Virus record (IMG/VR): IMGVR_UViG_2894657497_000001
Span: 1-64,000 of that record
Reading direction: 5' to 3' (one strand)
From: a virus
Lineage: Duplodnaviria; Caudoviricetes
Length of the DNA stretch: 64,000 bases
Part shown: one piece after another, positions 1 through 64,000 of the stretch
How positions within the stretch are numbered: position 1 is the stretch's first letter
How the letters are laid out: the number at the start of each line of letters is the position of its first letter
The notes under the pieces: generated by a model
The model's input: the letters and a program-made list of their open reading frames with translations, nothing else
What the model was told of the DNA's origin: nothing
Database searches by the model: none
Program-made: the position numbers and the translations under genes

Positions 1-1206
1 TTAATCATAGTCGAAGCCTTTTGCCGGATCCTCCTCTCCAATAATAACGTGAGCGTATTGCTTCGTGGTGTTGATGTCCAGATGCCGGAGGGCACCCTGG
101 ACGTATTTTAGATCACCTCCCGATTTTTTCAACAACCACGACCCGTATGTGTGCCGAAGATTATGCAACGATAGTTCAGGGGGAAGACGGGCACGTTTAA
201 TGATCAGCGAAATTGAATTGGTAATATTTTCCAAATTCAACATACGGTGGCCACCTAAAACAAAACGACCCTCCCGAGGCATTTCTTTTAACAACGCACG
301 CAACCGATCCGGGATGACCACCACATCCGCCTCGCCAGACTTAGTAGTGAATTCCTCGCCATCAATTTCCTTGGCCTCGATTTTTATGACGCTCTCGTCC
401 AAGTCAACATCATCCCAGGTCATCCATTTTAATTCAGCGCGACGCATTCCGGTATAAAGAGCAATCATGGCCAAGTAGTATGCATACCCATGAGCGAGAT
501 GGGCATTGGCCTTGGCAGCGTCCAAAAAATTTGTGATTTCGGTCTTGGAGAGAGCCCGGCGCAGTTTTTTGCGCTTATCGGGACAATCGACCTTCCGGGC
601 AACGTTGTTTGCGACCATGCCCAGAGTTACCGCCTCGTCGATTATGGCCCGAAGAACCTCCAGATCGTTACGCACCGTTTTGGGCGCCACACCTTCGACA
701 GCCCGCCCATTTTTGGTATTTACGTGGACCAGCGTGCCCTCCAACCGCCCCAGAATAAATACCCTGACATCGTTCTCCGTCAGGGTTGGGATGGGGTAAT
801 CTTCGAGCCAGCCCAAAATAAAATCGGCGCGTCGCAGATTGATCGTATGGCCATAGGCCGTATTCGAGACTTTATTGGTGGTTTTGTAATTTTCAAAGAC
901 CCTCTTCAAGTCATAGGCGACAACGGCATCATTCCCGGCAAACTTGAGGGCCTCTTCCTCGGTCATCAGCCCCTCGTGTTGCGCCATAATGAGTTCTTTG
1001 GGCTTCGCGCTATGGGATCGTGTGCTATTTTCCAAAAACTCCGCACGCCGGCACAGAGTGTTTGCATCCCGCTGCGAGCCGCAATATTTATATTTATCCT
1101 TTGTCGAGCCATCGGGGAAATATAGCTGGTAACGCACCTGGAATAGAATCTTGTCCATGCCATTTTTGTCTTTGCCGCGCTTGTGCTTATAGATGGCCGC
1201 GGTCAT
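1..1206 (-). CDS. int: Tyrosine recombinase / phage integrase
   Basis: TGMRRAEL (catalytic R), LHNLRHT (HxxR), LRH...TTKQY (H, Y) motifs; 401 aa. Confidence 0.93.
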   Translation of the reverse strand: MTAAIYKHKRGKDKNGMDKILFQVRYQLYFPDGSTKDKYKYCGSQRDANTLCRRAEFLENSTRSHSAKPKELIMAQHEGLMTEEEALKFAGNDAVVAYDLKRVFENYKTTNKVSNTAYGHTINLRRADFILGWLEDYPIPTLTENDVRVFILGRLEGTLVHVNTKNGRAVEGVAPKTVRNDLEVLRAIIDEAVTLGMVANNVARKVDCPDKRKKLRRALSKTEITNFLDAAKANAHLAHGYAYYLAMIALYTGMRRAELKWMTWDDVDLDESVIKIEAKEIDGEEFTTKSGEADVVVIPDRLRALLKEMPREGRFVLGGHRMLNLENITNSISLIIKRARLPPELSLHNLRHTYGSWLLKKSGGDLKYVQGALRHLDINTTKQYAHVIIGEEDPAKGFDYD

Positions 1207-1769
1207 GGGCGCCTCATTACAAAGACAACTTTACCGATCATCGCAAAAGCCGAGAACGCCTCGGACGTGATAACCTCGTTCGCATATTTTTCGTTGTCAC
1301 ACGACAGGACCAAATCACCACTCGCCATAATCTGGATTCTCCTAACCATAAGATTTACAGCAACAAAAGCATAAATGCCATTTTCTGTAATAGGACCAGG
1401 CAAGGGCTCAACCAAGAGCACCTCGTCCTGCTGAAACGTCGGCGACATGCAATCAGATACCGCCATGAACAGCAGTAACCCGGCCAGCCGGTCCGAAACA
1501 TCACGGACACAGCCGCCATAGACATCAATTGCCACATAGCCATCTTTATTCGATTCTGGGGTAGGCAGAAGCATGTTGCCACGGCCCGACAGTATCCAAT
1601 TTACATCGAACCCCAGTTTTAGCAGTTCCATGAGAAGGTCGGTTTTAGGTTTGGCCCCCCCCTCATACTGCTGCCATGAGCGATTGGACACCCCTACCCG
1701 TTGAGCCATTTCGGATTGAGTGAGCCCCATAAATAGGCGAATTTCTTTCAACCGCTGAGGAATTTGCAT
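1203..1769 (-). CDS. CI/LexA-like repressor (XRE HTH + S24-like C-terminal domain)
   Basis: RLKEIRLFMGLTQSEMAQRVGVSNRSWQQYEGG HTH; C-terminal SDCMSP...VRRI...CDNEKY...IGKVV resembles the S24 domain; divergent from the rightward early genes. Confidence 0.85.
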   Translation of the reverse strand: MQIPQRLKEIRLFMGLTQSEMAQRVGVSNRSWQQYEGGAKPKTDLLMELLKLGFDVNWILSGRGNMLLPTPESNKDGYVAIDVYGGCVRDVSDRLAGLLLFMAVSDCMSPTFQQDEVLLVEPLPGPITENGIYAFVAVNLMVRRIQIMASGDLVLSCDNEKYANEVITSEAFSAFAMIGKVVFVMRRP

Positions 1770-1943
1770 AAGAGACCCACCAGATAAGTAAATGGTTGAC
1801 TGGACGCATTGAATTACATATACTGCGTCAAGTCCTGCGTAACTATAACACAAAATGTGTAGAAAAAAAGAGGCAAAAGGAGGTTTACGACTATTATGCG
1901 TAAAAACCGACATTTTAAAACGAAAGAAGGTGACGGTAAGTAA

Positions 1944-2261
1944 ATGGTAACAGAAACCGTAAAAAGTGCAATTTTAGCACGGGTTTTGGAATATATGGAG
2001 CAGCACCAAGAGGAAGGCGTCGCCAGGCTGGAAGCGGCCATGGCCAACGGGAAGATCCTCTACACCACCGCAGAGGTGATGGAGATGACCGGATGGGGGC
2101 GCAGTTACATTTTGCAACTCGTCAACGAGGGGATACTGCCGCACCTACCGGGGAACCCCCATCGGTTCCTGATCGCCCCGCTGAAACAGGCATTATACGA
2201 TTTGCAGACAGGTGGAGTTTTTGGCCGGAGGAAATCAAAACTTAAAACCAGGAGAAAATGA
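1944..2261 (+). CDS. Excisionase/AlpA-like helix-turn-helix protein
   Basis: LYTTAEVMEMTGWGRSYILQLVNEGILP is a typical Xis-type winged HTH; located next to repressor and integrase. Confidence 0.7.
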   Translation: MVTETVKSAILARVLEYMEQHQEEGVARLEAAMANGKILYTTAEVMEMTGWGRSYILQLVNEGILPHLPGNPHRFLIAPLKQALYDLQTGGVFGRRKSKLKTRRK

Positions 2262-2509
2262 TGCAATGCTTTGATGTACAGTGCCACGTTAAAGACCCCG
2301 AAATGTTGTCGTCGATTGTAGATAGCGTTTTTGCAGAACTGGAGCTTGACAAAACAGTAGAGGCATTTAAAGAAAAGCTTGATCCGCCGACAATACCGGA
2401 GTTTAATACTCTCGATGACCTTTTTATCAAGGCGAGCACCTTGATTTCGATGAAAGTGGCGCAAGCGCTGGTATGCGACAAGTGCAAAAAAAATGTAACC
2501 AGGCCGTAG
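2258..2509 (+). CDS. Hypothetical protein
   Basis: RBS AGGAG and ATGA overlap with the upstream gene. Confidence 0.55.
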   Translation: MMQCFDVQCHVKDPEMLSSIVDSVFAELELDKTVEAFKEKLDPPTIPEFNTLDDLFIKASTLISMKVAQALVCDKCKKNVTRP

Positions 2510-2534
2510 CGCATACAAAACAGCAGAGGGCTTA

Positions 2535-3137
2535 ATGGTAGAAATTAAGACCAGGTTGATCAGCAGACAGTGGATGCGAGCCGCAAAAGCGTGGCGCTGT
2601 TTTCTGGAACTGCCGGATGAACAAAAAATAGCCGTCCAATTAACCGGGTATATTGGGGATCAGTTCTCGGTGACCATCATTACCGAGACTGAGACATGCG
2701 ATATCGACCCGGCATACATAGTGGACATCCCAAATAAGGGAAAACGGTTTCATCTGGTGCTGGAAACGGTATTCGAGAACCAGGCATCCATCGGGCCGAC
2801 GCTCACCGCCATGGTGGGCAGCACCGCGACCCTGATCATCAACCACAAAATAGGCGATCAAGGGGGAATGGATACTCCCCTCCCCCACTTTCCAGAAGAC
2901 AATGAACGTGGAGACCTCATAGAGAACGCAGCCTTGCGAGGTCTCCACGCAACATTTTTCAAAAACGAACGCTTCCAGGCTTTTATTACCTCAAAAACAG
3001 GCCAATCAATCCACGACGAGAGCACCTGCAAAGAAGTGTTCAAGGAATACATGGCCGTCAAAAGCTGCAAAGACCTCACCCAGAAGCAATACCTCGAAGT
3101 GCTACACGAATTCAACGAGTGGATAAAAAAACGATGA
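2535..3137 (+). CDS. Hypothetical protein
   Basis: 200-aa ORF with RBS, in operon. Confidence 0.65.
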   Translation: MVEIKTRLISRQWMRAAKAWRCFLELPDEQKIAVQLTGYIGDQFSVTIITETETCDIDPAYIVDIPNKGKRFHLVLETVFENQASIGPTLTAMVGSTATLIINHKIGDQGGMDTPLPHFPEDNERGDLIENAALRGLHATFFKNERFQAFITSKTGQSIHDESTCKEVFKEYMAVKSCKDLTQKQYLEVLHEFNEWIKKR

Positions 3138-3667
3138 TATGGCAGCCCACAGAACATCAAGCGGAACGGGCCAGGCGCCTGATCAACGTCCGCGGCAGGT
3201 TTATCAACTGCCGGCACTACGCGGTAAAGGCAAAGGCGATCAACTGCAAAAAGCATGGACCGCGGAAAACATGCCGAGGCTGCCGGACCTGCCCGGCCTG
3301 CGACGGGACGCTGGCGTTCGACCAGATATCGGCGATCCCAGGACAGCGGCGCACCACCATCTATGAGACGTATTCGTGTGTCCACTGCGGGGCGATTATT
3401 GAACACGAGTATGTAGCGTATACCGAACAGCAACCCCCAAACCAGCGCCGAGGGAAATGTCAGGTGGAGGGCTGCCGCAGGACCGCCTACGAGGGGCACG
3501 AGCACCAGGATGGCAAGACCTGGACCGTGTGCGTTACCCACTTCCGCAGGATGAAAACGTGGCGGGCCAGCGAAAAGGGCGAGGACCAGAAACCACTCAT
3601 AGTGGCAATGGGCCGGCTGGTGGACAACCCGAGCTATTGGACAAAGCAAAAAAGGAGGAAGTCGTGA
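3134..3667 (+). CDS. Cys-rich putative zinc-binding protein
   Basis: Several CxxC motifs (CRGCRTCPAC, CVHC, CQVEGC); ATGA overlap. Confidence 0.55.
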   Translation: MIWQPTEHQAERARRLINVRGRFINCRHYAVKAKAINCKKHGPRKTCRGCRTCPACDGTLAFDQISAIPGQRRTTIYETYSCVHCGAIIEHEYVAYTEQQPPNQRRGKCQVEGCRRTAYEGHEHQDGKTWTVCVTHFRRMKTWRASEKGEDQKPLIVAMGRLVDNPSYWTKQKRRKS

Positions 3668-4008
3668 GCAATGGGAAATTTCATGCGATAGCTGAAAAGA
3701 TCGCAAACACAGTTGCCAAGAAGAATGCGGCCTATGGGGATAGTACGACAAAGTGCGGAGAGTTCCTGGAGCTGCTGTACCCGAACGGTGTCCAACCCGA
3801 GCAATACGCCGATATGCTCGGGGTCGTGCGCGTATTCGACAAGCTGATGCGAATCGCAAACGACAAGGACGCATTCGGAGAAGATCCGTGGGAGGATATC
3901 GCCGGGTATGGCATTATTGGGGTGGAACGTGGTACTAGAAAGGCAGATCATCCCGGGCCGCTCAACGAGCCCCGGCTGCATGCAACTATAATCGGCGGGA
4001 CTCGCTAA
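3664..4008 (+). CDS. DUF1599-like nucleotide-modification-associated protein
   Basis: KKNAAYGDS...DKLMRI...EDPWEDIAGY signature; GTG start after AGGAGG. Confidence 0.6.
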   Translation: MSNGKFHAIAEKIANTVAKKNAAYGDSTTKCGEFLELLYPNGVQPEQYADMLGVVRVFDKLMRIANDKDAFGEDPWEDIAGYGIIGVERGTRKADHPGPLNEPRLHATIIGGTR

Positions 4009-4045
4009 AGCGAGCCGCACAAACAAACAGAAAAGGAGAACTGGT

Positions 4046-4288
4046 ATGGCAGGAATCGCAGATCTGGCAAAAAGAGCAGGAGTCAAAGAGGATGACGTCA
4101 AAAGCGTCATTGATGCAATCAAGAGCCTGACGGCAACCGAGCGTGTCAATATTCATGGTTTTGGCACATTCAAAACCACGCACAGGGCGGCGAGGAAGGG
4201 GAACAATCCCAAAACAGGGAAACCGATCCAGATCGCAGCGAAATCGGTGATCACGTTCAAGGCGACCCAGGCCAAGCCGGAGAAGTAG
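4046..4288 (+). CDS. hup: HU-family histone-like DNA-binding protein
   Basis: VNIHGFGTF...RAARKGNNPKTGKPIQI motif. Confidence 0.9.
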   Translation: MAGIADLAKRAGVKEDDVKSVIDAIKSLTATERVNIHGFGTFKTTHRAARKGNNPKTGKPIQIAAKSVITFKATQAKPEK

Positions 4289-4441
4289 CAGGGTTAAAAC
4301 GCCAGCAAACCGGACGCAGAACCGGGACGACGGCCCGAAAGCGAATACCTTAATTGAGGAATTGGGGGAGACGCAGGGGGGTAAGCACGTCGGAATCAAA
4401 TGCTTCGGGGGGGTATCGCGTCCCCCCTTCATTTTAACCTG
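4289..4441 (+). ncRNA. Candidate structured intergenic RNA
   Basis: Ends pair (CAGGGTTAAAA / TTTTAACCTG); internal hairpins CGGG..CCCG, AAGCA..TGCTT, GGGGGG-TATCGCGT-CCCCCC. Confidence 0.3.
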
Positions 4442-4478
4442 TCTGTAGCGCATATCGGACAGCATGGAGACTCGTCAG

Positions 4479-5072
4479 ATGGCAATCAACAAGAAAAAGG
4501 CCGAGAAGATACTTGGCGTGAAAGAGGCGGAAGGTCGGGAAAGCATCCGCAAGGCATACCGGTGCCTGGCCAAGAAACACCATCCAGACGCAGGCGGCAA
4601 AAAAGAGGATTTCGAGCTATTGCAGATCGCCATGGACACCCTGCTCGACGAAGACAAGGAACCAGGGCAGCCGGTCCAGGATTTTATGAAGGCATTCCAA
4701 CAGGCGGTCACTGGATGCAACCCCACCAGAGACGACCTCATCAAAAGGACTCGGGACGTACTGTGCAAAAAGATCAATGGCCTGCAGCAGCAGATCGAGG
4801 CGAACCGGAAAGCGATAGCAAACAGCGAACTGATCATAAGCCGGCTTACCTGCAAGCGCCCCAACGATCCAGTCAAAGTCATGCTCGAGAACGCCGCCGC
4901 CAGTTCCAAGCAGGTGATAAAGCAACTGGAAGGGATGATCGAGAGCATGCAGGGAGCGCTAGAAATCGCCGATGCCTACGAGTACCGCACAGACCCGCCG
5001 CAGGATACTACAACATTATCAATAGCGGCATTCATGGACCAATTTGATGGATACTTCAACACCACCGCGTAA
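4479..5072 (+). CDS. DnaJ-domain protein with C-terminal coiled coil
   Basis: ILGV...IRKAYRCLAKKHHPDAGG J-domain with HPD motif. Confidence 0.85.
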   Translation: MAINKKKAEKILGVKEAEGRESIRKAYRCLAKKHHPDAGGKKEDFELLQIAMDTLLDEDKEPGQPVQDFMKAFQQAVTGCNPTRDDLIKRTRDVLCKKINGLQQQIEANRKAIANSELIISRLTCKRPNDPVKVMLENAAASSKQVIKQLEGMIESMQGALEIADAYEYRTDPPQDTTTLSIAAFMDQFDGYFNTTA

Positions 5073-5082
5073 GGAGATCATC

Positions 5083-5676
5083 ATGCGTAAATTCGAAACG
5101 ATGCTGCAATGGGTTAACGGGCGCAGGGGAAAACTGCTGACACCGCAGGAAGCCGCCACAACGGGGATATCCCCTGGTTATGCCGCGCAGATTATGGCCG
5201 AGATCCACCGCCAGGGGGGAGGATTCAAGGAGAAGATCGCCGGCGAGACGGTCTACAAGTTCGATTACCAGGTGGAGATGAAACACATCGAGCCGGTGCT
5301 GGAACGGGGCCGGGAATCGGCGAGACTGAGCGCAGAGAACAGGGCTGCACAGACCGCCCCGGGACAGACCGATGAGCAGAGCGCCCTCGACTTCGCCGAC
5401 AAGCCCCAGGCGGGAACCGAACCTCCCAAAACCATGGAGAGCCCCAAAACGATTGAGCCGTGGTTCCTGCAAAAAATGGTGGAGCCTGGGAAGTATGCGC
5501 TACTGATGGCGGCGGGAAGCTCGATAGAAATCGAGAAAATCGTTCGCTATTACCACAACAGCACCGGCATCGCCATGTTGGACGTCGTTCTGCTCCCGAC
5601 TTCCGGCGCCGGCACGACCCGCATGGCAACCATCAACTACGCCCACGTCGCGGCGGCATTCGAAAGGGAGAAGTGA
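5083..5676 (+). CDS. Hypothetical protein (possible N-terminal HTH)
   Basis: AAGGAG RBS; LTPQEAATTGISPGYAAQIM. Confidence 0.55.
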   Translation: MRKFETMLQWVNGRRGKLLTPQEAATTGISPGYAAQIMAEIHRQGGGFKEKIAGETVYKFDYQVEMKHIEPVLERGRESARLSAENRAAQTAPGQTDEQSALDFADKPQAGTEPPKTMESPKTIEPWFLQKMVEPGKYALLMAAGSSIEIEKIVRYYHNSTGIAMLDVVLLPTSGAGTTRMATINYAHVAAAFEREK

Positions 5677-5679
5677 CCC

Positions 5680-5901
5680 ATGGGGAATGAGGAACTGGCA
5701 AAGGCGCTCCACGAGGCAGGGAGAGCCGCAGTAGAGCAAGGGGCAACCGTGGCCGCTGAGAAGTTTGGGGAAAAGACCAGGAAGTTTCTGGAATGGGACG
5801 AGATCACCGAGCCCGCCAGAGAAGGCCGCAGGATCCAAGCCGCATGGCTGCAGGAGCATTTCACTATCACCCCCAAGGGAACAACTACGCCCACTATGTA
5901 G
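5680..5901 (+). CDS. Hypothetical protein
   Basis: 73-aa ORF with RBS, in operon. Confidence 0.5.
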   Translation: MGNEELAKALHEAGRAAVEQGATVAAEKFGEKTRKFLEWDEITEPAREGRRIQAAWLQEHFTITPKGTTTPTM

Positions 5902-5924
5902 CGCATGGCAAACAAGGAGAACCA

Positions 5925-7418
5925 ATGTCCGTCAGAGAGAAAATAAGAGAGAAGTACAAGGGCAAGCCCGCTCCGAAGAACAAGAACGACGACCGGACCA
6001 TCGATAACCTGGCTACTCCGGCCAAGGAAATAAGCCCGGAGTCGATAGCAGACCTCCGCCCATCAGGATATAACCCCAGGACGATCACGGCAGAGCAACA
6101 GAAGATGCTGCAGGAGTCCATGAAGGTGTACGGCGACCTGGGAGGCATCGTGTTCAACCACACCACGGGGCGCCTGATCGGCGGGCACCAGCGGTCCAAG
6201 ATGCTGGACCCGAACTGGCAGATCACCAAGGAGCCCCAGACCGACTCCACCGGGACCATCGCCATAGGCTACGCCCTCACCCCATACGGGAAGTTTTCGT
6301 ACAGGGAAGTGGCATGGCCGGAGGACAAGGAAAAGGCAGCCAACATCGCGGCGAACAAGATGGGCGGCGTGTTCGAGGACGAGACGCTGGCCCTGCTGCT
6401 CAAAGACCTCTACGACCAGGACAGCGAATACCTGAACCTGACCGGCCACGATCAGAACGAACTGGAAGAACTGCTCGGCCTGAACGAGAAGGAGAAGCTC
6501 GGCAAGGAAGACCCCGAGGTTTTGCCGGTAGAAGATCCGTTCGTCAAGCTGGGCGACCTGTGGGTACTCGGGGAAAACCGTCTACTGTGCGGAGACAGCA
6601 CCAGCATCGCCGACCTTGACAAGCTGATGATGGGGGAAAAAGCCGATCTGGTGTGGACCGACCCGCCATACAACGTCAAATACGAAAGCAAGGCCGGAAA
6701 GATCAAGAACGACAACATGAGCCCCGAGGCATTCAAGGAATTCCTGCTGTCGGTGTTCTCGGTCATGCATTACGCGCTCAAGCCGGGCGGCTGCTTTTAC
6801 ATCGCCCATGCCGAGGGCAACAACATCGGCGACGTGTTCCGTTCCGCGGTCAACGGGATCAAGGGCCTGCTCATGAAACAGTGCATCATATGGGTAAAGG
6901 ACTGCGCGGTCCTGGGCCGGCAAGACTACAACTGGAAGCACGAGCCGATCCTGTACGGATGGAAGGAAGGCGCCGGCCACTATTTCAACGGAGATTTCAC
7001 CCAGACCACCGTGATCGACGATGCCCCGGACATTTCCAAGATGGACAAGAAGCAACTCCAGGCATGCATCACCGAGATGCGCAACCGGGAAGTTTCCAGT
7101 GTGATCAGGATCCAAAAGCCGGCAAAGAGCGAATGGCACCCAACCATCAAGCCCGTCAAACTCGTGGAAAGGAACGTCTACGCTAGCAGCCTGCCCGGGG
7201 AAATCGTGCTCGACCTGTTCAACGGATCAGGAACCACCATCATCACCTGCAGGAAGACCGGGCGGCGCGGCAGGGGGATGGAACTGGACCCGAGATACGC
7301 CGAGGCGACGCTGAAGAGGTACATGGAATACTGCGGCGAGGAACCGATGCTCATGGGCGCAGACGGGAAGATGACGCCGTTCTCGGAAGTCGAAAAACAG
7401 CGCAAAGCCAACGCATAA
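5925..7418 (+). CDS. ParB-like N-terminal domain fused to an N6A/N4C DNA methyltransferase (beta-type motif order)
   Basis: YNPRTI...LIGGHQR (ParB-like); TDPPYN catalytic motif; HPTIKP; LDLFNGSGTT SAM-binding motif. Confidence 0.9.
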   Translation: MSVREKIREKYKGKPAPKNKNDDRTIDNLATPAKEISPESIADLRPSGYNPRTITAEQQKMLQESMKVYGDLGGIVFNHTTGRLIGGHQRSKMLDPNWQITKEPQTDSTGTIAIGYALTPYGKFSYREVAWPEDKEKAANIAANKMGGVFEDETLALLLKDLYDQDSEYLNLTGHDQNELEELLGLNEKEKLGKEDPEVLPVEDPFVKLGDLWVLGENRLLCGDSTSIADLDKLMMGEKADLVWTDPPYNVKYESKAGKIKNDNMSPEAFKEFLLSVFSVMHYALKPGGCFYIAHAEGNNIGDVFRSAVNGIKGLLMKQCIIWVKDCAVLGRQDYNWKHEPILYGWKEGAGHYFNGDFTQTTVIDDAPDISKMDKKQLQACITEMRNREVSSVIRIQKPAKSEWHPTIKPVKLVERNVYASSLPGEIVLDLFNGSGTTIITCRKTGRRGRGMELDPRYAEATLKRYMEYCGEEPMLMGADGKMTPFSEVEKQRKANA

Positions 7419-7440
7419 TCAAAAAAAGGAGAGCATCCCC

Positions 7441-7782
7441 ATGATTTACTATATTACGAATTTCAAATTTAACAGCTTTATAGGCATTTTATTGTTCTGG
7501 GTTCCACTCGCTTTTTGCGCGGTAGGGTACACAATCCGCACGGCCAAAGACTACATGGAGGACAAGACGGACCGTGCAAAAGCCGAGTCGGAGGGCACAA
7601 GCTATTCCCCAACCGTCACAGTTGGGACTTTGATCGGGCGGGGGATCGTCTCCGTAGTGCCGATAGCAAATATCTGGGCAGCATTATTCGATGTGGCCCC
7701 GGAGCTTTTCAGTAAAACGTTCCTAGTGATCGGGAAACTATTCAACATCCCGCTGGTCCCGAAACGAAAGAAACAGGCATAA
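7441..7782 (+). CDS. Hypothetical membrane protein
   Basis: Two hydrophobic segments; AGGAG RBS. Confidence 0.55.
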   Translation: MIYYITNFKFNSFIGILLFWVPLAFCAVGYTIRTAKDYMEDKTDRAKAESEGTSYSPTVTVGTLIGRGIVSVVPIANIWAALFDVAPELFSKTFLVIGKLFNIPLVPKRKKQA

Positions 7783-7817
7783 CCACAGGGCAGCGCATAC
7801 CAAACAGGAGAAACGAA

Positions 7818-9507
7818 ATGCTCAAGACATTCTATATGCTGAAACGGCTCAGAAAGGCCATCCAATACAACTGCGCGATCAGGGCGGAACAACTCGAGGA
7901 CGGGTTGAAACTCGAAGTCGCGTTCCCGGATCCCAAAACGCAGAAGCTCCTGGGCATCAGCAAAACATTCAGCCTGCAGGAACTCAAGGACTGCAAGAGC
8001 AGTGATGATGCCCTGGTGGAAGAATTCGCCACAGGGGTGCGAGACGCAATCGCCAAAACGTGGGCAATGCCATGACCGGGAACCGATTCGAAAAGACCAG
8101 CGGAGTCATGGTGGACGTTCCGAGGTGGGGCCATAGAATAAACCTGCTCTTCTGGCAACGCCTTGGGACTAATTTCTTAATCGCACAGCCGGTTGTGATG
8201 ACACAGGCAGAGGAAGGTGAGCCATGCGAACCGACCCTCTCGCTCGACCCAGGAGCCGCCCAGGAACTCATGGACGAACTTTACCGAGTGGGCATCAGGC
8301 CGACCGAGGCCGTCGACAGCACCGGGGAACTCAATGCTACCAAATACCACCTGGAGGACATGCGCAAGCTGGCGCTCCAGGGGAAAGAAAGGGAACCGCA
8401 ACGATGAACGTTTTTAATCGGATATTCTCTGCTCTTTGTGGCAGGGATGCAAAGCCGAAGAGAGAACCTCGGTATATCGTGATCAGGCCGGATGAAGCGG
8501 ACGTGCAGATTGCCATTCGCAGACGTTATGACATCTTAGGATCGGCATTAAAGGAAGGATCATCCAGCGAGGCGAGATACGACCTGTGGCGCTGTATCGC
8601 CAGACACTACCCCGATACGGAAAAAGGGAACTGGAAAATAAGCATGGGGGGAACAATCATCGTCCTCACTGAAATAATCGACTGACCAGATGAGCCAATG
8701 ATGGAGGGAACAATGTGCAACCAGAACTGCCACATCGACGTGCTCAACGGGTCAGAAATCGTGAGTCTCAAAGAGATCACGGAGAACTCAATCGTTATTA
8801 TCAGAGGCACCGGGCCAAACTTTGAGCTTTCCCAATGTCTCGCAAAGCAGATACCCCCCGGCACGCTCATATGGATGGCCCGAGAAGGCGAAGGCATTGA
8901 GGTACTCGAAGAAACAGAGATGAACCGGCTCGGATGGTACAGGAAGTGAGCACAACCGACCCACGATATGCGCGGACGCTCGGCGAGGCGGCCAAGAATC
9001 CAGACGGGACGTACAACGCCATCAAAGCGCTGTCGTGGCTGTCGGAGTGCTTCTCCCCAGGGCGCGGGATACCAGAAAGCGAAGTCCGGCAGATGGCAGA
9101 AGATGCGATACAAGCCCGGAAGAGTACGGCAGAAAATGCGATACAAGCCCGGAAGAGTACGGCAGAAAATGCAAACGAACAATGAGCAGCACACCACCAC
9201 ACCATAGGAGGAACCACAAATGTACGATGACCTGAAGATGGACGCACCAATCAACTCCAGACAACTCGCCTCAGTAGAAATACGAGAATTCGGTGCCAAG
9301 CTGGCGGACCGCGCAAACAGCCTGGCGGAGAAGGTAGAAACAAGACTCCGGCCCATAACTACCCCCCCCAGCCCCAATCCAGGCAAATCAAGCCCCGGAG
9401 AGGATAGCAAATACCCTCCGCTGTTCCAAGAACTCAATGGCATTCTCGAATCGATTAGCGATTCGCTGGATGCTATCGACGGCACCATATACCGCGTGGA
9501 ACTGTAG
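7818..9507 (+). CDS. Cluster of about six small hypothetical genes (7818-8075, ~8072-8407, ~8404-8685, 8698-8949, ~8946-9185, 9220-9507)
   Basis: Tightly coupled ORFs with ATGA/GTGA overlaps and RBSs. Confidence 0.55.
9095..9172 (+). repeat. 33-bp tandem duplication (about 2.4 copies) inside a small ORF
   Basis: GGCAGAARATGCGATACAAGCCCGGAAGAGTAC repeated in frame. Confidence 0.85.
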
Positions 9508-9573
9508 GAAGCGACGGCGCACGGGATTGTTTCGACCGTGCGCCGCTATATAAACGAAAGGGAGAACACAGCA

Positions 9574-9993
9574 ATGGCAAAGAAGCACGCCGGAGGCAGA
9601 CCGACCAAGTTCAACCAGGACGTCGCCGACAAGATCATCGCCGCAATACGTAACGGGAACTACATGGACGTGGCTGCGGCATTCGGCGGTATCACAAAGG
9701 AAACTCTCTACGCCTGGATGCGAGAAGGAGCCAGCAAAACCAAGGGGCCGATGCACGAGTTTTCTGACTCTGTTAGAAAGGCGCTCGCGGATGCCGAGGC
9801 TACAGACCTCGCGCTCATCAGGAAAGCGGCACTCGACGGCGCATGGCAGGCTGCGGCATGGCGGTTGGAACGCCGGTTCAAGAGCAGATGGGGCAAGACC
9901 ATCGACGTAACCAACGATCTGAAAAATAAGACCAACGAGGAACTCCTTGCACTACTCGAAGACGCAGATACTGATGGAGTTGGAGCGGCGTAA
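9574..9993 (+). CDS. Terminase small subunit-like protein
   Basis: GGRPTKFNQDVADKII N-terminus, HTH, WQAAAWRLERRF; directly upstream of and overlapping terL. Confidence 0.75.
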   Translation: MAKKHAGGRPTKFNQDVADKIIAAIRNGNYMDVAAAFGGITKETLYAWMREGASKTKGPMHEFSDSVRKALADAEATDLALIRKAALDGAWQAAAWRLERRFKSRWGKTIDVTNDLKNKTNEELLALLEDADTDGVGAA

Positions 9994-11965
9994 GCAGGAG
10001 GAACGCGCCCGAGCAATGAAGCTCCTGCAGGAACGGGGAGTCACGATACCGCAGCACATCGTCGCATCGGGCCGGCCCTCAATCGCCAAGGACGTACCGA
10101 ACAGCCTGTACGAACTAGTCGAGAAGATCCGGCGAACGCTTAAGGTCGACAACGAGCCGTTCACATGGGAGGGGCACGAGTACCTGATCGAGCCGTACAA
10201 GGCCATGCAGGTGACCGGCGACCATGACCTGAACGGGCTCAAGATGGTGCTCATGTGCGGAGCCCAGGTGGGTAAGACCATCTTCGGATTTCTCGCGCTC
10301 GTATGGCTCGCGCTGCGATTTTGGGGGAAATACTTCGGGTACTTCCTCCCGGACCAGGCCATGGCCATGATATTTTCCGACGTCCGATTCAAGCCGACCG
10401 TGCGCAGCATCCCGGAGATCAAGCCGCTCTGGGGAGAGGATCCAGACGCCGACCCGGGAGAGAAACGAAAGACCGACCAGAAGCGCGTCAGGTCCATCGG
10501 CCCCTCGCAGATATTTTTCAGCTACATGCAGGGCGCCACCTCCACCGAGTCGATACCGATGCTCGGCGTGATCTTCGACGAGGTCCGCAAGATGATGGAA
10601 GGCGACATCGAGCGGGCCGAGGAACGTATCAGCCACTCGCCATACCCCATCAACTTCAAATACAGCACCGCGGGCTACCCAGACGCAAACATCGACAAAT
10701 ACTTCAAACAGTCCGACCAGCACCGGTTCCACAGCCGGTGCGGATGCAAGGACGGCGTGGTCCTGGCCGACTGCTTCCCGGATTGCATCGGCCAGCGCGG
10801 CAAGGAGTACGTCTACGTCTGCCCGACCTGCAACGAGATCATCACCAACCCCCGAGACGGCCTGTGGATCCCCCACAACCCGGAATCGAAAATCATCGGC
10901 TACCACATACCGCAGACCCTATCCTGCCGGCAGACGCCCGAGAAGATCATCCGCGCATACGAAGAGGCGCAAGACCTACAGGAGTTTTTCAACTCCAAGC
11001 TGGGGATCGCATACCTGGCGCCGGAGTCGCGCATCGTCAGCGACGACATCCTCCAGGCCACGGTCAACCCCGACCTGAAATGGCTTACCAAGGGCACCAA
11101 CTTCGCCATGGGCGTGGACCAGATGGGCGGATTTAACGTGGTCGTGATCCGCTATTGGGGGCCGAAGACCGACAGCGGCCTCCACAAGTCCCGGCTGGCG
11201 CACATCGAGTTTGTCTACGCAGACGATCCATGGGAACGCTGCGACGAGCTCATGAAGCAATACGATATCAGCGCATGCGTCGTCGACGGTCTGCCGAACA
11301 TCAACGAGGCCCGCAGGTTCGCGCAACGGCACCGCGGCAAGGTCTGGCTGGCGGACTACAGCTACGAGACGAAGGGCGACGGCGATATCTGCGAATGGGG
11401 CGACCGACCAAAGCAGAGCGCATCCGAGAAGCGGTCGAGCGACGAGATCAAGAACAAGTTCACGGTCCGCATCAGCCGATACCACGGCATCGAGTGGAAC
11501 CTCATGAAGTACGTCCACCGGTTCAAGGAGCAGCCGAACGAACTGGCGCTGGAAGCCGAGATACAGGACACGCTCGGCAAGAAGAAGATGGTTCGCATGT
11601 GCAAGGACGTGTTCTGGGTACACCTGCAGAAGGTGGCCCGGCGCAAGGAGTGGATCGACGAGTCGCAGGGCAAGTTCCGCATGATCTTCGAGAACATCGG
11701 CCTGGACCCCCACTGCCTGCACTCCGACCTTTACTGCGAACTGGCGCTCTCCCGGGTACCGGTCGATAGCCGCAACCGGCCATTCGGGGATTTGGCTCCC
11801 AGCGACAAGAAGCCCGGGGAGCATTCCTGGACGAAGCAGGGAGCATCCCAGGTCTATATCTGCGACCACTGCCGGATGGCGGTCAGAGCCAATCCCGGGC
11901 AGACAGCACAGGCGGCGGCAGATGCAGCAGGATACACAGCATGCCAGGCGGATTGGCAGGCATAG
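9974..11965 (+). CDS. terL: Terminase large subunit (GpA-like)
   Basis: Walker A-like GAQVGKT, Walker B VIFDEV, C-terminal nuclease GVDQMGG, Zn-ribbon CPTC. Confidence 0.88.
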   Translation: MELERRKQEERARAMKLLQERGVTIPQHIVASGRPSIAKDVPNSLYELVEKIRRTLKVDNEPFTWEGHEYLIEPYKAMQVTGDHDLNGLKMVLMCGAQVGKTIFGFLALVWLALRFWGKYFGYFLPDQAMAMIFSDVRFKPTVRSIPEIKPLWGEDPDADPGEKRKTDQKRVRSIGPSQIFFSYMQGATSTESIPMLGVIFDEVRKMMEGDIERAEERISHSPYPINFKYSTAGYPDANIDKYFKQSDQHRFHSRCGCKDGVVLADCFPDCIGQRGKEYVYVCPTCNEIITNPRDGLWIPHNPESKIIGYHIPQTLSCRQTPEKIIRAYEEAQDLQEFFNSKLGIAYLAPESRIVSDDILQATVNPDLKWLTKGTNFAMGVDQMGGFNVVVIRYWGPKTDSGLHKSRLAHIEFVYADDPWERCDELMKQYDISACVVDGLPNINEARRFAQRHRGKVWLADYSYETKGDGDICEWGDRPKQSASEKRSSDEIKNKFTVRISRYHGIEWNLMKYVHRFKEQPNELALEAEIQDTLGKKKMVRMCKDVFWVHLQKVARRKEWIDESQGKFRMIFENIGLDPHCLHSDLYCELALSRVPVDSRNRPFGDLAPSDKKPGEHSWTKQGASQVYICDHCRMAVRANPGQTAQAAADAAGYTACQADWQA

Positions 11966-12015
11966 TAACGAGAAAATCCGATAAGGGCAGCAATCAAACC
12001 ACCAGGGAGGTAACT

Positions 12016-15000
12016 ATGGAAGCATGCAGTAACCCGGAGTGCCCGCACCACGAAATTCCGCTGGGCAAAGACGGTTGTTTTGAAGTCAGAACAATCAAAG
12101 GTATTTTTCCCAACCAGACGATTGAAAACCGCCTCTTTAAGAGCCACCTATACCGCGACGACCATGGCAGGGATTTGTATTTTTGCGATATCTGCCACAG
12201 CGCCATATGGATGGTGCAGAACGGAGGGCACCGATAATGGAGAAATTCTGGATGATCGCCAACGTGGCTGCGGCAACCGAGCTACCGAACGGAGACGAGA
12301 AGATCGAGCCGCAGCACGCACCGAAGTACATTCACATGCACGAGGACGCGGCAGAGCAGGAGCTTATCCGCCTACAGCAAGCGCATCCTTCCGGCACGTT
12401 CGTCCTGCTCGAAGCCATGAGCATCGCCAAGCCGAGGATGGTAATGGTGATCGAAAAGCTGGAACTGCCGCCGCCGTTTTAGGCCGTAGCGTATGGCAAA
12501 CATTTTTATGGCAGCCAAGCAGAAAATGTGATACTTTCTGCGGGTAAATATAGCACTTTCCGCAAAGGCAAGGGGAGCAATGAGCAGCGACAAAAGACAG
12601 GGCCTGGAGGTTATCCAGGATGAAAACGAGATGTTCACCGTGGTGATCAGAATGGGCCGCCACAAGACCAGCATCAGGGGCAAACAGGAATATAACCGGA
12701 CGCTCCGCAGCATCATCAAGCAATGCGAGTGCCGCCTCGTTGACAAGAGGGTCAAGCATGCATGAGATCAACTGCCGCACCGACTGCCCGGACATAGGGC
12801 GCTGCTGCCGGGTGTTTATTCTCAACAGGGGCGCGAACTACAAGCGCAGCATCGAAGAAAAGACCCCATTCAGAGTAATTAAAGCGGAAGAACAAAGCTG
12901 CGTCGCTACCTGCAAGAACCTGCAGGCGGACGGCCTGTGCAGCGACTACGAGAATCGGCCCGCGACGTGTTGGGATTATACGCCCGGGGTGGAGTCGTTG
13001 TGCGCTCTTTTCGTCGGTCCACCAAAGCCAGGTGGCATGACCGAACTGAATCCCGAACTGCTGTACATGCGGGAGAGCAACACGGCGCATCATTCTGCGA
13101 GGGCGGCTTTAGAGGTAACAGAAGGTAAAGCCATGCCCGCTGCGTAGCGCATGGCATACAGCGGGCCACAAAAAAGGGAGAGAGGACATATGAGGTTACC
13201 TCAAACATTCATGGCATACCAACTCAGAACATGGCCCGTCGAAGAAGAACGAAAGTGCGGGAAACGGACATGGTGGCAGCCGGCGAGGCCGCTACCGTTT
13301 CGCACCGGGATCGTCGGATTTTTCCGGTTCCTGCCGTTACGCCTCAAGATCACCTGGAGAGTTTTCTCCGGGAGATACGACGCGGTGAGCTGGACGGAGA
13401 GCGGCGATGGCAGCCCGCGGCGCACCAGCAGCGGGAACGCCAGCGTGACCGACAACGAAGCGATCAAGCAGAGGGTAGGGGCGTTTATGTCAACTGCCGA
13501 CGATCCGAGAGTAATCATCAGCGACCTATACGCCTCGCTGGTGAGAACCGAGCACGCGCTGGAAGCCGCGATATCGAACACGGATGGAGCCACAAAAATA
13601 TGAAAACCATCAGAGCAATCATCGCATATCTGTTTTGCCCATACGACAGCACCGACGACAAGGACAAAGGCGAGAGAAGCGGGCTCACAACGGCGGTGGA
13701 TCATGCCACCGGTGTCCATTATCTCAAATCGTGGGCATTCGGCACTCCCATCGTCAGGCTCCGGGCCGATGGAATCCCATACACAGAAAAGGACGCCAAG
13801 CCGTTCTGGACGACCGAAAAGCCGACCGTCGAAGGCTACTACTGGACGAGGATAGACTGGCAAGACGTCAGCCCGGAGCCGGTGCGGGTCGCCATCAACC
13901 CGGACGAAGCCTGCAAGTTTGAGCGCGTGTGGATCTGGCGCACCGGGGAAGAAAATGCCACCGAGTTCGGCGATTTTGTGCGGCTGTTCGGCGGGGAATG
14001 GTACGGGCCGGTGGCGGGACCGCAGTAACCACGGAGGAAATCCGCCATGAAACACCTGCCAGAAATTTTGATCGCAGCCGCGCTGGCAATAGAGATTTAT
14101 TCGTTTTTTGCCTGCATGGCGCTGTTTAACACACCCTACCCATTCTTAAAATGGAGCCAAAAATGGGAACTCGAGCAACAATCCAATTCAAAGACCGCAA
14201 CGATGTGTACTACGTGTACCGAGGACACGACGGCCACCCGGAAAACGTCTTGGCCGACATCGAGGAAGTCCTGGAAAAAGTGAAAGGGAGATGGAGTGGC
14301 CCCGAGTGCGAACTGCTCGTCACGTTTTTCCTCGGCGTGACCTTTTTCAAAAGTGCCAACAGTCGGGTCCCAGACTATCAGATCACCAGCAGCTTCCACG
14401 GAGACGAGAGCTACCGCTACTACGTCGAATACGATTGGGGCACCCATAGCTGGAAAGTCACACACCAGTAACGGAGGACCACGATGCACCTTTACACGGA
14501 ATGCCCGGGATGCGGGAAACCAGTGACAGCCAACCTCACCCACAAGGAGGCATGGTGCGGCACCGACGAGATGCGACCGGCAGCCGTGGTGATGTGCCCC
14601 GAGTGCCGGACGGAGATAGAGATACTGGTCGTGACCAGGAGGAAAACGTGACAAGCACGACGCTCGTGGAACGAATCAAGGATATCACAAAACGGGGCAT
14701 CATCATCGACCGGCCAGGGTGCATAGAGGCGAAGGTGCCCCGCAAACAGATCCCAGCCGTTGAAAAATTATTGAGGGACAACGTACCAATTTGCGTCTGG
14801 TTTGAAGTCGGCCCGCTGCCATTCTGGGCATGCCGATTCCAGAAATTTCAAGCCAGACAGGACACGACCGGATTCCCGACTACAAGAACAAAGGAGCGAC
14901 AATGACCGAAGCAAACGAATTACTCCGCAGCGCCCACGAAATAGCGAAGCGGGAAGGCGTCGAAACCAATTGGGAAGCCTTCAAAAAAAACCTGCTGAGA

Positions 15001-15504
15001 GAGCTCAAACGCCAGGCCGGGGCGCTGGACGAGACGGATGAGCAAACCACTCTGCGTGCGACCTGCACGGCGAAGACATACAGGCTGCACCACTCGTGCA
15101 GAGACGTCGGAACTCTGCCGCCCCTCATGGATATGGTGGATAGGCTGCGGAACTTCCAAAACGGCATCCACGGGCAATTTTTTTTAGAGGCAGCGGACAG
15201 GATCGAAAGGCTGACATCGGACAATCAAGTCCTCCACCTCAAAAACGAAGCTCTGAAAGCGCCGCAGAGAGTCGAAGATGCACCGCTCTGGTGCGTCCAT
15301 ATCGAGGGGCCGGACGACCTGATCGCAATGCCGTCAATGGATGCCGCAGGCAGAGAGGCGGCAAAGCTCAATAAGTCGATTGGGCGGCAATGGGAGGAAG
15401 GCGACCCCGAGATTACCGCCATCGCAACCCTGTGGCCGTATTCGGCAGAGTCCCACGCAAAGGCTCTGGCCGAGGCCCAGGAAGAAGAGAACGCAACCCA
15501 CTAG
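12016..15504 (+). CDS. Cluster of small accessory hypothetical genes
   Basis: Consecutive plus-strand ORFs with GGAG RBSs (e.g. MEACSNPEC, MEKFWMI, MSSDKRQ, MRLPQTF, MKTIRAI, MGTRATI, MTEANEL). Confidence 0.5.
12758..13147 (+). CDS. YkgJ-like cysteine-cluster (Fe-S/Zn) protein
   Basis: CRTDCPDIGRCC...CKNLQADGLCSDYENRPATCWDY pattern. Confidence 0.7.
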   Translation: MHEINCRTDCPDIGRCCRVFILNRGANYKRSIEEKTPFRVIKAEEQSCVATCKNLQADGLCSDYENRPATCWDYTPGVESLCALFVGPPKPGGMTELNPELLYMRESNTAHHSARAALEVTEGKAMPAA

Positions 15505-15515
15505 AAAGGAACGAA

Positions 15516-15932
15516 ATGGACCTCCGAGACACCATCACCGAATGCGCAGAGATCACCAAGGCTCACGGCTTCGCCACCGACCAGCACGCGACACAGCTTG
15601 CGCTTATCGTGACCGAAGTAGCCGAGGCAATGGAATGCGTCAATCTCCTGAACCCTGCCGACAGCATCAGCGAGTCCGTAATGCTCGATTTCTGCAACGG
15701 CATATTGGCCAAGAGCTACGGCTTCGAGGCATTCCGCAAGAGCGCGAAGCACCACGAAGACAATTCCATCGTCGTCGATCAGGACCACCTCAACGAGGAA
15801 CTGGCCGACATCGTGATACGGGTATGCAGCTACGTCGGCGGGAACGGCCAGACCGACGCCTTCCTGCAGGCGCTCGCGGCCAAGATCGAGAAGAACCGCA
15901 ACAGGCCGTACCTGCACGGCAAGGGATTCTGA
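15516..15932 (+). CDS. MazG-like nucleotide pyrophosphohydrolase
   Basis: TEVAEAME...EELADIVIR acidic metal-binding motifs; KIEKNRNRPYLHGK C-terminus. Confidence 0.75.
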   Translation: MDLRDTITECAEITKAHGFATDQHATQLALIVTEVAEAMECVNLLNPADSISESVMLDFCNGILAKSYGFEAFRKSAKHHEDNSIVVDQDHLNEELADIVIRVCSYVGGNGQTDAFLQALAAKIEKNRNRPYLHGKGF

Positions 15933-15949
15933 CAACAGAAAGGAGAAGC

Positions 15950-16183
15950 ATGAGCCAGAAAGATGCAGTAGACCATCCCCAACACTACGGCGGGAAGGAC
16001 AACCCATACGAAGCCATAAAGGTGATCGAGGCTTGGGAACTGGGATTTTGCCTTGGCAACACCGTGAAGTACCTGTCTCGCGCAGGTAAGAAAAACCCTG
16101 ACAAGGCCATCGAAGATCTGGAAAAAGCTGCATGGTACCTGCAGCGTGAAATCGAAAGGAGAAAGTCTGATGCAACTTGTTAA
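15950..16183 (+). CDS. DUF3310 (SaV-like) protein
   Basis: DAVDHPQHY...GFCLGNTVKYLSRAGKK...EDLEKAAWYL. Confidence 0.8.
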   Translation: MSQKDAVDHPQHYGGKDNPYEAIKVIEAWELGFCLGNTVKYLSRAGKKNPDKAIEDLEKAAWYLQREIERRKSDATC

Positions 16184-16811
16184 GCCATCCGTGGAGATAC
16201 TCCACATCAACACCGATGCACTGCAACTGATCGAGACAGCCGGGCGCACCTGCTACAAGAGCGAGGACAAGATCACCGCAGACTCCGCCCCGAAGTTTTC
16301 CGAGATGATACTGAAGCGCGGGCACGAGTCGGTGCTCGAACACGCAACGGCATCGGCGCGGTTCATCTGCGACCGCGGTGTCACCCACGAGATCGTCCGG
16401 CACCGGATCGCCAGCTACAGTCAGGAGAGCACCAGGTACTGCGACTACGGCGGGGCCGTGGCCTTCGTGATTCCACCTTGGGTCGATATCGAGCCCGGCG
16501 AGTATACCGGCGAGGATTTGACCACCATAGACGATACCCTGGATCGCCTATGGTTTGTTGCGATGGCCGGAGCAGAGGCAGATTACCAGCACCTGAGAGA
16601 AATGGGATGGCGTCCGGAACAGGCCCGGTCCGTGCTGCCGAACAGCCTTAAAACGGAAATCGTGATGACCGCCAACCTCCGCGAGTGGCGCCACTTTTTC
16701 AAGCTGCGCTGCTCCCCGGCAGCCCACCCCCAGATGCGCGAGGTCGCCATACCGCTGCTCGCCGCGATGCACGCGCAAATCCCCGTGATATTCGATGATA
16801 TGACATGCTGA
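16170..16811 (+). CDS. thyX: FAD-dependent thymidylate synthase
   Basis: RGHESVLEH and the RHRIASYSQESTRY ThyX signature; ARSVLP; NLREWRHF. Confidence 0.93.
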   Translation: MQLVKPSVEILHINTDALQLIETAGRTCYKSEDKITADSAPKFSEMILKRGHESVLEHATASARFICDRGVTHEIVRHRIASYSQESTRYCDYGGAVAFVIPPWVDIEPGEYTGEDLTTIDDTLDRLWFVAMAGAEADYQHLREMGWRPEQARSVLPNSLKTEIVMTANLREWRHFFKLRCSPAAHPQMREVAIPLLAAMHAQIPVIFDDMTC

Positions 16812-16929
16812 TATTTACCCTCGGCGGATTCAACAACATGACGTGGAAGGTTCCGGCACCGGCCAACCGCCACGAGCACCGTGAGCACCGTGAGCACAAG
16901 AAGACCGGAAAGGTGCGGCGGTAAGTTAC

Positions 16930-17440
16930 AGCCAGCCAACGGAAAGAAGAAACCCATAGTATGAAAGCGAGCCACATGAATCGAGTCACCCAGAATTGAA
17001 CAGCGAGCCATATGTTTAAAGAAACCCACTCCCAGGTAGCGAGCCCCTAAGATGAAGCAACCCATAAAGTGACAGCGAGCCATAAGAAGCGAGAAACCCG
17101 GACCTCTGAAGCGAGCCAACGAAAGAAAGACCCCCATCTGCGGCGAGCGAGCCAATGCGTGAATGAAACCCGATGAGCACAAGCGAGCCAAATTTTTTTA
17201 GACACCCAAAAAGAACAAGCGAGCCAAAATGAAAAAGCAATCCGTTTTTTCCTAGCGAGCCACTGATATGTAGCAACCCGATGAAAGAAAGCGAGCCGGA
17301 AAAGGAGAGCAACCCGATTTGTTTTTAGCGAGCCATCTGTTTTGAGAAGCCCAAAATATCTAAGCGAGCCATTTCGCCAAAGAAGCCCAAAAAGAAATAG
17401 CGAGCCACGAGAACCGAGAAACCCTATGAATCGTAGCGAC
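16930..17440 (+). repeat. TIGR-like dual-repeat guide array 1 (14 units, 36-nt period)
   Basis: AGCGAGCCA-N9-AG(A/C)AACCC(A/G)-N9 repeated 14 times (one 37-nt unit); spacers all different; ends in AGCGAC. Confidence 0.9.
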
Positions 17441-17498
17441 ATCATTCTAGCGACAAATCTTTAACCGATAGCAGCATACCAAACCACAGGAGGAAACC

Positions 17499-18509
17499 AT
17501 GCCCGCAGGAAATTTTAAAACCATCGTCAGGGGCTGCTACGACATACAGCAACTCCGCATCCAGACCGGCAACCGCATCGTCGGGAACTTCAAGGCCAAG
17601 CTGGGCCAGGCTCCCGGCCAGAGCGAGGACACCCTGGACGACGAGTCGAAAGCGATGCTCGATCAGATCAGGGTCAACAATAAGCGGGTCGCCACCGGCG
17701 CCGTCGACGAACTGGAGCAGGAAGACAAGAAGGCCAAGAAGGTGGCCGGGTTCGTGACCAAGCTGCTCGAAAAGCACTACGCCATGCTTGCCCCGGACGG
17801 CCTCCCCCAGAAAAAGAAGTTTGCCGGCGATGCGGTGATCAGCGACTACACCGAGATCGCCTTGATATCGCAGTACAAGGAGCTTGAATCCCAGGAGGCC
17901 AAGCACTTCCGCAACCTCGGGAAGATACTTGAGGACTACCCGATCTACACCGAGTTTATGGAGAAGGTCAAGGGCATCGGGCCGGCCATGGCTGGCGTGA
18001 TCATCAGCGAGATCGATATCACCAAGGCCCGGCACCCGAGCAGCCTCTGGAAGTACGCCGGCCTGGACGTAGCAGACGACGGCAGAGGCCGCAGCCGCAG
18101 GAAAGAGCATCTACAGACTGTAGCGTATATTGATCGGGACGGACACGACGCCACCCGCAACGGCATCACGTTCAACCCCTTCCTGAAGACGAAGCTGACC
18201 GGAGTCCTGGCCAGCAGCTTCCTCCGGGCTGGCGACAACAAATACCGGCAGATATATGACGACTACAAGCACCGGCTGGAGAGCCACGAGAACTGGCAGG
18301 ACAAGAAGGTGCCCAACGAGAAGACCGGCAAGGACAAGATCGCCAGCGAGAAGGCGCACCGGCACAATGCTGCGATGCGGTACATGGTTAAGATTTTTTT
18401 GATCGACCTCTACACAGCATGGCGGGCGCTGGAAGGGCTGCCGGTCTCCGCCCCTTACCAGGATGCGAAGCTGGGGTACGTCCACGGCGGGGAGAAGCAG
18501 GCGGCGTAA
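17499..18509 (+). CDS. TasA-like Nop-domain (IS110-related) RNA-binding protein with no visible nuclease domain
   Basis: N-terminal coiled coil YDIQQLRIQTGNRI; VKGIGPAMAGVIISEID...SLWKYAGL, FNPFLKTKL, HNAAMRYMVKIFL resemble the IS110 C-terminal/Nop domain; no N-terminal DEDD RuvC or HNH motif; flanked by arrays. Confidence 0.85.
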   Translation: MPAGNFKTIVRGCYDIQQLRIQTGNRIVGNFKAKLGQAPGQSEDTLDDESKAMLDQIRVNNKRVATGAVDELEQEDKKAKKVAGFVTKLLEKHYAMLAPDGLPQKKKFAGDAVISDYTEIALISQYKELESQEAKHFRNLGKILEDYPIYTEFMEKVKGIGPAMAGVIISEIDITKARHPSSLWKYAGLDVADDGRGRSRRKEHLQTVAYIDRDGHDATRNGITFNPFLKTKLTGVLASSFLRAGDNKYRQIYDDYKHRLESHENWQDKKVPNEKTGKDKIASEKAHRHNAAMRYMVKIFLIDLYTAWRALEGLPVSAPYQDAKLGYVHGGEKQAA

Positions 18510-18512
18510 CGA

Positions 18513-19023
18513 TTACGGCCAATAGGATGGAGAAACCCATTCGACCAAAGCGAGCCGCAAACTTTTAGAAACCCATTGTGACAAAGCGAGCCGGAGGTAT
18601 CAAGAACCCCACAATGTACAAGCGTGCCATTGATTGAAAGAAACCCGAAATTGGAAAGCGAGCCGAATGACTTAATAAATACATGACAGAAAAGCGAGCC
18701 ATCCATTTTTAGAAACCCGTAAAAAGGAAGCGAGCCACGAATGACAAGAAACCCACATGAGCAAAGCGAGCCGTAAAAGAATAGCAACCCATTGCCTTTA
18801 AGCGTGCCTGTATGCGCGAGAAACCCATCTGAGTTGAGCGAGCCGCAATATAGTAGCAACCCAGTATAGAAAAGCGAGCCAACGTGCCAGAGGACACCAC
18901 ACTGCTCAAGCGAGCCGAAGGATCATAGCCACCCAACCACGGGAAAGCGAGCCACCACCACTGAGAACACCAAAGAAAGTAAGCGAGCCATCTTGTGAAA
19001 GAAGCCCAGTATTAGCAAGCGAC
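18513..19023 (+). repeat. TIGR-like dual-repeat guide array 2 (14 units, 36-nt period)
   Basis: Same AGCGAGCC(A/G)-N9-AGAAACCCA-N9 architecture; 14 units, one of 37 nt; ends in AGCGAC. Confidence 0.9.
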
Positions 19024-19043
19024 TACCAAAACAGGAGAAAACG

Positions 19044-19376
19044 ATGATCAGCAAGCAAGAATTCGTGAAAGCATTAAATGCCATCCTCGCACGCGAGGCG
19101 CTGCGGAACAAAATCGACAATGACATGGCCGGCATCGGCATCGGGATAATCGCCGACCCGCTGGAAGACGCCCTGGTGGACGTGCTCGATGCCACCCTTG
19201 ACCTCAATCATCCCCCGAAAGACGGAATCGTTAGCTGGTGGCTGTACGAGTGCTCGGCGGTGACCGCGCCGCGAGTAGGCAAATGCAGCATCGGGGATAA
19301 GGACTACACCATCACCACCCCCGAAGAACTCTACGACTACGCCATGGACTACCAGGGGGTAGCATGCGCCAAATAG
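19044..19376 (+). CDS. Hypothetical protein
   Basis: AGGAG RBS; VSWWLYE...ITTPEELYDY. Confidence 0.6.
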   Translation: MISKQEFVKALNAILAREALRNKIDNDMAGIGIGIIADPLEDALVDVLDATLDLNHPPKDGIVSWWLYECSAVTAPRVGKCSIGDKDYTITTPEELYDYAMDYQGVACAK

Positions 19377-19717
19377 TCTACGTCGCCGGCCCGTACACGG
19401 CCCCCACGAGGGAAGGCATCCAGGCCAACATCGACAAAGCCGAGGCCATTGGCAAAATGCTGCTGCTCCAAGGCGACACCCCGCTGATACCGCACCGGAT
19501 CACCGGGCATTGGGACGCAGACCCGAGATTCTCGGGCATGACGGCGAGAGACTGGATGAACGACGTATGCCTCCCGCTGCTGGACCGCTGCGACGCGATC
19601 ATCATGTGCCCCGGATGGATTAATAGCCCCGGATCCCTGCAGGAGCACCAGCATGCGGTCGTCACCGGGAAGCTGATCATGTATTTCGAGGACGATATGC
19701 CTGCGCTCACACCGTAG
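19364..19717 (+). CDS. DUF4406/DUF1937-like nucleoside-deoxyribosyltransferase-fold protein
   Basis: VYVAGPYT...LDRCDAIIMCPGWINSPGSLQE. Confidence 0.7.
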   Translation: MRQIVYVAGPYTAPTREGIQANIDKAEAIGKMLLLQGDTPLIPHRITGHWDADPRFSGMTARDWMNDVCLPLLDRCDAIIMCPGWINSPGSLQEHQHAVVTGKLIMYFEDDMPALTP

Positions 19718-19777
19718 CGCATACAAAACAAAGCAGGAGGCCGGCAACGGCCATAAACTAAAGGAGGTAGCAAGAAG

Positions 19778-20119
19778 ATGGTGAAAGAAGTGATGAAAGT
19801 AACAGGAGGGGTACTGCTGGGGATCGTGTGCGTCCTCGTACTGACATGGCTGTTCATGGGCAACGACTTTTTCATGTACAAGTTCTTCGCCCCGAAGACG
19901 GAAGCGGTCCGGCGCCAGACGCTCGAGCAATCAAAATCCTACAACCAGGGCATGGTGCAGGAGATCCAGAACATGCAGTTTGATTACATCAACGCGAGCC
20001 CGGAGCATAAGGCTGCCCTCGCCTCGATCATCCTCCACCGGGTCGCTGACTACGGCGAGGAAAAGCTGCCCGCAGACCTGCGGCAGTTTATCAACGGGCT
20101 GAAAGCAGGCGGCCTGTGA
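19778..20119 (+). CDS. Single-pass membrane protein
   Basis: N-terminal hydrophobic helix GGVLLGIVCVLVLTWLF. Confidence 0.6.
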   Translation: MVKEVMKVTGGVLLGIVCVLVLTWLFMGNDFFMYKFFAPKTEAVRRQTLEQSKSYNQGMVQEIQNMQFDYINASPEHKAALASIILHRVADYGEEKLPADLRQFINGLKAGGL

Positions 20120-20247
20120 GAAAGGGATTCACGCTCATAGAGCTGCTGATCGTCCTGGCAATATGCGCCATCCTGGCTGCGGTAATCATCCCGCAGCTTC
20201 CAAACGGCATACCCGTCGGAGACGGGAAAGTGCTCAAACTCAGATAG
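20116..20247 (+). CDS. 43-aa type IV prepilin-like mini-protein (not in the ORF track)
   Basis: MRKG|FTLIELLIVLAICAILAAVIIPQLPNGIPVGDGKVLKLR: class III signal peptide with G|F cleavage site, E5 and P22; GTGA overlap with the upstream stop. Confidence 0.8.
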   Translation: MRKGFTLIELLIVLAICAILAAVIIPQLPNGIPVGDGKVLKLR

Positions 20248-20258
20248 GAGGTAGGACC

Positions 20259-20762
20259 GTGTACAAGATTTTTATGGTGATGATGATGGTGGTTTTCATG
20301 GCGGGCTGCAAGGTGGAGAGCACGCAGAGCAGCGACAACACGCAGCAACAGCAGCAGGAGCGCATCCTGCAGGAAGGCTCCGCGCAGACCGGCATGCCGG
20401 CAATCAAGAATTTCCGCGAGAAGAAGCTGCTCAAGGACATCTACGAACTGCGCGACCAGGACGGCCTGGTGACATACACCTACATCGTGGCCGAGATGAC
20501 CGGCAAGCTGGTGTACCTGGGTGAGTCCATCGGGTACGGCATCCCCGCAGCGACGCAGTACACAAACCCGCAGAAGATCGCTGAGAAGAATACCTACCAG
20601 AGCGGCAGCTACGCCATCTTGCCCCAGGCCGACCCCAACGGGCTATTTTCTCCGGCATCTGCCGAGGGCACATGGGTCATGCTGAAGGATCCCCACGGCG
20701 GCAAGGTGCGGCCCGTGTACGTAGAACAACGGATCGTCGTCGCACCGTTCAAAATGCAGTAG
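20259..20762 (+). CDS. Putative lipoprotein
   Basis: GTG start after AGGAGG; hydrophobic leader ending in lipobox MAGC. Confidence 0.7.
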   Translation: MYKIFMVMMMVVFMAGCKVESTQSSDNTQQQQQERILQEGSAQTGMPAIKNFREKKLLKDIYELRDQDGLVTYTYIVAEMTGKLVYLGESIGYGIPAATQYTNPQKIAEKNTYQSGSYAILPQADPNGLFSPASAEGTWVMLKDPHGGKVRPVYVEQRIVVAPFKMQ

Positions 20763-20810
20763 GCAGACCGAGTGGCAGAGTGGCAGATCTGCCACAAAAA
20801 AATGATTGAC

Positions 20811-20952
20811 AGCGGGGCGGCGTGGGAGCGGACACGCAGCGGGGCTCACATCAAAAGGCAACGGCAATAAGACCTGCGATATAGCAGTCAAGCATGGGAA
20901 CGTCGTCTGGCAGTGAGGCCAGACATAGCCGGAGTAGCGACCGGCCCCCGCT
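20811..20952 (+). ncRNA. tRNA-like structured RNA candidate
   Basis: 7-bp acceptor-like stem AGCGGGG/CCCCGCT, 2-nt link, 5-bp D-like hairpin GCGTG/CACGC, 5-bp T-like hairpin GCCGG/CCGGC stacked on the acceptor stem; extra internal hairpins. Confidence 0.55.
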
Positions 20953-21288
20953 AAATACGGGTATCCGTAAAAAGTCGTTGATGATCAAAAAACTACACAA
21001 ATGAATTACACACTTTAATGCTTCATTGGGAACCAGAATGAAATACGGGACAGGAAAATCAGCGGATAATATCTGCGTTATTTGTGGTAGGGGCGGTGCT
21101 CGATCAGTTGGGGCAGGAGGCCGAGCACACAAGAAATGTATCCCAATCGTAAATGGGCAAACATGCCAACATTGTGACGCCGGATGTACATACCCAGACT
21201 GCCCCGCAGAAGGGTCGATAACCCAAAAGGGAGTAATCACTACCAACGACTTTTTACGGATACCCCTAAATACGAACAGGAGACGACA

Positions 21289-21657
21289 ATGTCGCAAGCA
21301 GAGTTCAGAAAAGAACTTGTGAAAATTATGCCGGGATACGACTGGACCATTCACAAATCGGGCAACCCTGAAATTTATCTCTGCGCCACAGGCGTCCAAT
21401 CAAGCGGATTCAATCGACTGTCAACATTGCAGGTTGAACGGAGAGAACGAGATGGGAGGGTCCGATACGAGGTCAAAAGCGCTGGTTACGGTAAAAGAGC
21501 CCCATGGCTGGCAACAGCAGTGGACGACACACTGGCCAGAGCGTTGCGCGTCCTGCAAAACCATTATGAAAATATGGCAGCAACATACAGAAGCCATGCG
21601 AGCTACCTGCAGCACGCGAGAACCCCCAAGGAACCGCCATGCGCTGGGACAATATGA
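21289..21657 (+). CDS. Hypothetical protein
   Basis: AGGAG RBS; MSQAEFRKELVKIMPGY. Confidence 0.6.
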   Translation: MSQAEFRKELVKIMPGYDWTIHKSGNPEIYLCATGVQSSGFNRLSTLQVERRERDGRVRYEVKSAGYGKRAPWLATAVDDTLARALRVLQNHYENMAATYRSHASYLQHARTPKEPPCAGTI

Positions 21658-21854
21658 CCACATTGCCGCTGCTGAAAACAGTAATGCGGCTCAAAAGGGC
21701 GACAAAAACAGAACTATCGCTGATATCGGGCGTGTCGGAGCGGACCATCGGGACTGCCAGGGCCGGAAAGCCTATCGACGCTACCCTGGCCGGATACATC
21801 AGCCAGGCGCTCGTGCAGAACGAATTCAGCAGGGACAAAAGGGGGGGATGGTGA
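21654..21854 (+). CDS. Small HTH protein
   Basis: TKTELSLISGVSERTIGTARAG XRE-like pattern. Confidence 0.5.
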   Translation: MTTLPLLKTVMRLKRATKTELSLISGVSERTIGTARAGKPIDATLAGYISQALVQNEFSRDKRGGW

Positions 21855-22345
21855 CGCACAAGGAGTTGGTCAAGATCGCAGAAAAGTGGCTGCTCGGAAC
21901 ACGCAAGTGCTCGTTCGCATTTACCGAACTAGTGACGATGGGCACCGACGAGATCCCCGACGCATTAGGATTCCGTGACGGGCACTCAATACTGATCGAA
22001 TGCAAGACCAGCCGGTCGGACTTTCTGGCCGACAAAAAGAAGATATTTCGTCGCAACCCACGCTTGGGCGTCGGGACATTCCGCCTGTTTCTCTGCCCCG
22101 AGGGCGTCATCAGGCGAGAAGACCTCCCGGCCCGGTGGGGCCTAATATGGGTAAACGAGAAGGGTAAGCCGCGGCAGGTAGTGGGGCCAAAAGGGAACGC
22201 ATGGGGATACAGCGGGCTTGAATTCCAGCACGAAAGCAACCTGCGGGCAGAATACGCCATGATGGCAAGCGCTCTGCGCCGGCTGCACCTTCGGGGAGTC
22301 CTGCCGATGATTTACGAGCCGCTGAAAACCAGCACCAGGGAGTAA
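21848..22345 (+). CDS. PD-(D/E)xK (MmcB-like) nuclease-fold protein
   Basis: EIPDALGF...ILIECKTSRSDFLAD. Confidence 0.7.
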   Translation: MVTHKELVKIAEKWLLGTRKCSFAFTELVTMGTDEIPDALGFRDGHSILIECKTSRSDFLADKKKIFRRNPRLGVGTFRLFLCPEGVIRREDLPARWGLIWVNEKGKPRQVVGPKGNAWGYSGLEFQHESNLRAEYAMMASALRRLHLRGVLPMIYEPLKTSTRE

Positions 22346-22799
22346 AGCCATGACAACGATATTGATTGTGGACGATGGATACGGCAGAGCGCAGATGATC
22401 GCCCGCAGCATGATCGCCCGCAGCATGATCGCCAATGCCGGTATTGAGCCAGCAGAGGTCATAATACGCCCTTCATATGACCCACCCGAGCAGTTCGCGG
22501 ATCCCAAAGAATGCTGGAAGCCTGCCCCGACCGGACTCCCACGGAAGCAGCGCAAGAACTGGAAGATGAAGCGGAGGGAGCGGAAGAGATCCCGCAGGAA
22601 GTAGCCGCAGGCATCATTCTGGCCGGGGGCCTTTGGTAGAACACACCAATACAAAGGAGGATCGGAGATGGATGAAAAAATGAAAACAGCGGAAGATAAA
22701 GCTCCATCAAGCTTGTTGTTACTTGTTTGCGCAACTGGATGGATGATGACCAGCGCGTCTGCGTGCTGGTGATGGCAGATAAAACTTCGGAGGAACCCC

Positions 22800-23971
22800 A
22801 TGAGTAATAACGAAGAGTTGAAGGAAAGAGCAAGGGTAGATATCAAAATTCTTGATAGTATTGGGCGAGAAAATATGGCTAGCCATATCCGGGATCTCCT
22901 CGCGGCCCTCAATGCGGCAGAATTGGACGCTGAATGCAACCGGATACAGGCGGTAGATCGCGGTAATAGTTTTTCCGCCATGCAAACCGAGAACGCTACT
23001 CTCAAAACAGGATGCCAGTCATTCCAAGATTCCTTTTACCGGGAGAGCAAAAAGACGAAGCAACTGCAGCAAAATAACGCCACTCTGGAAGCCGAGAATG
23101 CCGCCCTCAAAACCCGGCTCGCTAGCCGTACCTACTACCACGACAATGCAGCGGTGGAGGCCGAGGTAAAACGGCTGGAAGGGGAACTACTAAAATCAAA
23201 CGAGCAAGCCAATGAAATGATTAAGCATTTGAGAGAGATGTTAGCCAAAACGCAGGGAGCAAATGAATGTAATTACAAGGGCAAACTTGCCGCAGAATCC
23301 GAACTATTCCGCTACCGGTCAGGGGTGGAGGTAGAAGGCCACGGCTGCAATTATGGGCACATAGGCGTATTACCCGCAGATTGGGCCAAATTGGTGCAAT
23401 TCGACGGACAGCACGTTCGCATCCTGGTGATGGCGGACAGCAAACCGCAGGAGGTACAGGGATGAGCGTAGACGAATGCCCAATTGATTGCGATAGCTGC
23501 GTCAAGTGGCCATGCCCAGAATTGAACCATGCACCAGCCGATCCAACCGAGATCGACCGCCTCCGCGCCCTGGAGATAGAGTTAAAGCGATTGCTTGTGG
23601 TAGAGGAAGCATACCGCGAATCAATAATCGATACAGCTAGTCTCCGCACCAAGGTGGCAGAACTGACCAAAGAACGGGACCACTGGAAAGCCAACCACAA
23701 TGACCTCAAGAATAGGCTGGCCTTTTTACGCCAACGCCCTGATTTGCCGGTAGACAGAATCCCCGTCTACGAGCAACTGGTCAAGGAACGGGACGCTCTG
23801 GTCCGGGAAGTGAATGTGCAGCGGGCCAGAGCCGAGTTGTTCGAGACAGATAAACACCACAAGGCGCAGCAGGAGGCGGCGCGGGACTGCTTCATAATCA
23901 TGTTCGACGCAGCATCGTATGCCGAAGGCTTCGAGGAAATAAAGGCCAAATACCACCTGGAGGACGTCTGA
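22800..23971 (+). CDS. Two coiled-coil hypothetical proteins (22800-23465, ~23462-23971)
   Basis: Heptad-rich ORFs with ATGA overlap. Confidence 0.55.
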
Positions 23972-24612
23972 GCGCCCGAGCAATTTTTTGCCAAAAACTC
24001 AAAGAGTGTTGATATTATTAATATTATTTCCAGCATTACCCGCTGGGCACCGTTGCAAATAGCGCCATAAAGGCGTAAGTAAAAAAAGGAAGCAAAAAGG
24101 ACAACATTTTGTCGTCAACGGCCATGAATACTGGCGGTTGCTTAAAAAAGACCTATGGATTACCCAGGAGGAAAAGTTGAAGAAGCTGATCTGGAAAATC
24201 AGATACATGAGAGACATGGCGCGTCGCACTGGTAAGAGCAGGCGATTCTGCTGGTGGGCTGCAGGCCGTGAGGTAAAATACAACCCCGATTGGCGCGACG
24301 ACTCTCCGCACGATGCGGTAACGAACGAAATGAGCTTCTGGAACTAGAAGACACCAAAAAGGACAAAGGAATATGCCACGAGTAGAAGCGACCGCCACAG
24401 GGAGGCAGAAACAGACGTTCATGGTCTGGTACGGCAAGCCATACAACCGGAGAAGCTTCCAGACAGCGCTTGCAGAGGTCAAGGAGGCGCTGGCCGAAGC
24501 CATACAGCACGGGCTCAAGGTAGATGGGCCAATCCTGCACTACCCCAACAACAACAAGAAGACGAGGCCGGAAGAGATCCCATACGAGCCGGAAGCCTCC
24601 GCATAATCAAAC

Positions 24613-24630
24613 TGTTTGATATGCGCTACA
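24613..24630 (+). promoter_or_regulatory. Representative copy of a dispersed 18-bp motif (TGTTTGATATGCGCTACA; about 18 copies in the window)
   Basis: Copies at 2505, 4444, 5897, 7789, 12485, 13143, 19713, 39980, 44766, 48629, 51759, 52212 (one orientation) and 24613, 33216, 34804, 41234, 56767, 63202 (other orientation), all at gene junctions or intergenic. Confidence 0.8.
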
Positions 24631-24664
24631 TAATAGGGCTATTATAGAGCAAAACTCAATACCT

Positions 24665-24739
24665 CGGTTATTTAGACTCGCCACCACGATCACCTAAACC
24701 CGGAAATAGCACGAAACAACGTGCCGTCTCCGGGTTTTT
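24665..24739 (+). promoter_or_regulatory. Structured leader copy 1 (upstream of portal)
   Basis: Near-identical to 41608-41684; AACCCGGA...TCCGGGTT stem enclosing GCACG/CGTGC hairpin, followed by a T-tract. Confidence 0.7.
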
Positions 24740-24757
24740 GTATTTAAGAGGGATACA

Positions 24758-26542
24758 ATGATTAATCTCCCCAAGTCGTTCATGGAGGACGCCGTCGAAA
24801 CTCCGGCAGGTCTCCTGGTCCCGTCCCGTTCCGCAGAATCACTCATAAAGGCCGAAGCCAAGAAGATGCGCGTCGAAGAGAACAAGGCCGCTTTCTTCTC
24901 CAAGTTCGCCCTCGCCCAGAACATGGTGGCCTACGGCGCCCGGGAGAAGCCCGCAGGCACCCCGAGCTTCGCCATCCTGTACGAGTCGGCCAAGCGGTCG
25001 TTTGTCGATGCCATCCTGATCCGCGCCAGGATAGACCAGCAGAAACGCATCTGGCAGAAAGCCAACGACGGCAAGAACAAGGATATCGGCTTTCGAGTGG
25101 TCCACGAGCGGCAGGACGATCCAGACTACAAGGTCACGAAGAACGACAAAGAGCGCTGCGCGGAGATGGAGAAGCTGCTCGGCAACCCGACGCCCGCCGA
25201 ATTCATCTACCTATACCCGCACAACGTCAGGCCGCACACCAACCTCAAAGACCTCGTCTCGGTACTCACCCGGGCGGAACTGATCATCGACCGCAAATGC
25301 ATCCTCCGGTACAAGCGCCGCGACGGCCAGGGGTATGCCGCCTTCCACTGGCTCCCGGGCGAGAGCATCAAGAACGTCGACGAGTCGGTGCGGGCCTGGG
25401 CGCAGAAGAACGAGAAGGACGGCAAGATCACCAAGGACACCATCGACAAAATGTCGCTGGCAACCGGCTTCGATATCGCCAATGCGGCATACGTCCAGAT
25501 GATCGACGGGATGATCACGGCGGCATTCACCGACGACGAGATCAGCGTCCACATCAGCAACCCCAGCGACCAGATGAACCGGTTCGGATACGGCGAGTCC
25601 CGCTTGGAACTCTCGCTGGACATTACCACCACCCTGCTCATGGCCTGGACCTACAACCGGGAGATGTTCAAGACCAATTACCCCGAGCAGGTGCTGACCG
25701 TCGCCGGCGACTACGACAAGGAAGGGCTCCAAGCATTCAAGCAGCAGCTACTCGCGGAAGCCGGGGGCGTCGGCAACAACTGGCGGCTGCCGGTAATCCC
25801 TGCCGGCGATATCGATAACTTCAAGATCGAGAGCGTGAAACTGCGCGAGTCGCCAAAAGACATGCTGTTCGACCAGATGATCCGCCTGGCCATCATGCTC
25901 AAGGCAGCGGCATACGGCGCCCACCCCAGCACCCTGAACCTGGAAATGGACAGCGGCAACGGGGGAGGCAACCTGTTCGGCGCCAACCCGGCCAGCGAGA
26001 TTGAATTCAGCAAGGAGCATGGCCTGATACCGTCGCTGACGGATATGTGCGAGTGGTTCACCGACTGCATTATTCACCCTCGCTATGACGACCTGAAGCT
26101 GATATTGGTTGGCCTGAACCCGGAAGACGAAAAGGCGGCGGTCGATATCCGCACCGCCCGGGTCTCCAAGTGGGACACCAGAAATGAGGCGCGCTCCGAA
26201 GAAGGGAAATCCCCGATTGGTTTCTGGCTGCCACCGGAGCAGTACAACAAGCTGCAGGAGGGGGATCCGCAGAAGGAACTGTACGACAAGAACCCCTGGA
26301 ACTACCCGGCAGACGTCGCGATCCCGAACTACATTAACACATTCAGCATGGCCGGTCAGCAAGGGCAGGACCAGGGCGACGACGGCCAGTATGACGACCA
26401 GCAAGATCAGGGCGACGATCAACAAGACCAGGACCAGCAGGACGACGGCAGCGATCAGTATTACAAGGCACTGCGGAAGTCCCGCAGGGGAGCGCGGCGA
26501 AAGACCAAGTTTCTCCAGATCAGCCTCGACGACCAGCTATAG
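24758..26542 (+). CDS. Portal protein
   Basis: 594 aa; FGYGESRLE motif, AAAYGAHPSTLN, TRNEARSEEGKSPI C-terminal portal pattern; acidic Q/D tail. Confidence 0.8.
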   Translation: MINLPKSFMEDAVETPAGLLVPSRSAESLIKAEAKKMRVEENKAAFFSKFALAQNMVAYGAREKPAGTPSFAILYESAKRSFVDAILIRARIDQQKRIWQKANDGKNKDIGFRVVHERQDDPDYKVTKNDKERCAEMEKLLGNPTPAEFIYLYPHNVRPHTNLKDLVSVLTRAELIIDRKCILRYKRRDGQGYAAFHWLPGESIKNVDESVRAWAQKNEKDGKITKDTIDKMSLATGFDIANAAYVQMIDGMITAAFTDDEISVHISNPSDQMNRFGYGESRLELSLDITTTLLMAWTYNREMFKTNYPEQVLTVAGDYDKEGLQAFKQQLLAEAGGVGNNWRLPVIPAGDIDNFKIESVKLRESPKDMLFDQMIRLAIMLKAAAYGAHPSTLNLEMDSGNGGGNLFGANPASEIEFSKEHGLIPSLTDMCEWFTDCIIHPRYDDLKLILVGLNPEDEKAAVDIRTARVSKWDTRNEARSEEGKSPIGFWLPPEQYNKLQEGDPQKELYDKNPWNYPADVAIPNYINTFSMAGQQGQDQGDDGQYDDQQDQGDDQQDQDQQDDGSDQYYKALRKSRRGARRKTKFLQISLDDQL

Positions 26543-26599
26543 CGATCATTCAACGGAACAGGCTTACAGTAATCACCCCATATTGGAAGGAGAACACCA

Positions 26600-28009
26600 G
26601 TGAAAGAAGTCGACGACCTCAACAAAGCCATTGCCGAAACCACGGCAGCCGCCACCAGCCTCCTGCAGAAGTCGCATGTCAAGGCGTACACCAGAACCAC
26701 CGCGTCCGGCGCAACGGTGCAGGTCAAAGAGCATGACGACAGCCGGAACCCGAACATTATTGGCCAGGCAACAGGCATGAACGACAAAGCCCCGGAGAAA
26801 GCAACATCGTTCAACCACAACGGAAAGGAATACCAGAGCACTGGTAAAGAAGGCACGTCGAATCACGACGGCAGGCCGGTCCGCGAGTTTGAGGCCGATG
26901 ACGGGCATAGGGTGTGGCTCGACCATCATGCCAACGTCCATGCTGACTCGAAGGAAGAAGCCGACGAGCACCACAAGGGCAAGGCAGATTCCGCGAAGGA
27001 GTATGACAACAAGCGCCAGGACGCAGAGAAAGCGAGCGCCGCTGCCGACAAGCACCAGGCTGGCATGAATTGGGGAAAACCCGATATGAAGAAGCTGCAG
27101 GCGCTCCACCACGACGCAGCCAAGAAGCATATCGACGCCATGGAGGCCGCGCACCGCGCCGGCGACGGGGAGGCCATGCGCGACCACTACTACAAGGCCA
27201 GCGTACACCTGGGGGCCGGGCAATCGGCAGGGACTTTCAACCGGAAGGACGCGGAGCACAACGCCAAGGCACAGTCGGATATGGCCGAACACATCGGCAA
27301 GATCGCCGACCAGCACAAGACCGAGCACAATGCCCATTCCCTTAACCACGGGGCAAGTATCCACTTGCTGGCCGCAGAGCAGCACCGTAGGGCGCAGGAT
27401 GCCCACAGTCATGCCGCGAACCAGAGCGGGTTCGGTAGTGAGCATTTTGATGAGCACATTGAATCGAGCAACTTCCACAAGGATAAAGCCAAGGAGCACG
27501 GCAGCAAAGCCGTCGATATTGCCGGGGTGGCCACCAAGGCCAACGACAAGGCATACGCCGCCAGCGAGAAAGCCAAACGCAGCGGAAAGCCTGAAGACCA
27601 CAAGGCCGCCGCAGAGGCCCACCGGGAAGCCGCCAAGCTGGACTACGACTCGGAAGGCAAAGCCGATCACGAAGCAAAGGCAGCAGAGCACGATAAGAAG
27701 GCCAAGCCGGCAAAAGAAGACACAGGCCGGGGCGGGAAGACCACACTCGCCGACCTGAAAAAACACCCCAATTGGTCTGAAAGCGACCACCAGCACCTCA
27801 AAAGCAAAGGGTACTCCCACGACGAGATAAAAGACATATGGGACCGCGACAAAGCTAGAGGTAACGGGCCGCTGGAACACAAAAAGGCCCCTGACACCGT
27901 TGGGACCGTAAGCGACCCCAATCATTTCAAAAAAAGTTCCGGATCGGATGACGATCTTAAAAAGGCGACAGACGAAGCGATAGCTGCTGCCGGCACCATT
28001 TTGGAATAG
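26600..28009 (+). CDS. His/Ala/Lys-rich putative internal head protein
   Basis: KSHVKAYTRTTASGATVQVKEHDD motif; repeated H-x2-AA-x2-H patterns; follows the portal gene. Confidence 0.6.
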   Translation: MKEVDDLNKAIAETTAAATSLLQKSHVKAYTRTTASGATVQVKEHDDSRNPNIIGQATGMNDKAPEKATSFNHNGKEYQSTGKEGTSNHDGRPVREFEADDGHRVWLDHHANVHADSKEEADEHHKGKADSAKEYDNKRQDAEKASAAADKHQAGMNWGKPDMKKLQALHHDAAKKHIDAMEAAHRAGDGEAMRDHYYKASVHLGAGQSAGTFNRKDAEHNAKAQSDMAEHIGKIADQHKTEHNAHSLNHGASIHLLAAEQHRRAQDAHSHAANQSGFGSEHFDEHIESSNFHKDKAKEHGSKAVDIAGVATKANDKAYAASEKAKRSGKPEDHKAAAEAHREAAKLDYDSEGKADHEAKAAEHDKKAKPAKEDTGRGGKTTLADLKKHPNWSESDHQHLKSKGYSHDEIKDIWDRDKARGNGPLEHKKAPDTVGTVSDPNHFKKSSGSDDDLKKATDEAIAAAGTILE

Positions 28010-28024
28010 AAAGGCCGCCAGAGA

Positions 28025-28300
28025 GTGAAAGCTACCATCCGGCATAACCTCTCCCCCGAGGAACTGACCAAGTCGCTGTCCGCGCTGGCCGAATCCGAGG
28101 GGATCGGAGAGGAACTGCAAAAGGCCCTGCGGAAGACCGCCACCTGCGACGAGACGCCGAAAGTCCCGCGCCAGGTGGCGGTCAGGCAGTTGTACGAGAT
28201 GATGTGCCGCGAGTTCCAGCGAGCCGCCGATGACTGCGAGCGGTATGCGGAGATGATCAGCGGGAGCGACCGGCCCCGGCAGCAAGGGGAAGCAGCATGA
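28025..28300 (+). CDS. Hypothetical protein
   Basis: 91-aa ORF in operon. Confidence 0.5.
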   Translation: MKATIRHNLSPEELTKSLSALAESEGIGEELQKALRKTATCDETPKVPRQVAVRQLYEMMCREFQRAADDCERYAEMISGSDRPRQQGEAA

Positions 28301-28752
28301 CCCCAGTGAACCAGGAGATAGTCGATCACGGCAAAGGCGACTGCCAGAGGGCGGCAATCGCCTCTTTGTTCGACCTCGATATAGACCAAGTCCCGAACTT
28401 TAGGAAGTACCCGGACAAAGGATGGTTCAACGTCCTGTGGCATTTTCTGCATGGGATCGGGTACGAATATCTCGGCTGCCCCTCCACACCGTCCAAAGCA
28501 AAGCGTCCAGACGGGACGTGGGTATACACGAGAGCCCCAGAGCTTGACCCGGCAGACAGCATCAACGGATATTTCTATGGAGTGGTCCCCAGCAAGACGT
28601 TCAAAGACACCACGCATGCCGTCGTGATCGATTGCAATGGGCTCGTCGTCCACGATCCGAACCCGAACAAGCGCTGGCAAGGCATGAACGTTTTGGAGTC
28701 GGGCGACCTGCGCTGCTGGTACATTTTGAAGCCACTCGAAGGCACACCATGA
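28297..28752 (+). CDS. Hypothetical protein, possible papain-like Cys peptidase
   Basis: GDCQRAAIASLF...HAVV...VHDP (C-H-D order). Confidence 0.4.
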   Translation: MTPVNQEIVDHGKGDCQRAAIASLFDLDIDQVPNFRKYPDKGWFNVLWHFLHGIGYEYLGCPSTPSKAKRPDGTWVYTRAPELDPADSINGYFYGVVPSKTFKDTTHAVVIDCNGLVVHDPNPNKRWQGMNVLESGDLRCWYILKPLEGTP

Positions 28753-29726
28753 CCAAAGACCAGATCCAGCAACTGACCCAGATGATACAGGACCGATACG
28801 CATACGTGGCGGCCCAATTTCAATCAGAGGACTACCACCCCGACCCGCAGCAACTCGAACGTTGGAAGCAGATGGGGCTCGTTCCCGAGCATGTCACCGC
28901 CGAGACGTTCACCATGAGCATCCCCCCGGAGATGCACCTGCTCAAGAACGCATTCATCGCCGGCAGGCTATACGAGGCCGTAGACAAGGGCGCCACCCTC
29001 GACGAGGTCATGCAACTGGCGCTCAACATGCCGCTCAAGAAGCCGGACCTGGAAGCGATAGCCATCGCCGAGCAGCAGACGGCGGCGTATATCACCGACA
29101 ACGCATCGGACCTCGCAACGAAAATAGGCCAGATAGCGATCCAGAAGCGCAACGAGACGATCAGGCAGATGGCGGTGGACTACCACAGCCGCACGCTGAA
29201 ACGGACCGTCCTGGACGAAGAGGCGAAGCGAGAGGCGGGAGAACAGATACCGCAGAAGTACGTCGAGACATGGCAGCAGTTCAAAAGCGAACTGCACCAG
29301 GCCATGGAGGACAAGTCGCGGGATTGGGATCGGGTCGCATTCTACGAGATCACCGACGCCCAGCGCCAGGGGCAGGCCCACGCGCTGCTGCAGGACGGCG
29401 ACGTGGACAAGCTGGTCTACAAGATGCCGCTGCCGACCGCATGCCCACAGTGCAAGTACCTCTACCTGCTCCCGGACGGAAAAACACCTCGCTTATTCCG
29501 GCTTTCGGACATGATCAACAATGGGACGAACATTGGAAGGAAGCCGCACCCAGTCAAGGGCGGCCAGGTGCAGCCAGGGGGGAGAAACGACGGTGTACCG
29601 GCACTTAAGGCAGTTGTGGGGCTAGTTCACCCATGGTGTCAGTGCCAGGGCGTTTATGCTGCGACGGGATACGAGCCGTGGCTTACCGATAAGCAAAAGA
29701 GGATCATCGCAAGCCAGAAGAAGTAA
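28749..29726 (+). CDS. MuF/SPP1 gp7-like minor head protein
   Basis: CPQC...HPWCQC motif typical of MuF domains; lies downstream of portal. Confidence 0.7.
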   Translation: MTKDQIQQLTQMIQDRYAYVAAQFQSEDYHPDPQQLERWKQMGLVPEHVTAETFTMSIPPEMHLLKNAFIAGRLYEAVDKGATLDEVMQLALNMPLKKPDLEAIAIAEQQTAAYITDNASDLATKIGQIAIQKRNETIRQMAVDYHSRTLKRTVLDEEAKREAGEQIPQKYVETWQQFKSELHQAMEDKSRDWDRVAFYEITDAQRQGQAHALLQDGDVDKLVYKMPLPTACPQCKYLYLLPDGKTPRLFRLSDMINNGTNIGRKPHPVKGGQVQPGGRNDGVPALKAVVGLVHPWCQCQGVYAATGYEPWLTDKQKRIIASQKK

Positions 29727-29729
29727 GCA

Positions 29730-32700
29730 CTACCGCGGCCCAGAGATATGGAGCCGTGACTCCCCCACCCTACCCCGCAAAGGCGTCGTCTCGATAACGG
29801 CGCCTTTCGTTTTCACGCTGATGGAGATACCCACCATTCCGCAGGTACAGTGGACCTCACCGCAGGCTGGGCAGACAGGGCAACCCACACAATCGATACG
29901 GCCCGGGAACCGACCGCATAAAAAGCGCGAGACAACAGCATCCATAGTGGGATCGAAAGAAAGGCGCTCGCCGTAGGCAATACAGTTGACCTTGAACCGG
30001 TCGACGACCAGGCCGTGAACCGGATCCTGGTCGCCGGCAATATCTCCGGCAGCCGGCAGATCCACGAAGTCATGGCCGCAGGCCGGGCAGAAAGCATCCG
30101 ACTCGTCAGGCAGGTAGGAACAGTTGGGACAAATAAGCGGCATAGAACCCTCCAGGGTCATATGCCGCAATTATATCAAGGGGAACTCCCCGTGTCTATG
30201 GGGATATTACGGTTTTTCGCCCTACGAACCGGCTCCCATAAGGGACCAGCCGACCATGGCCGCAGGTAGGGCACACCTCCAAGTGATCGTCGTCGTGCGC
30301 CAGGGGATGGCCGCAGCACCAGCACTCGCGGACATAAGCATCGACGTTCTCGTAAGGGTCCAGGGCATCAACTTGCATCTGGCACCTCACAGAACCACCT
30401 CAAATAGCCATCCACCGCGAGCAGGAACGTCTGGCACTCGCGGGGGGATCCGATGAACAGCGTCACCTTACCGGCCAGAGCCACCGGAGAGCGGGCCTTT
30501 TTTATGACAGCGATCACGTCGCGGTAGCGCACCACCCCCAACCCGTAAGGCGTACTTTTCAGCACGCCGGTATTGAGCCCAGAGCACAACGATTCAAGCT
30601 GACGGAGTGTGGTCTTCAACTGAGCCTCCCACCTTTTCCAGAATGTCGCGGCCATTTTCAAGCGCCCGGACCAAACTGCTCTTGGTCATATCAATGCCCG
30701 CCAGAACGAGAATGCAGGATTTTAGCGCCGATACAAGCTCGTCGTGTTCCGCCTTCCGGGCCTCCGTTACCGCCTCGGCAAACACGCTGCCGGGCTTCGC
30801 CAGGGCAATAGCATCCTGAAGCTGGCGCCGTGCGCCATTTGCACAGGAGCGGGCCTGGGGCGTCAGATCGTCGCAAAGCTGAACCACCGCCAAGGCGGTC
30901 TCGGCCTCGTCGGCAGCAGACAACAAAACCTTTGTGACATCCACGGCGGCGGCTTCTGTATCATCGACTTTATCGGAAGCATGTGGCTCGATCTCGGCTC
31001 TACACACCGGGCACCGATCATTGCATTTTGAATCCCACAGATCGCTCCAGATTCGGCCACAGTGGGTATAATGGTTCAAAAACTTAGGCATTAGAAACCT
31101 CCAAACGAATGATAAACGGTCAAGAGAATAATAGGCCAATAGCTAGAGCGCACCCCCCGCGAGCCCGCAGTAGCCTATTGCATTCGGGTCAAAATCCCTT
31201 TTCAGGTCCAAAAACCAAAAAGGTTCCTCGGTATCATCGAATGTGGGCACACCAGAGGCTGTCCAACCAACAGGGATCACAAAATTGAGCGACAAATTCC
31301 GGCATTGTTCAATATATTTATGCCACGCCGCCTCATGCTCATCACCTGTGGCAACTGCCCATTTACCATCGGAGAAGTCCGGCTTTTCCACGCCAGCAAG
31401 GGCAAAATCCTGCTCGCTCTTATATACCAGCTTTGTGAGGACAGGAGCAAATACCCAGTTCCAGCACATGCACGATGGGCCGAGACAGCTAGAACTTTGC
31501 CTATTCATAGGGCACTGCTTCTCTCGGGCTTCTTTTTCAGTCACATGCATATCAAACAACCTCCTTTTGGATTTAAAAATATGGTCAACACCAGAGACAA
31601 GACTGACGATCAGAATGATCACGCGAACAATTCCAGCATCGGCATGGCCGAGCCTCCGAACAAAGCCACCTGCAGATTGGCGTCGTAGGCCTTCTCCCCC
31701 TCGAAGGAATCCACCACGGCCCGCTCGGGAACGGTCAACTGCCGATATGGCCGCGCCCCGAAGTCGCCCGGCAACCAGCCCTTGCCGCGGCAAGCCACGA
31801 CGTTGAACCGGCGCAGGATATCATCGTCACGGAACGTGAGATGAACGGTGCCCTTCTTATGGCAAGTGATCCTGAAATATGTACTTTGAATGCCGGACGA
31901 TTCACCGCGAGAAAAGGCATTTTTGATCGCATCAGACATCGGATGATAAGGAACGCCACCATCAAAATAATTCATAACTTTATCGATATCGTCCAAGAAG
32001 TCCGCCGCCCCATAGTTGAGATCCCAACCAGAATAGCCAACAAATGGCGAGCCGTAGCTGGCCCGCACCGGAACCACCACCCGCTTGCCGACCTTGAATG
32101 CCTTATTGGTTTTCCACCCATTGAAATAGTGGATGTTTTTCTCGTAAAGCCCATCATCCCAGCAATGCCGGACCGTGAACATATCGAAGATATCCAGAAC
32201 GGCCTCGGTCAGCGTTTTTTCGGCGCTTCCGATCAGATTGAGCCCGAACTGCCGGATGTTGCTCTCGGTAAAATCCATGTGGCAGTGCTCGGACAAGGAG
32301 TGCTCGAACTCCTGCCGTTTCGCAGACGTGAGCCGGGCCTTGAAGTCCTTAAGCTCCAGTGTCCGGCGCCAGAAGTCGGTGCGGACAGCAACCAATAAGG
32401 CATTGAGCGTGCCCTGCATCTTGCCGGTCAGATCATCGCCAGAATAGGAGTAGCTGTCGGATTCTTTATTGAGGCCCAGATACTTCCCAATCTTCCGATA
32501 ATTTTTGTAGTACGCCAGGATGGTCTCGGTCCCCAGGCTCACGACCTCGTTGTACTCCGCCACAAGCTCGGGGATACTCCGACCGGTGGAAACCTCATTT
32601 TTATCGCTGACGGTCTGATACGCCCGGGCCGCATGATCGTCGCAGCCAGCGAATAGATCATCTTCGACATTCCGGGTAATCACGACATTGACCAGGGCCA

Positions 32701-34734
32701 CCTCCACGTTGGTTTTCCGCTCGGCGCTGGCAAAGGCCCCATGGATGAACTCGATCTCCGCCCCAAGCTCTTCCAGGCGCCGCACAAGCAGCTTCCGATT
32801 ATTGGTGTGCGGATTACGCAGGGTCTCGGCATTCAGCAGGAAGATGATCTGCCCGCGATACATGATATCGAGCGCTTTCAGCAGATGCAGATCGCCGTCG
32901 TCGAACGGAGGATTTGCGATAATCAGGTCAAATTTATCGGGACCGGCGAACCCCATGAAATCGGAATCAATCACCTTGACGTCGTTCCCCCGAAGCGCCG
33001 CCTGCAGGATCGGGTCGATCTCGATGGCGGAAACCTCAAACCGGCTGTTGCTGTACTTGAACGAGTCTTTGAGCCCATTGATCAGATCACCCTTGCCGGC
33101 AGACGGCTCCAAAACTTTCACGGGATGACCCTTTATTTTGCTGACCATCTTTGACACCAGCGCCGGGGGCGTCGGGTAAAAATTTTTATTGTCGAACACG
33201 AGGCATATCCTCCATTGTTTGATATACGCTACAAGCTAGGCATGCGAACGGACGCCAGCGCAGAAATCACACAGCCCGATGCCACGGTCACAGTAGCAAT
33301 TCATCAAGGACATAGCCACCTGAAGACGGACATCATGCGGAAGATCAGCGACCGGCACCCGCTCCCACCGGGAAAGATCGGGAATATCCATCCAGGCGCC
33401 GGAGTCGATAGCCCGCCGATAAACGAAGTCGCCGCCAGGAGGCAGCAGCAGGACAGCACCGTTTTTAAAGAGCGTCTTGTAGCCTTCCTGCCGCCACATG
33501 CGAGCATTTTTCCAGGGCTTTGGGGTCATGGATGTTCACCTTTCGCCCTTGCAATTAAGGGTTTAGCTTTTTGCAGAGAGCACGTTTTACAAGCACATTT
33601 GTCTCCAAGGCTCGGCTGGTGCGCGTAACGCTCCACCATGCAGTCGGTGAGAAGTTCCAACACATCCAACAGTTCTGGGGCGACGGAGATTAGTGCGGCG
33701 TAGGCTTCTTGCTCTGGTGATGGTCCTCGGTATGTAACCACGGGGGCGGTTTTGGCATCTGCAACGGTAATGGACCGGGTTCCCATCTGGTTTCCCCTGC
33801 GTATAATCCTCCACGGACCCCTGATGTGTTTGCTCATGGCCGCCCTCCCCCCGCTTTCGCTATGGCGGCAAGAGCCTTATCGATACGAGCTTGTGCATCC
33901 GGCTTTTGCTCGTCAGGCAACCGTTCCGCCAACAGCCGGAATGGAGCCAGCACTGCATGCAGGGCGTCCAGCAGTTCGGGATACGCAGCGAAGCCAGCAG
34001 CCACCTGGTCGAGGCCTTCCACCGGGCAGCCAGTAAGCGCCGGCGACCAGGCGATTGCAACAACGCGCTTCCCATCGGCATCCAGCACCATGGGCGATTT
34101 AAGCAGCACGGAGCCCGTAGCATCGCCACGAGTAAAGGACAACGGTAATTTCATGATTTACCTCCAAATAAAATTTTTTAGCGTAACACAGGATGAACTA
34201 TTTCAGGGGTTCCCAAAGTCCCGAAAAATGCAATAACGCCGCCCCCACCGGCCAGAATAATCAAAAGATGCGGTCGAAATCGGGCTCCCCTTCGGTCGGG
34301 TCGGCCAAAAACTTGTCCCGGTCGATGACATCAGCACAAGACAGAAAGGTATCCAACATCTTCTCGGCGAGGTCGGCATTACCGGAGCACCACCGGCTCT
34401 CGTTATCCCAGATAAACAGATATTCCTCGCCAGTGCGGGCCTTAATCCTTACCTCCGTAACCCAGCAGGGGATGGTGATGGTGACCTCGTAATTGTTCGG
34501 CAGCGCAAAACCATAATCGGTGCAGAAACACCGGTCGTCTTTTACGACGGATCCGCAATCCACGCATTTTTCGCCTTCGTGTTTACCTGCCTCGGGAGTT
34601 TCAAAGCCCTGGCCCAAAGTCAGGTAGCCCACATAGGTGTCAACGCATGTCGGGTCGACGCGGCCCACGGTCTTCGACGAATGCGAGCCGATGATGCTGA
34701 TCAGGTTGGCGAAATAGTCGATCCGGTTTCTCAT
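29730..34734 (-). other. Minus-strand island of small genes plus a DNA MTase, inserted in the head module
   Basis: Consecutive minus-strand ORFs (29730-30170, 30196-30390, 30594-~31091, 31143-~31550, 31619-33199, 33236-33529, 33526-33837, 33834-34154, 34261-34734). Confidence 0.7.
31619..33199 (-). CDS. DUF4942-type class I SAM-dependent (probably N6-adenine) DNA methyltransferase
   Basis: NFYPTP, VLEPSAGKG, IIANPPF motifs; C-terminal YFRITCHKKGTVHLTF. Confidence 0.85.
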   Translation of the reverse strand: MFDNKNFYPTPPALVSKMVSKIKGHPVKVLEPSAGKGDLINGLKDSFKYSNSRFEVSAIEIDPILQAALRGNDVKVIDSDFMGFAGPDKFDLIIANPPFDDGDLHLLKALDIMYRGQIIFLLNAETLRNPHTNNRKLLVRRLEELGAEIEFIHGAFASAERKTNVEVALVNVVITRNVEDDLFAGCDDHAARAYQTVSDKNEVSTGRSIPELVAEYNEVVSLGTETILAYYKNYRKIGKYLGLNKESDSYSYSGDDLTGKMQGTLNALLVAVRTDFWRRTLELKDFKARLTSAKRQEFEHSLSEHCHMDFTESNIRQFGLNLIGSAEKTLTEAVLDIFDMFTVRHCWDDGLYEKNIHYFNGWKTNKAFKVGKRVVVPVRASYGSPFVGYSGWDLNYGAADFLDDIDKVMNYFDGGVPYHPMSDAIKNAFSRGESSGIQSTYFRITCHKKGTVHLTFRDDDILRRFNVVACRGKGWLPGDFGARPYRQLTVPERAVVDSFEGEKAYDANLQVALFGGSAMPMLELFA

Positions 34735-34863
34735 TGCAATATCCTCCAAGGGTAGAATGACTACGGATGAGACAAGATGCCCGGCCAGAATGATGCGGCA
34801 AAGTGTTTGATATGCGCTACACCATGCCATATACTTAGCGCAACTACCTTTCCGGGGGCAAGA

Positions 34864-37800
34864 ATGATCTCACTGATTAAGAGAATTTTAACCAAATCCC
34901 AAATGTCGCTTTTCGACTGGACCCCTACCCATGAAGAAACCAGGGCGAGACAGGGATATACCAGACATACCGCATCGGGCGCCGCCGTGCAGGTGAAACC
35001 CACCATGGCGAAAGTAACGGTCAGGGGCGGTGATGGGGAAGACCTCCACCACGGGCAGAAGGTCTACTACCGGATGCCGGGTCAACCGCGCAAAAAAAAG
35101 GGCACCATCGTCAGCGGCAGCCACGAGGCCGGCTTTGTTATCCAGCCGAACAGGGAAGGATACGTGTTCCACCCGCCCAAGATATCGGCGCACCGTGATC
35201 ACATATGGACCCCCGACGAGCACCAGGCAGAATCGGCCAAAAGCAATATCCGGGAGACGACCTCGGGAGGCGGCAGCACCATCAGCGCCGACGAGAGCAA
35301 ACGCAGGGCCGAAATCGGCCAGCAGAGGGCACAACTGTCTGAGGCCGAGGTACTACAGCACCCCGCCTTTGTTAAGCGCATGCGGGCGGTCCTGTCGCAT
35401 CTGGCGGGCACAAACGGATTCAACCCCCACTTTGTAGAGGCCAACGGCGTCCTGCACAACGACGATCCTGACGCCAACGAGCTCTACAGCGAATATATCA
35501 CGGCGGCCATGAACTCCTACCGCACCGAAACCAGCAAGGCCCCCCAGGCGGACCTCGACGAACTCAAGGCAAACCTTGAAGGCAAGAGCAAAGAGAGCCG
35601 GATACTCCTATCCATGACCCGCGCCGGCAAGACGGCGGCCCTGCGCCACCTCATGGATAACAAGGAGCGCCAGCAGAACGAGAACTCCTATGACTCGGGA
35701 GCAGAGGACGACTTCGAGAGCGGGATGCAGGGACTCTCCGGCGCCGTAGTCGAGAAAAAGGGAGAGCAGGCGACGGCCTCCGACAAGGCCCAACTGGAAA
35801 CCGGCATCCTCCGCCAACTGAAGCGCATGGACGACCCCATCGCCGAAGCGATAGTCAAAATGAAATTCGGCCTCGGAAACTTCGAGCACGGATACAAGGA
35901 GTCGGATATTGCCGCGGCTCTGAACCGGAAGCGGATACCGGCACCGGACGGCGATGCCTGGGACAAGGAGCAGGTACAGACCCGGATGAAGACCGCGCTG
36001 GGGCAACTGGCCCGCACCAAGGGCGCACAGGAACTCCGCGGATTTCTCAAAAGCATGAAAGCGCTCGAAACGCTCCGCAAGGCCGAGAGCCAGAATACCG
36101 TTTGCGTGGATTTTGACGGCGTCATAGCGGACTACTCGCAGGGTTTCCAAGGAGCCGATATATTCGGGGCGCCGATCAAAGATCCCGGTACCGGTCTCAC
36201 GGCAGCCGATGTGCTATCGGAACTCAAAGCCAATGGATGGAAGGTGATCATATTCACCACCAGGCAGGACACCCCTGCCCTGCGCGATTACCTCGCCATG
36301 GCCGGCGTGCCATACGACGAGATCAACACCAACAGCGACCAGCCGGAGGGCACCAACCCCGGGAAGCCGATAGCAGACGCCTACCTCGATGACCGGGCGG
36401 TGCGTTTTACCTCGTGGGACAAAGCAGCGCGGGATCTCAAAACCATCAACAAGAGCGTCCGCATGGTCGGATCGGCCAAGCTGTACGACCTCATGGACCG
36501 GTTCCTGCTGATCAAATCCCATGTGCGCCAATATGTGCGTCAGGACGGCAGCGTCGTTCAGGCCCACGACGACAAGCGTATCAAGAAGCACCAGGACATC
36601 CTCCGGCACCAGAACGAGCACCACGAAGAGATCCACACCGGGGCCACGATCAAGCACGGCGACGAACTGGCAGAGCACCTCAAGAACCAGGGATGGAAAG
36701 CCCGCGAGGTCCACCCCGTCGAGAAGGACGAAAAGGCCAAGCCCGGCAAGAAGGAAGACATGCCGGAGCATGAGGAAATCCAGGCCAAGAACCGGGACAA
36801 CCCCGCCCTTCAAACCGCAGAACGGGGCATGAAAAAGATGCGCGAGGCGGCCCTTGCCAGCGACGACCCGGCAGCGGTACTGCACACCATGAATACCTCC
36901 CGGTCGAACACCTACACGGCGGCGGTAGACGACTACCGGGAGAAGCTGCTCAACCACCTGGGGTACAAGGTCAACCGGGACAAGACCGCCACCAAATACG
37001 ACAAGGACGGGCACACGCTCATCATGTCGAAGGATGGCGACAAGCATACCATCCACTTTGCCGGGGGTGATGCCGCCGCCAAGGACAAGGCCATCGGCAA
37101 CCTGCAGGGCAAGAAGGAGGTCCAGAGCGTCGACACGGGCAAGAAGACGCTGACGTTTACCTTCGGCAAGGACGACAAGTCCTATACCGCCAAACTGAAT
37201 CCGGTCCACAGCAAATATGCGCTGGTGGAGGCCGACGACCTGACGACGAGCCACACGATCCAGGGGCACGTCAATAAGGCATACCCCCAGGAAATCCAGC
37301 CGAGGGAGCGCGAACGCCTGTCCAGCCAGATGCAGATGGCGAACATGATGAACGACATCAAGCCCGAGCTATTCACCGGCGCCGGCATGGCCGCCCACGG
37401 CGCCCCCATCGTCGGCAAGGACGGAGCAGTGGAGTCGGGGAACGGTCGCACCATCGCGCTGGCCGAGGCGTACCAGCGCGGTCTGGCCGATCACTACAAG
37501 GAGCATATCAAAAAGAACGCCGCAGATTTTGGCCTGAAACCGGAAGACGTCGACAAGATGAAAAACCCGGTGCTGGTCAGGGTGAGGAACGACGACGATC
37601 CGAACACGGACCGGGCAGAGTTCGCCCGGGAGGCCAACGACACCGGGAATCTCGGTTCCTCGCCGGCAGAACAGGCATGGACCGACGCCAGCAGGATCGA
37701 CGACACGCTGCTCAAGAAGTTCATGGTCGACGAAGACGGGGAAGTCTACAACGACGACAACATGGAATTTATCAACGGATTCCTCGATAAGCTGGGCAAG

Positions 37801-39984
37801 AACGAGGCAGCCGGCCTCCGTGACGCCGATGGCGACCCGAACAAGAAATGCATCGAGCGGATACAAAACGCGGTATTTACGAAGGTGTACGGAAGCTCCG
37901 TGCTGACCGAATTGCAGGCCGAGAGTGCGAAGCCGAAGATACGGAACGTCATGAAGGCGCTCAACGCATGCGTCCCCGACTTTGCCCAGACGCAGGGGCA
38001 TGACGACCTGGATGTGGTGCCGGACATGATGGAGGCCATAGAGTACACCATGGCCCACCAGAGCGAGAGCCGGGCCGAACTGGAACACAACCTGCGGAAT
38101 GCCGGCGCTCTGGATTTCACCGGAGACACGCCGAAATTCAAAACTGATTTCGCAGTGGACATGATACTGGCCGTGGCCGACCGCACCGGATCCAGGAACC
38201 GCCTGGAGAACGTGTTCCGGGCGATCAGCAACGGGATAAAGGACGAGGTCGCCAGCAGGGAGAACCCAGAGGTGGATATGTTCTCCGGGCCGGCCAAGCC
38301 GAAGACCAAACAGCAGGTGGTAAAGCAGGCGCTTGACAAGGTGAGCCATTCCGATGAAGGTGTCAGGAAGTCATTGTGCGCCGCAGGCTTATACCTACTC
38401 ACGAAAACCAAGGGAGGGACATATGGCAGAACTGACCGAAGCACAGAAGTATGCCCGCAAGTCGAAACTGTTGCAAAAAGCACTGGCCGACGCGGACAAG
38501 ATGGACGCAGCCGACAAGAAAAAAGCAACGGCGGAGAAGGCAAAGAAGAAACCGGAGACTGCGGCAAAGAAGGAGCAGTAGAACATCACTGCACAAAGAA
38601 TACTTGCCCATCTTGTGGGTCGGAAACGACCTGCCGATGCATCAGAACCCCAAAAACCAAAGTCAAAATAACGCATGAACAGTGCTATTACTGCAAAACA
38701 GGTGAGCCCCGAGGCCCCCTGTTTAAAGCCGAATGTTCAGGCGTGTACCTGCTGCGCAAGAGCAACCCGAACCATGGCGAACATGGCAGGTTCGCAACAG
38801 GTAGCACCACGAAAACAAACGGTCCTAACTACCTCTCCCCCACGGCAGAAACCAAAATTGGTCGTGGGATGGAAATTGCCAGAATGCTGAAACCACTCAA
38901 TGTCCCCGACCTATATAACAGCAACAATGTCACCATGGAAGAAGCGAAAAGCATAGGGACGCAATACTATAGGCTGAAATTGATGCCAACACCGATAAAC
39001 AGCCCGGCATTTAATGGTGCCCCCATCAGATTTACTGAAACAGGATTGGCACATTTGCTTGGCAAGCACATGCGAGAAATACCGGAAGCCAGCATAAAAA
39101 GAAGGCTCAAATTGCTTCCGAAAGTTAAAGCAACACTCGAAACAACACCGTTCGTAGATGAAATTCGAGACAGGGCAGATGGGGCAAAAGAGTATGGTCT
39201 GCTCGGAAGGTTCACAGACGGAGAAGTAATACGGGTGGCATTGGAAGAAAAGGTTGTCGGGGAAAGAACTTTCTTGACGGTATACGATTGGGAGGACGTA
39301 AGTAAAAAAATCAAGCGGGAATCCCAGCCGAACCCGCTCGCGGATGGCGCACTTCGTGGGGTGGGCGTGGCACCACATGCAACCATCCAAGACAATATTA
39401 CCAAATCCACAATTTTGTGCAAGAGCAAAAACATCACCTTCAACTATGTGATTTTATCGGAAGAACTGTACCTCATCAGAAGAAAGGCACCGACCCCAAA
39501 TGATGCCGCAGTTCGACATCCCGAGTTCTTGATCAAGGCCCGCCCCCTCCATGGCCGCATAGACTTCAACGGCCTGAAAGTGAGCGTCGAGAACCGCATG
39601 GGCAGCATCCGGCAGTGGGAGGATCCGAACAACGGCGAAAACGGCATGACCAGGATGAAACGGCCATATGGGTACGTCAAAGGTACGCTCGGCGTCGATG
39701 GCGACCATTACGACGTCTATGTCGGGCCGGACCGGGAGGCCCCCAACGTTTATATCATCACCCAAATGAAGGCCCCGGAATTCGCCGAAGTGGACGAGGA
39801 AAAGGCTCTGCTCGGATTCCCCAGCCAGGAGGACGCCGAAAAGTTCTACCTACAGCACTACAATGACCCGAGATTCTTGGGCAAGATAACGCCCATGCCG
39901 TTCGAGGAATTCAAGGCCCAGGTGATGACAACCAGGGCAAACCCCAGGCTGCTGGCGGAAGGCATTGGTACGCCCGCTGCGTAG
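34864..39984 (+). CDS. Large polyvalent (multidomain) protein: sigma70-like, HAD phosphatase, ddrB/ParB-like, Barnase/RelE-like (LPD/PBECR-type) and inorganic-pyrophosphatase-like domains
   Basis: KMKFGL...DIAAAL...KTALGQL...LRGFL (sigma region 4-like); CVDFDGVI...KPIADAYLDDRA (HAD); QPRER...GAPIV...ESGNGR (ParB-like); IRFTETGLAHL; YGYVKGTLGVDGDHYDVYVG...DEEKALLGF (InPase-like). Confidence 0.75.
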   Translation: MISLIKRILTKSQMSLFDWTPTHEETRARQGYTRHTASGAAVQVKPTMAKVTVRGGDGEDLHHGQKVYYRMPGQPRKKKGTIVSGSHEAGFVIQPNREGYVFHPPKISAHRDHIWTPDEHQAESAKSNIRETTSGGGSTISADESKRRAEIGQQRAQLSEAEVLQHPAFVKRMRAVLSHLAGTNGFNPHFVEANGVLHNDDPDANELYSEYITAAMNSYRTETSKAPQADLDELKANLEGKSKESRILLSMTRAGKTAALRHLMDNKERQQNENSYDSGAEDDFESGMQGLSGAVVEKKGEQATASDKAQLETGILRQLKRMDDPIAEAIVKMKFGLGNFEHGYKESDIAAALNRKRIPAPDGDAWDKEQVQTRMKTALGQLARTKGAQELRGFLKSMKALETLRKAESQNTVCVDFDGVIADYSQGFQGADIFGAPIKDPGTGLTAADVLSELKANGWKVIIFTTRQDTPALRDYLAMAGVPYDEINTNSDQPEGTNPGKPIADAYLDDRAVRFTSWDKAARDLKTINKSVRMVGSAKLYDLMDRFLLIKSHVRQYVRQDGSVVQAHDDKRIKKHQDILRHQNEHHEEIHTGATIKHGDELAEHLKNQGWKAREVHPVEKDEKAKPGKKEDMPEHEEIQAKNRDNPALQTAERGMKKMREAALASDDPAAVLHTMNTSRSNTYTAAVDDYREKLLNHLGYKVNRDKTATKYDKDGHTLIMSKDGDKHTIHFAGGDAAAKDKAIGNLQGKKEVQSVDTGKKTLTFTFGKDDKSYTAKLNPVHSKYALVEADDLTTSHTIQGHVNKAYPQEIQPRERERLSSQMQMANMMNDIKPELFTGAGMAAHGAPIVGKDGAVESGNGRTIALAEAYQRGLADHYKEHIKKNAADFGLKPEDVDKMKNPVLVRVRNDDDPNTDRAEFAREANDTGNLGSSPAEQAWTDASRIDDTLLKKFMVDEDGEVYNDDNMEFINGFLDKLGKNEAAGLRDADGDPNKKCIERIQNAVFTKVYGSSVLTELQAESAKPKIRNVMKALNACVPDFAQTQGHDDLDVVPDMMEAIEYTMAHQSESRAELEHNLRNAGALDFTGDTPKFKTDFAVDMILAVADRTGSRNRLENVFRAISNGIKDEVASRENPEVDMFSGPAKPKTKQQVVKQALDKVSHSDEGVRKSLCAAGLYLLTKTKGGTYGRTDRSTEVCPQVETVAKSTGRRGQDGRSRQEKSNGGEGKEETGDCGKEGAVEHHCTKNTCPSCGSETTCRCIRTPKTKVKITHEQCYYCKTGEPRGPLFKAECSGVYLLRKSNPNHGEHGRFATGSTTKTNGPNYLSPTAETKIGRGMEIARMLKPLNVPDLYNSNNVTMEEAKSIGTQYYRLKLMPTPINSPAFNGAPIRFTETGLAHLLGKHMREIPEASIKRRLKLLPKVKATLETTPFVDEIRDRADGAKEYGLLGRFTDGEVIRVALEEKVVGERTFLTVYDWEDVSKKIKRESQPNPLADGALRGVGVAPHATIQDNITKSTILCKSKNITFNYVILSEELYLIRRKAPTPNDAAVRHPEFLIKARPLHGRIDFNGLKVSVENRMGSIRQWEDPNNGENGMTRMKRPYGYVKGTLGVDGDHYDVYVGPDREAPNVYIITQMKAPEFAEVDEEKALLGFPSQEDAEKFYLQHYNDPRFLGKITPMPFEEFKAQVMTTRANPRLLAEGIGTPAA
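38423..38581 (+). CDS. Small Lys/Ala-rich ORF nested out of frame within the polyvalent gene
   Basis: Strong RBS AGGGAGG; MAELTEAQKYARKSKLLQKALADADKMDAADKKKATAEKAKKKPETAAKKEQ. Confidence 0.45.
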   Translation: MAELTEAQKYARKSKLLQKALADADKMDAADKKKATAEKAKKKPETAAKKEQ

Positions 39985-40011
39985 CGCATACCAAACAAAG
40001 GAGGTGTTGCC

Positions 40012-40419
40012 GTGAACTGCAACGAATGTACGACCCACTGCATAAAATGCGACGACTTTGAAAACCAGGTAGACGGAGAAGCAGATATCACCACCCTTAA
40101 GGACATCAGAAAAACGCTGATGCAGCACAAGGTCCAGACCGATGGCAGCCTGTCGGGCAAGATCGCCGATTGGTTGACCTCGAAGATCGGCACGATGGCC
40201 TGCATTTACCTGTTCACGATTTTTGTGAGCATCCCCTTTATCTTCCCGAAGACCCTGGAAATCGTCCAGTTCGTCGGTGGAACGTACATCCCCCTGGTGC
40301 TCATGCCGCTGATTATGGTCGCCAGCAACCGCACCGACAAAATCCGCGAGATCAGAGCAGAGCGGGAATACCGCATCCTCCTGGTGTCAGACCGGATCGA
40401 CGAAGTGATGGGAGATTAA
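40012..40419 (+). CDS. Membrane protein (DUF1003-like, two TM helices)
   Basis: KIADWLTSKIGTMACIYLF...LMPLIMVASNR. Confidence 0.55.
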   Translation: MNCNECTTHCIKCDDFENQVDGEADITTLKDIRKTLMQHKVQTDGSLSGKIADWLTSKIGTMACIYLFTIFVSIPFIFPKTLEIVQFVGGTYIPLVLMPLIMVASNRTDKIREIRAEREYRILLVSDRIDEVMGD

Positions 40420-40421
40420 AA

Positions 40422-40898
40422 ATGGCAGGCAAGATGATCAAACGCACCCTGACCGAGATAGTGGTGGTGCCCGAGCACGGCGAGCGTACCGAATCGGCGG
40501 AGTTCCGCAGGACCAAAAAGAGGCTCAAAGCAGACGGGCATTTCAAATGCTGGGTATGCGGAGCCACGGAGGATATCGAGGTCCACCACTACGGCGGCGA
40601 GTGGAGCCTGAGTAATGATATCGACTTTGCAAAGCTCAAGGAGTTTTGCGAGGAATGGGACGTGTACGGGTATGGCCGTCTGCTCAAGGCCCAGCCGATC
40701 ACGACCGTAGACGATATCCGAAACGCAATGTGCCTGTGCAGGGAGCACCACACCTCTGACGGCAACGACGGAGTCAACAACGGGATCCACTTTATAACCT
40801 TCCCCATCTGGATCGCCCAGCGGCTGGCCAAGGCCGGGGAGAGCCCGGTACCGGACGACACCGCAGACCTCAAAGAAGAACTGGCAAAAGCAGACTGA
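40422..40898 (+). CDS. HNH-like zinc-binding protein
   Basis: CWVCG...EVHH...NAMCLCREHH...GIH. Confidence 0.6.
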   Translation: MAGKMIKRTLTEIVVVPEHGERTESAEFRRTKKRLKADGHFKCWVCGATEDIEVHHYGGEWSLSNDIDFAKLKEFCEEWDVYGYGRLLKAQPITTVDDIRNAMCLCREHHTSDGNDGVNNGIHFITFPIWIAQRLAKAGESPVPDDTADLKEELAKAD

Positions 40899-40899
40899 T

Positions 40900-41220
40900 A
40901 TGGAGGCACTCGCACACGCGCAAATAAGCCGGCACGCATGGAAACGGTTTGTCGAACGCTGGGAGGGGGAGCGCCCCCTCTGCTACAGGCAGGAACTGCA
41001 ACGCTTGATGGAAGCCGCTTGGGAGGAAGACCTGGGATATGGCGCCACGGTGAGGATGATCAAAAACGGATTTTCTCCGGCCCGCTATTTTACCACCGAG
41101 GGATGGCGATTCGTTACCGACGAAGAGGTAAGCAAGATACTGACGATAGAGCGGTCATACCTTGGGTACAAGAAGCCAAACCGCAAGATGCGGGACAAGA
41201 AGCGCTACGGGAAACGGTAA
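40900..41220 (+). CDS. Hypothetical protein
   Basis: ISRHAWKRFVER N-terminus. Confidence 0.5.
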   Translation: MEALAHAQISRHAWKRFVERWEGERPLCYRQELQRLMEAAWEEDLGYGATVRMIKNGFSPARYFTTEGWRFVTDEEVSKILTIERSYLGYKKPNRKMRDKKRYGKR

Positions 41221-41290
41221 CGGGGAGACAAATAGTTTGACATACGCTACACCCGCCAATACCATGAACATAACCAATGGGGAGGTGGTA

Positions 41291-41584
41291 ATGAGCAATT
41301 GCAAGCTGGAGCGTAATAAGCTGATCCCACAAGTAATAGCAGAGACAGATAACAGCTTCAAAGGCAAGCCGGTATCGGCAGTTGAATGGTGCGAACGTTT
41401 TCAGGAAAACATGGATAAGTTCGCACAGAAAAACTGGCTCGTGTCCAATAACAGCATCCCGGTAGATCTCGGGGTGCTCAAGAAGTTCATGGCAGACCAA
41501 GGCATGCTGCCGACACAGTTCGGGCAAATAGTCATTCACTGCAGCCCGAAGGATGTAAAGAAGGTCGAGTTTAAAAGCGTTTAG
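41291..41584 (+). CDS. Hypothetical protein
   Basis: GGAGG RBS; preceded by TTGACA-N17-TACCAT (41237-41265). Confidence 0.55.
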   Translation: MSNCKLERNKLIPQVIAETDNSFKGKPVSAVEWCERFQENMDKFAQKNWLVSNNSIPVDLGVLKKFMADQGMLPTQFGQIVIHCSPKDVKKVEFKSV

Positions 41585-41607
41585 GCCCGGCCATAACAAC
41601 TGAATAG

Positions 41608-41684
41608 CGGTTATTTAGACTCGCCAATGGCGATCACCTGAACCCGGAAACAGCACGAAACACCGTGCCGTCTCCGGGTTTTTT
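41608..41684 (+). promoter_or_regulatory. Structured leader copy 2 (upstream of prohead protease)
   Basis: Near-identical to 24665-24739. Confidence 0.7.
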
Positions 41685-41700
41685 CGTTCCGAGGTAGCAG

Positions 41701-42594
41701 ATGGAAGACAGCCAAGTCCTATTCGAAATGCCGGTGGAGATGGAGCTACGCAAGAGCGGAGACGGGAACCGCCGCATCGTGCGCGGCTACGCATCGACCG
41801 AATCCATGGATCAGGACGGCGAGACGATCCTGCAGAAGGGAATCGACTTCTCCCCCCTGCTTAAATCCGGATTCATCAACTACGACCACCAGTACCGCGA
41901 CATATGCGGCGCGAAGATGCCGATCATCATCGGTTACCCCATCAAGGCCGAGATCCGCGACAAGGGGCTCTGGGTCGAAAGCGAACTGCTCAAGAGCACC
42001 GATGCCGGCGACGTGACCAGCGAGCAACTGCGCCTTGCCGACGAGATGTGGGCGCTCGGTATGGCCCTGAAAAAGTCAGGGACCAGAAGCCTGGCGTATT
42101 CGGTCGAGGGCGGCGTGCTGCAACGCAAGGGAAAGAAGATCGTCAAGTCCGTGGTGAAACATTGCGCGCTCACGCACAAGCCGGTCAACCCGGAGGCAAC
42201 GGTCGAACTGTTCGCAAAGTCGCTCTGCTGCGGTCGCTGCAACCCGGAGAGCCCGCTGTTTATCCCGGGGCACTCCTGTGGTGATCACGCCCCGGTTTCC
42301 AAAGAGGACCGGGAGAACATCAGTAAGGCCCTGGATACCACGAATGGCGCCCCGCTCATGCGGGAAAACCTCGACAGGGGCATTACGTGCCTGCTGTACG
42401 GCGACACCAACTGCGGATGCTGCAATGGCAACGGGAAATTCATAAACGGCATGCAGGGGGCAGTAGAGCACCTCCAGAAATGCCGCGGCGCGTCCAGGGA
42501 CGAGAGCCTCAACTTCCTGCGGAGACTTATCACCGGATCCGCATACAACCCTGACCTCGCCGGAATAGTTAAACAGGCAGGAATCGTCACATAA
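41701..42594 (+). CDS. Prohead maturation protease (HK97/herpes-like fold)
   Basis: VRGYASTESMDQDGE, INYDH (His), YSVEG (Ser), CALTHKPVNP. Confidence 0.85.
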   Translation: MEDSQVLFEMPVEMELRKSGDGNRRIVRGYASTESMDQDGETILQKGIDFSPLLKSGFINYDHQYRDICGAKMPIIIGYPIKAEIRDKGLWVESELLKSTDAGDVTSEQLRLADEMWALGMALKKSGTRSLAYSVEGGVLQRKGKKIVKSVVKHCALTHKPVNPEATVELFAKSLCCGRCNPESPLFIPGHSCGDHAPVSKEDRENISKALDTTNGAPLMRENLDRGITCLLYGDTNCGCCNGNGKFINGMQGAVEHLQKCRGASRDESLNFLRRLITGSAYNPDLAGIVKQAGIVT

Positions 42595-42611
42595 AACCAG
42601 GAGGAACCAAG

Positions 42612-43301
42612 ATGGTAAAAGATCAGACGGCCTTGAAAAAGGCAATGGCAGAACTCGATGCAATCGAGAAGTCTGTCTCCGGCGAGCAGGAAAGCGAAAT
42701 CGACACGCTCACCAAATCGCTGGAAGACGAACTCGGAGGCGCAGCAGCCGCGCAGGCGGACCTCGCCAAAAGCACTGCGAGCGATGATGACAAGGGCGCA
42801 GAACCGGAGCCGGAAAACGACTCGGACGCGGACGACGACGTTGAGAAATCCCAGCAGAGCGCCGCGTTCTCCGAAGAGCTGGTCAAGGCGAGCGAAATGT
42901 ACGCCACCCTGACGAAATCCGTTCAGGACGGCATGGACACCACCATCGGAGCCCTCGATGTGATCCGCAAATCCCTGGCCGCATCCCTGAACCTCCAGAT
43001 CAAGACCGCCCAGGTCGTCGGGATGTTGGTCAAAGCCATGCCGGATACCGACAGCCTCGAAGGGATCAAGAAGTCCATCGATTCCCTGGCTGGCGGCGCG
43101 GTAATCCCCAACAAGGCGGTTTTGGGAATGGGCGAAGCCGAGCATATCGAAAAGAGCGAGAAGACCAACAGCGAGGTCCGGGAAGCGCTCAACAAGGCGG
43201 TCGATGAAGGCCGGGTCGCCGCAGGATACCTCTCGGTGTTCGGAACGTACAGAGATGTCAACCGTCTCCCCGAAGACGTAAGAAAAGAAATCGGCTTCTA
43301 G
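42612..43301 (+). CDS. Putative scaffold protein
   Basis: Acidic, helical, between protease and capsid; many K-S/K-A sites. Confidence 0.7.
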   Translation: MVKDQTALKKAMAELDAIEKSVSGEQESEIDTLTKSLEDELGGAAAAQADLAKSTASDDDKGAEPEPENDSDADDDVEKSQQSAAFSEELVKASEMYATLTKSVQDGMDTTIGALDVIRKSLAASLNLQIKTAQVVGMLVKAMPDTDSLEGIKKSIDSLAGGAVIPNKAVLGMGEAEHIEKSEKTNSEVREALNKAVDEGRVAAGYLSVFGTYRDVNRLPEDVRKEIGF

Positions 43302-43329
43302 CCGGAACCAACAAGGAGGAACACAGCAC

Positions 43330-44766
43330 ATGGTACTGTCTTATGACCAGATCCTTAAAAGCGCCGGCATGGAAATCACCGGCGATGACCGGGTAGAAGA
43401 TCTCCGCAAGGCCCTCTACTCGACCCAGAGCGGCGCCGCTTCCGGCTCGTCTGCCGGCCCGCTGATGCTCGAAAACCTGGACTCGGTGATGACCGAAGTC
43501 CTCTACACCGAGAAGCACTTCAAGGTGTACAACTACCTGCCCAAAGTCCCGAGTGCCCAGGCGTACTACCAGTACAACAAGCACACCGGATACGGCAGCA
43601 ACCGTGCCGGTGGCGCAGGCTTCGCTGAAGGTGGCGCACCGCAGGGCCGCAACTCTACGTTCTCGCGTAACGGCGTCTACACCAAATACCTCGGCGTCCA
43701 GGGCGGCGTTACTCACCAGATGCTGGTGGCCGGCCAGAACGGTGGCGTGTTTGAAGACCCGAACGTCCGTGAGAACCGCGACCGCACCCTGGAACTGCTC
43801 GAAAAAATCGAGCGCGAGCTGGTGTTCGGCCAGGCTGCCATCCAGGACGGCAACGGCGTCGAGGTCAACTTCGACGGCCTTCTGACCTCCCTCATGGCGC
43901 AGAAATCGTCCAACGTGATCGATATGCAGGGCAAGCCTCTGGGATTCAGCAACCTCGACGAATCCGCGCTCTCGTTGGTCACTACCGGCAAGCAGCCCTC
44001 CGTCGATGGTTACATCTGCCTGAGTTCTGCCCACGTTAAGAGCGGCCTCAACAAGCAGTTCGCCGCCGCCAACATGGTCCGTATGAACAAGGATACCGCA
44101 ACCGGCCAGGTCTATACCCCCGGTACGGCAATCGATAAGTACGACACCGAGTTCGGCACCATGCAGCTTGACCACAGTATCTTGCTGCAGGAAGTCGATG
44201 GTGGCGTACCGGCAACAGTCGCTCTGGCCAACTCCCCGGCGATTCCTGCCATCACCACCCAGCCGGCAGCAACGGCAGATGCCGCCTCCACCCTGTTCGC
44301 CGGGACGTACTACTACTCGGTGGCAGCCTTCAACGACGTGGGCGAATCGCTGCCGGTCGTCTGCACCGCAGTAGCCCCCACCGCAGGCCAGCGGGTCACC
44401 ATCGTGATCACCCGTACCACCGGCGCCACCGGCTACCGTATCTACCGCGGCCTTGCTGCTGACGGCTCCGACGCCAAATGGATTGCTAAGGTGGCCCAGA
44501 CCGCTGCCGGCAACCTGACGTTCGTCGACCAGGGCGCATGGAAACCGCTGGACGTCAACGGTAAACCCGGCGACGGTATCGCAATCCTGTTCAAGCCCAA
44601 CCCGGCAGACATTGCGATTGCCCAGATGACCCCGCTGATCAAGATGCCGCTGCCGCAGGTTGGCACCATCTTCCCCTTCCTGCTCTTGGTCTACATGGTG
44701 AGCGTGCTCAAAGCCCCCGAGCGCCTGATCATTTACAAGAACTGCGGGACTTACCCTACGGCGTAA
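43330..44766 (+). CDS. Major capsid protein (Herelleviridae/SPO1-like architecture with Ig-like insertion)
   Basis: 478 aa after scaffold; GPLMLENLD, IERELVFG...NFDGL; beta-rich insertion TYYYSVAAFNDVGES; strongly biased codons. Confidence 0.85.
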   Translation: MVLSYDQILKSAGMEITGDDRVEDLRKALYSTQSGAASGSSAGPLMLENLDSVMTEVLYTEKHFKVYNYLPKVPSAQAYYQYNKHTGYGSNRAGGAGFAEGGAPQGRNSTFSRNGVYTKYLGVQGGVTHQMLVAGQNGGVFEDPNVRENRDRTLELLEKIERELVFGQAAIQDGNGVEVNFDGLLTSLMAQKSSNVIDMQGKPLGFSNLDESALSLVTTGKQPSVDGYICLSSAHVKSGLNKQFAAANMVRMNKDTATGQVYTPGTAIDKYDTEFGTMQLDHSILLQEVDGGVPATVALANSPAIPAITTQPAATADAASTLFAGTYYYSVAAFNDVGESLPVVCTAVAPTAGQRVTIVITRTTGATGYRIYRGLAADGSDAKWIAKVAQTAAGNLTFVDQGAWKPLDVNGKPGDGIAILFKPNPADIAIAQMTPLIKMPLPQVGTIFPFLLLVYMVSVLKAPERLIIYKNCGTYPTA

Positions 44767-44790
44767 GTAGCGTATAGCAAACAGTGAGCA

Positions 44791-44818
44791 AAAGAGGGGA
44801 GTCCAAACTCCCCTCTTT
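44791..44818 (+). terminator. Hairpin / probable intrinsic terminator after the capsid gene
   Basis: AAAGAGGGGAG-TCCAAA-CTCCCCTCTTT. Confidence 0.6.
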
Positions 44819-44843
44819 ATCAAAAAAACACCCGGAGGAAAGT

Positions 44844-45224
44844 ATGGCCACAAAAACGATTGAGATTGCATCCATCCACAAAGGCGACGTCAACATCTGC
44901 ACCAAGAGCAACGAGCAGCGTACCATCACGTTCGAGGATAAGGGCGCCGTGGGTTTGGCCCTGGTCGATAACGACGAAGCGGAAATCCTCTTGGAAATCG
45001 GCCTGCCCAACTACTGGAAACCGACCGTCAATGGCGGATCAGCATCGGATTCCAGCGCCGCCAGTGACGACAGCACTGTGAAGGTCATTGCCACCGTCCT
45101 GATCGAGCAGATCAACGCCGCCGAAACCGCCGAAGCTGTGGACGTCCTGGTCGGGGATGACACCAGGAAAACAGTCCTGGCCGCCGCCACCGCCCGCAAA
45201 GCTGCATTGGCTCCTGCCGAATAA
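44844..45224 (+). CDS. Hypothetical virion-associated protein
   Basis: GGAGG RBS; C-terminal TRKTVLAA motif. Confidence 0.55.
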   Translation: MATKTIEIASIHKGDVNICTKSNEQRTITFEDKGAVGLALVDNDEAEILLEIGLPNYWKPTVNGGSASDSSAASDDSTVKVIATVLIEQINAAETAEAVDVLVGDDTRKTVLAAATARKAALAPAE

Positions 45225-46576
45225 TGGCACTCACTGGCATCGAAATACGGCTCAACCGGGAAGAATACTCCCGGTTCGAGCCGGCCAGATCGGTGGTGCA
45301 GGCCCGGATAGTCCCGACACCAGCCACCGCCCTTGTATCTGAATCCGTCGTGGTATCCATCGAAAAGAAGGGGATCCCGATTGCCACCCTCCCGGTGACT
45401 TTCAACGGCGACGTCGCAAAGGGCGCAGTTGTAGCTTTTGACCTGAACGGCATCACCGACGCCAACGGGATCACGCATATCAACCGCGGCGATTACAGCA
45501 TAACGGCTACGCAGGGGAGCCTGACGACGGCGGGAACATTCAAAGTCGCCATGATCACCGCCGCCGAACTGCGAAAATCATACTGCCAGGGCCTTCACCT
45601 GGTCGCGGGCCTGAAAATGGCCCCCAAGCGCCAGCCATCAGTCGTGACCGGCGTGGTCATTACCAACGTGTCCAAGAGCACCACCAAGGGCGTCAAGGCG
45701 CTGGCCTGGGATGCTACGGCCAAAACCCTGACCTGGGACGGTGGAGTCGCCACCCCGATCACCGAGGACAGCATCGAGGAAATACTGATCGATGCAAAAG
45801 GCAACTACGTTGAAACAGAAATCGATTTCTACGCGCTTCCCGACGCAAACGCTGCCGAGGGTATCCTGATCGACCAGCAAGAGCTTACAGACGAATTTCT
45901 GCGCTCGGAGATCGAAAAGGCGACGACGGAGATCGAAGACGCCCTGAAGGTATCGCTGGAGCCATTACGCATTGCCACGGATCCGTATTATTCGGCACCG
46001 GACCAAGGGGAATACTTCGACGCCAAGGCCACCTCCCTGGCCTACTACGAAAAGGACTTCAACCAGCGAGGCATGTCATGGCATATCGATTTGCCGTACC
46101 ACCAAGTCGTCGCGGTCGATAGCTTGGTCGGATACCTCGGAGACACCAAGGCCCTGGAACTGAAAGCCGGAGCCCTTACAGTCAACCGGAAGACCGGCAA
46201 CGTGGACGTGCTGCCGTACAACAGCCAGTTCGCCATGTTTTACGCATTTTTTTTGGGGATGAACTTCTGGGGGGTCCGGGAATATATCGCCAATTTCTGG
46301 CGTTACAAGCTGCTGGTCGGCGTGACGGACAAGCACGCGGAACTCATAAAGATGGTCGGCTACGCCGCTTCGATATCCGTCCTGATCACCGCCGAGCAGG
46401 CATACCGATCAGGCATGACCAACGAGAGCATCAGCAAGGACGGAGTGTCGCGCAGCACGGCATATAATGCCCAAGGCATCTACGATACCACGATTGCCGA
46501 GTACAAGGGATGGCTCAAGGACAACATCCCCAAATACCGCAATCTGTACCGCGGGATGCCCTGCGTGGTGGTCTGA
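45224..46576 (+). CDS. Head-tail adaptor-like protein
   Basis: Position; C-terminal ESISKDGVSRS motif typical of adaptors. Confidence 0.55.
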   Translation: MALTGIEIRLNREEYSRFEPARSVVQARIVPTPATALVSESVVVSIEKKGIPIATLPVTFNGDVAKGAVVAFDLNGITDANGITHINRGDYSITATQGSLTTAGTFKVAMITAAELRKSYCQGLHLVAGLKMAPKRQPSVVTGVVITNVSKSTTKGVKALAWDATAKTLTWDGGVATPITEDSIEEILIDAKGNYVETEIDFYALPDANAAEGILIDQQELTDEFLRSEIEKATTEIEDALKVSLEPLRIATDPYYSAPDQGEYFDAKATSLAYYEKDFNQRGMSWHIDLPYHQVVAVDSLVGYLGDTKALELKAGALTVNRKTGNVDVLPYNSQFAMFYAFFLGMNFWGVREYIANFWRYKLLVGVTDKHAELIKMVGYAASISVLITAEQAYRSGMTNESISKDGVSRSTAYNAQGIYDTTIAEYKGWLKDNIPKYRNLYRGMPCVVV

Positions 46577-46577
46577 C

Positions 46578-47210
46578 ATGCCCATCCCCGTAGAGGCCAT
46601 AGACCAGTTTGTGGACGACGAGGGCGAAACGGTCCGGCACCAGATCGGCATGCGCTGCTTCTGCCACGGAGCAGACGGCCAGCCGGACCCGAACTGCACC
46701 CTCCACGAGAACGGAGGATGGTACTACGCCGAGGAACAGATCATCACCGGCCTGGTGACCGACATCAGCCAGCGCAGGGAGTTGATGGAGACCGGAGCGT
46801 TCATGCCGGGAGACTGCGTATTCTCCCCCAAGTCGACCGATCTGGTCAGCGAAGGCGACAAGATCATTTTCACCTGGCCTTTGCCATACGGCCAGGGGGA
46901 TGTGCTGGTCAGAGGGACCGGGGCGAGCGACACGCTCTACTATGAGGGCGTCAAGGGCATCTACTGTATCGACCAGGTAAAGCAGTATTACCGGCAGGAT
47001 GTGGACTATAAGCTGGACGGGAAAAACATCGTCTGGGATTGGACCGGTAAAACCGGCATAAAGCCCGCCTCCGGCACCAAGTACGTGATCAAGTACACGG
47101 CCTATATCGAGTGGATCGCCTTCGTGCCCCCGGTGACCAGGACCAGCTCCGGCGAGGATATCGGCGCTAAGGTAATGCTGCGCAAGAAGCACCTCATGGA
47201 GCAGGTATGA
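46578..47210 (+). CDS. Neck / head-closure-like protein
   Basis: RCFC...DPNCTL motif; synteny. Confidence 0.5.
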   Translation: MPIPVEAIDQFVDDEGETVRHQIGMRCFCHGADGQPDPNCTLHENGGWYYAEEQIITGLVTDISQRRELMETGAFMPGDCVFSPKSTDLVSEGDKIIFTWPLPYGQGDVLVRGTGASDTLYYEGVKGIYCIDQVKQYYRQDVDYKLDGKNIVWDWTGKTGIKPASGTKYVIKYTAYIEWIAFVPPVTRTSSGEDIGAKVMLRKKHLMEQV

Positions 47211-47977
47211 TGCAAACCGCCCCCAACATAGATGCGGCCATTATCAAGGCGGCGCAGTATGTCCAGGCTACGTGGCAACAGGCGGCCATGGGCGCGATAC
47301 AGTTGCCGGGGGCTACCACCCCCACGGTCAACATCGGTCTGCGCCAGCTTTATGCAGATAATATCGTGCTCGGCAACCAGGTCAGGGGCGTCAACAGCGT
47401 TTCCCAGCGGATAATCGCAACAAAGAAGATCGCCGAGCAACTGGAAAACGGATGCGGCCCATGGGACATGAAGCCCATGCTCCTGAACGGTCCGAAGGCC
47501 AGAGTGGGCAAGAACGGCAGGTACAACATTATCCCGTTCCGCCACGGCACGGGCAGTAGCTCTGCCCCGAACAACAATTTTAAGACCATGCCGAAGGACA
47601 TATACCAGAAGGCACGGCAAATGAAAGCGACGGTGCAGCAGGGCAACAGGCTCAAATACGGCGGCAGGTTGACCGGGACGGAAACCAAGTACGCCCCCGG
47701 GAAAAACCCCACCAGCGGGTATCAGCACAAGGCCGGCAGGTTTGAAGGGATGGTCAGGGTCGAGAAGACCTATGCCAAGGCAAAGCAGAGCACGTACCTG
47801 ACCTTCCGCGTCGTCAGCGAGAAGTCAGACCCAGGGTCGTGGATCCACCCGGGATACCAGGCGCACCATATCGCCAAAGGGGTAGAAAATTTCTGCCGGT
47901 CCGCAGTAGAGCAGATGATCCAGGAGGCGGCAACACACGATCTCCAAGAGGCGATTGTCACCATAGGAGCAGTGTAA
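47207..47977 (+). CDS. Neck protein
   Basis: IIPFRH...YLTFRVVSEKSDPGSWIHPG resembles SPO1/Twort-like neck proteins. Confidence 0.55.
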   Translation: MMQTAPNIDAAIIKAAQYVQATWQQAAMGAIQLPGATTPTVNIGLRQLYADNIVLGNQVRGVNSVSQRIIATKKIAEQLENGCGPWDMKPMLLNGPKARVGKNGRYNIIPFRHGTGSSSAPNNNFKTMPKDIYQKARQMKATVQQGNRLKYGGRLTGTETKYAPGKNPTSGYQHKAGRFEGMVRVEKTYAKAKQSTYLTFRVVSEKSDPGSWIHPGYQAHHIAKGVENFCRSAVEQMIQEAATHDLQEAIVTIGAV

Positions 47978-48622
47978 ATGGGATTCCCGAACATCGACAA
48001 GATGCTACAAAAACTGTTCGTACAAAAGGTTCAGGAAGCGCAGGCAGATCCGCAAACGTTGATCGATGATCTTTTTGACGATCTGGACAGTGCCGAGCAA
48101 GCCGAAATCAGCCAGTACCTACTCAGAAAGGAATTCACCAAGGACGTTCGTGATCGCGGGAGCAAGGTATTCGTCACCCTGAGTTTTATCATGACCGACG
48201 TCCCGTTCCCGCAGATCGGGATTACTCTCGGGCAGGAGAACACGGACCGGTGGATAGGCGACGCCATCGGGGAGTCGGTGGCGGTAACCGATACGACCGG
48301 GAAGACCATCGCGTGGGATGTGGTCAAGGGCTACTACGCGAAATCATCCTGGAACGTGACCATAGCCGCAGCGACCAAGGACGAGGTTATATGGCTGTCC
48401 CGGCTGTGCCAGCACAGCATCATGTCCAGCATGGATGATCTGGCCGGCGCCGGCGTCGCAGAACTCGACGTAGCCATGGCAGACCTCCAACTGCAGGCCG
48501 ACCAGCAGCCTATGACCGTTTTCAGTCGGCAGCTTCGTATCACGGCCACCACGGAGAACACCTGGAAGAAACGCATACCGGCCTCATACTATGCGACCGG
48601 CAACAATACGGCATTAGCGTAA
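47978..48622 (+). CDS. Tail-completion/terminator-like protein
   Basis: Synteny upstream of sheath; PFPQIGITLGQE. Confidence 0.5.
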   Translation: MGFPNIDKMLQKLFVQKVQEAQADPQTLIDDLFDDLDSAEQAEISQYLLRKEFTKDVRDRGSKVFVTLSFIMTDVPFPQIGITLGQENTDRWIGDAIGESVAVTDTTGKTIAWDVVKGYYAKSSWNVTIAAATKDEVIWLSRLCQHSIMSSMDDLAGAGVAELDVAMADLQLQADQQPMTVFSRQLRITATTENTWKKRIPASYYATGNNTALA

Positions 48623-48662
48623 CCATGATGTAGCGCATAGCAAACAAAGGGAGGTTCACAAC

Positions 48663-48935
48663 ATGGGTAATAGAGCAGGTACGTCCGCGAACTCGGATAC
48701 GACGGACACCAGCACAACCGAGGAAGTTCAGGAGTTCCCGGTCACACTGACCGAGTTCCTGGCCGAGATCCAGCATTCACAGGCCGAGCGGAAAGCGTCC
48801 TTCGAGCACCTCTGCAAGAAGGAAGGAATCAACGGGCGCAAAACCAGGGCGGAATGGAACGCCTTGATAACGTCATTCGACAACAAGCCGGTCGGCACCA
48901 CATGGACTGATTGGCAGAACCAGGGAGGTAAATAG
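48663..48935 (+). CDS. Hypothetical protein
   Basis: GGAGG RBS; 90 aa. Confidence 0.5.
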   Translation: MGNRAGTSANSDTTDTSTTEEVQEFPVTLTEFLAEIQHSQAERKASFEHLCKKEGINGRKTRAEWNALITSFDNKPVGTTWTDWQNQGGK

Positions 48936-48937
48936 GG

Positions 48938-50671
48938 ATGGGAAAGGGAATACTCTGGAACGGTAAATATTACCTGACGCCGCAGGCAGGATCCCGCATC
49001 GATTCGTCCGGCCTGTCAAGCGTGACCCTCGGCAGCGACAATAATGTTGCATTCCTGGCGGAGATGACCGGGCTGATACCGCCCAAAACAGCGCAGAAGG
49101 TCTCCGACCCGTCGCTGCCGCTGTCGCTGATTTATACCGACCGCGAAGAGGCGCGTCTGGCAACGCAATTGCTGTTCTCGCCGTCAACGGCGGTTGCCGG
49201 CGCCAGCAACGTCTACCTGATACCGGTCAACCCGTGTACCCAGGCAAACTCGACATTCTCCAACGTCCTGAAATTGACGTCGTACCTCTACGGGCTCACG
49301 GCAAATCAGATCAAGGCGAAGATCGAGGCGGGCACCACCGGGAAAAAGGTCACGGTCCAGTATGGCAGCAACGTGGAAACATACGACAACCTTACCAATA
49401 GTTCGTTTTCGATCAAGTACACCGGTACCGGGACCGCTTGCACCATGACCATCAATGTGGCCGCAGCAACCGCATTGCTGACCACGGCATGCACGGGGGC
49501 CACGACTGACAACCTGTCTCTCAGTCTGACCGCCTACAAGACGATTTCCCAACTCGTCAATGCCATCGAGTCGAGCGGGAAGTACGATGTTACGGTCCTC
49601 ACCGGTTCGCCCGACGATGATCTCAGCATCGACCTCGACAACGTGACGACGCAGGACATTATGACCGCAGTATATACGGCCAAAAGCGACCTGCAGGCGA
49701 TAGTCGACGGCATCAACAAGTATTCCAGCTACGTGAGTGCGGCGCGGGTTGCCGACGCCGGCGCGGCCCCGGCCAATGTGGCATGGACCTTTCTCGCGGG
49801 CGGTACGGAAGGAACCACGACATCATCCGATTGGGACGATGCTCTTTCGCTGCTCAAGGGGATGGATGTTCAGATCGTCGTGGCGCTCACATCCGATGCC
49901 TCGGTACATGCCAAGCTGTCGGCCCACTGCACCTACATGAGCGGGCCGAACGGCAAAAGCGAACGCCGTGGATTCGTAGGCGGAGCCCTGCAATCTTGGG
50001 TCAGCGAGACGGCCAGGACTGCCGCGATCACCGCGCTCGAGGGACTGGCCGATGACCTCAATACCGACCGTATCGTGCATGCCACCCTGGGATGCTACCG
50101 GTACGATCCCAATGGCAACAAGAAGCTGTATCCGGCATATCTGACCGCATGCATTTATGCCGGAATCGCAGCCGGAGCAACACCGGTCACCCCGCTGACG
50201 CGCAAAAGCCTCGACTGCCTCGGCCTCGAAGTCGAACTGAGAAAGTCGGAAGTCGATACGCTGATTGATGCCGGCCTGGCTCCGCCTATTCCCGACGCGG
50301 TAGCCGGGAGCGGGTATGTTATCAGCCGCCAGATCACCACATGGAACCAGACTGACGACCTGTACCGTCTGGAATATTCGGTTGGTCGCGGCGCCGACTA
50401 TATCGCCCGCCAGGTTCGCAACGAGCACGAGGCGCTGGTTGGGCAGGCCGGCACCGAGACGCTGGACATTACCATCGTCAACGTGACCAACGCGGTCCTG
50501 GCCGCCGCCAAGCGCGACGGGTACATCCGTAACTACGACCCGAAATCCACGCAACTGCGGGTGGACGGAACCGTTCGGTATGTTGACTATTGGGCAGAAC
50601 CGATACTTCCCGTGAATTTCGTGTTTAGTACATTCCATCTGCAGCCTACGAAGTTTTCAATAGGCATATAA
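48938..50671 (+). CDS. Tail sheath protein
   Basis: 577 aa; FLAGGTEG, PLTRKSL, RQITT...EYSVGRGADY, PILPVNFV sheath-type motifs. Confidence 0.88.
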   Translation: MGKGILWNGKYYLTPQAGSRIDSSGLSSVTLGSDNNVAFLAEMTGLIPPKTAQKVSDPSLPLSLIYTDREEARLATQLLFSPSTAVAGASNVYLIPVNPCTQANSTFSNVLKLTSYLYGLTANQIKAKIEAGTTGKKVTVQYGSNVETYDNLTNSSFSIKYTGTGTACTMTINVAAATALLTTACTGATTDNLSLSLTAYKTISQLVNAIESSGKYDVTVLTGSPDDDLSIDLDNVTTQDIMTAVYTAKSDLQAIVDGINKYSSYVSAARVADAGAAPANVAWTFLAGGTEGTTTSSDWDDALSLLKGMDVQIVVALTSDASVHAKLSAHCTYMSGPNGKSERRGFVGGALQSWVSETARTAAITALEGLADDLNTDRIVHATLGCYRYDPNGNKKLYPAYLTACIYAGIAAGATPVTPLTRKSLDCLGLEVELRKSEVDTLIDAGLAPPIPDAVAGSGYVISRQITTWNQTDDLYRLEYSVGRGADYIARQVRNEHEALVGQAGTETLDITIVNVTNAVLAAAKRDGYIRNYDPKSTQLRVDGTVRYVDYWAEPILPVNFVFSTFHLQPTKFSIGI

Positions 50672-51727
50672 TCCCATGATGCGGCGCCCTTTCTCCCATT
50701 TAATCTTTTTTCGTTGGAGAAAGGGGCCGCCGTCATCATAAAGGAAATGGAACAGAGACTCTACCTTATGAATTCCGCTTGCTCGCAAATGCCAACATCC
50801 ATGATGTTGTTTTATTCCAGAAAGAACCAAACCAGTACATTGACATATGCCATCTCTAAGATAGGACATGATAGAACCGTTCCCAACGCAAGACCAAGCC
50901 TGCTCGATTGTCGGGAGGCCACTTTTGGAAGTCCTGTTTTTCCGGGAGTGGAAGACAATACACCCATCACCGTCAAAATAACCACGAACAAAATGCCGGA
51001 ACAAACGGTCAGGAATCCCAGTGACAGCAGTGTCAACATTTGTTTTATTGGGGATACATCCGTGGGATACCAAAGAATCAAAGAGGGTTTTGTCTCTTAT
51101 ATCAATGGCACATGCCTCCGCATGACGCGTTTCACCATGCAAAATGTATTTGTGAGTAGAAAACTTTACAGGATGGTCTGAACGTATGGCTACCTTGAAT
51201 GACTCTAAATGGCCGCTGTCTGACGCTTTAAGCCCAATACGTAGCCCAGGACTCCGCCCACTAAATACGCAACCATCAGCCATAATAAACCCAAACCAAT
51301 ATGCTTTAGTCGCAGAATCGATAACAGAAAAGAAGTCGGAGTTGACATGGTATGAGCGAAAAGCAGGCTCGCGGAAAATATGCTCTTGGTCTCGCAATAT
51401 TTTTCTAGCATTGCTCTCGCTGATATCGAACTCGGCAGCCAGATCTGCGACTGAAACTAACCCAGAATTATACCTGGAACAAAATTGCTCTCGCCTCTCC
51501 GGTGATAACTTGCGCCGGGCCAAATTGGCCGTTGCGTGCTCTCGGGAAACGTTGATAGCGGCTTTCACCCCCCGGTGTTGGACACCGATACCAGAAAGCA
51601 ATTTTTTTAATGTTTTTGAAGCAATGTGGTGTTTTTCGGCAAGCCTCCACATGGCAACGCCATTTGCATATTCGCTGGCTATACCGGAGACAAGCACAGG
51701 ATCGTAAGTTTTACAGTTAAAATGCAC
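50657..51727 (-). CDS. Free-standing double-motif LAGLIDADG homing endonuclease with N-terminal HTHs
   Basis: YWFGFIMADGCV and HFVRGYFDGDGCI motifs; lower GC; GTG start after AAGGAG (ORF extends to 51766). Confidence 0.85.
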   Translation of the reverse strand: MHFNCKTYDPVLVSGIASEYANGVAMWRLAEKHHIASKTLKKLLSGIGVQHRGVKAAINVSREHATANLARRKLSPERREQFCSRYNSGLVSVADLAAEFDISESNARKILRDQEHIFREPAFRSYHVNSDFFSVIDSATKAYWFGFIMADGCVFSGRSPGLRIGLKASDSGHLESFKVAIRSDHPVKFSTHKYILHGETRHAEACAIDIRDKTLFDSLVSHGCIPNKTNVDTAVTGIPDRLFRHFVRGYFDGDGCIVFHSRKNRTSKSGLPTIEQAWSCVGNGSIMSYLRDGICQCTGLVLSGIKQHHGCWHLRASGIHKVESLFHFLYDDGGPFLQRKKIKWEKGRRIMGLYAY

Positions 51728-51797
51728 GACAAACTCCTTCGGAAAACGGTGGTCGCGTTGTAGCATATATCAAACAGATTGCAAGGAGGAATAGCCC

Positions 51798-52205
51798 ATG
51801 GCACTTGATACAGCAACCGGCAACAGGGTACTACTGAAGATCAAAGGAATCGTCATAGGGATGTGCCAGAACGTCTCCTTTGACGACGATTTCGGACTCC
51901 AGGAAGTCGATGGCATCGGCGACCTGGAGGTGGCAGGCTTCGAGGCCGGCAAGCTGACACACCGGATCAGCGGAGAGAAATACTTCGTGAAATCCCAGAC
52001 GTTGGTGAAGCTCGGATTTATCCCCAACAGCACCGGATGGCTTACCGCTCCCGAACTGGCGGTAGAGGTCGTTGACAGCGTGTCTGGCGAAACCGTCGAG
52101 AGCTATTCGGGCTGCAAATTCAACACCCACAGCCGGAAGTACAACAAGCACAGCATCACCGGAGAATCGTTCCAGATCTTCGCCCGCCACAAGGAAACAG
52201 CATAA
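51798..52205 (+). CDS. Tail tube protein
   Basis: ATGNRVLLKIKG..IGMCQNVSFDDDFG..EVDGIGD; follows sheath. Confidence 0.8.
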   Translation: MALDTATGNRVLLKIKGIVIGMCQNVSFDDDFGLQEVDGIGDLEVAGFEAGKLTHRISGEKYFVKSQTLVKLGFIPNSTGWLTAPELAVEVVDSVSGETVESYSGCKFNTHSRKYNKHSITGESFQIFARHKETA

Positions 52206-52270
52206 CCGCAGCGTAGCGCATGGCAAGCGGGGAGGTAGCCCCTCCCCGCCTAAATTTACCAGGAGGCATT

Positions 52271-52711
52271 ATGTCCATCCAACTCAAGACCAGTTTCAAC
52301 ATCGAAAATGCAATCTGCCCAACCACCGGGAAGCCATTCGGAAGCAAATACGCCGGTACGTTCACCATCCGCCGCCCCTCTCTTCTCGATAAAAAGAACA
52401 TATCTGTAAAAAATGCCGCGAGCATGTCAGCAGCCGGGACAATTGCGGCAGGAACAATGGACAAAATAGCATTGCTGATTTCGTATATTTTCAGCTTTGT
52501 CACCACAGTCAATGAGGAAGAACTCCCTGCGTGGTTCAACATGGCGGACCTCTATGACGGAGAAGACGAAGATGCGGTATTCGCGGTATGGGACGAGGTG
52601 CAGAACTACTTAAACTCCTTTCGACCCAAGGACAATAGCGGAAACGGTCCCACGGGAGATGGACAAGCTACGGTTTTGGTTCCGAAAGACGTACAACCTG
52701 CCGCCGACTGA
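52271..52711 (+). CDS. Tail assembly chaperone
   Basis: Between tube and tape measure; GTFTIRRPS. Confidence 0.65.
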   Translation: MSIQLKTSFNIENAICPTTGKPFGSKYAGTFTIRRPSLLDKKNISVKNAASMSAAGTIAAGTMDKIALLISYIFSFVTTVNEEELPAWFNMADLYDGEDEDAVFAVWDEVQNYLNSFRPKDNSGNGPTGDGQATVLVPKDVQPAAD

Positions 52712-52982
52712 CCCACGGTACCAGAACGTGACCGATGAAGAGATCACGCTCGAATATGAGATGCACCTGGCCGCAGACGGCAAGTCGCTAAAAACATGCT
52801 TCAAATGTGGATACAAGACATACCGCGACCAGTGCCCAGAATGCGGAGTAGAAATATCAAGCGACTCCACGGCGGACGAAATCCTAGAACGTCTCGAAAA
52901 TGGAGAGGATATAGACTTGGAAGAGATACTGCGCGGTGACCAGTGGAAGCCAGTTGAAGTTCCCAAACAGGCCGGGGCATAG
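52659..52982 (+). CDS. Tail assembly chaperone extension (probably reached by frameshift)
   Basis: Overlaps the upstream ORF in the +1 frame; WFRKTYNLPPTDPRY. Confidence 0.6.
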   Translation: MDKLRFWFRKTYNLPPTDPRYQNVTDEEITLEYEMHLAADGKSLKTCFKCGYKTYRDQCPECGVEISSDSTADEILERLENGEDIDLEEILRGDQWKPVEVPKQAGA

Positions 52983-53038
52983 CGCTCCGGCCTGTGGTCG
53001 TTTAGAAAACGGATAACTGCGATACGTGGAGGCGAAAC

Positions 53039-55378
53039 ATGGGACTCAGTATAGACCTTAAGGTGAATGGAACCGAGAAGGTTCTGGAAGCAACCAAGGC
53101 GGTCGGTGGCTTCAAAACAGAGATGGAAAAAGCGGAATCTCACACCGACATAAAAATGAATGTGCCTGGACTCGGTGATTCAAAAAACCTGAATGGTATG
53201 CGGTCCGCAAATGAGTTGGCAAAATCATACAGAAAAGAAATGGATGCGTCGCGGCGTGCCGTTGCCGAAATGGCCAAAGACTATGACAAGCTCATAAAAC
53301 TACCGAAGCCGTACAACAGATCCGATATCGAAGGATTGCACAAGACTTCTCCTAAAGCGCAATATTATGCCCGTGCAGCAGAAATAAACAAAAGCGACAA
53401 CACGCCCGCTCAAAAGAGGCAAACAGCAGCAGAACAATACTACGCGAAGCACGGAGACTATGGGCAGGTAGCACCCGGGCGGAGAGAAAACGGAACAGAC
53501 GATCCTAATGGGGGTAGTTCGGCGTTCAAGAAAGCGCTCGGGTGGTCGCTGGCGGCAGTCGGTGGATTCAGTATATTGGGGTTTCTGGCACAATCGAGGG
53601 CAAAGTATCAGCAGTCGGTGGGGCATGAAGCTACGTTGGGAGCAAGAGGCATCAAAGACGGCTTTGAGGACGGCGCCGGCCTTGGCATGGATTCGTTGGA
53701 ATACATGGGGCTCATGGAGCATGTCAGTCAATCTGCGGGGATGAGCGGTGACAGAGCTAAAGGAGCCACAAGGCTGTCGGCAGCATTCGGCAGAGCCTAC
53801 GGTGTAGATCCAAGCATGGCAGCAGGGATGTACGGGACCATGTACCAGGCGACCGGCAATGCCAATATGGGTGTCGGTGCCATAGCCACGATGGAACAAG
53901 CTGTCAAAAAAGGTATGGACAAGGCCCGCATGTCCGAACTCATGAACATGGTAGCCAGGAACACCAACATCACCGCGACAGCCATGCATGGAGCCGGAGC
54001 GAGCGACGCACAGGCAGGTACGGCAGCAGCCTTGGCAAGCGCTGTGATGGCGCTCAAAGACGGGACAAGCTATAAGCAATATGCCAAGTCGTCCGAGTTT
54101 ATGAACGTGGCGCAGAACGGATTTAAAAGCGCTGGAACCGCCCCCGGGGAAATCTTGTTATGGAAGGCTTTGGGAGGGTTTAACGGTGAGCTCACAGAAG
54201 ACAAATTGTATGACATTGAAAAGGCAAGAGAAGAAGGCCCGATCATGCATCCTGACGCGCTCCATAATATAATTAAGGACGTAGGTGTAGGGACGACTAA
54301 AAAAGGGCAATCTGTAAGACTCAAAAAATTAATTGAAACCTGGGGGCTGACCACACAAAGCGCAGATGCTCTTATAAAACTCGATGATTCCGGTATTTTA
54401 ACAGAGGCGGCCCGTAGTGGGAAAGATCTTAAACACCTGAAGACAGGAACTAAGAGAGAGAGAGAGATGGCGGCCAGAATGGAAGCCGCATACGGGACGC
54501 TGCCCGGCGCCGACAAATTAAACCGGATGGCGAGAACCAGCAACTTAGAAGTCAAAACAGGGGAGATTGTAGATAGGATCGTTGCCCCCATACAGGAAGC
54601 GATACTGAAAGCAGCCGAAACGGTTATGAATCGCCCAGAATTCAAAAAAATGATAGGCATGACCGATAGCCTGTTTAACTTTGGGACCACAGCCCCATCC
54701 CCGTCAGAAATGAAAACTACTGTGGCAGATAAAATGTTTATCAATACTCACGGGTACAGAGAGATGATAACCGATGCAGCGAGAAGGCGCGGCATCGACC
54801 CAGCAGAAGCTATTGCGCTTGCCGCCACAGAAAATCCTAAATTTGACCCTATGGCAATATCACCCAATGGACAGGGTGTAGGACTATTCCAAGATAACCC
54901 CAAATACCATGGCACTGTAAAACAGTTGCAAGACCCATTCAGGAATACAGCAATAGGGCTTAAAATATTGGCAGATGCGAAAAAAAAATACCCCAACGAT
55001 CCCGAAAAAGCATTGTTGGCATATAGCGGTCACCTTGATTCTAATGGAAATCCGCTCCCAGGATCTCGCGCATATTTAAAAAGGTATAGAAATAACTTGT
55101 ATCGAGAAAAAACTGCATCATTGTTTTTGGGGGGCGAGCAGATGACAACGTCGCTCACGAATATCGACCCAGAGAAAGTACCAAGTGATAGTTATTTGGA
55201 AAAAACAAATGGGGGTAAAGGGATCAATCAGAAAGCAATTGGCATGTCGCAAACTGAGGGCGCAGTTATGTTGCAAGGGACTGACAAATTAATAACGGCA
55301 ATAGAAACGTTAACAAATGCTTTGGGCGAGAAAAAGAGATATCTAGGAGCCCAAAAGTTAAATATAGGGACAAACTAA
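53039..55378 (+). CDS. Tape measure protein with C-terminal lytic transglycosylase domain
   Basis: Ala/Gly-rich helical region; AARRRGIDP...ATENPKFDPMAISPNGQGVGLFQ...ALLAYSG (SLT motifs). Confidence 0.8.
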   Translation: MGLSIDLKVNGTEKVLEATKAVGGFKTEMEKAESHTDIKMNVPGLGDSKNLNGMRSANELAKSYRKEMDASRRAVAEMAKDYDKLIKLPKPYNRSDIEGLHKTSPKAQYYARAAEINKSDNTPAQKRQTAAEQYYAKHGDYGQVAPGRRENGTDDPNGGSSAFKKALGWSLAAVGGFSILGFLAQSRAKYQQSVGHEATLGARGIKDGFEDGAGLGMDSLEYMGLMEHVSQSAGMSGDRAKGATRLSAAFGRAYGVDPSMAAGMYGTMYQATGNANMGVGAIATMEQAVKKGMDKARMSELMNMVARNTNITATAMHGAGASDAQAGTAAALASAVMALKDGTSYKQYAKSSEFMNVAQNGFKSAGTAPGEILLWKALGGFNGELTEDKLYDIEKAREEGPIMHPDALHNIIKDVGVGTTKKGQSVRLKKLIETWGLTTQSADALIKLDDSGILTEAARSGKDLKHLKTGTKREREMAARMEAAYGTLPGADKLNRMARTSNLEVKTGEIVDRIVAPIQEAILKAAETVMNRPEFKKMIGMTDSLFNFGTTAPSPSEMKTTVADKMFINTHGYREMITDAARRRGIDPAEAIALAATENPKFDPMAISPNGQGVGLFQDNPKYHGTVKQLQDPFRNTAIGLKILADAKKKYPNDPEKALLAYSGHLDSNGNPLPGSRAYLKRYRNNLYREKTASLFLGGEQMTTSLTNIDPEKVPSDSYLEKTNGGKGINQKAIGMSQTEGAVMLQGTDKLITAIETLTNALGEKKRYLGAQKLNIGTN

Positions 55379-55403
55379 AGATACCAGCATGCGACCATTG
55401 GGA

Positions 55404-55769
55404 TTATTTCATGGCCGCATGTCTTTTTATTGATTTATACATGCCATTGCCAATAGCAGCATCCTGCAGAACAATAGCAGGAGCACCATTTAACCTAATA
55501 AACACGTCGCCAGAGTCTTCGTGAAACACATACGTGGTCTCGGCGCAATTTACATTGAGTGTTTTTTTGGCTAATTTAGCCACACACCTCATGCCGCCTT
55601 CGTACCAAAAATAAGTGCCTCTCGCGCTAGTAGATTTAACAGAATAAAGAGTACCGTCTTCGGAAACAGTTTCAAAGATAGTGTCTTTACTCACTATGTC
55701 ACCGCCACTTGCCGCAATTGGGTATAACAACATAAATGCGATTAAAAACCATTTCATAATAGCCTCCAA
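55404..55769 (-). CDS. Small secreted protein (moron-like)
   Basis: Signal peptide MKWFLIAFMLLYPIAASG; AT-rich; antisense to the tail operon. Confidence 0.55.
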   Translation of the reverse strand: MEAIMKWFLIAFMLLYPIAASGGDIVSKDTIFETVSEDGTLYSVKSTSARGTYFWYEGGMRCVAKLAKKTLNVNCAETTYVFHEDSGDVFIRLNGAPAIVLQDAAIGNGMYKSIKRHAAMK

Positions 55770-55842
55770 GTGGGGGGAGTGACAACCACTCCCCCCTTAT
55801 AACACCAGACATTTGATCATGCAAGGGTGACAGCCACTGGAA

Positions 55843-56574
55843 TCACGCCTTTTTGCCTGCGCTCTTGGCCGCATTAACCACATAATCAGGCATTTGCGAC
55901 AGCGTGATATTTTTGGCAAAGGCGCATGCCTCGTCATACCGAATGGTGGGGATCGCCGTATAGGACGACACCTGAAACTGCCGCTTCAACAGATTCCAGA
56001 TGCCAGGAAACAGGAGCGGGCACCGGACGCCATAAATCTCGTGAAGCTCCTGAACCTTCTCCGTGACGATGTTTTTTAGCTCATATGCCTGCCACTGGTG
56101 CAAGCGGACCGTGTCCAGCATCTTCGTAACCGAAGCCTCCACGGTATCGACCCGGCTATTCATCTGCGACATGGCGTCGAAGGTCAGCTTGAGAAGCTGC
56201 ATGGGATCCGTGGGGAGCGCCGGCATCGAGTATGCCCGGTTTTTGCGTAGCTGCGGAAGAACCTCGTCCATCACCCACCGTTCAAAGCGTTCCGCAGACG
56301 GCAGCTTGGAACGAACGATCAGCCGGTACATATCCCCCTCCGGAATAACAGTGATCCCGCGGGGGCTGTCCGTCAAAGGTAACGATTCGTTACCTTTTAA
56401 CAATTTGGCATACTTGCAGTGGTCGGAAATTGCTTTCTGGGGGTTGGTGTACCCCAGGACCACGGCCAAATCCTTGGCGACAAACCATGCCTCGTCGGCC
56501 AGAGTTACAGCACGGATAGCTTGAGAATCGAAACTGAAAACCGCCTGCACATTATTTGCTGCCTGATTTTCCAT
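55843..56574 (-). CDS. BRO-N family antirepressor-like protein
   Basis: WFVAKDLAVVLGYTNPQKAI...IPEGDMYRLIVRSKLPSAERFERWVMDEVLPQLRK; ORF6C-like C-terminus. Confidence 0.88.
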   Translation of the reverse strand: MENQAANNVQAVFSFDSQAIRAVTLADEAWFVAKDLAVVLGYTNPQKAISDHCKYAKLLKGNESLPLTDSPRGITVIPEGDMYRLIVRSKLPSAERFERWVMDEVLPQLRKNRAYSMPALPTDPMQLLKLTFDAMSQMNSRVDTVEASVTKMLDTVRLHQWQAYELKNIVTEKVQELHEIYGVRCPLLFPGIWNLLKRQFQVSSYTAIPTIRYDEACAFAKNITLSQMPDYVVNAAKSAGKKA

Positions 56575-56824
56575 ATCTCACCTCGTTTTTTTTGATGTGG
56601 CCACCATTCGGTGCGCCAAATGCTCGGACCTCGACAGGGACCAGAAGCCGCCCCGCCAGAATGATATCGCCACAACGCGCATTACAATGCTCAATCGGCA
56701 AAGCTCTCGCCGGTTATGCGTAAGATAACGCGCTTTCGCCCCGCCTGAATGGTATTCCCACCAAACTGTTTGATATGCGCTACAGATTTGCTACCATGAA
56801 GGCATCACGAGAGAAGGTTCAAAC

Positions 56825-57322
56825 ATGGGATTGCTCGATACCATAACCAACATCGCCAGCGCGGTGGTCAATACCCCGAACGTCACCGGCAACAACATCG
56901 TGCTTAAAATTGGCGGCGTAGCGGTGGGCATGGCCCAGAACGTCACCATAACCACGGAAAACGATATGCAGCGGCTGTATGGCGTCGGAGATCTCGAAGC
57001 GCAGGACATGGTGCCCGGCAACATAAAGTACACGTTCAGTGGCGAGATACTGCTGGTCAGCAATAAGGCATTGGACCAGATAACGGTCAAAAAAGAATCT
57101 GCAATGCCAGGGTATCCAAAGACCGCAACGAGCCTGGTCCCCATCACCGGGAGCCAGTGGATAACAGACGGTTTTTTTGACATTGAGGTACTCGACAAAC
57201 TCCGAAAAGAAACTATCGGATATTACGCACATTGCCAGTTTGAGCGCTATTCGTTGCGCATCGGAAAACATGCCATCGTCGTTTCCGAATTTTCCATAGC
57301 AGGAATGCAGAGATTTCTGTGA
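56825..57322 (+). CDS. Second tail-tube-like protein (tube initiator)
   Basis: Clear paralogue of 51798-52205 (TGNNIVLKIGGVAVGMAQNV...YGVGDLE). Confidence 0.7.
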   Translation: MGLLDTITNIASAVVNTPNVTGNNIVLKIGGVAVGMAQNVTITTENDMQRLYGVGDLEAQDMVPGNIKYTFSGEILLVSNKALDQITVKKESAMPGYPKTATSLVPITGSQWITDGFFDIEVLDKLRKETIGYYAHCQFERYSLRIGKHAIVVSEFSIAGMQRFL

Positions 57323-58731
57323 AGCCATACTTTCAAACATATTCGCCCCGCTGCCGGGTGTTGATTTATGACCTGCTCGCAGGAGGCCAGGCGCAGGCCG
57401 ATCTATCCAACGATATCCTGAGCATCGCCACCAACAAGGCGTATGGCCGGGCTGCCGGGACATGGCAAATCATGTTGCCGTACAAACAAGTGAAGTCATG
57501 GAAAAGCAAAGACGGCGGCGCCATGAAATACTATCACGAGATTCTGGAACCAGACGACATGATCACCATCGAACTGGATGCCGGGGATGGCAAGGGCATG
57601 CAGCCGGTTATGCTGGGGCTGGTAGACCGGCCTTCTCTGGTCCGCCAGGGAGATGTGCATCCAGTCCGCCAGGTAAAAGTGAGCGGCCAGGACGTCGGCA
57701 AGCTGCTCGCCAAGCACGATATTGGGTGGGACATTTCGGCGGCGCAGATACAAAAAAGCAACCAATCGCTGGGGCGGGCTGCATTCGTTGACCAGACGGA
57801 CGACGGAAAGCAAGGAGTCAAAGACTACATCAAAAGCTATATGGCCCGCGTCGTGCTGCAAACCGGGACGGCGGCGAGCCAGTTTGAGCAATTGGCGCTG
57901 TTATTCCTGAACCAACTGAACAACCGCGTCGTCAAAAACATGGACTTCAAAACCGATACCGACGACACCTGGATGGTGTGGGATCCGAGCATCATGTTCA
58001 TCAAGAACACCACCGTCTGGGACGCCATGTCGCGCCTGTCCCACCGTCCATACAACATGCTGAACGCCGACACCAGCGTGAGCGACGTGGGGAAATTCGA
58101 GGTAATCCTGGAACGGAACCCCATCACGACATTCGGCGAGACAGACCGGAGCCAGGCGGGCGTGGACCTGCACCTGGTAGACGATACGGAGATCATCAAC
58201 GACGACCTGGGCGTGAGCGATGCAGAGAGGATCAACCTGCTGTGCTACTGGCCAACGCTTTACAAATACGCCGTGTCCGAATGTATCGATATCGTCATGT
58301 CGAACAGCGAATTGACCAAATTCGATGCGGATAGCATCGCCCTCCATGGTTACTGCAGCAAGATCATAGACGACGTCTTCGTGCCGGTGAACGTTACCGA
58401 CCCCATGTCCGATAGCGCAGCCAATCAGAAAATTGCGTGGGCACCATCACAGGAACGGGCGACGCTGTTCTGGAACTGGTATCAGGAAAATCACACCTAC
58501 GAATCCGGGACCATCCTGACGCACCTGCGCCCCGAGATCCGGGCCGGGCATTGTCTGGTGGTGCGCCAGGGCAACACCAGCAACTTCAAGGAGTACCTGG
58601 TGGAACAGGTATCGCATCAATACAACGTCAACCCGATGCCGCAGTTCACCACGGCGTACCAGGTGACACGCGGCCAGGATGCTGCGGAAATCAAAAAGTC
58701 CAATCTCACGACAGGGGGAATAATGCAGTGA
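57319..58731 (+). CDS. Baseplate hub-like protein
   Basis: Synteny; AAGTWQIML, VKVSGQD, LRPEIRAG...YLVEQVSHQY...QVTRG. Confidence 0.65.
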   Translation: MKPYFQTYSPRCRVLIYDLLAGGQAQADLSNDILSIATNKAYGRAAGTWQIMLPYKQVKSWKSKDGGAMKYYHEILEPDDMITIELDAGDGKGMQPVMLGLVDRPSLVRQGDVHPVRQVKVSGQDVGKLLAKHDIGWDISAAQIQKSNQSLGRAAFVDQTDDGKQGVKDYIKSYMARVVLQTGTAASQFEQLALLFLNQLNNRVVKNMDFKTDTDDTWMVWDPSIMFIKNTTVWDAMSRLSHRPYNMLNADTSVSDVGKFEVILERNPITTFGETDRSQAGVDLHLVDDTEIINDDLGVSDAERINLLCYWPTLYKYAVSECIDIVMSNSELTKFDADSIALHGYCSKIIDDVFVPVNVTDPMSDSAANQKIAWAPSQERATLFWNWYQENHTYESGTILTHLRPEIRAGHCLVVRQGNTSNFKEYLVEQVSHQYNVNPMPQFTTAYQVTRGQDAAEIKKSNLTTGGIMQ

Positions 58732-59414
58732 GTATGATGGATGAAACCGGGGCACGGCTGCAGGAGACGCTACGGACGCATCCTGCGTTCCAAGAGATAG
58801 CGAACGTCGACCGGCTGCTGCGCGGGACGATAATGCCCAACGGGGTACTGTTCAAAGACGACGCCAAAAACACCACCGGCATCACGCTTGTGAATGTGTC
58901 CTTGATGGGGGGATACCCAGATATTTATGGTGTCCCTGTAGCGCATACCAAAATCAATTATCAGACCGGAGAAGAGTGGTCGCCGGACCCTGGCGACGTG
59001 GTACTGGTGAGCTTCATAAACGGAAACTTTTGGGAGCCCGTCGTAATAGGGTATCTACCCCTCCCCCAAAACCAGATCGAGGGCAAACGGAGTGACGTAC
59101 CTGCAGGTAAGCGCCGCTACCACTTCAAATGCAACAAGACCGACATCACCGTGGACAAGGACGGGAACCGAGACACCAGCGTCCAGGGACATGACAGCCT
59201 GACGATCCAGACCGGTGACTATACCGTGAACGTCGTGGCCGGGAAATGCACCGTAAACGTCAAGGGCAAGACCGTATGGACTTCCGATGGCACCGTGGAG
59301 ATTGACGGCTCCGGCAGCGGCGCGGTGGCCGGAGTTGTCCAGGGAGACTGCCTGTGCGCCTATACGGGGAAGAAACATCCTATGGTATCGTCAACAGTGA
59401 AAGTGAGTAAATAG
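58728..59414 (+). CDS. Baseplate spike (gpV-like)
   Basis: PDPGDVVLVSFINGN..PVVIGYL OB-fold motif; beta-rich C-terminus. Confidence 0.7.
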   Translation: MSMMDETGARLQETLRTHPAFQEIANVDRLLRGTIMPNGVLFKDDAKNTTGITLVNVSLMGGYPDIYGVPVAHTKINYQTGEEWSPDPGDVVLVSFINGNFWEPVVIGYLPLPQNQIEGKRSDVPAGKRRYHFKCNKTDITVDKDGNRDTSVQGHDSLTIQTGDYTVNVVAGKCTVNVKGKTVWTSDGTVEIDGSGSGAVAGVVQGDCLCAYTGKKHPMVSSTVKVSK

Positions 59415-60722
59415 ATGCTGGGTCTATCTGGTGCTGATTTATTGACATCGAGAAAGACTGCTATGGATGCAGTCCCTCTAGTACAGTCTTCTGCAGAGAG
59501 TGATGCAACTGCTTACAGACAGTCTGTATTGCTTGCAGACTGTAATGCGATAATCCAGTATCTTGAGACTACCCGGATAATGATAGGTAGTTCAGTTGAT
59601 GATGGGGTAAATTTACTACAGGTAAATGGTTCAGAAAAACTGAGTGGGAATCTGACCTTTGTTAGTGATCAGGTGGAACGGTTTATTTCATGCAGCGCAA
59701 TGGGCGGGGCAATCCGGTTTAGGGGGAATTCCGGGGCTGCTACAGACCGTGGATTAATGTTTGGCATGATCAACAATGCTGGCACATGGGCTGAATATGC
59801 CAGGATACCCGCAGATAGTGGCAATCTGCTCATTGGCACCACCACTGATGATGGTGTGAACAAGTTGCAAGTAAATGGCGGTATATATGCAAATGGTAAC
59901 ATGGTGCTGTCTGGGGCAACAAACAACCAGCTTATTACATTAAAACAGGCTGGACCATATACATGGTGGAACATAAACAATGTTGCAGGGGTATTTGGTG
60001 TTGCACCTTATGGTCAGGCTAATGTGCTGTCCCTTACTGCCCCTGGCAACGTACTCATAGGTACCACAACTGACGATGGTGTGAACAAGTTGCAGGTGGA
60101 TGGTAGCCTATCAATCAGAGCATATCCGTACAGTACTTCATATGAGCGTCACTTTGACTGCTCTGATCATACGGGTACGAAACCCTCGCACCAGAACATG
60201 ATTGCAATAGGCTCAACCTCATGGTGTGACAACGCATACATGCGGTTTGTTACACAGAATGTAGAAAGGATGCAAATTTCAGTTTCCGGCAATGTCCTCA
60301 TAGGCACCAGTACCGACAACGGCATGGGAAGGTTGCAGGTTGCTTCATCAAATATATCACTTTCTGACAGTTATTCCTTGGTTTGGGGTAACGCAGCTAC
60401 TTACATATCTGGAAATTCTTCTAGTCCTATTCTAGGATTTACTGTTGGTGGTGCCGAGCGTGTGAGGATTGCCCCGTCTGGTAACGTCCTTGTTGGGACT
60501 TACGCAGACGATGGAGTGAACAAGCTACAGGTCAATGGAAGTAGCTACATATACAGCAATCTAACAATAGGCGCAGGAAATATAAAGTGTAACCTCACCA
60601 ATTCACAAGCACTATCTGCAACAAATGACTTCCAAATAACGGTAGTTTCCAACACACAGATTAAGTTTCAAATGCGTGGGTCTGATGGCTTAACGCGCAA
60701 CTATACAATGACTTTGTCATAA
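59415..60722 (+). CDS. Tail fibre-like protein with internal repeats
   Basis: About 5 copies of GNVLIGTTTDDGVNKLQVNG; lower GC than flanks. Confidence 0.7.
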   Translation: MLGLSGADLLTSRKTAMDAVPLVQSSAESDATAYRQSVLLADCNAIIQYLETTRIMIGSSVDDGVNLLQVNGSEKLSGNLTFVSDQVERFISCSAMGGAIRFRGNSGAATDRGLMFGMINNAGTWAEYARIPADSGNLLIGTTTDDGVNKLQVNGGIYANGNMVLSGATNNQLITLKQAGPYTWWNINNVAGVFGVAPYGQANVLSLTAPGNVLIGTTTDDGVNKLQVDGSLSIRAYPYSTSYERHFDCSDHTGTKPSHQNMIAIGSTSWCDNAYMRFVTQNVERMQISVSGNVLIGTSTDNGMGRLQVASSNISLSDSYSLVWGNAATYISGNSSSPILGFTVGGAERVRIAPSGNVLVGTYADDGVNKLQVNGSSYIYSNLTIGAGNIKCNLTNSQALSATNDFQITVVSNTQIKFQMRGSDGLTRNYTMTLS

Positions 60723-60731
60723 GGAGAAAAC

Positions 60732-61058
60732 ATGTCTACTACAACGAACTACAAAGAATCCCCTGTAACCGGGACACAGTGGCAACGTTCCTGTCGTACA
60801 GTGGTCGAGAATCCCTGCGGAGGAACGCCAAGCGTCCTCTTCGTGGAGGAAACGGCTACTCAACTTGGTGACAAGGTTATCACACAGCTCTGTGGCAACA
60901 TTACAGCACCGTTCGATGCTGCCAAGACATTCCCAGCCTTGGACCCTTCTACCGGGCAGGCTACCGGAGCCAGCTACACGCACCAGGAAGTCTATAATAT
61001 CCTATTCTCCCTCTACATGGCTGAAGCCGCGGCGAGAGACGCAGCAGCGGCAGTATAA
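60732..61058 (+). CDS. Fibre-associated small protein
   Basis: AAGGAG RBS; follows the fibre gene. Confidence 0.55.
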   Translation: MSTTTNYKESPVTGTQWQRSCRTVVENPCGGTPSVLFVEETATQLGDKVITQLCGNITAPFDAAKTFPALDPSTGQATGASYTHQEVYNILFSLYMAEAAARDAAAAV

Positions 61059-61076
61059 ACAGAAAGGAACATATCA

Positions 61077-61241
61077 ATGTCCAACCCATTGCTTCTCGAA
61101 CTTACCGTCAACGAAACCAACGCCGTGTTGTCCTGCCTCTCCGGATTGATCGAAAAAATCAAATCTCAGGCGGAGTCTCAGATCAAACTGGCCCCGGCCA
61201 GCAGCGATACCCCGGCAGATCATTCGGAAGAACGCGCATAG
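61077..61241 (+). CDS. Small hypothetical protein
   Basis: AAGGA RBS; LELTVNETNAVL...LIEKIKSQAESQ. Confidence 0.45.
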   Translation: MSNPLLLELTVNETNAVLSCLSGLIEKIKSQAESQIKLAPASSDTPADHSEERA

Positions 61242-61251
61242 AGGCTCAAAA

Positions 61252-63195
61252 ATGGCAAAGACCGTAGGAAATGGCGCAGGATCGTGGCTCGGCCCATGGT
61301 CTCCGACAGTGATCGACGCCGGGACGCAGCAATTACCGTTTCTGTTCGAGTGCTACAACAACAAGACCCAAAAACTCGAATGGAAGTTGCCCCTGTATAT
61401 CAGCCCGGAGAATTACAGCGCGATATGGACGCCCCGGGCGACCCTGACGCTGACCCAGGCTGGTAGTCATGAAGACAAGATAGGGATAGCTCCGCCCAAA
61501 TTCCGTGTGTCTGGTGTTTTCGGCCTGCAGCGGGGGGATAAGGTCAAAAGCGATGCATGGACTACCGGGCCGGCCCGGTACCGTACCATGGAGCAGAGCC
61601 TGCTCTCATTTTACGAGCGATATGGGACATACCAACTCAACAGCGATCTTGCCAAAACGCCCCAGGTAGGCGAACTGGAACTGCGCTTCCTTAATTTCAG
61701 CGACCGTGAATATTGGATAATCCAGGTTAACGTTTTCACGCTGACGAGAAACATCCAGCGGCCCCTGCTTTACCAATACGATATCCAGATGACGGGCATG
61801 CGGAGGTATGATGGCCAGGATGGGGGGCGGGTCAAATCTCCGTACCAAAGTACCGACGTAATCAGCACCAGCGATTTCTCCGATTGCGCGGCGACCCTGA
61901 ATACTTGGGGCTCCATCATTACAACCATAGCAAATGGTTACGAGGCGGTCACCAGCACCATGACATCGCTGATAACCACCATGAATACGATAGCCACGGC
62001 GGTGTCCAATTTTGCCAATGGGATAACCTCGCTTGTGAATCTTGCCGCTTCGGTAATTACCACGGCAATTTCTCTCGCAAAAACGGTGCTGGCAGCGGTG
62101 ATTCAAATAGCAAACGCCCCCAGCGAACTGGTCAACGCCATACGGAACAGTCTGCGGTCTCTGTTTTCGTTGCAGAACAATTCGGGGCTGTTTCAGCAGA
62201 GCACGAGCAGCACCTCCACCAGCACCTCGTCGAGCAGCACGAGCAGTGCCACGGAGATAATGACTGTCGACCTGCCGAGCACGGTATATGCTGACGGGAC
62301 CGTCGTAAAGATGGGCATACCGGAAGACACGATATTTTCCAGCACCATCGAGACGACGGCCCCGAAGGCGTCGAGCTATCGTTCGATCACCAACTCCGAT
62401 ACCATATACAGCATTGCGCAGGCCACAGGGGCCACCTGGAAGTCTATCGCCACGCTGAACAACATCGAGTACCCATATATCAGCGAGTCGACGGTGTCAG
62501 AGGAACTGGCCGCCACCTTGACGGCATACGCCATCCCTGCCGGGACCACCGTTCTCCCGATTGCTCTCTCCCCCACCCCGGTGCCCGGGAGCATCCTCCT
62601 ATTTCCTGACGGATCCACCTCCACAGTAAACAGCGCTACCAGCAGCAGCATCACGCTTGATGACCCGCTCGAAAGCCCCCTGGAGGCAAACGCCAGGGTG
62701 TCGAACCACGCGAAGGAACTGGCCGTACTCAAGCCGGGAGACAAAATACTCATACCGGGAGATAGCAGCACGACCTCTGGAGTGAGCACAACCAGCAAGA
62801 CCGATCTGGAATCCAAGCTGTTCGGCATCGACGAGTATCTGGACGACGACGGCAACATAATAGCGTCCCAAGGCTCGGATATCACCGTGGCTGCGGGCAT
62901 GACGAATTTGGAAATGCAACTGCAACACCGCATCATGACCATGAAGGGGGAACTCACCGAATTGGGACACCCAGGGTATGGGTCGCTGGTGCCTGCCTAC
63001 ATCGGCGAGGTCAACACGGAGATCGAGCAGGAGCGCATCCTGCTCGAATGCATCAACACAATAAAATCCGACCCAAGGGTGCAGGACGTGACCAATGCGG
63101 TACTGAAGGAAAACGAGGACGCATTCTATTTCGAGGGCACGGTGCAACCGATCAACAATCTGCCATCCACATTGGTCAGCATCCCATTGTCGTAG
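61252..63195 (+). CDS. Baseplate protein with LysM-like domain and C-terminal gp25-like wedge domain
   Basis: DTIYSIAQATGATWKSIATLNNI (LysM-like); NLEMQLQHRIMTMKGEL..HPGYGS...DPRVQDV (gp25-like). Confidence 0.65.
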   Translation: MAKTVGNGAGSWLGPWSPTVIDAGTQQLPFLFECYNNKTQKLEWKLPLYISPENYSAIWTPRATLTLTQAGSHEDKIGIAPPKFRVSGVFGLQRGDKVKSDAWTTGPARYRTMEQSLLSFYERYGTYQLNSDLAKTPQVGELELRFLNFSDREYWIIQVNVFTLTRNIQRPLLYQYDIQMTGMRRYDGQDGGRVKSPYQSTDVISTSDFSDCAATLNTWGSIITTIANGYEAVTSTMTSLITTMNTIATAVSNFANGITSLVNLAASVITTAISLAKTVLAAVIQIANAPSELVNAIRNSLRSLFSLQNNSGLFQQSTSSTSTSTSSSSTSSATEIMTVDLPSTVYADGTVVKMGIPEDTIFSSTIETTAPKASSYRSITNSDTIYSIAQATGATWKSIATLNNIEYPYISESTVSEELAATLTAYAIPAGTTVLPIALSPTPVPGSILLFPDGSTSTVNSATSSSITLDDPLESPLEANARVSNHAKELAVLKPGDKILIPGDSSTTSGVSTTSKTDLESKLFGIDEYLDDDGNIIASQGSDITVAAGMTNLEMQLQHRIMTMKGELTELGHPGYGSLVPAYIGEVNTEIEQERILLECINTIKSDPRVQDVTNAVLKENEDAFYFEGTVQPINNLPSTLVSIPLS

Positions 63196-63238
63196 GCAAA
63201 CTGTTTGACATACGCTACACGTTGGATACGATAAAATC

Positions 63239-64000
63239 ATGGCATTCGAAATCGTAACAGCAGAGACGCGATACTCGCGGATGAAGACATGGTTCACCGG
63301 GATTTGCTCGGCAATAACCGACTTCACCGAAGGGTCCAAGATCCGGTCAAAATTCGAGACGGTTGCCGTCGAGATGGAATCCCGCGATCTATCGTTTTAC
63401 CAGGCGATCAAAAAAGCGATTCCGATATCCCTCTACCGTGCGTTTTCCTTTACCCTAAAATCGGCGCAGAAATCTACCGGGTACGTGGTTTTCAGCGTAG
63501 GAACAGCGGTCACAAAAGATACCCTGATTGCCAAAGGGACCATCGTCTCCACCGACCCGTCGTCGGCTGAAAACGCCGTCACGTTCGTAACCACCGACGA
63601 TGCATACATTACGAACGGCAACACCAGCGTAACGGCACATATCGAATGTAGTGTGGCCGGGACTGCCGGCAATGTCTCAGCCGGCCAGATAACCAAAATT
63701 GCCTCGTCCTCGTCGGCGACGGCATGCACCAACACATCAGCAACGACAGGCGGAACTGAAAAGGAAACAGAAGAAGAACGCCGGATCCGGTTCCTAAATT
63801 ACATCTCGTCTCTGTCCAGAGCGACACCAGCAGCATTGGTCTACGGGGCGACTACCGCAGCCCTCTATGATGCGTCGGGCATAACCACCGATTCGGTATC
63901 AGACGCCGTGGTGGAAGAACTATTCATCACCAACACCACGCAGCCTGCAGGATTGCTTAACCTGTATATTTACAACGGCACGGGAGGGACCAGCGCGGCC
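63239..64000 (+). CDS. Baseplate J-like protein (truncated by window edge)
   Basis: ITDFTEGSKIRSKFE...STGYVVF...GTAGNV...GGTEKETEEERRIRF. Confidence 0.8.
   Translation, partial: MAFEIVTAETRYSRMKTWFTGICSAITDFTEGSKIRSKFETVAVEMESRDLSFYQAIKKAIPISLYRAFSFTLKSAQKSTGYVVFSVGTAVTKDTLIAKGTIVSTDPSSAENAVTFVTTDDAYITNGNTSVTAHIECSVAGTAGNVSAGQITKIASSSSATACTNTSATTGGTEKETEEERRIRFLNYISSLSRATPAALVYGATTAALYDASGITTDSVSDAVVEELFITNTTQPAGLLNLYIYNGTGGTSAA

Follow-up and report, generated by a model that had tools for sequence, protein, structure and literature searches.

TIGR-Tas systems have been in print since 2025 (Faure 2025, PMC12045711), where TasA proteins are reported to bind 36-nt RNAs. In the same paper a rho-independent terminator after the array is described as typical though not required, and a host RNase is proposed for the processing of the TaTasR guides. 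Repression by TasA, as well as the occurrence of arrays on both sides of tas, was described in 2026 together with a TIGRFinder catalogue of 20,096 tas loci (Xu 2026, bioRxiv 10.64898/2026.09.09.750476); the TIGRFinder set comprises 65,635 dual-repeat tigRNAs. According to that preprint, MbTasA binds its target DNA and represses genes in a guide-dependent and reversible manner, and catalytically dead TasR likewise serves as an RNA-guided transcriptional repressor.

The locus considered here lies in a window of 64,000 nucleotides, i.e. the whole stretch of DNA that was analysed, and the record that carries it is a near-complete phage of 89.8 kb (89,819 bases). The phage genes include an integrase (1-1206, PHROGs), a terminase, a portal, a capsid and a tail sheath protein as well as an anti-repressor, and the carrier is a temperate tailed phage. 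A sequence-only reading had called the system TIGR-Tas-like; its attribution to TIGR-Tas holds, but the qualifier can be dropped, as the locus is an ordinary member of the published family. In our view it is very probably a nuclease-free, dual-repeat TIGR-TasA system with 28 two-part guides, carried by a temperate tailed phage and acting by the mechanism set out below.

Reading and parsing of the sequence confirmed two TIGR arrays of 14 units each, the first at 16930..17440 (+; unit starts 16930 to 17399) and the second at 18513..19023 (+; unit starts 18513 to 18982). Between them lies tasA (17499..18509, +), the gene for a 336-aa solo-Nop Tas protein identified from the ORF list and by profile and fold comparisons, so that array 1, tasA and array 2 are all on the same strand. 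In both arrays each unit consists, in this order, of an edge repeat, a 9-nt spacer A, a loop repeat and a 9-nt spacer B, and all 28 spacer pairs are distinct, as had been read before. The period, previously described as strict, is 36 nt in 26 of the 28 units; a 10-nt spacer B lengthens the other two, unit 11 in array 1 and unit 12 in array 2, to 37 nt, and the period is therefore not fully strict. Each array terminates in AGCGAC, an edge repeat truncated at its 3' end (17435-17440 and 19018-19023, respectively).

The edge repeat reads AGCGAGCC[A/G] in 23 of the 28 units. It is degenerate in the first unit of each array (AGCCAGCCA in array 1 and TTACGGCCA in array 2), and two edge repeats read AGCGTGCC. 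For the loop repeat, the formula AG[A/C]AACCC[A/G] given in the sequence-only reading applies to 14 of the 28 units, the rest being more variable; the wider form AG....CC(A/G) describes them better, with AG at the start in 26/28 and CC at positions 7-8 in 27/28. A few units look defective: in unit 2.5 the loop (ATAAATACA) has no CC for box C, and in unit 1.7 it has TG at its start.

Both repeats thus have a box D at the start and a box C at the end (edge AG-CGAG-CC(A/G), loop AG-xxxx-CC(A/G)), and this shared AG start and CC(A/G) end is what a symmetric dimer requires. In addition, the 4-nt core CGAG of the edge repeat has complementary ends, the pairs at this locus being C3:G6 and G2:C7. In relatives these pairs covary, with GC, AT or GT at 2:7 and CG or TA at 3:6, in a sample of 26 repeat-consensus types of which five are parse failures.

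In the window, 27 copies of AGCGAGCC were counted where 3.1 would be expected (maximum over 100 shuffles 8), with 24 of the 27 inside the arrays, and the whole-unit pattern GCCR-N9-AG-N4-CCR-N9-AGCG was found 22 times against 0.00 expected, 21 of these matches being inside the arrays. Tandem Repeats Finder recovered array fragments only, Rfam gave no family at E <= 1, and no tRNA gene was found in the window. CRISPR-Cas arrays have one repeat of 25-36 nt which alternates with spacers of similar size, and they are accompanied by cas genes. CRISPR-Cas was rejected for this locus, which has two alternating 9-nt repeats with 9-nt spacers, no PADLOC match of the TasA protein and no Cas-family neighbour in PHROGs.

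The tasA gene is preceded by an AGGAGG ribosome-binding site read from the sequence (17488..17493, +), 5 nt upstream of the start codon. As array 1 is located directly upstream of tasA, an upstream exon is impossible. The protein matches the NCBIfam model NF052498 (TIGR_Tas_endo) with 140.5 bits (E 7e-41; cut-off 100), and its sequence matches in the PDB are TasR (9mty, E 1.6e-14) and TasH (E 1.5e-9). Foldseek with the TasA model returned TasH or TasR chains without exception among the ten best. With VIA-align, the model was superposed on TasH with Z 18.4 (216 residues aligned, model 1-327 onto chain 66-298) and on TasR with Z 17.6 (191 aligned, rmsd 2.3, model 3-317 onto chain 111-302), as compared with Z 12.5 for IS621 and Z 6.9 for Nop5. 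The comparison with Nop5, IS110 and Tas structures which had been proposed as a check thus places Tas closest, and no catalytic recombinase domain was seen.

Since residues 1-3 of the TasA model align at residue 66 of TasH and residue 111 of TasR, the HNH and RuvC domains of these proteins have no counterpart here. Residues 1-150 of the model are all helical; the Nop/RNA-binding domain follows a helical coiled-coil region and begins at about residue 116. Within the coiled-coil region there is a clade-specific insertion, at about residues 62-111, for which model confidence is low; the full length of 336 aa includes two insertions relative to most close relatives, which have about 284-300 aa. 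Pfam found only Transposase_20 (E 1.3e-4, residues 154-203) and HHH in TasA, with neither a nuclease domain nor a DEDD transposase domain at E <= 1. The earlier description as a Nop-domain protein devoid of DEDD RuvC or HNH is therefore borne out by the profile score, the TasH and TasR alignments and the Pfam result.

The Transposase_20 match, the label 'transposase' of PHROG 4285 and the fold match to IS621 could suggest an IS110-family transposase whose repeats are bridge-RNA or terminal sequences. The IS110 model NF033542, however, reaches only 24.1 bits against a cut-off of 140, the IS621 alignment covers only residues 126-314 of IS621 and leaves the DEDD/RuvC-like domain without a counterpart, and 28 tandem units of 36 nt are no bridge RNA. 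The probability of this explanation is negligible, and we regard it as refuted by the missing catalytic domain. As to the prediction that the gene would be annotated as IS110, PHROG 4285 and a RefSeq homologue from phiRSL1 do carry the name 'transposase', but NCBIfam release 20 names the family 'TIGR-Tas system RNA-guided endonuclease'.

Assignment to the TIGR-Tas family is hence supported by the NCBIfam score, TasH and TasR as top matches, the absence of nuclease domains, the layout of box C and box D, the truncated terminal repeats and the finding that a region of 36-nt period lies next to tas in 78 of 97 related loci. At E <= 1e-5, TasA has 2454 homologues.

Near its C-terminus TasA has the loop PYQDAKLGYVH, the codons of which, according to the alignment, include the presumed pre-tigRNA processing dyad Y320/H329 (18456..18485, +). 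Y320 (codon 18456-18458) is aligned to the catalytic Y289 of SpTasH. H329 (codon 18483-18485) is invariant in 26/26 aligned members and lies 2 residues past the position aligned to H296 of SpTasH, in a stretch where pLDDT is below 50 from residue 324 on. Given this offset, self-processing is something that we infer.

The action of the locus, i.e. its transcription, processing and targeting, can be inferred from the published relatives as follows. Array 1, tasA and array 2 are probably transcribed jointly with the neighbouring genes, because no promoter or terminator was detected between the arrays and tasA: the promoter and terminator scan of the + strand inside the locus gave nothing beyond chance, and no terminator-like site was found on this strand in 15500-21000. 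The ribosome-binding site of the next gene lies directly behind each array, and after array 2 it is followed by a gene start at 19044. A TasA dimer would bind the precursor RNA through the boxes of its edge and loop repeats, CCA/CCG for box C and AG for box D, and TasA itself probably cuts within each edge repeat by means of its conserved C-terminal Tyr/His pair, which would release 28 guide RNAs of 36 nt or, in two cases, 37 nt. The predicted target of each guide-loaded dimer is a stretch of DNA of about 18 bp made up of two adjoining half-sites, which the spacers are expected to read on opposite strands, spacer A on one and spacer B on the other, with their 3' ends meeting mid-site. Read along one strand, the target site would accordingly be spacer A plus the reverse complement of spacer B. 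Without a nuclease domain, the complex is predicted to bind and bend the DNA and leave it uncut, thereby blocking transcription or replication of the target. The idea of a programmable DNA binder which silences without cutting, put forward from the sequence, would correspond to the function that Xu 2026 (bioRxiv 10.64898/2026.09.09.750476) showed for another TasA.

Alternatively, TasA could work as an RNA-guided adaptor and recruit another factor to the target in trans, be it a nuclease of phage or host, the integrase or a ParB-like or methyltransferase protein, leading to cleavage, recombination or modification. Faure 2025 (PMC12045711) raises RNA-guided help for integrases and mentions occasional operons of tasA and parB-like genes; this phage encodes the integrase as well as a fusion of a ParB-like protein and a DNA methyltransferase (5793-7418, PHROGs), and its TasA has the coiled-coil insertion, about 40 residues that are present in 9/26 aligned members. 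However, neither of these two genes adjoins the locus, the neighbours of which encode thymidylate synthase (ThyX) and nucleoside 2-deoxyribosyltransferase. The neighbour genes also differ in a sibling phage (L018), there is no conserved partner, and MbTasA represses on its own (Xu 2026, bioRxiv 10.64898/2026.09.09.750476). We therefore consider an adaptor function improbable and retain direct, nuclease-free blocking of the target by TasA.

The sibling phage has a TasA 76% identical to the one described here and the same repeats, with arrays on both sides but without any shared spacer. A protein identical to TasA is encoded on a contig of 186,325 bp. For the first 39 bases of the record, metagenome contigs yielded no match. 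Megablast of positions 16000-20000 against the phage collection gave no match, and two whole 27-nt guide cores had 0 matches, one searched against viral contigs and another against metagenome contigs. A first scan of genome contigs found no relatives; a second yielded 17 contigs in metagenome-assembled genomes (MAGs) of many phyla, pointing to no host.

The degenerate repeats, namely those of the first units, the loop of unit 2.5 and the two AGCGTGCC edge repeats, along with a target search that gave none, might be taken as signs of an inactive relic in which arrays and gene are decaying. Against this, the ORF is intact and has a strong ribosome-binding site, none of the 66 invariant columns in the alignment of 26 members is lost in TasA, and most edge repeats are canonical. 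Moreover, the sibling phage has kept repeats and gene although all of its spacers are different, which points to turnover under selection and not to decay, so that a relic is extremely unlikely and a working TIGR-TasA locus is the reading that we follow.

The spacers are AT-rich, with 35% GC as compared with 55% for the phage. Across related loci (566 guides), spacers A and B end in complementary bases (a9 and b9) in 35% of cases, whereas 24% are expected (Z 7.6); at the present locus, units 1.2 and 1.3 are examples of such guides. Natural dinucleotide bias was rejected as the cause of this signal, as the ratio for identical neighbours is 1.58 at the junction but 0.96-1.21 for steps inside spacers. 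The relatives gave no signal of hairpin-type pairing between the two spacers, all anti-diagonal Z values being between -0.9 and 1.7, and words resembling ribosome-binding sites were not enriched in the spacers (5/56 against 4.7 expected). For spacers A and B, Faure 2025 (PMC12045711) states that there was no obvious covariation.

It might be speculated, with little confidence, that some of the guides in this TasA clade recognise sites of 17 bp with a single central base pair shared between the spacers: the last base of spacer A would pair with one partner of this base pair and the last base of spacer B with the other. Selection might, moreover, favour natural guides against AT-rich DNA that melts easily, for instance at promoters; with its 28 guides, the phage would then carry a silencer of many targets in AT-rich regulatory or foreign DNA. 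If a 17-bp mode exists, natural targets would have to be searched for differently. The search for natural targets also gains two small new leads, the family-wide a9-b9 complementarity and the AT-rich composition of the spacers.

The composite-spacer search that had been suggested on the basis of the sequence revealed no target in the phage or in the 97 related loci, while the four guides searched in IMG/VR stayed at control level. In detail, all 28 guides were scanned against the 89,819 bases of the phage on both strands with gaps of 0-2. In the correct geometry, 'B + rc(A)', there were 0 sites with 0-1 mismatches, 1 with 2, 7 with 3 and 53 with 4 mismatches, as compared with 0.4, 3.2 and 50.0 for 2, 3 and 4 mismatches with re-paired (shuffled) guides; the numbers for three other geometries were much the same. 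When the two spacers of a composite overlapped by 1 bp (17-mers), the phage had 0 sites with up to 2 mismatches and 8 with 3 mismatches, against 5.4 for re-paired guides. When 886 distinct guides were compared with the 97 related loci and the phage, 0 sites with <=1 mismatch were found in either opposite-strand geometry.

These scans bear on the possibility that the guides serve self-regulation, with TasA as a programmable repressor acting on lysis-lysogeny or late genes of this phage. Such a role would suit a temperate phage with an integrase and an anti-repressor, and 'regulation of the viral lifecycle' is among the possibilities named by Xu 2026 (bioRxiv 10.64898/2026.09.09.750476). Nevertheless, the lack of sites with 0-1 mismatch, the numbers at 2-3 mismatches beside those of the re-paired guides, the result for the 1-bp-overlap composites and the difference in GC content between spacers and phage speak against it, making self-regulation very unlikely.

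In IMG/VR, 4 of the 28 guides were scanned (2.11, 1.5, 2.9 and 1.6). Guide 2.11 had 0 matches and guide 1.5 had 1 match. Guide 2.9 matched 4 stretches, which represent one sequence within an ORF of a 61%-GC contig that has no similarity to this phage, and guide 1.6 matched 14 stretches from 6 independent sequences. As guides 1.6 and 2.9 matched 6 and 2 stretches, respectively, in wrong-orientation controls, i.e. the same level, the matches were treated as chance and rejected as targets. The targets are not in the phage itself; the most likely ones are AT-rich sites, either of the host or of competing mobile elements.

By itself the locus matters little, given that thousands of loci have been catalogued. 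Its practical value is that of a near-complete record of a temperate phage, where most catalogued loci are on short contigs, with 28 well-formed guides and a sibling whose repeats are the same but whose spacers all differ. Should the host be identified, the two phages would be a reasonable place to seek natural targets, which is the main question for TIGR-Tas systems. For a 5-Mb genome scanned with all 28 composites, we estimate that chance alone would give about 0.008 perfect 18-mers.

A few points count against the main reading when the locus is compared with known systems. Box D is AG here but UG in the solved TaTasR complex (Faure 2025, PMC12045711), there is no terminator after the arrays, some units look defective as noted above, and MbTasA is from a Minisyncoccota bacterium, a lineage other than the TasA clade found here (Xu 2026, bioRxiv 10.64898/2026.09.09.750476). 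More distant are the IS110/IS621 bridge-RNA recombinases and the archaeal Nop5 box C/D RNPs, which share the Nop-type RNA-binding fold, while the present locus has neither a DEDD/RuvC domain nor a single bridge RNA. TaTasR (PDB 9mty) is closer, with 31% identity over the superposed coiled-coil and Nop regions, but it has an N-terminal RuvC nuclease, residues 1-110 of which lack a counterpart here. The best fold match, SpTasH from Salicola phage CGphi29 (PDB 9w03, 9w04, 21kl; PMC13421893), is likewise phage-encoded and dual-repeat. Its C-terminal loop ...PxY...KLG..H... carries the catalytic Y289 and H296, whereas in the loop aligned with it here the His is shifted by 2 residues; SpTasH also differs in its N-terminal HNH nuclease, with which it cuts DNA and whose residues 1-65 are missing here, and identity is about 22-24%. 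Dual-repeat Tas proteins are described as keeping the C-terminal Y/H processing loop in the preprint of Xu 2026 (bioRxiv 10.64898/2026.09.09.750476), which also reports nuclease-free Tas proteins, arrays that may flank tas on both sides and spacers of 8-10 nt, these last three agreeing with our locus. A close likeness is to FpTIGR-TasA from Flavonifractor plautii (Faure 2025, PMC12045711), which has a solo-Nop Tas, alternating edge and loop repeats, 9-nt spacers, a 36-nt unit, truncated terminal edge repeats and an array on the same strand beside tas, and is phage-carried as well. Relative to the dual-repeat TIGR-TasA of that paper, FpTasA being compared by its description only, the present locus differs in its box D (AG and not UG), in having an array of 14 units on either side of the gene and in lacking a terminator. 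It is real and well formed, but an ordinary new instance of TIGR-TasA, a system described only recently.

Two TIGR arrays of 14 units each were found on the plus strand, array 1 at 16930-17440 (unit starts 16930 to 17399) and array 2 at 18513-19023 (unit starts 18513 to 18982), each ending in a truncated edge repeat, AGCGAC (17435-17440 and 19018-19023, respectively). Direct reading of the sequence and script parsing agreed on these units, and confirmed the two 14-unit arrays with 28 distinct spacer pairs reported by the sequence-only reading. Every unit consists of an edge repeat, spacer A, a loop repeat and then spacer B, each 9 nt long. The strict 36-nt period claimed earlier holds for 26 of the 28 units; array 1 unit 11 and array 2 unit 12 measure 37 nt because their spacer B has 10 nt. 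The edge repeat is AGCGAGCC(A/G) in 23/28 units, and the opening edge repeat of both arrays is degenerate (AGCCAGCCA and TTACGGCCA). The loop repeat varies more than had been stated: only half of the units (14/28) carry AG(A/C)AACCC(A/G), with an AG start kept in 26/28 and CC at positions 7-8 in 27/28.

The array repeats greatly exceed chance expectation. The window holds 27 copies of AGCGAGCC where 3.1 were expected, 24 of them inside the arrays, and the whole-unit pattern gives 22 matches against 0.00 expected (21 inside the arrays). Tandem Repeats Finder returned array fragments only. A relaxed unit pattern run over the full 89,819-base record recovered just the two arrays and one orphan at window positions 35344-35378 (+), which fits GCCG-N9-AGCACCCCG-N9-AGCG and has poor flanking 'edge repeats'; with an estimated 0.01 or so such matches expected by chance, the orphan is probably a coincidence. 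It lies within a 1735-aa ORF (34777-39984, +) that matches a phosphoheptose-isomerase-like family and large, functionally uncharacterized phage proteins, with a minor-head-protein domain match at its C-terminus. Shortly upstream of array 1, the 9-nt unit GAGCACCGT is also repeated in tandem (2.7 copies, 16874-16897, +). The period is divisible by three, and each array's antisense strand therefore remains open, giving ORFs of 132 and 134 codons (17047-17445 and 18455-18859, both -) with repetitive 'GSL' peptides, which gene callers may label as hypothetical proteins.

The 336-aa gene noted between the arrays is present at 17499-18509 (+), with an AGGAGG site 5 nt upstream of its ATG. In Pfam the protein matched only a piece of Transposase_20 (residues 154-203, E 1.3e-4) and, weakly, HHH; in PHROGs it falls into phrog_4285, labeled 'transposase' (E 2.9e-43). 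An identity as IS110 transposase was nevertheless rejected, as the NCBIfam IS110 model gave just 24.1 bits against a cut-off of 140. The curated NCBIfam model NF052498, 'TIGR-Tas system RNA-guided endonuclease', scored 140.5 bits (cut-off 100), and the PDB sequence matches were the RuvC-bearing TaTasR (9mty, E 1.6e-14) and the HNH-bearing SpTasH (E 1.5e-9). A PADLOC search with the protein found no match.

An AlphaFold2 model was built from a 26-sequence alignment (mean pLDDT 76.5, pTM 0.71), and the top ten Foldseek chains were all TasH or TasR. The comparison with Nop5, IS110 and Tas structures proposed from the sequence places Tas closest: VIA-align gave Z 18.4 for TasH 9vzx_A (216 residues, model 1-327 on chain 66-298) and Z 17.6 for TasR 9mty_A (191 residues, rmsd 2.3, 31% identity, model 3-317 on chain 111-302), followed by IS621 with Z 12.5 (175 residues, model 1-312 on chain 126-314) and Nop5 (3pla) with Z 6.9 (183 residues, model 1-315 on chain 135-357). 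From these ranges, the modeled protein starts where the coiled-coil/Nop module of its relatives starts. It has no counterpart of TasH's HNH domain (1-65), TasR's RuvC domain (1-110) or IS621's DEDD domain (1-125), in line with the earlier claim that DEDD RuvC and HNH motifs are lacking; model residues 1-150 are helices only. With array 1 immediately upstream of the gene, no missing N-terminal exon is possible. The protein is therefore TasA in the nomenclature of Faure 2025 (PMC12045711). The original observation is thus confirmed, and its interpretation as a TIGR-TasA system is supported.

PHROGs annotation of 65 ORFs identified an integrase (1-1206, -), small and large terminase subunits (9538-11965), a portal (24758-26542), a head protease (41701-42594), a major head protein (43330-44766), a tail sheath (48938-50671) and an anti-repressor (55843-56574, -). 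On this gene content the record, 89,819 bases of which the window is the first 64 kb, is a temperate contractile-tailed phage. Its start coincides exactly with the integrase stop codon, as if a provirus had been cut back to a gene boundary; an identical TasA protein is recorded on a 186,325-base contig, which could hold host flanks. Terminase and portal are separated by 12.8 kb of small accessory genes (11965-24758), among which lies the TIGR-tasA module, with ThyX (16146-16811) on one side and a nucleoside 2-deoxyribosyltransferase (19364-19717) on the other. Positions 5793-7418 (+), not adjoining tasA, encode a 541-aa protein in which a ParB-like N-terminal domain is fused to a DNA methyltransferase; tasA-parB operons are described as occasional (Faure 2025, PMC12045711).

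The protein belongs to a large family, with 2454 members at E <= 1e-5. By alignment, 97 related loci were fetched, 17 from genomes (all MAG contigs, from many phyla) and 80 of the 148 matching viral contigs. A region with a 36-nt period adjoins tas in 78 of the 97, including one unrelated repeat (L064) and several regions clipped by contig ends. The closest relative, a sibling phage locus on a 90.5-kb viral contig (L018), has a TasA 76% and a portal 80% identical, the same edge and loop repeats, and 11 units upstream and 3 downstream. It has no spacers in common with the window, which points to complete guide turnover between the siblings with repeats and protein kept; the accessory genes around the module (ThyX and nucleoside 2-deoxyribosyltransferase block) are arranged differently. 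Where related arrays have guides partly in common, guide order is the same (L046/L047/L050, L030/L045, L058/L072, L073/L076), and in several such pairs the common guides lie nearer the 3' end, with differing guides nearer the 5' end; in a few units only one half-guide is common. Among named phages, Ralstonia phage phiRSL1 comes closest (35.6% identity; L125, record 13180-14217); its homologue is labeled 'transposase' in RefSeq and is followed by 1.4 kb without annotation, where a quick period scan gave a weak 35-36-nt periodicity with arrays not clearly resolved. Small ORFs beside this homologue resemble the antisense-array artefact mentioned above.

Published cleavage leaves 8-nt 3' overhangs, the cut falling 5' of the base opposite the fifth spacer nucleotide past box C (Faure 2025, PMC12045711); from this, the 3' ends of spacers A and B are deduced to meet at the site centre. 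One DNA strand of the target would then read spacer A and next spacer B in reverse complement, an order derived here. We took 566 distinct, cleanly parsed guides of 63 related loci and compared them with partner shuffling within each locus. The last bases of spacers A and B are complementary in 35.0% against 24.4% after shuffling (Z 7.6), an enrichment covering all four complementary pair kinds, with the remaining 80 of 81 position pairs at |Z| <= 2.9. The opposite geometry gave no signal (ratio 0.97). Nearest-neighbour bias was rejected as the cause, since identical neighbours show a ratio of 1.58 across the junction, compared with 0.96-1.21 for the 16 within-spacer steps. This signal supports a meeting of the spacer 3' ends at the target centre, and suggests either that some guides may recognize 17-bp sites, with one central base pair shared, or that the last bases pair mutually. 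In the window, 11 of 28 guides have complementary last bases, which is not significant alone. Faure 2025 (PMC12045711) describes no obvious covariation of spacers A and B, and in the tigRNA literature searched, including preprint passages, we found no statement of last-base covariation or AT-rich spacers.

The window spacers are rich in AT, and in A above all, with 35% GC (A 38%, T 27%, G 21%, C 15%) against 55% for the phage. Of the 75 loci parsed (the window plus 74 relatives, not dereplicated), 59 have spacers lower in GC than their flanks, with means of 0.42 and 0.48 and the largest gap in the window. ATG occurs in 16 of the 56 window spacers (7-8 expected) and ATGA in 10 (2.7 expected), in RNA-sense orientation only, as the reverse complements are not enriched. 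This excess, noticed by eye before being tested, is not clearly repeated in the relatives (ATGA 75 against 63.0, z 1.5, in a parse contaminated by repeat fragments) and is given little weight. Some 7-8-mers recur across half-guides, e.g. ATGAATCG in spacer A of array 1 unit 2 and spacer B of unit 14.

Searches for targets found no sites above re-paired controls for the 28 guides in the phage's own genome and none in the related loci. The composite search suggested earlier (spacer A plus reverse-complement spacer B), run for 4 of the 28 guides in IMG/VR, yielded no convincing phage target: the guides matched 0, 1, 1 and 6 independent sequences, a level similar to that of two wrong-orientation controls (6 and 2 stretches), and these matches were treated as chance. 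Among them is the single 18/18 match of guide 2.9 (array 2, unit 9), located in an ORF of a 61%-GC phage without relation to this one. Natural TIGR-Tas targets are described as mostly undetermined (Faure 2025; Xu 2026, bioRxiv 10.64898/2026.09.09.750476).

MbTasA, from a Minisyncoccota bacterium, binds target DNA tightly and represses a reporter and a chromosomal gene in a guide-dependent, reversible manner (Xu 2026). As the window TasA likewise has no nuclease, its action is most likely the same, DNA binding without cutting. In dual-repeat Tas proteins a C-terminal Tyr/His loop is retained, which cleaves the precursor without metal (Xu et al. 2026), the catalytic residues of SpTasH being Y289 and H296 (PMC13421893). 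In the HMMER alignment TasA Y320 is placed opposite Y289, and since SpTasH KLG-H corresponds to TasA KLGYVH, H329 stands two residues past the aligned position. H329 is invariant and Y320 at least 90% conserved among the 26 aligned members, and the loop has low confidence in the model. From this alignment and conservation, TasA likely processes its own precursor.

In published TIGR arrays, 9-nt spacers separate alternating edge and loop repeats, each 8-12 nt long; the arrays occur upstream and/or downstream of tas, and their outermost edge repeats are truncated, the first at its 5' and the last at its 3' end. Both repeat kinds open with box D (UG in TaTasR) and close with box C (CCA), as they are bound by a symmetric dimer, and the edge repeat has an extra base pair (Faure 2025, PMC12045711). 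TIGRFinder separates edge from loop repeats by the complementary ends of the 4-nt core. Here, the edge repeat parses as AG-CGAG-CC(A/G), with complementary core ends, and the loop repeat as AG-AAAC-CCA with an A-rich core. The 73 loci that parsed into 4 or more units (the window and 72 relatives) gave 26 distinct repeat-consensus pairs (5 of them evident parse failures), in which edge positions 2:7 are GC, AT or GT and 3:6 are CG or TA; judged from these consensi, the two pairs covary and correspond to those seen in the TasR structure. Folding of the array transcripts was not above that of shuffled sequence (z +1.0 and +0.3), and an Rfam search of the locus found no match. Unlike typical TIGR arrays, neither array is followed by a terminator, the ribosome-binding site of the next gene coming directly after. 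The window arrays otherwise show every listed defining feature, with AG as box D, and the TIGR-TasA locus is an ordinary additional member of the published family.
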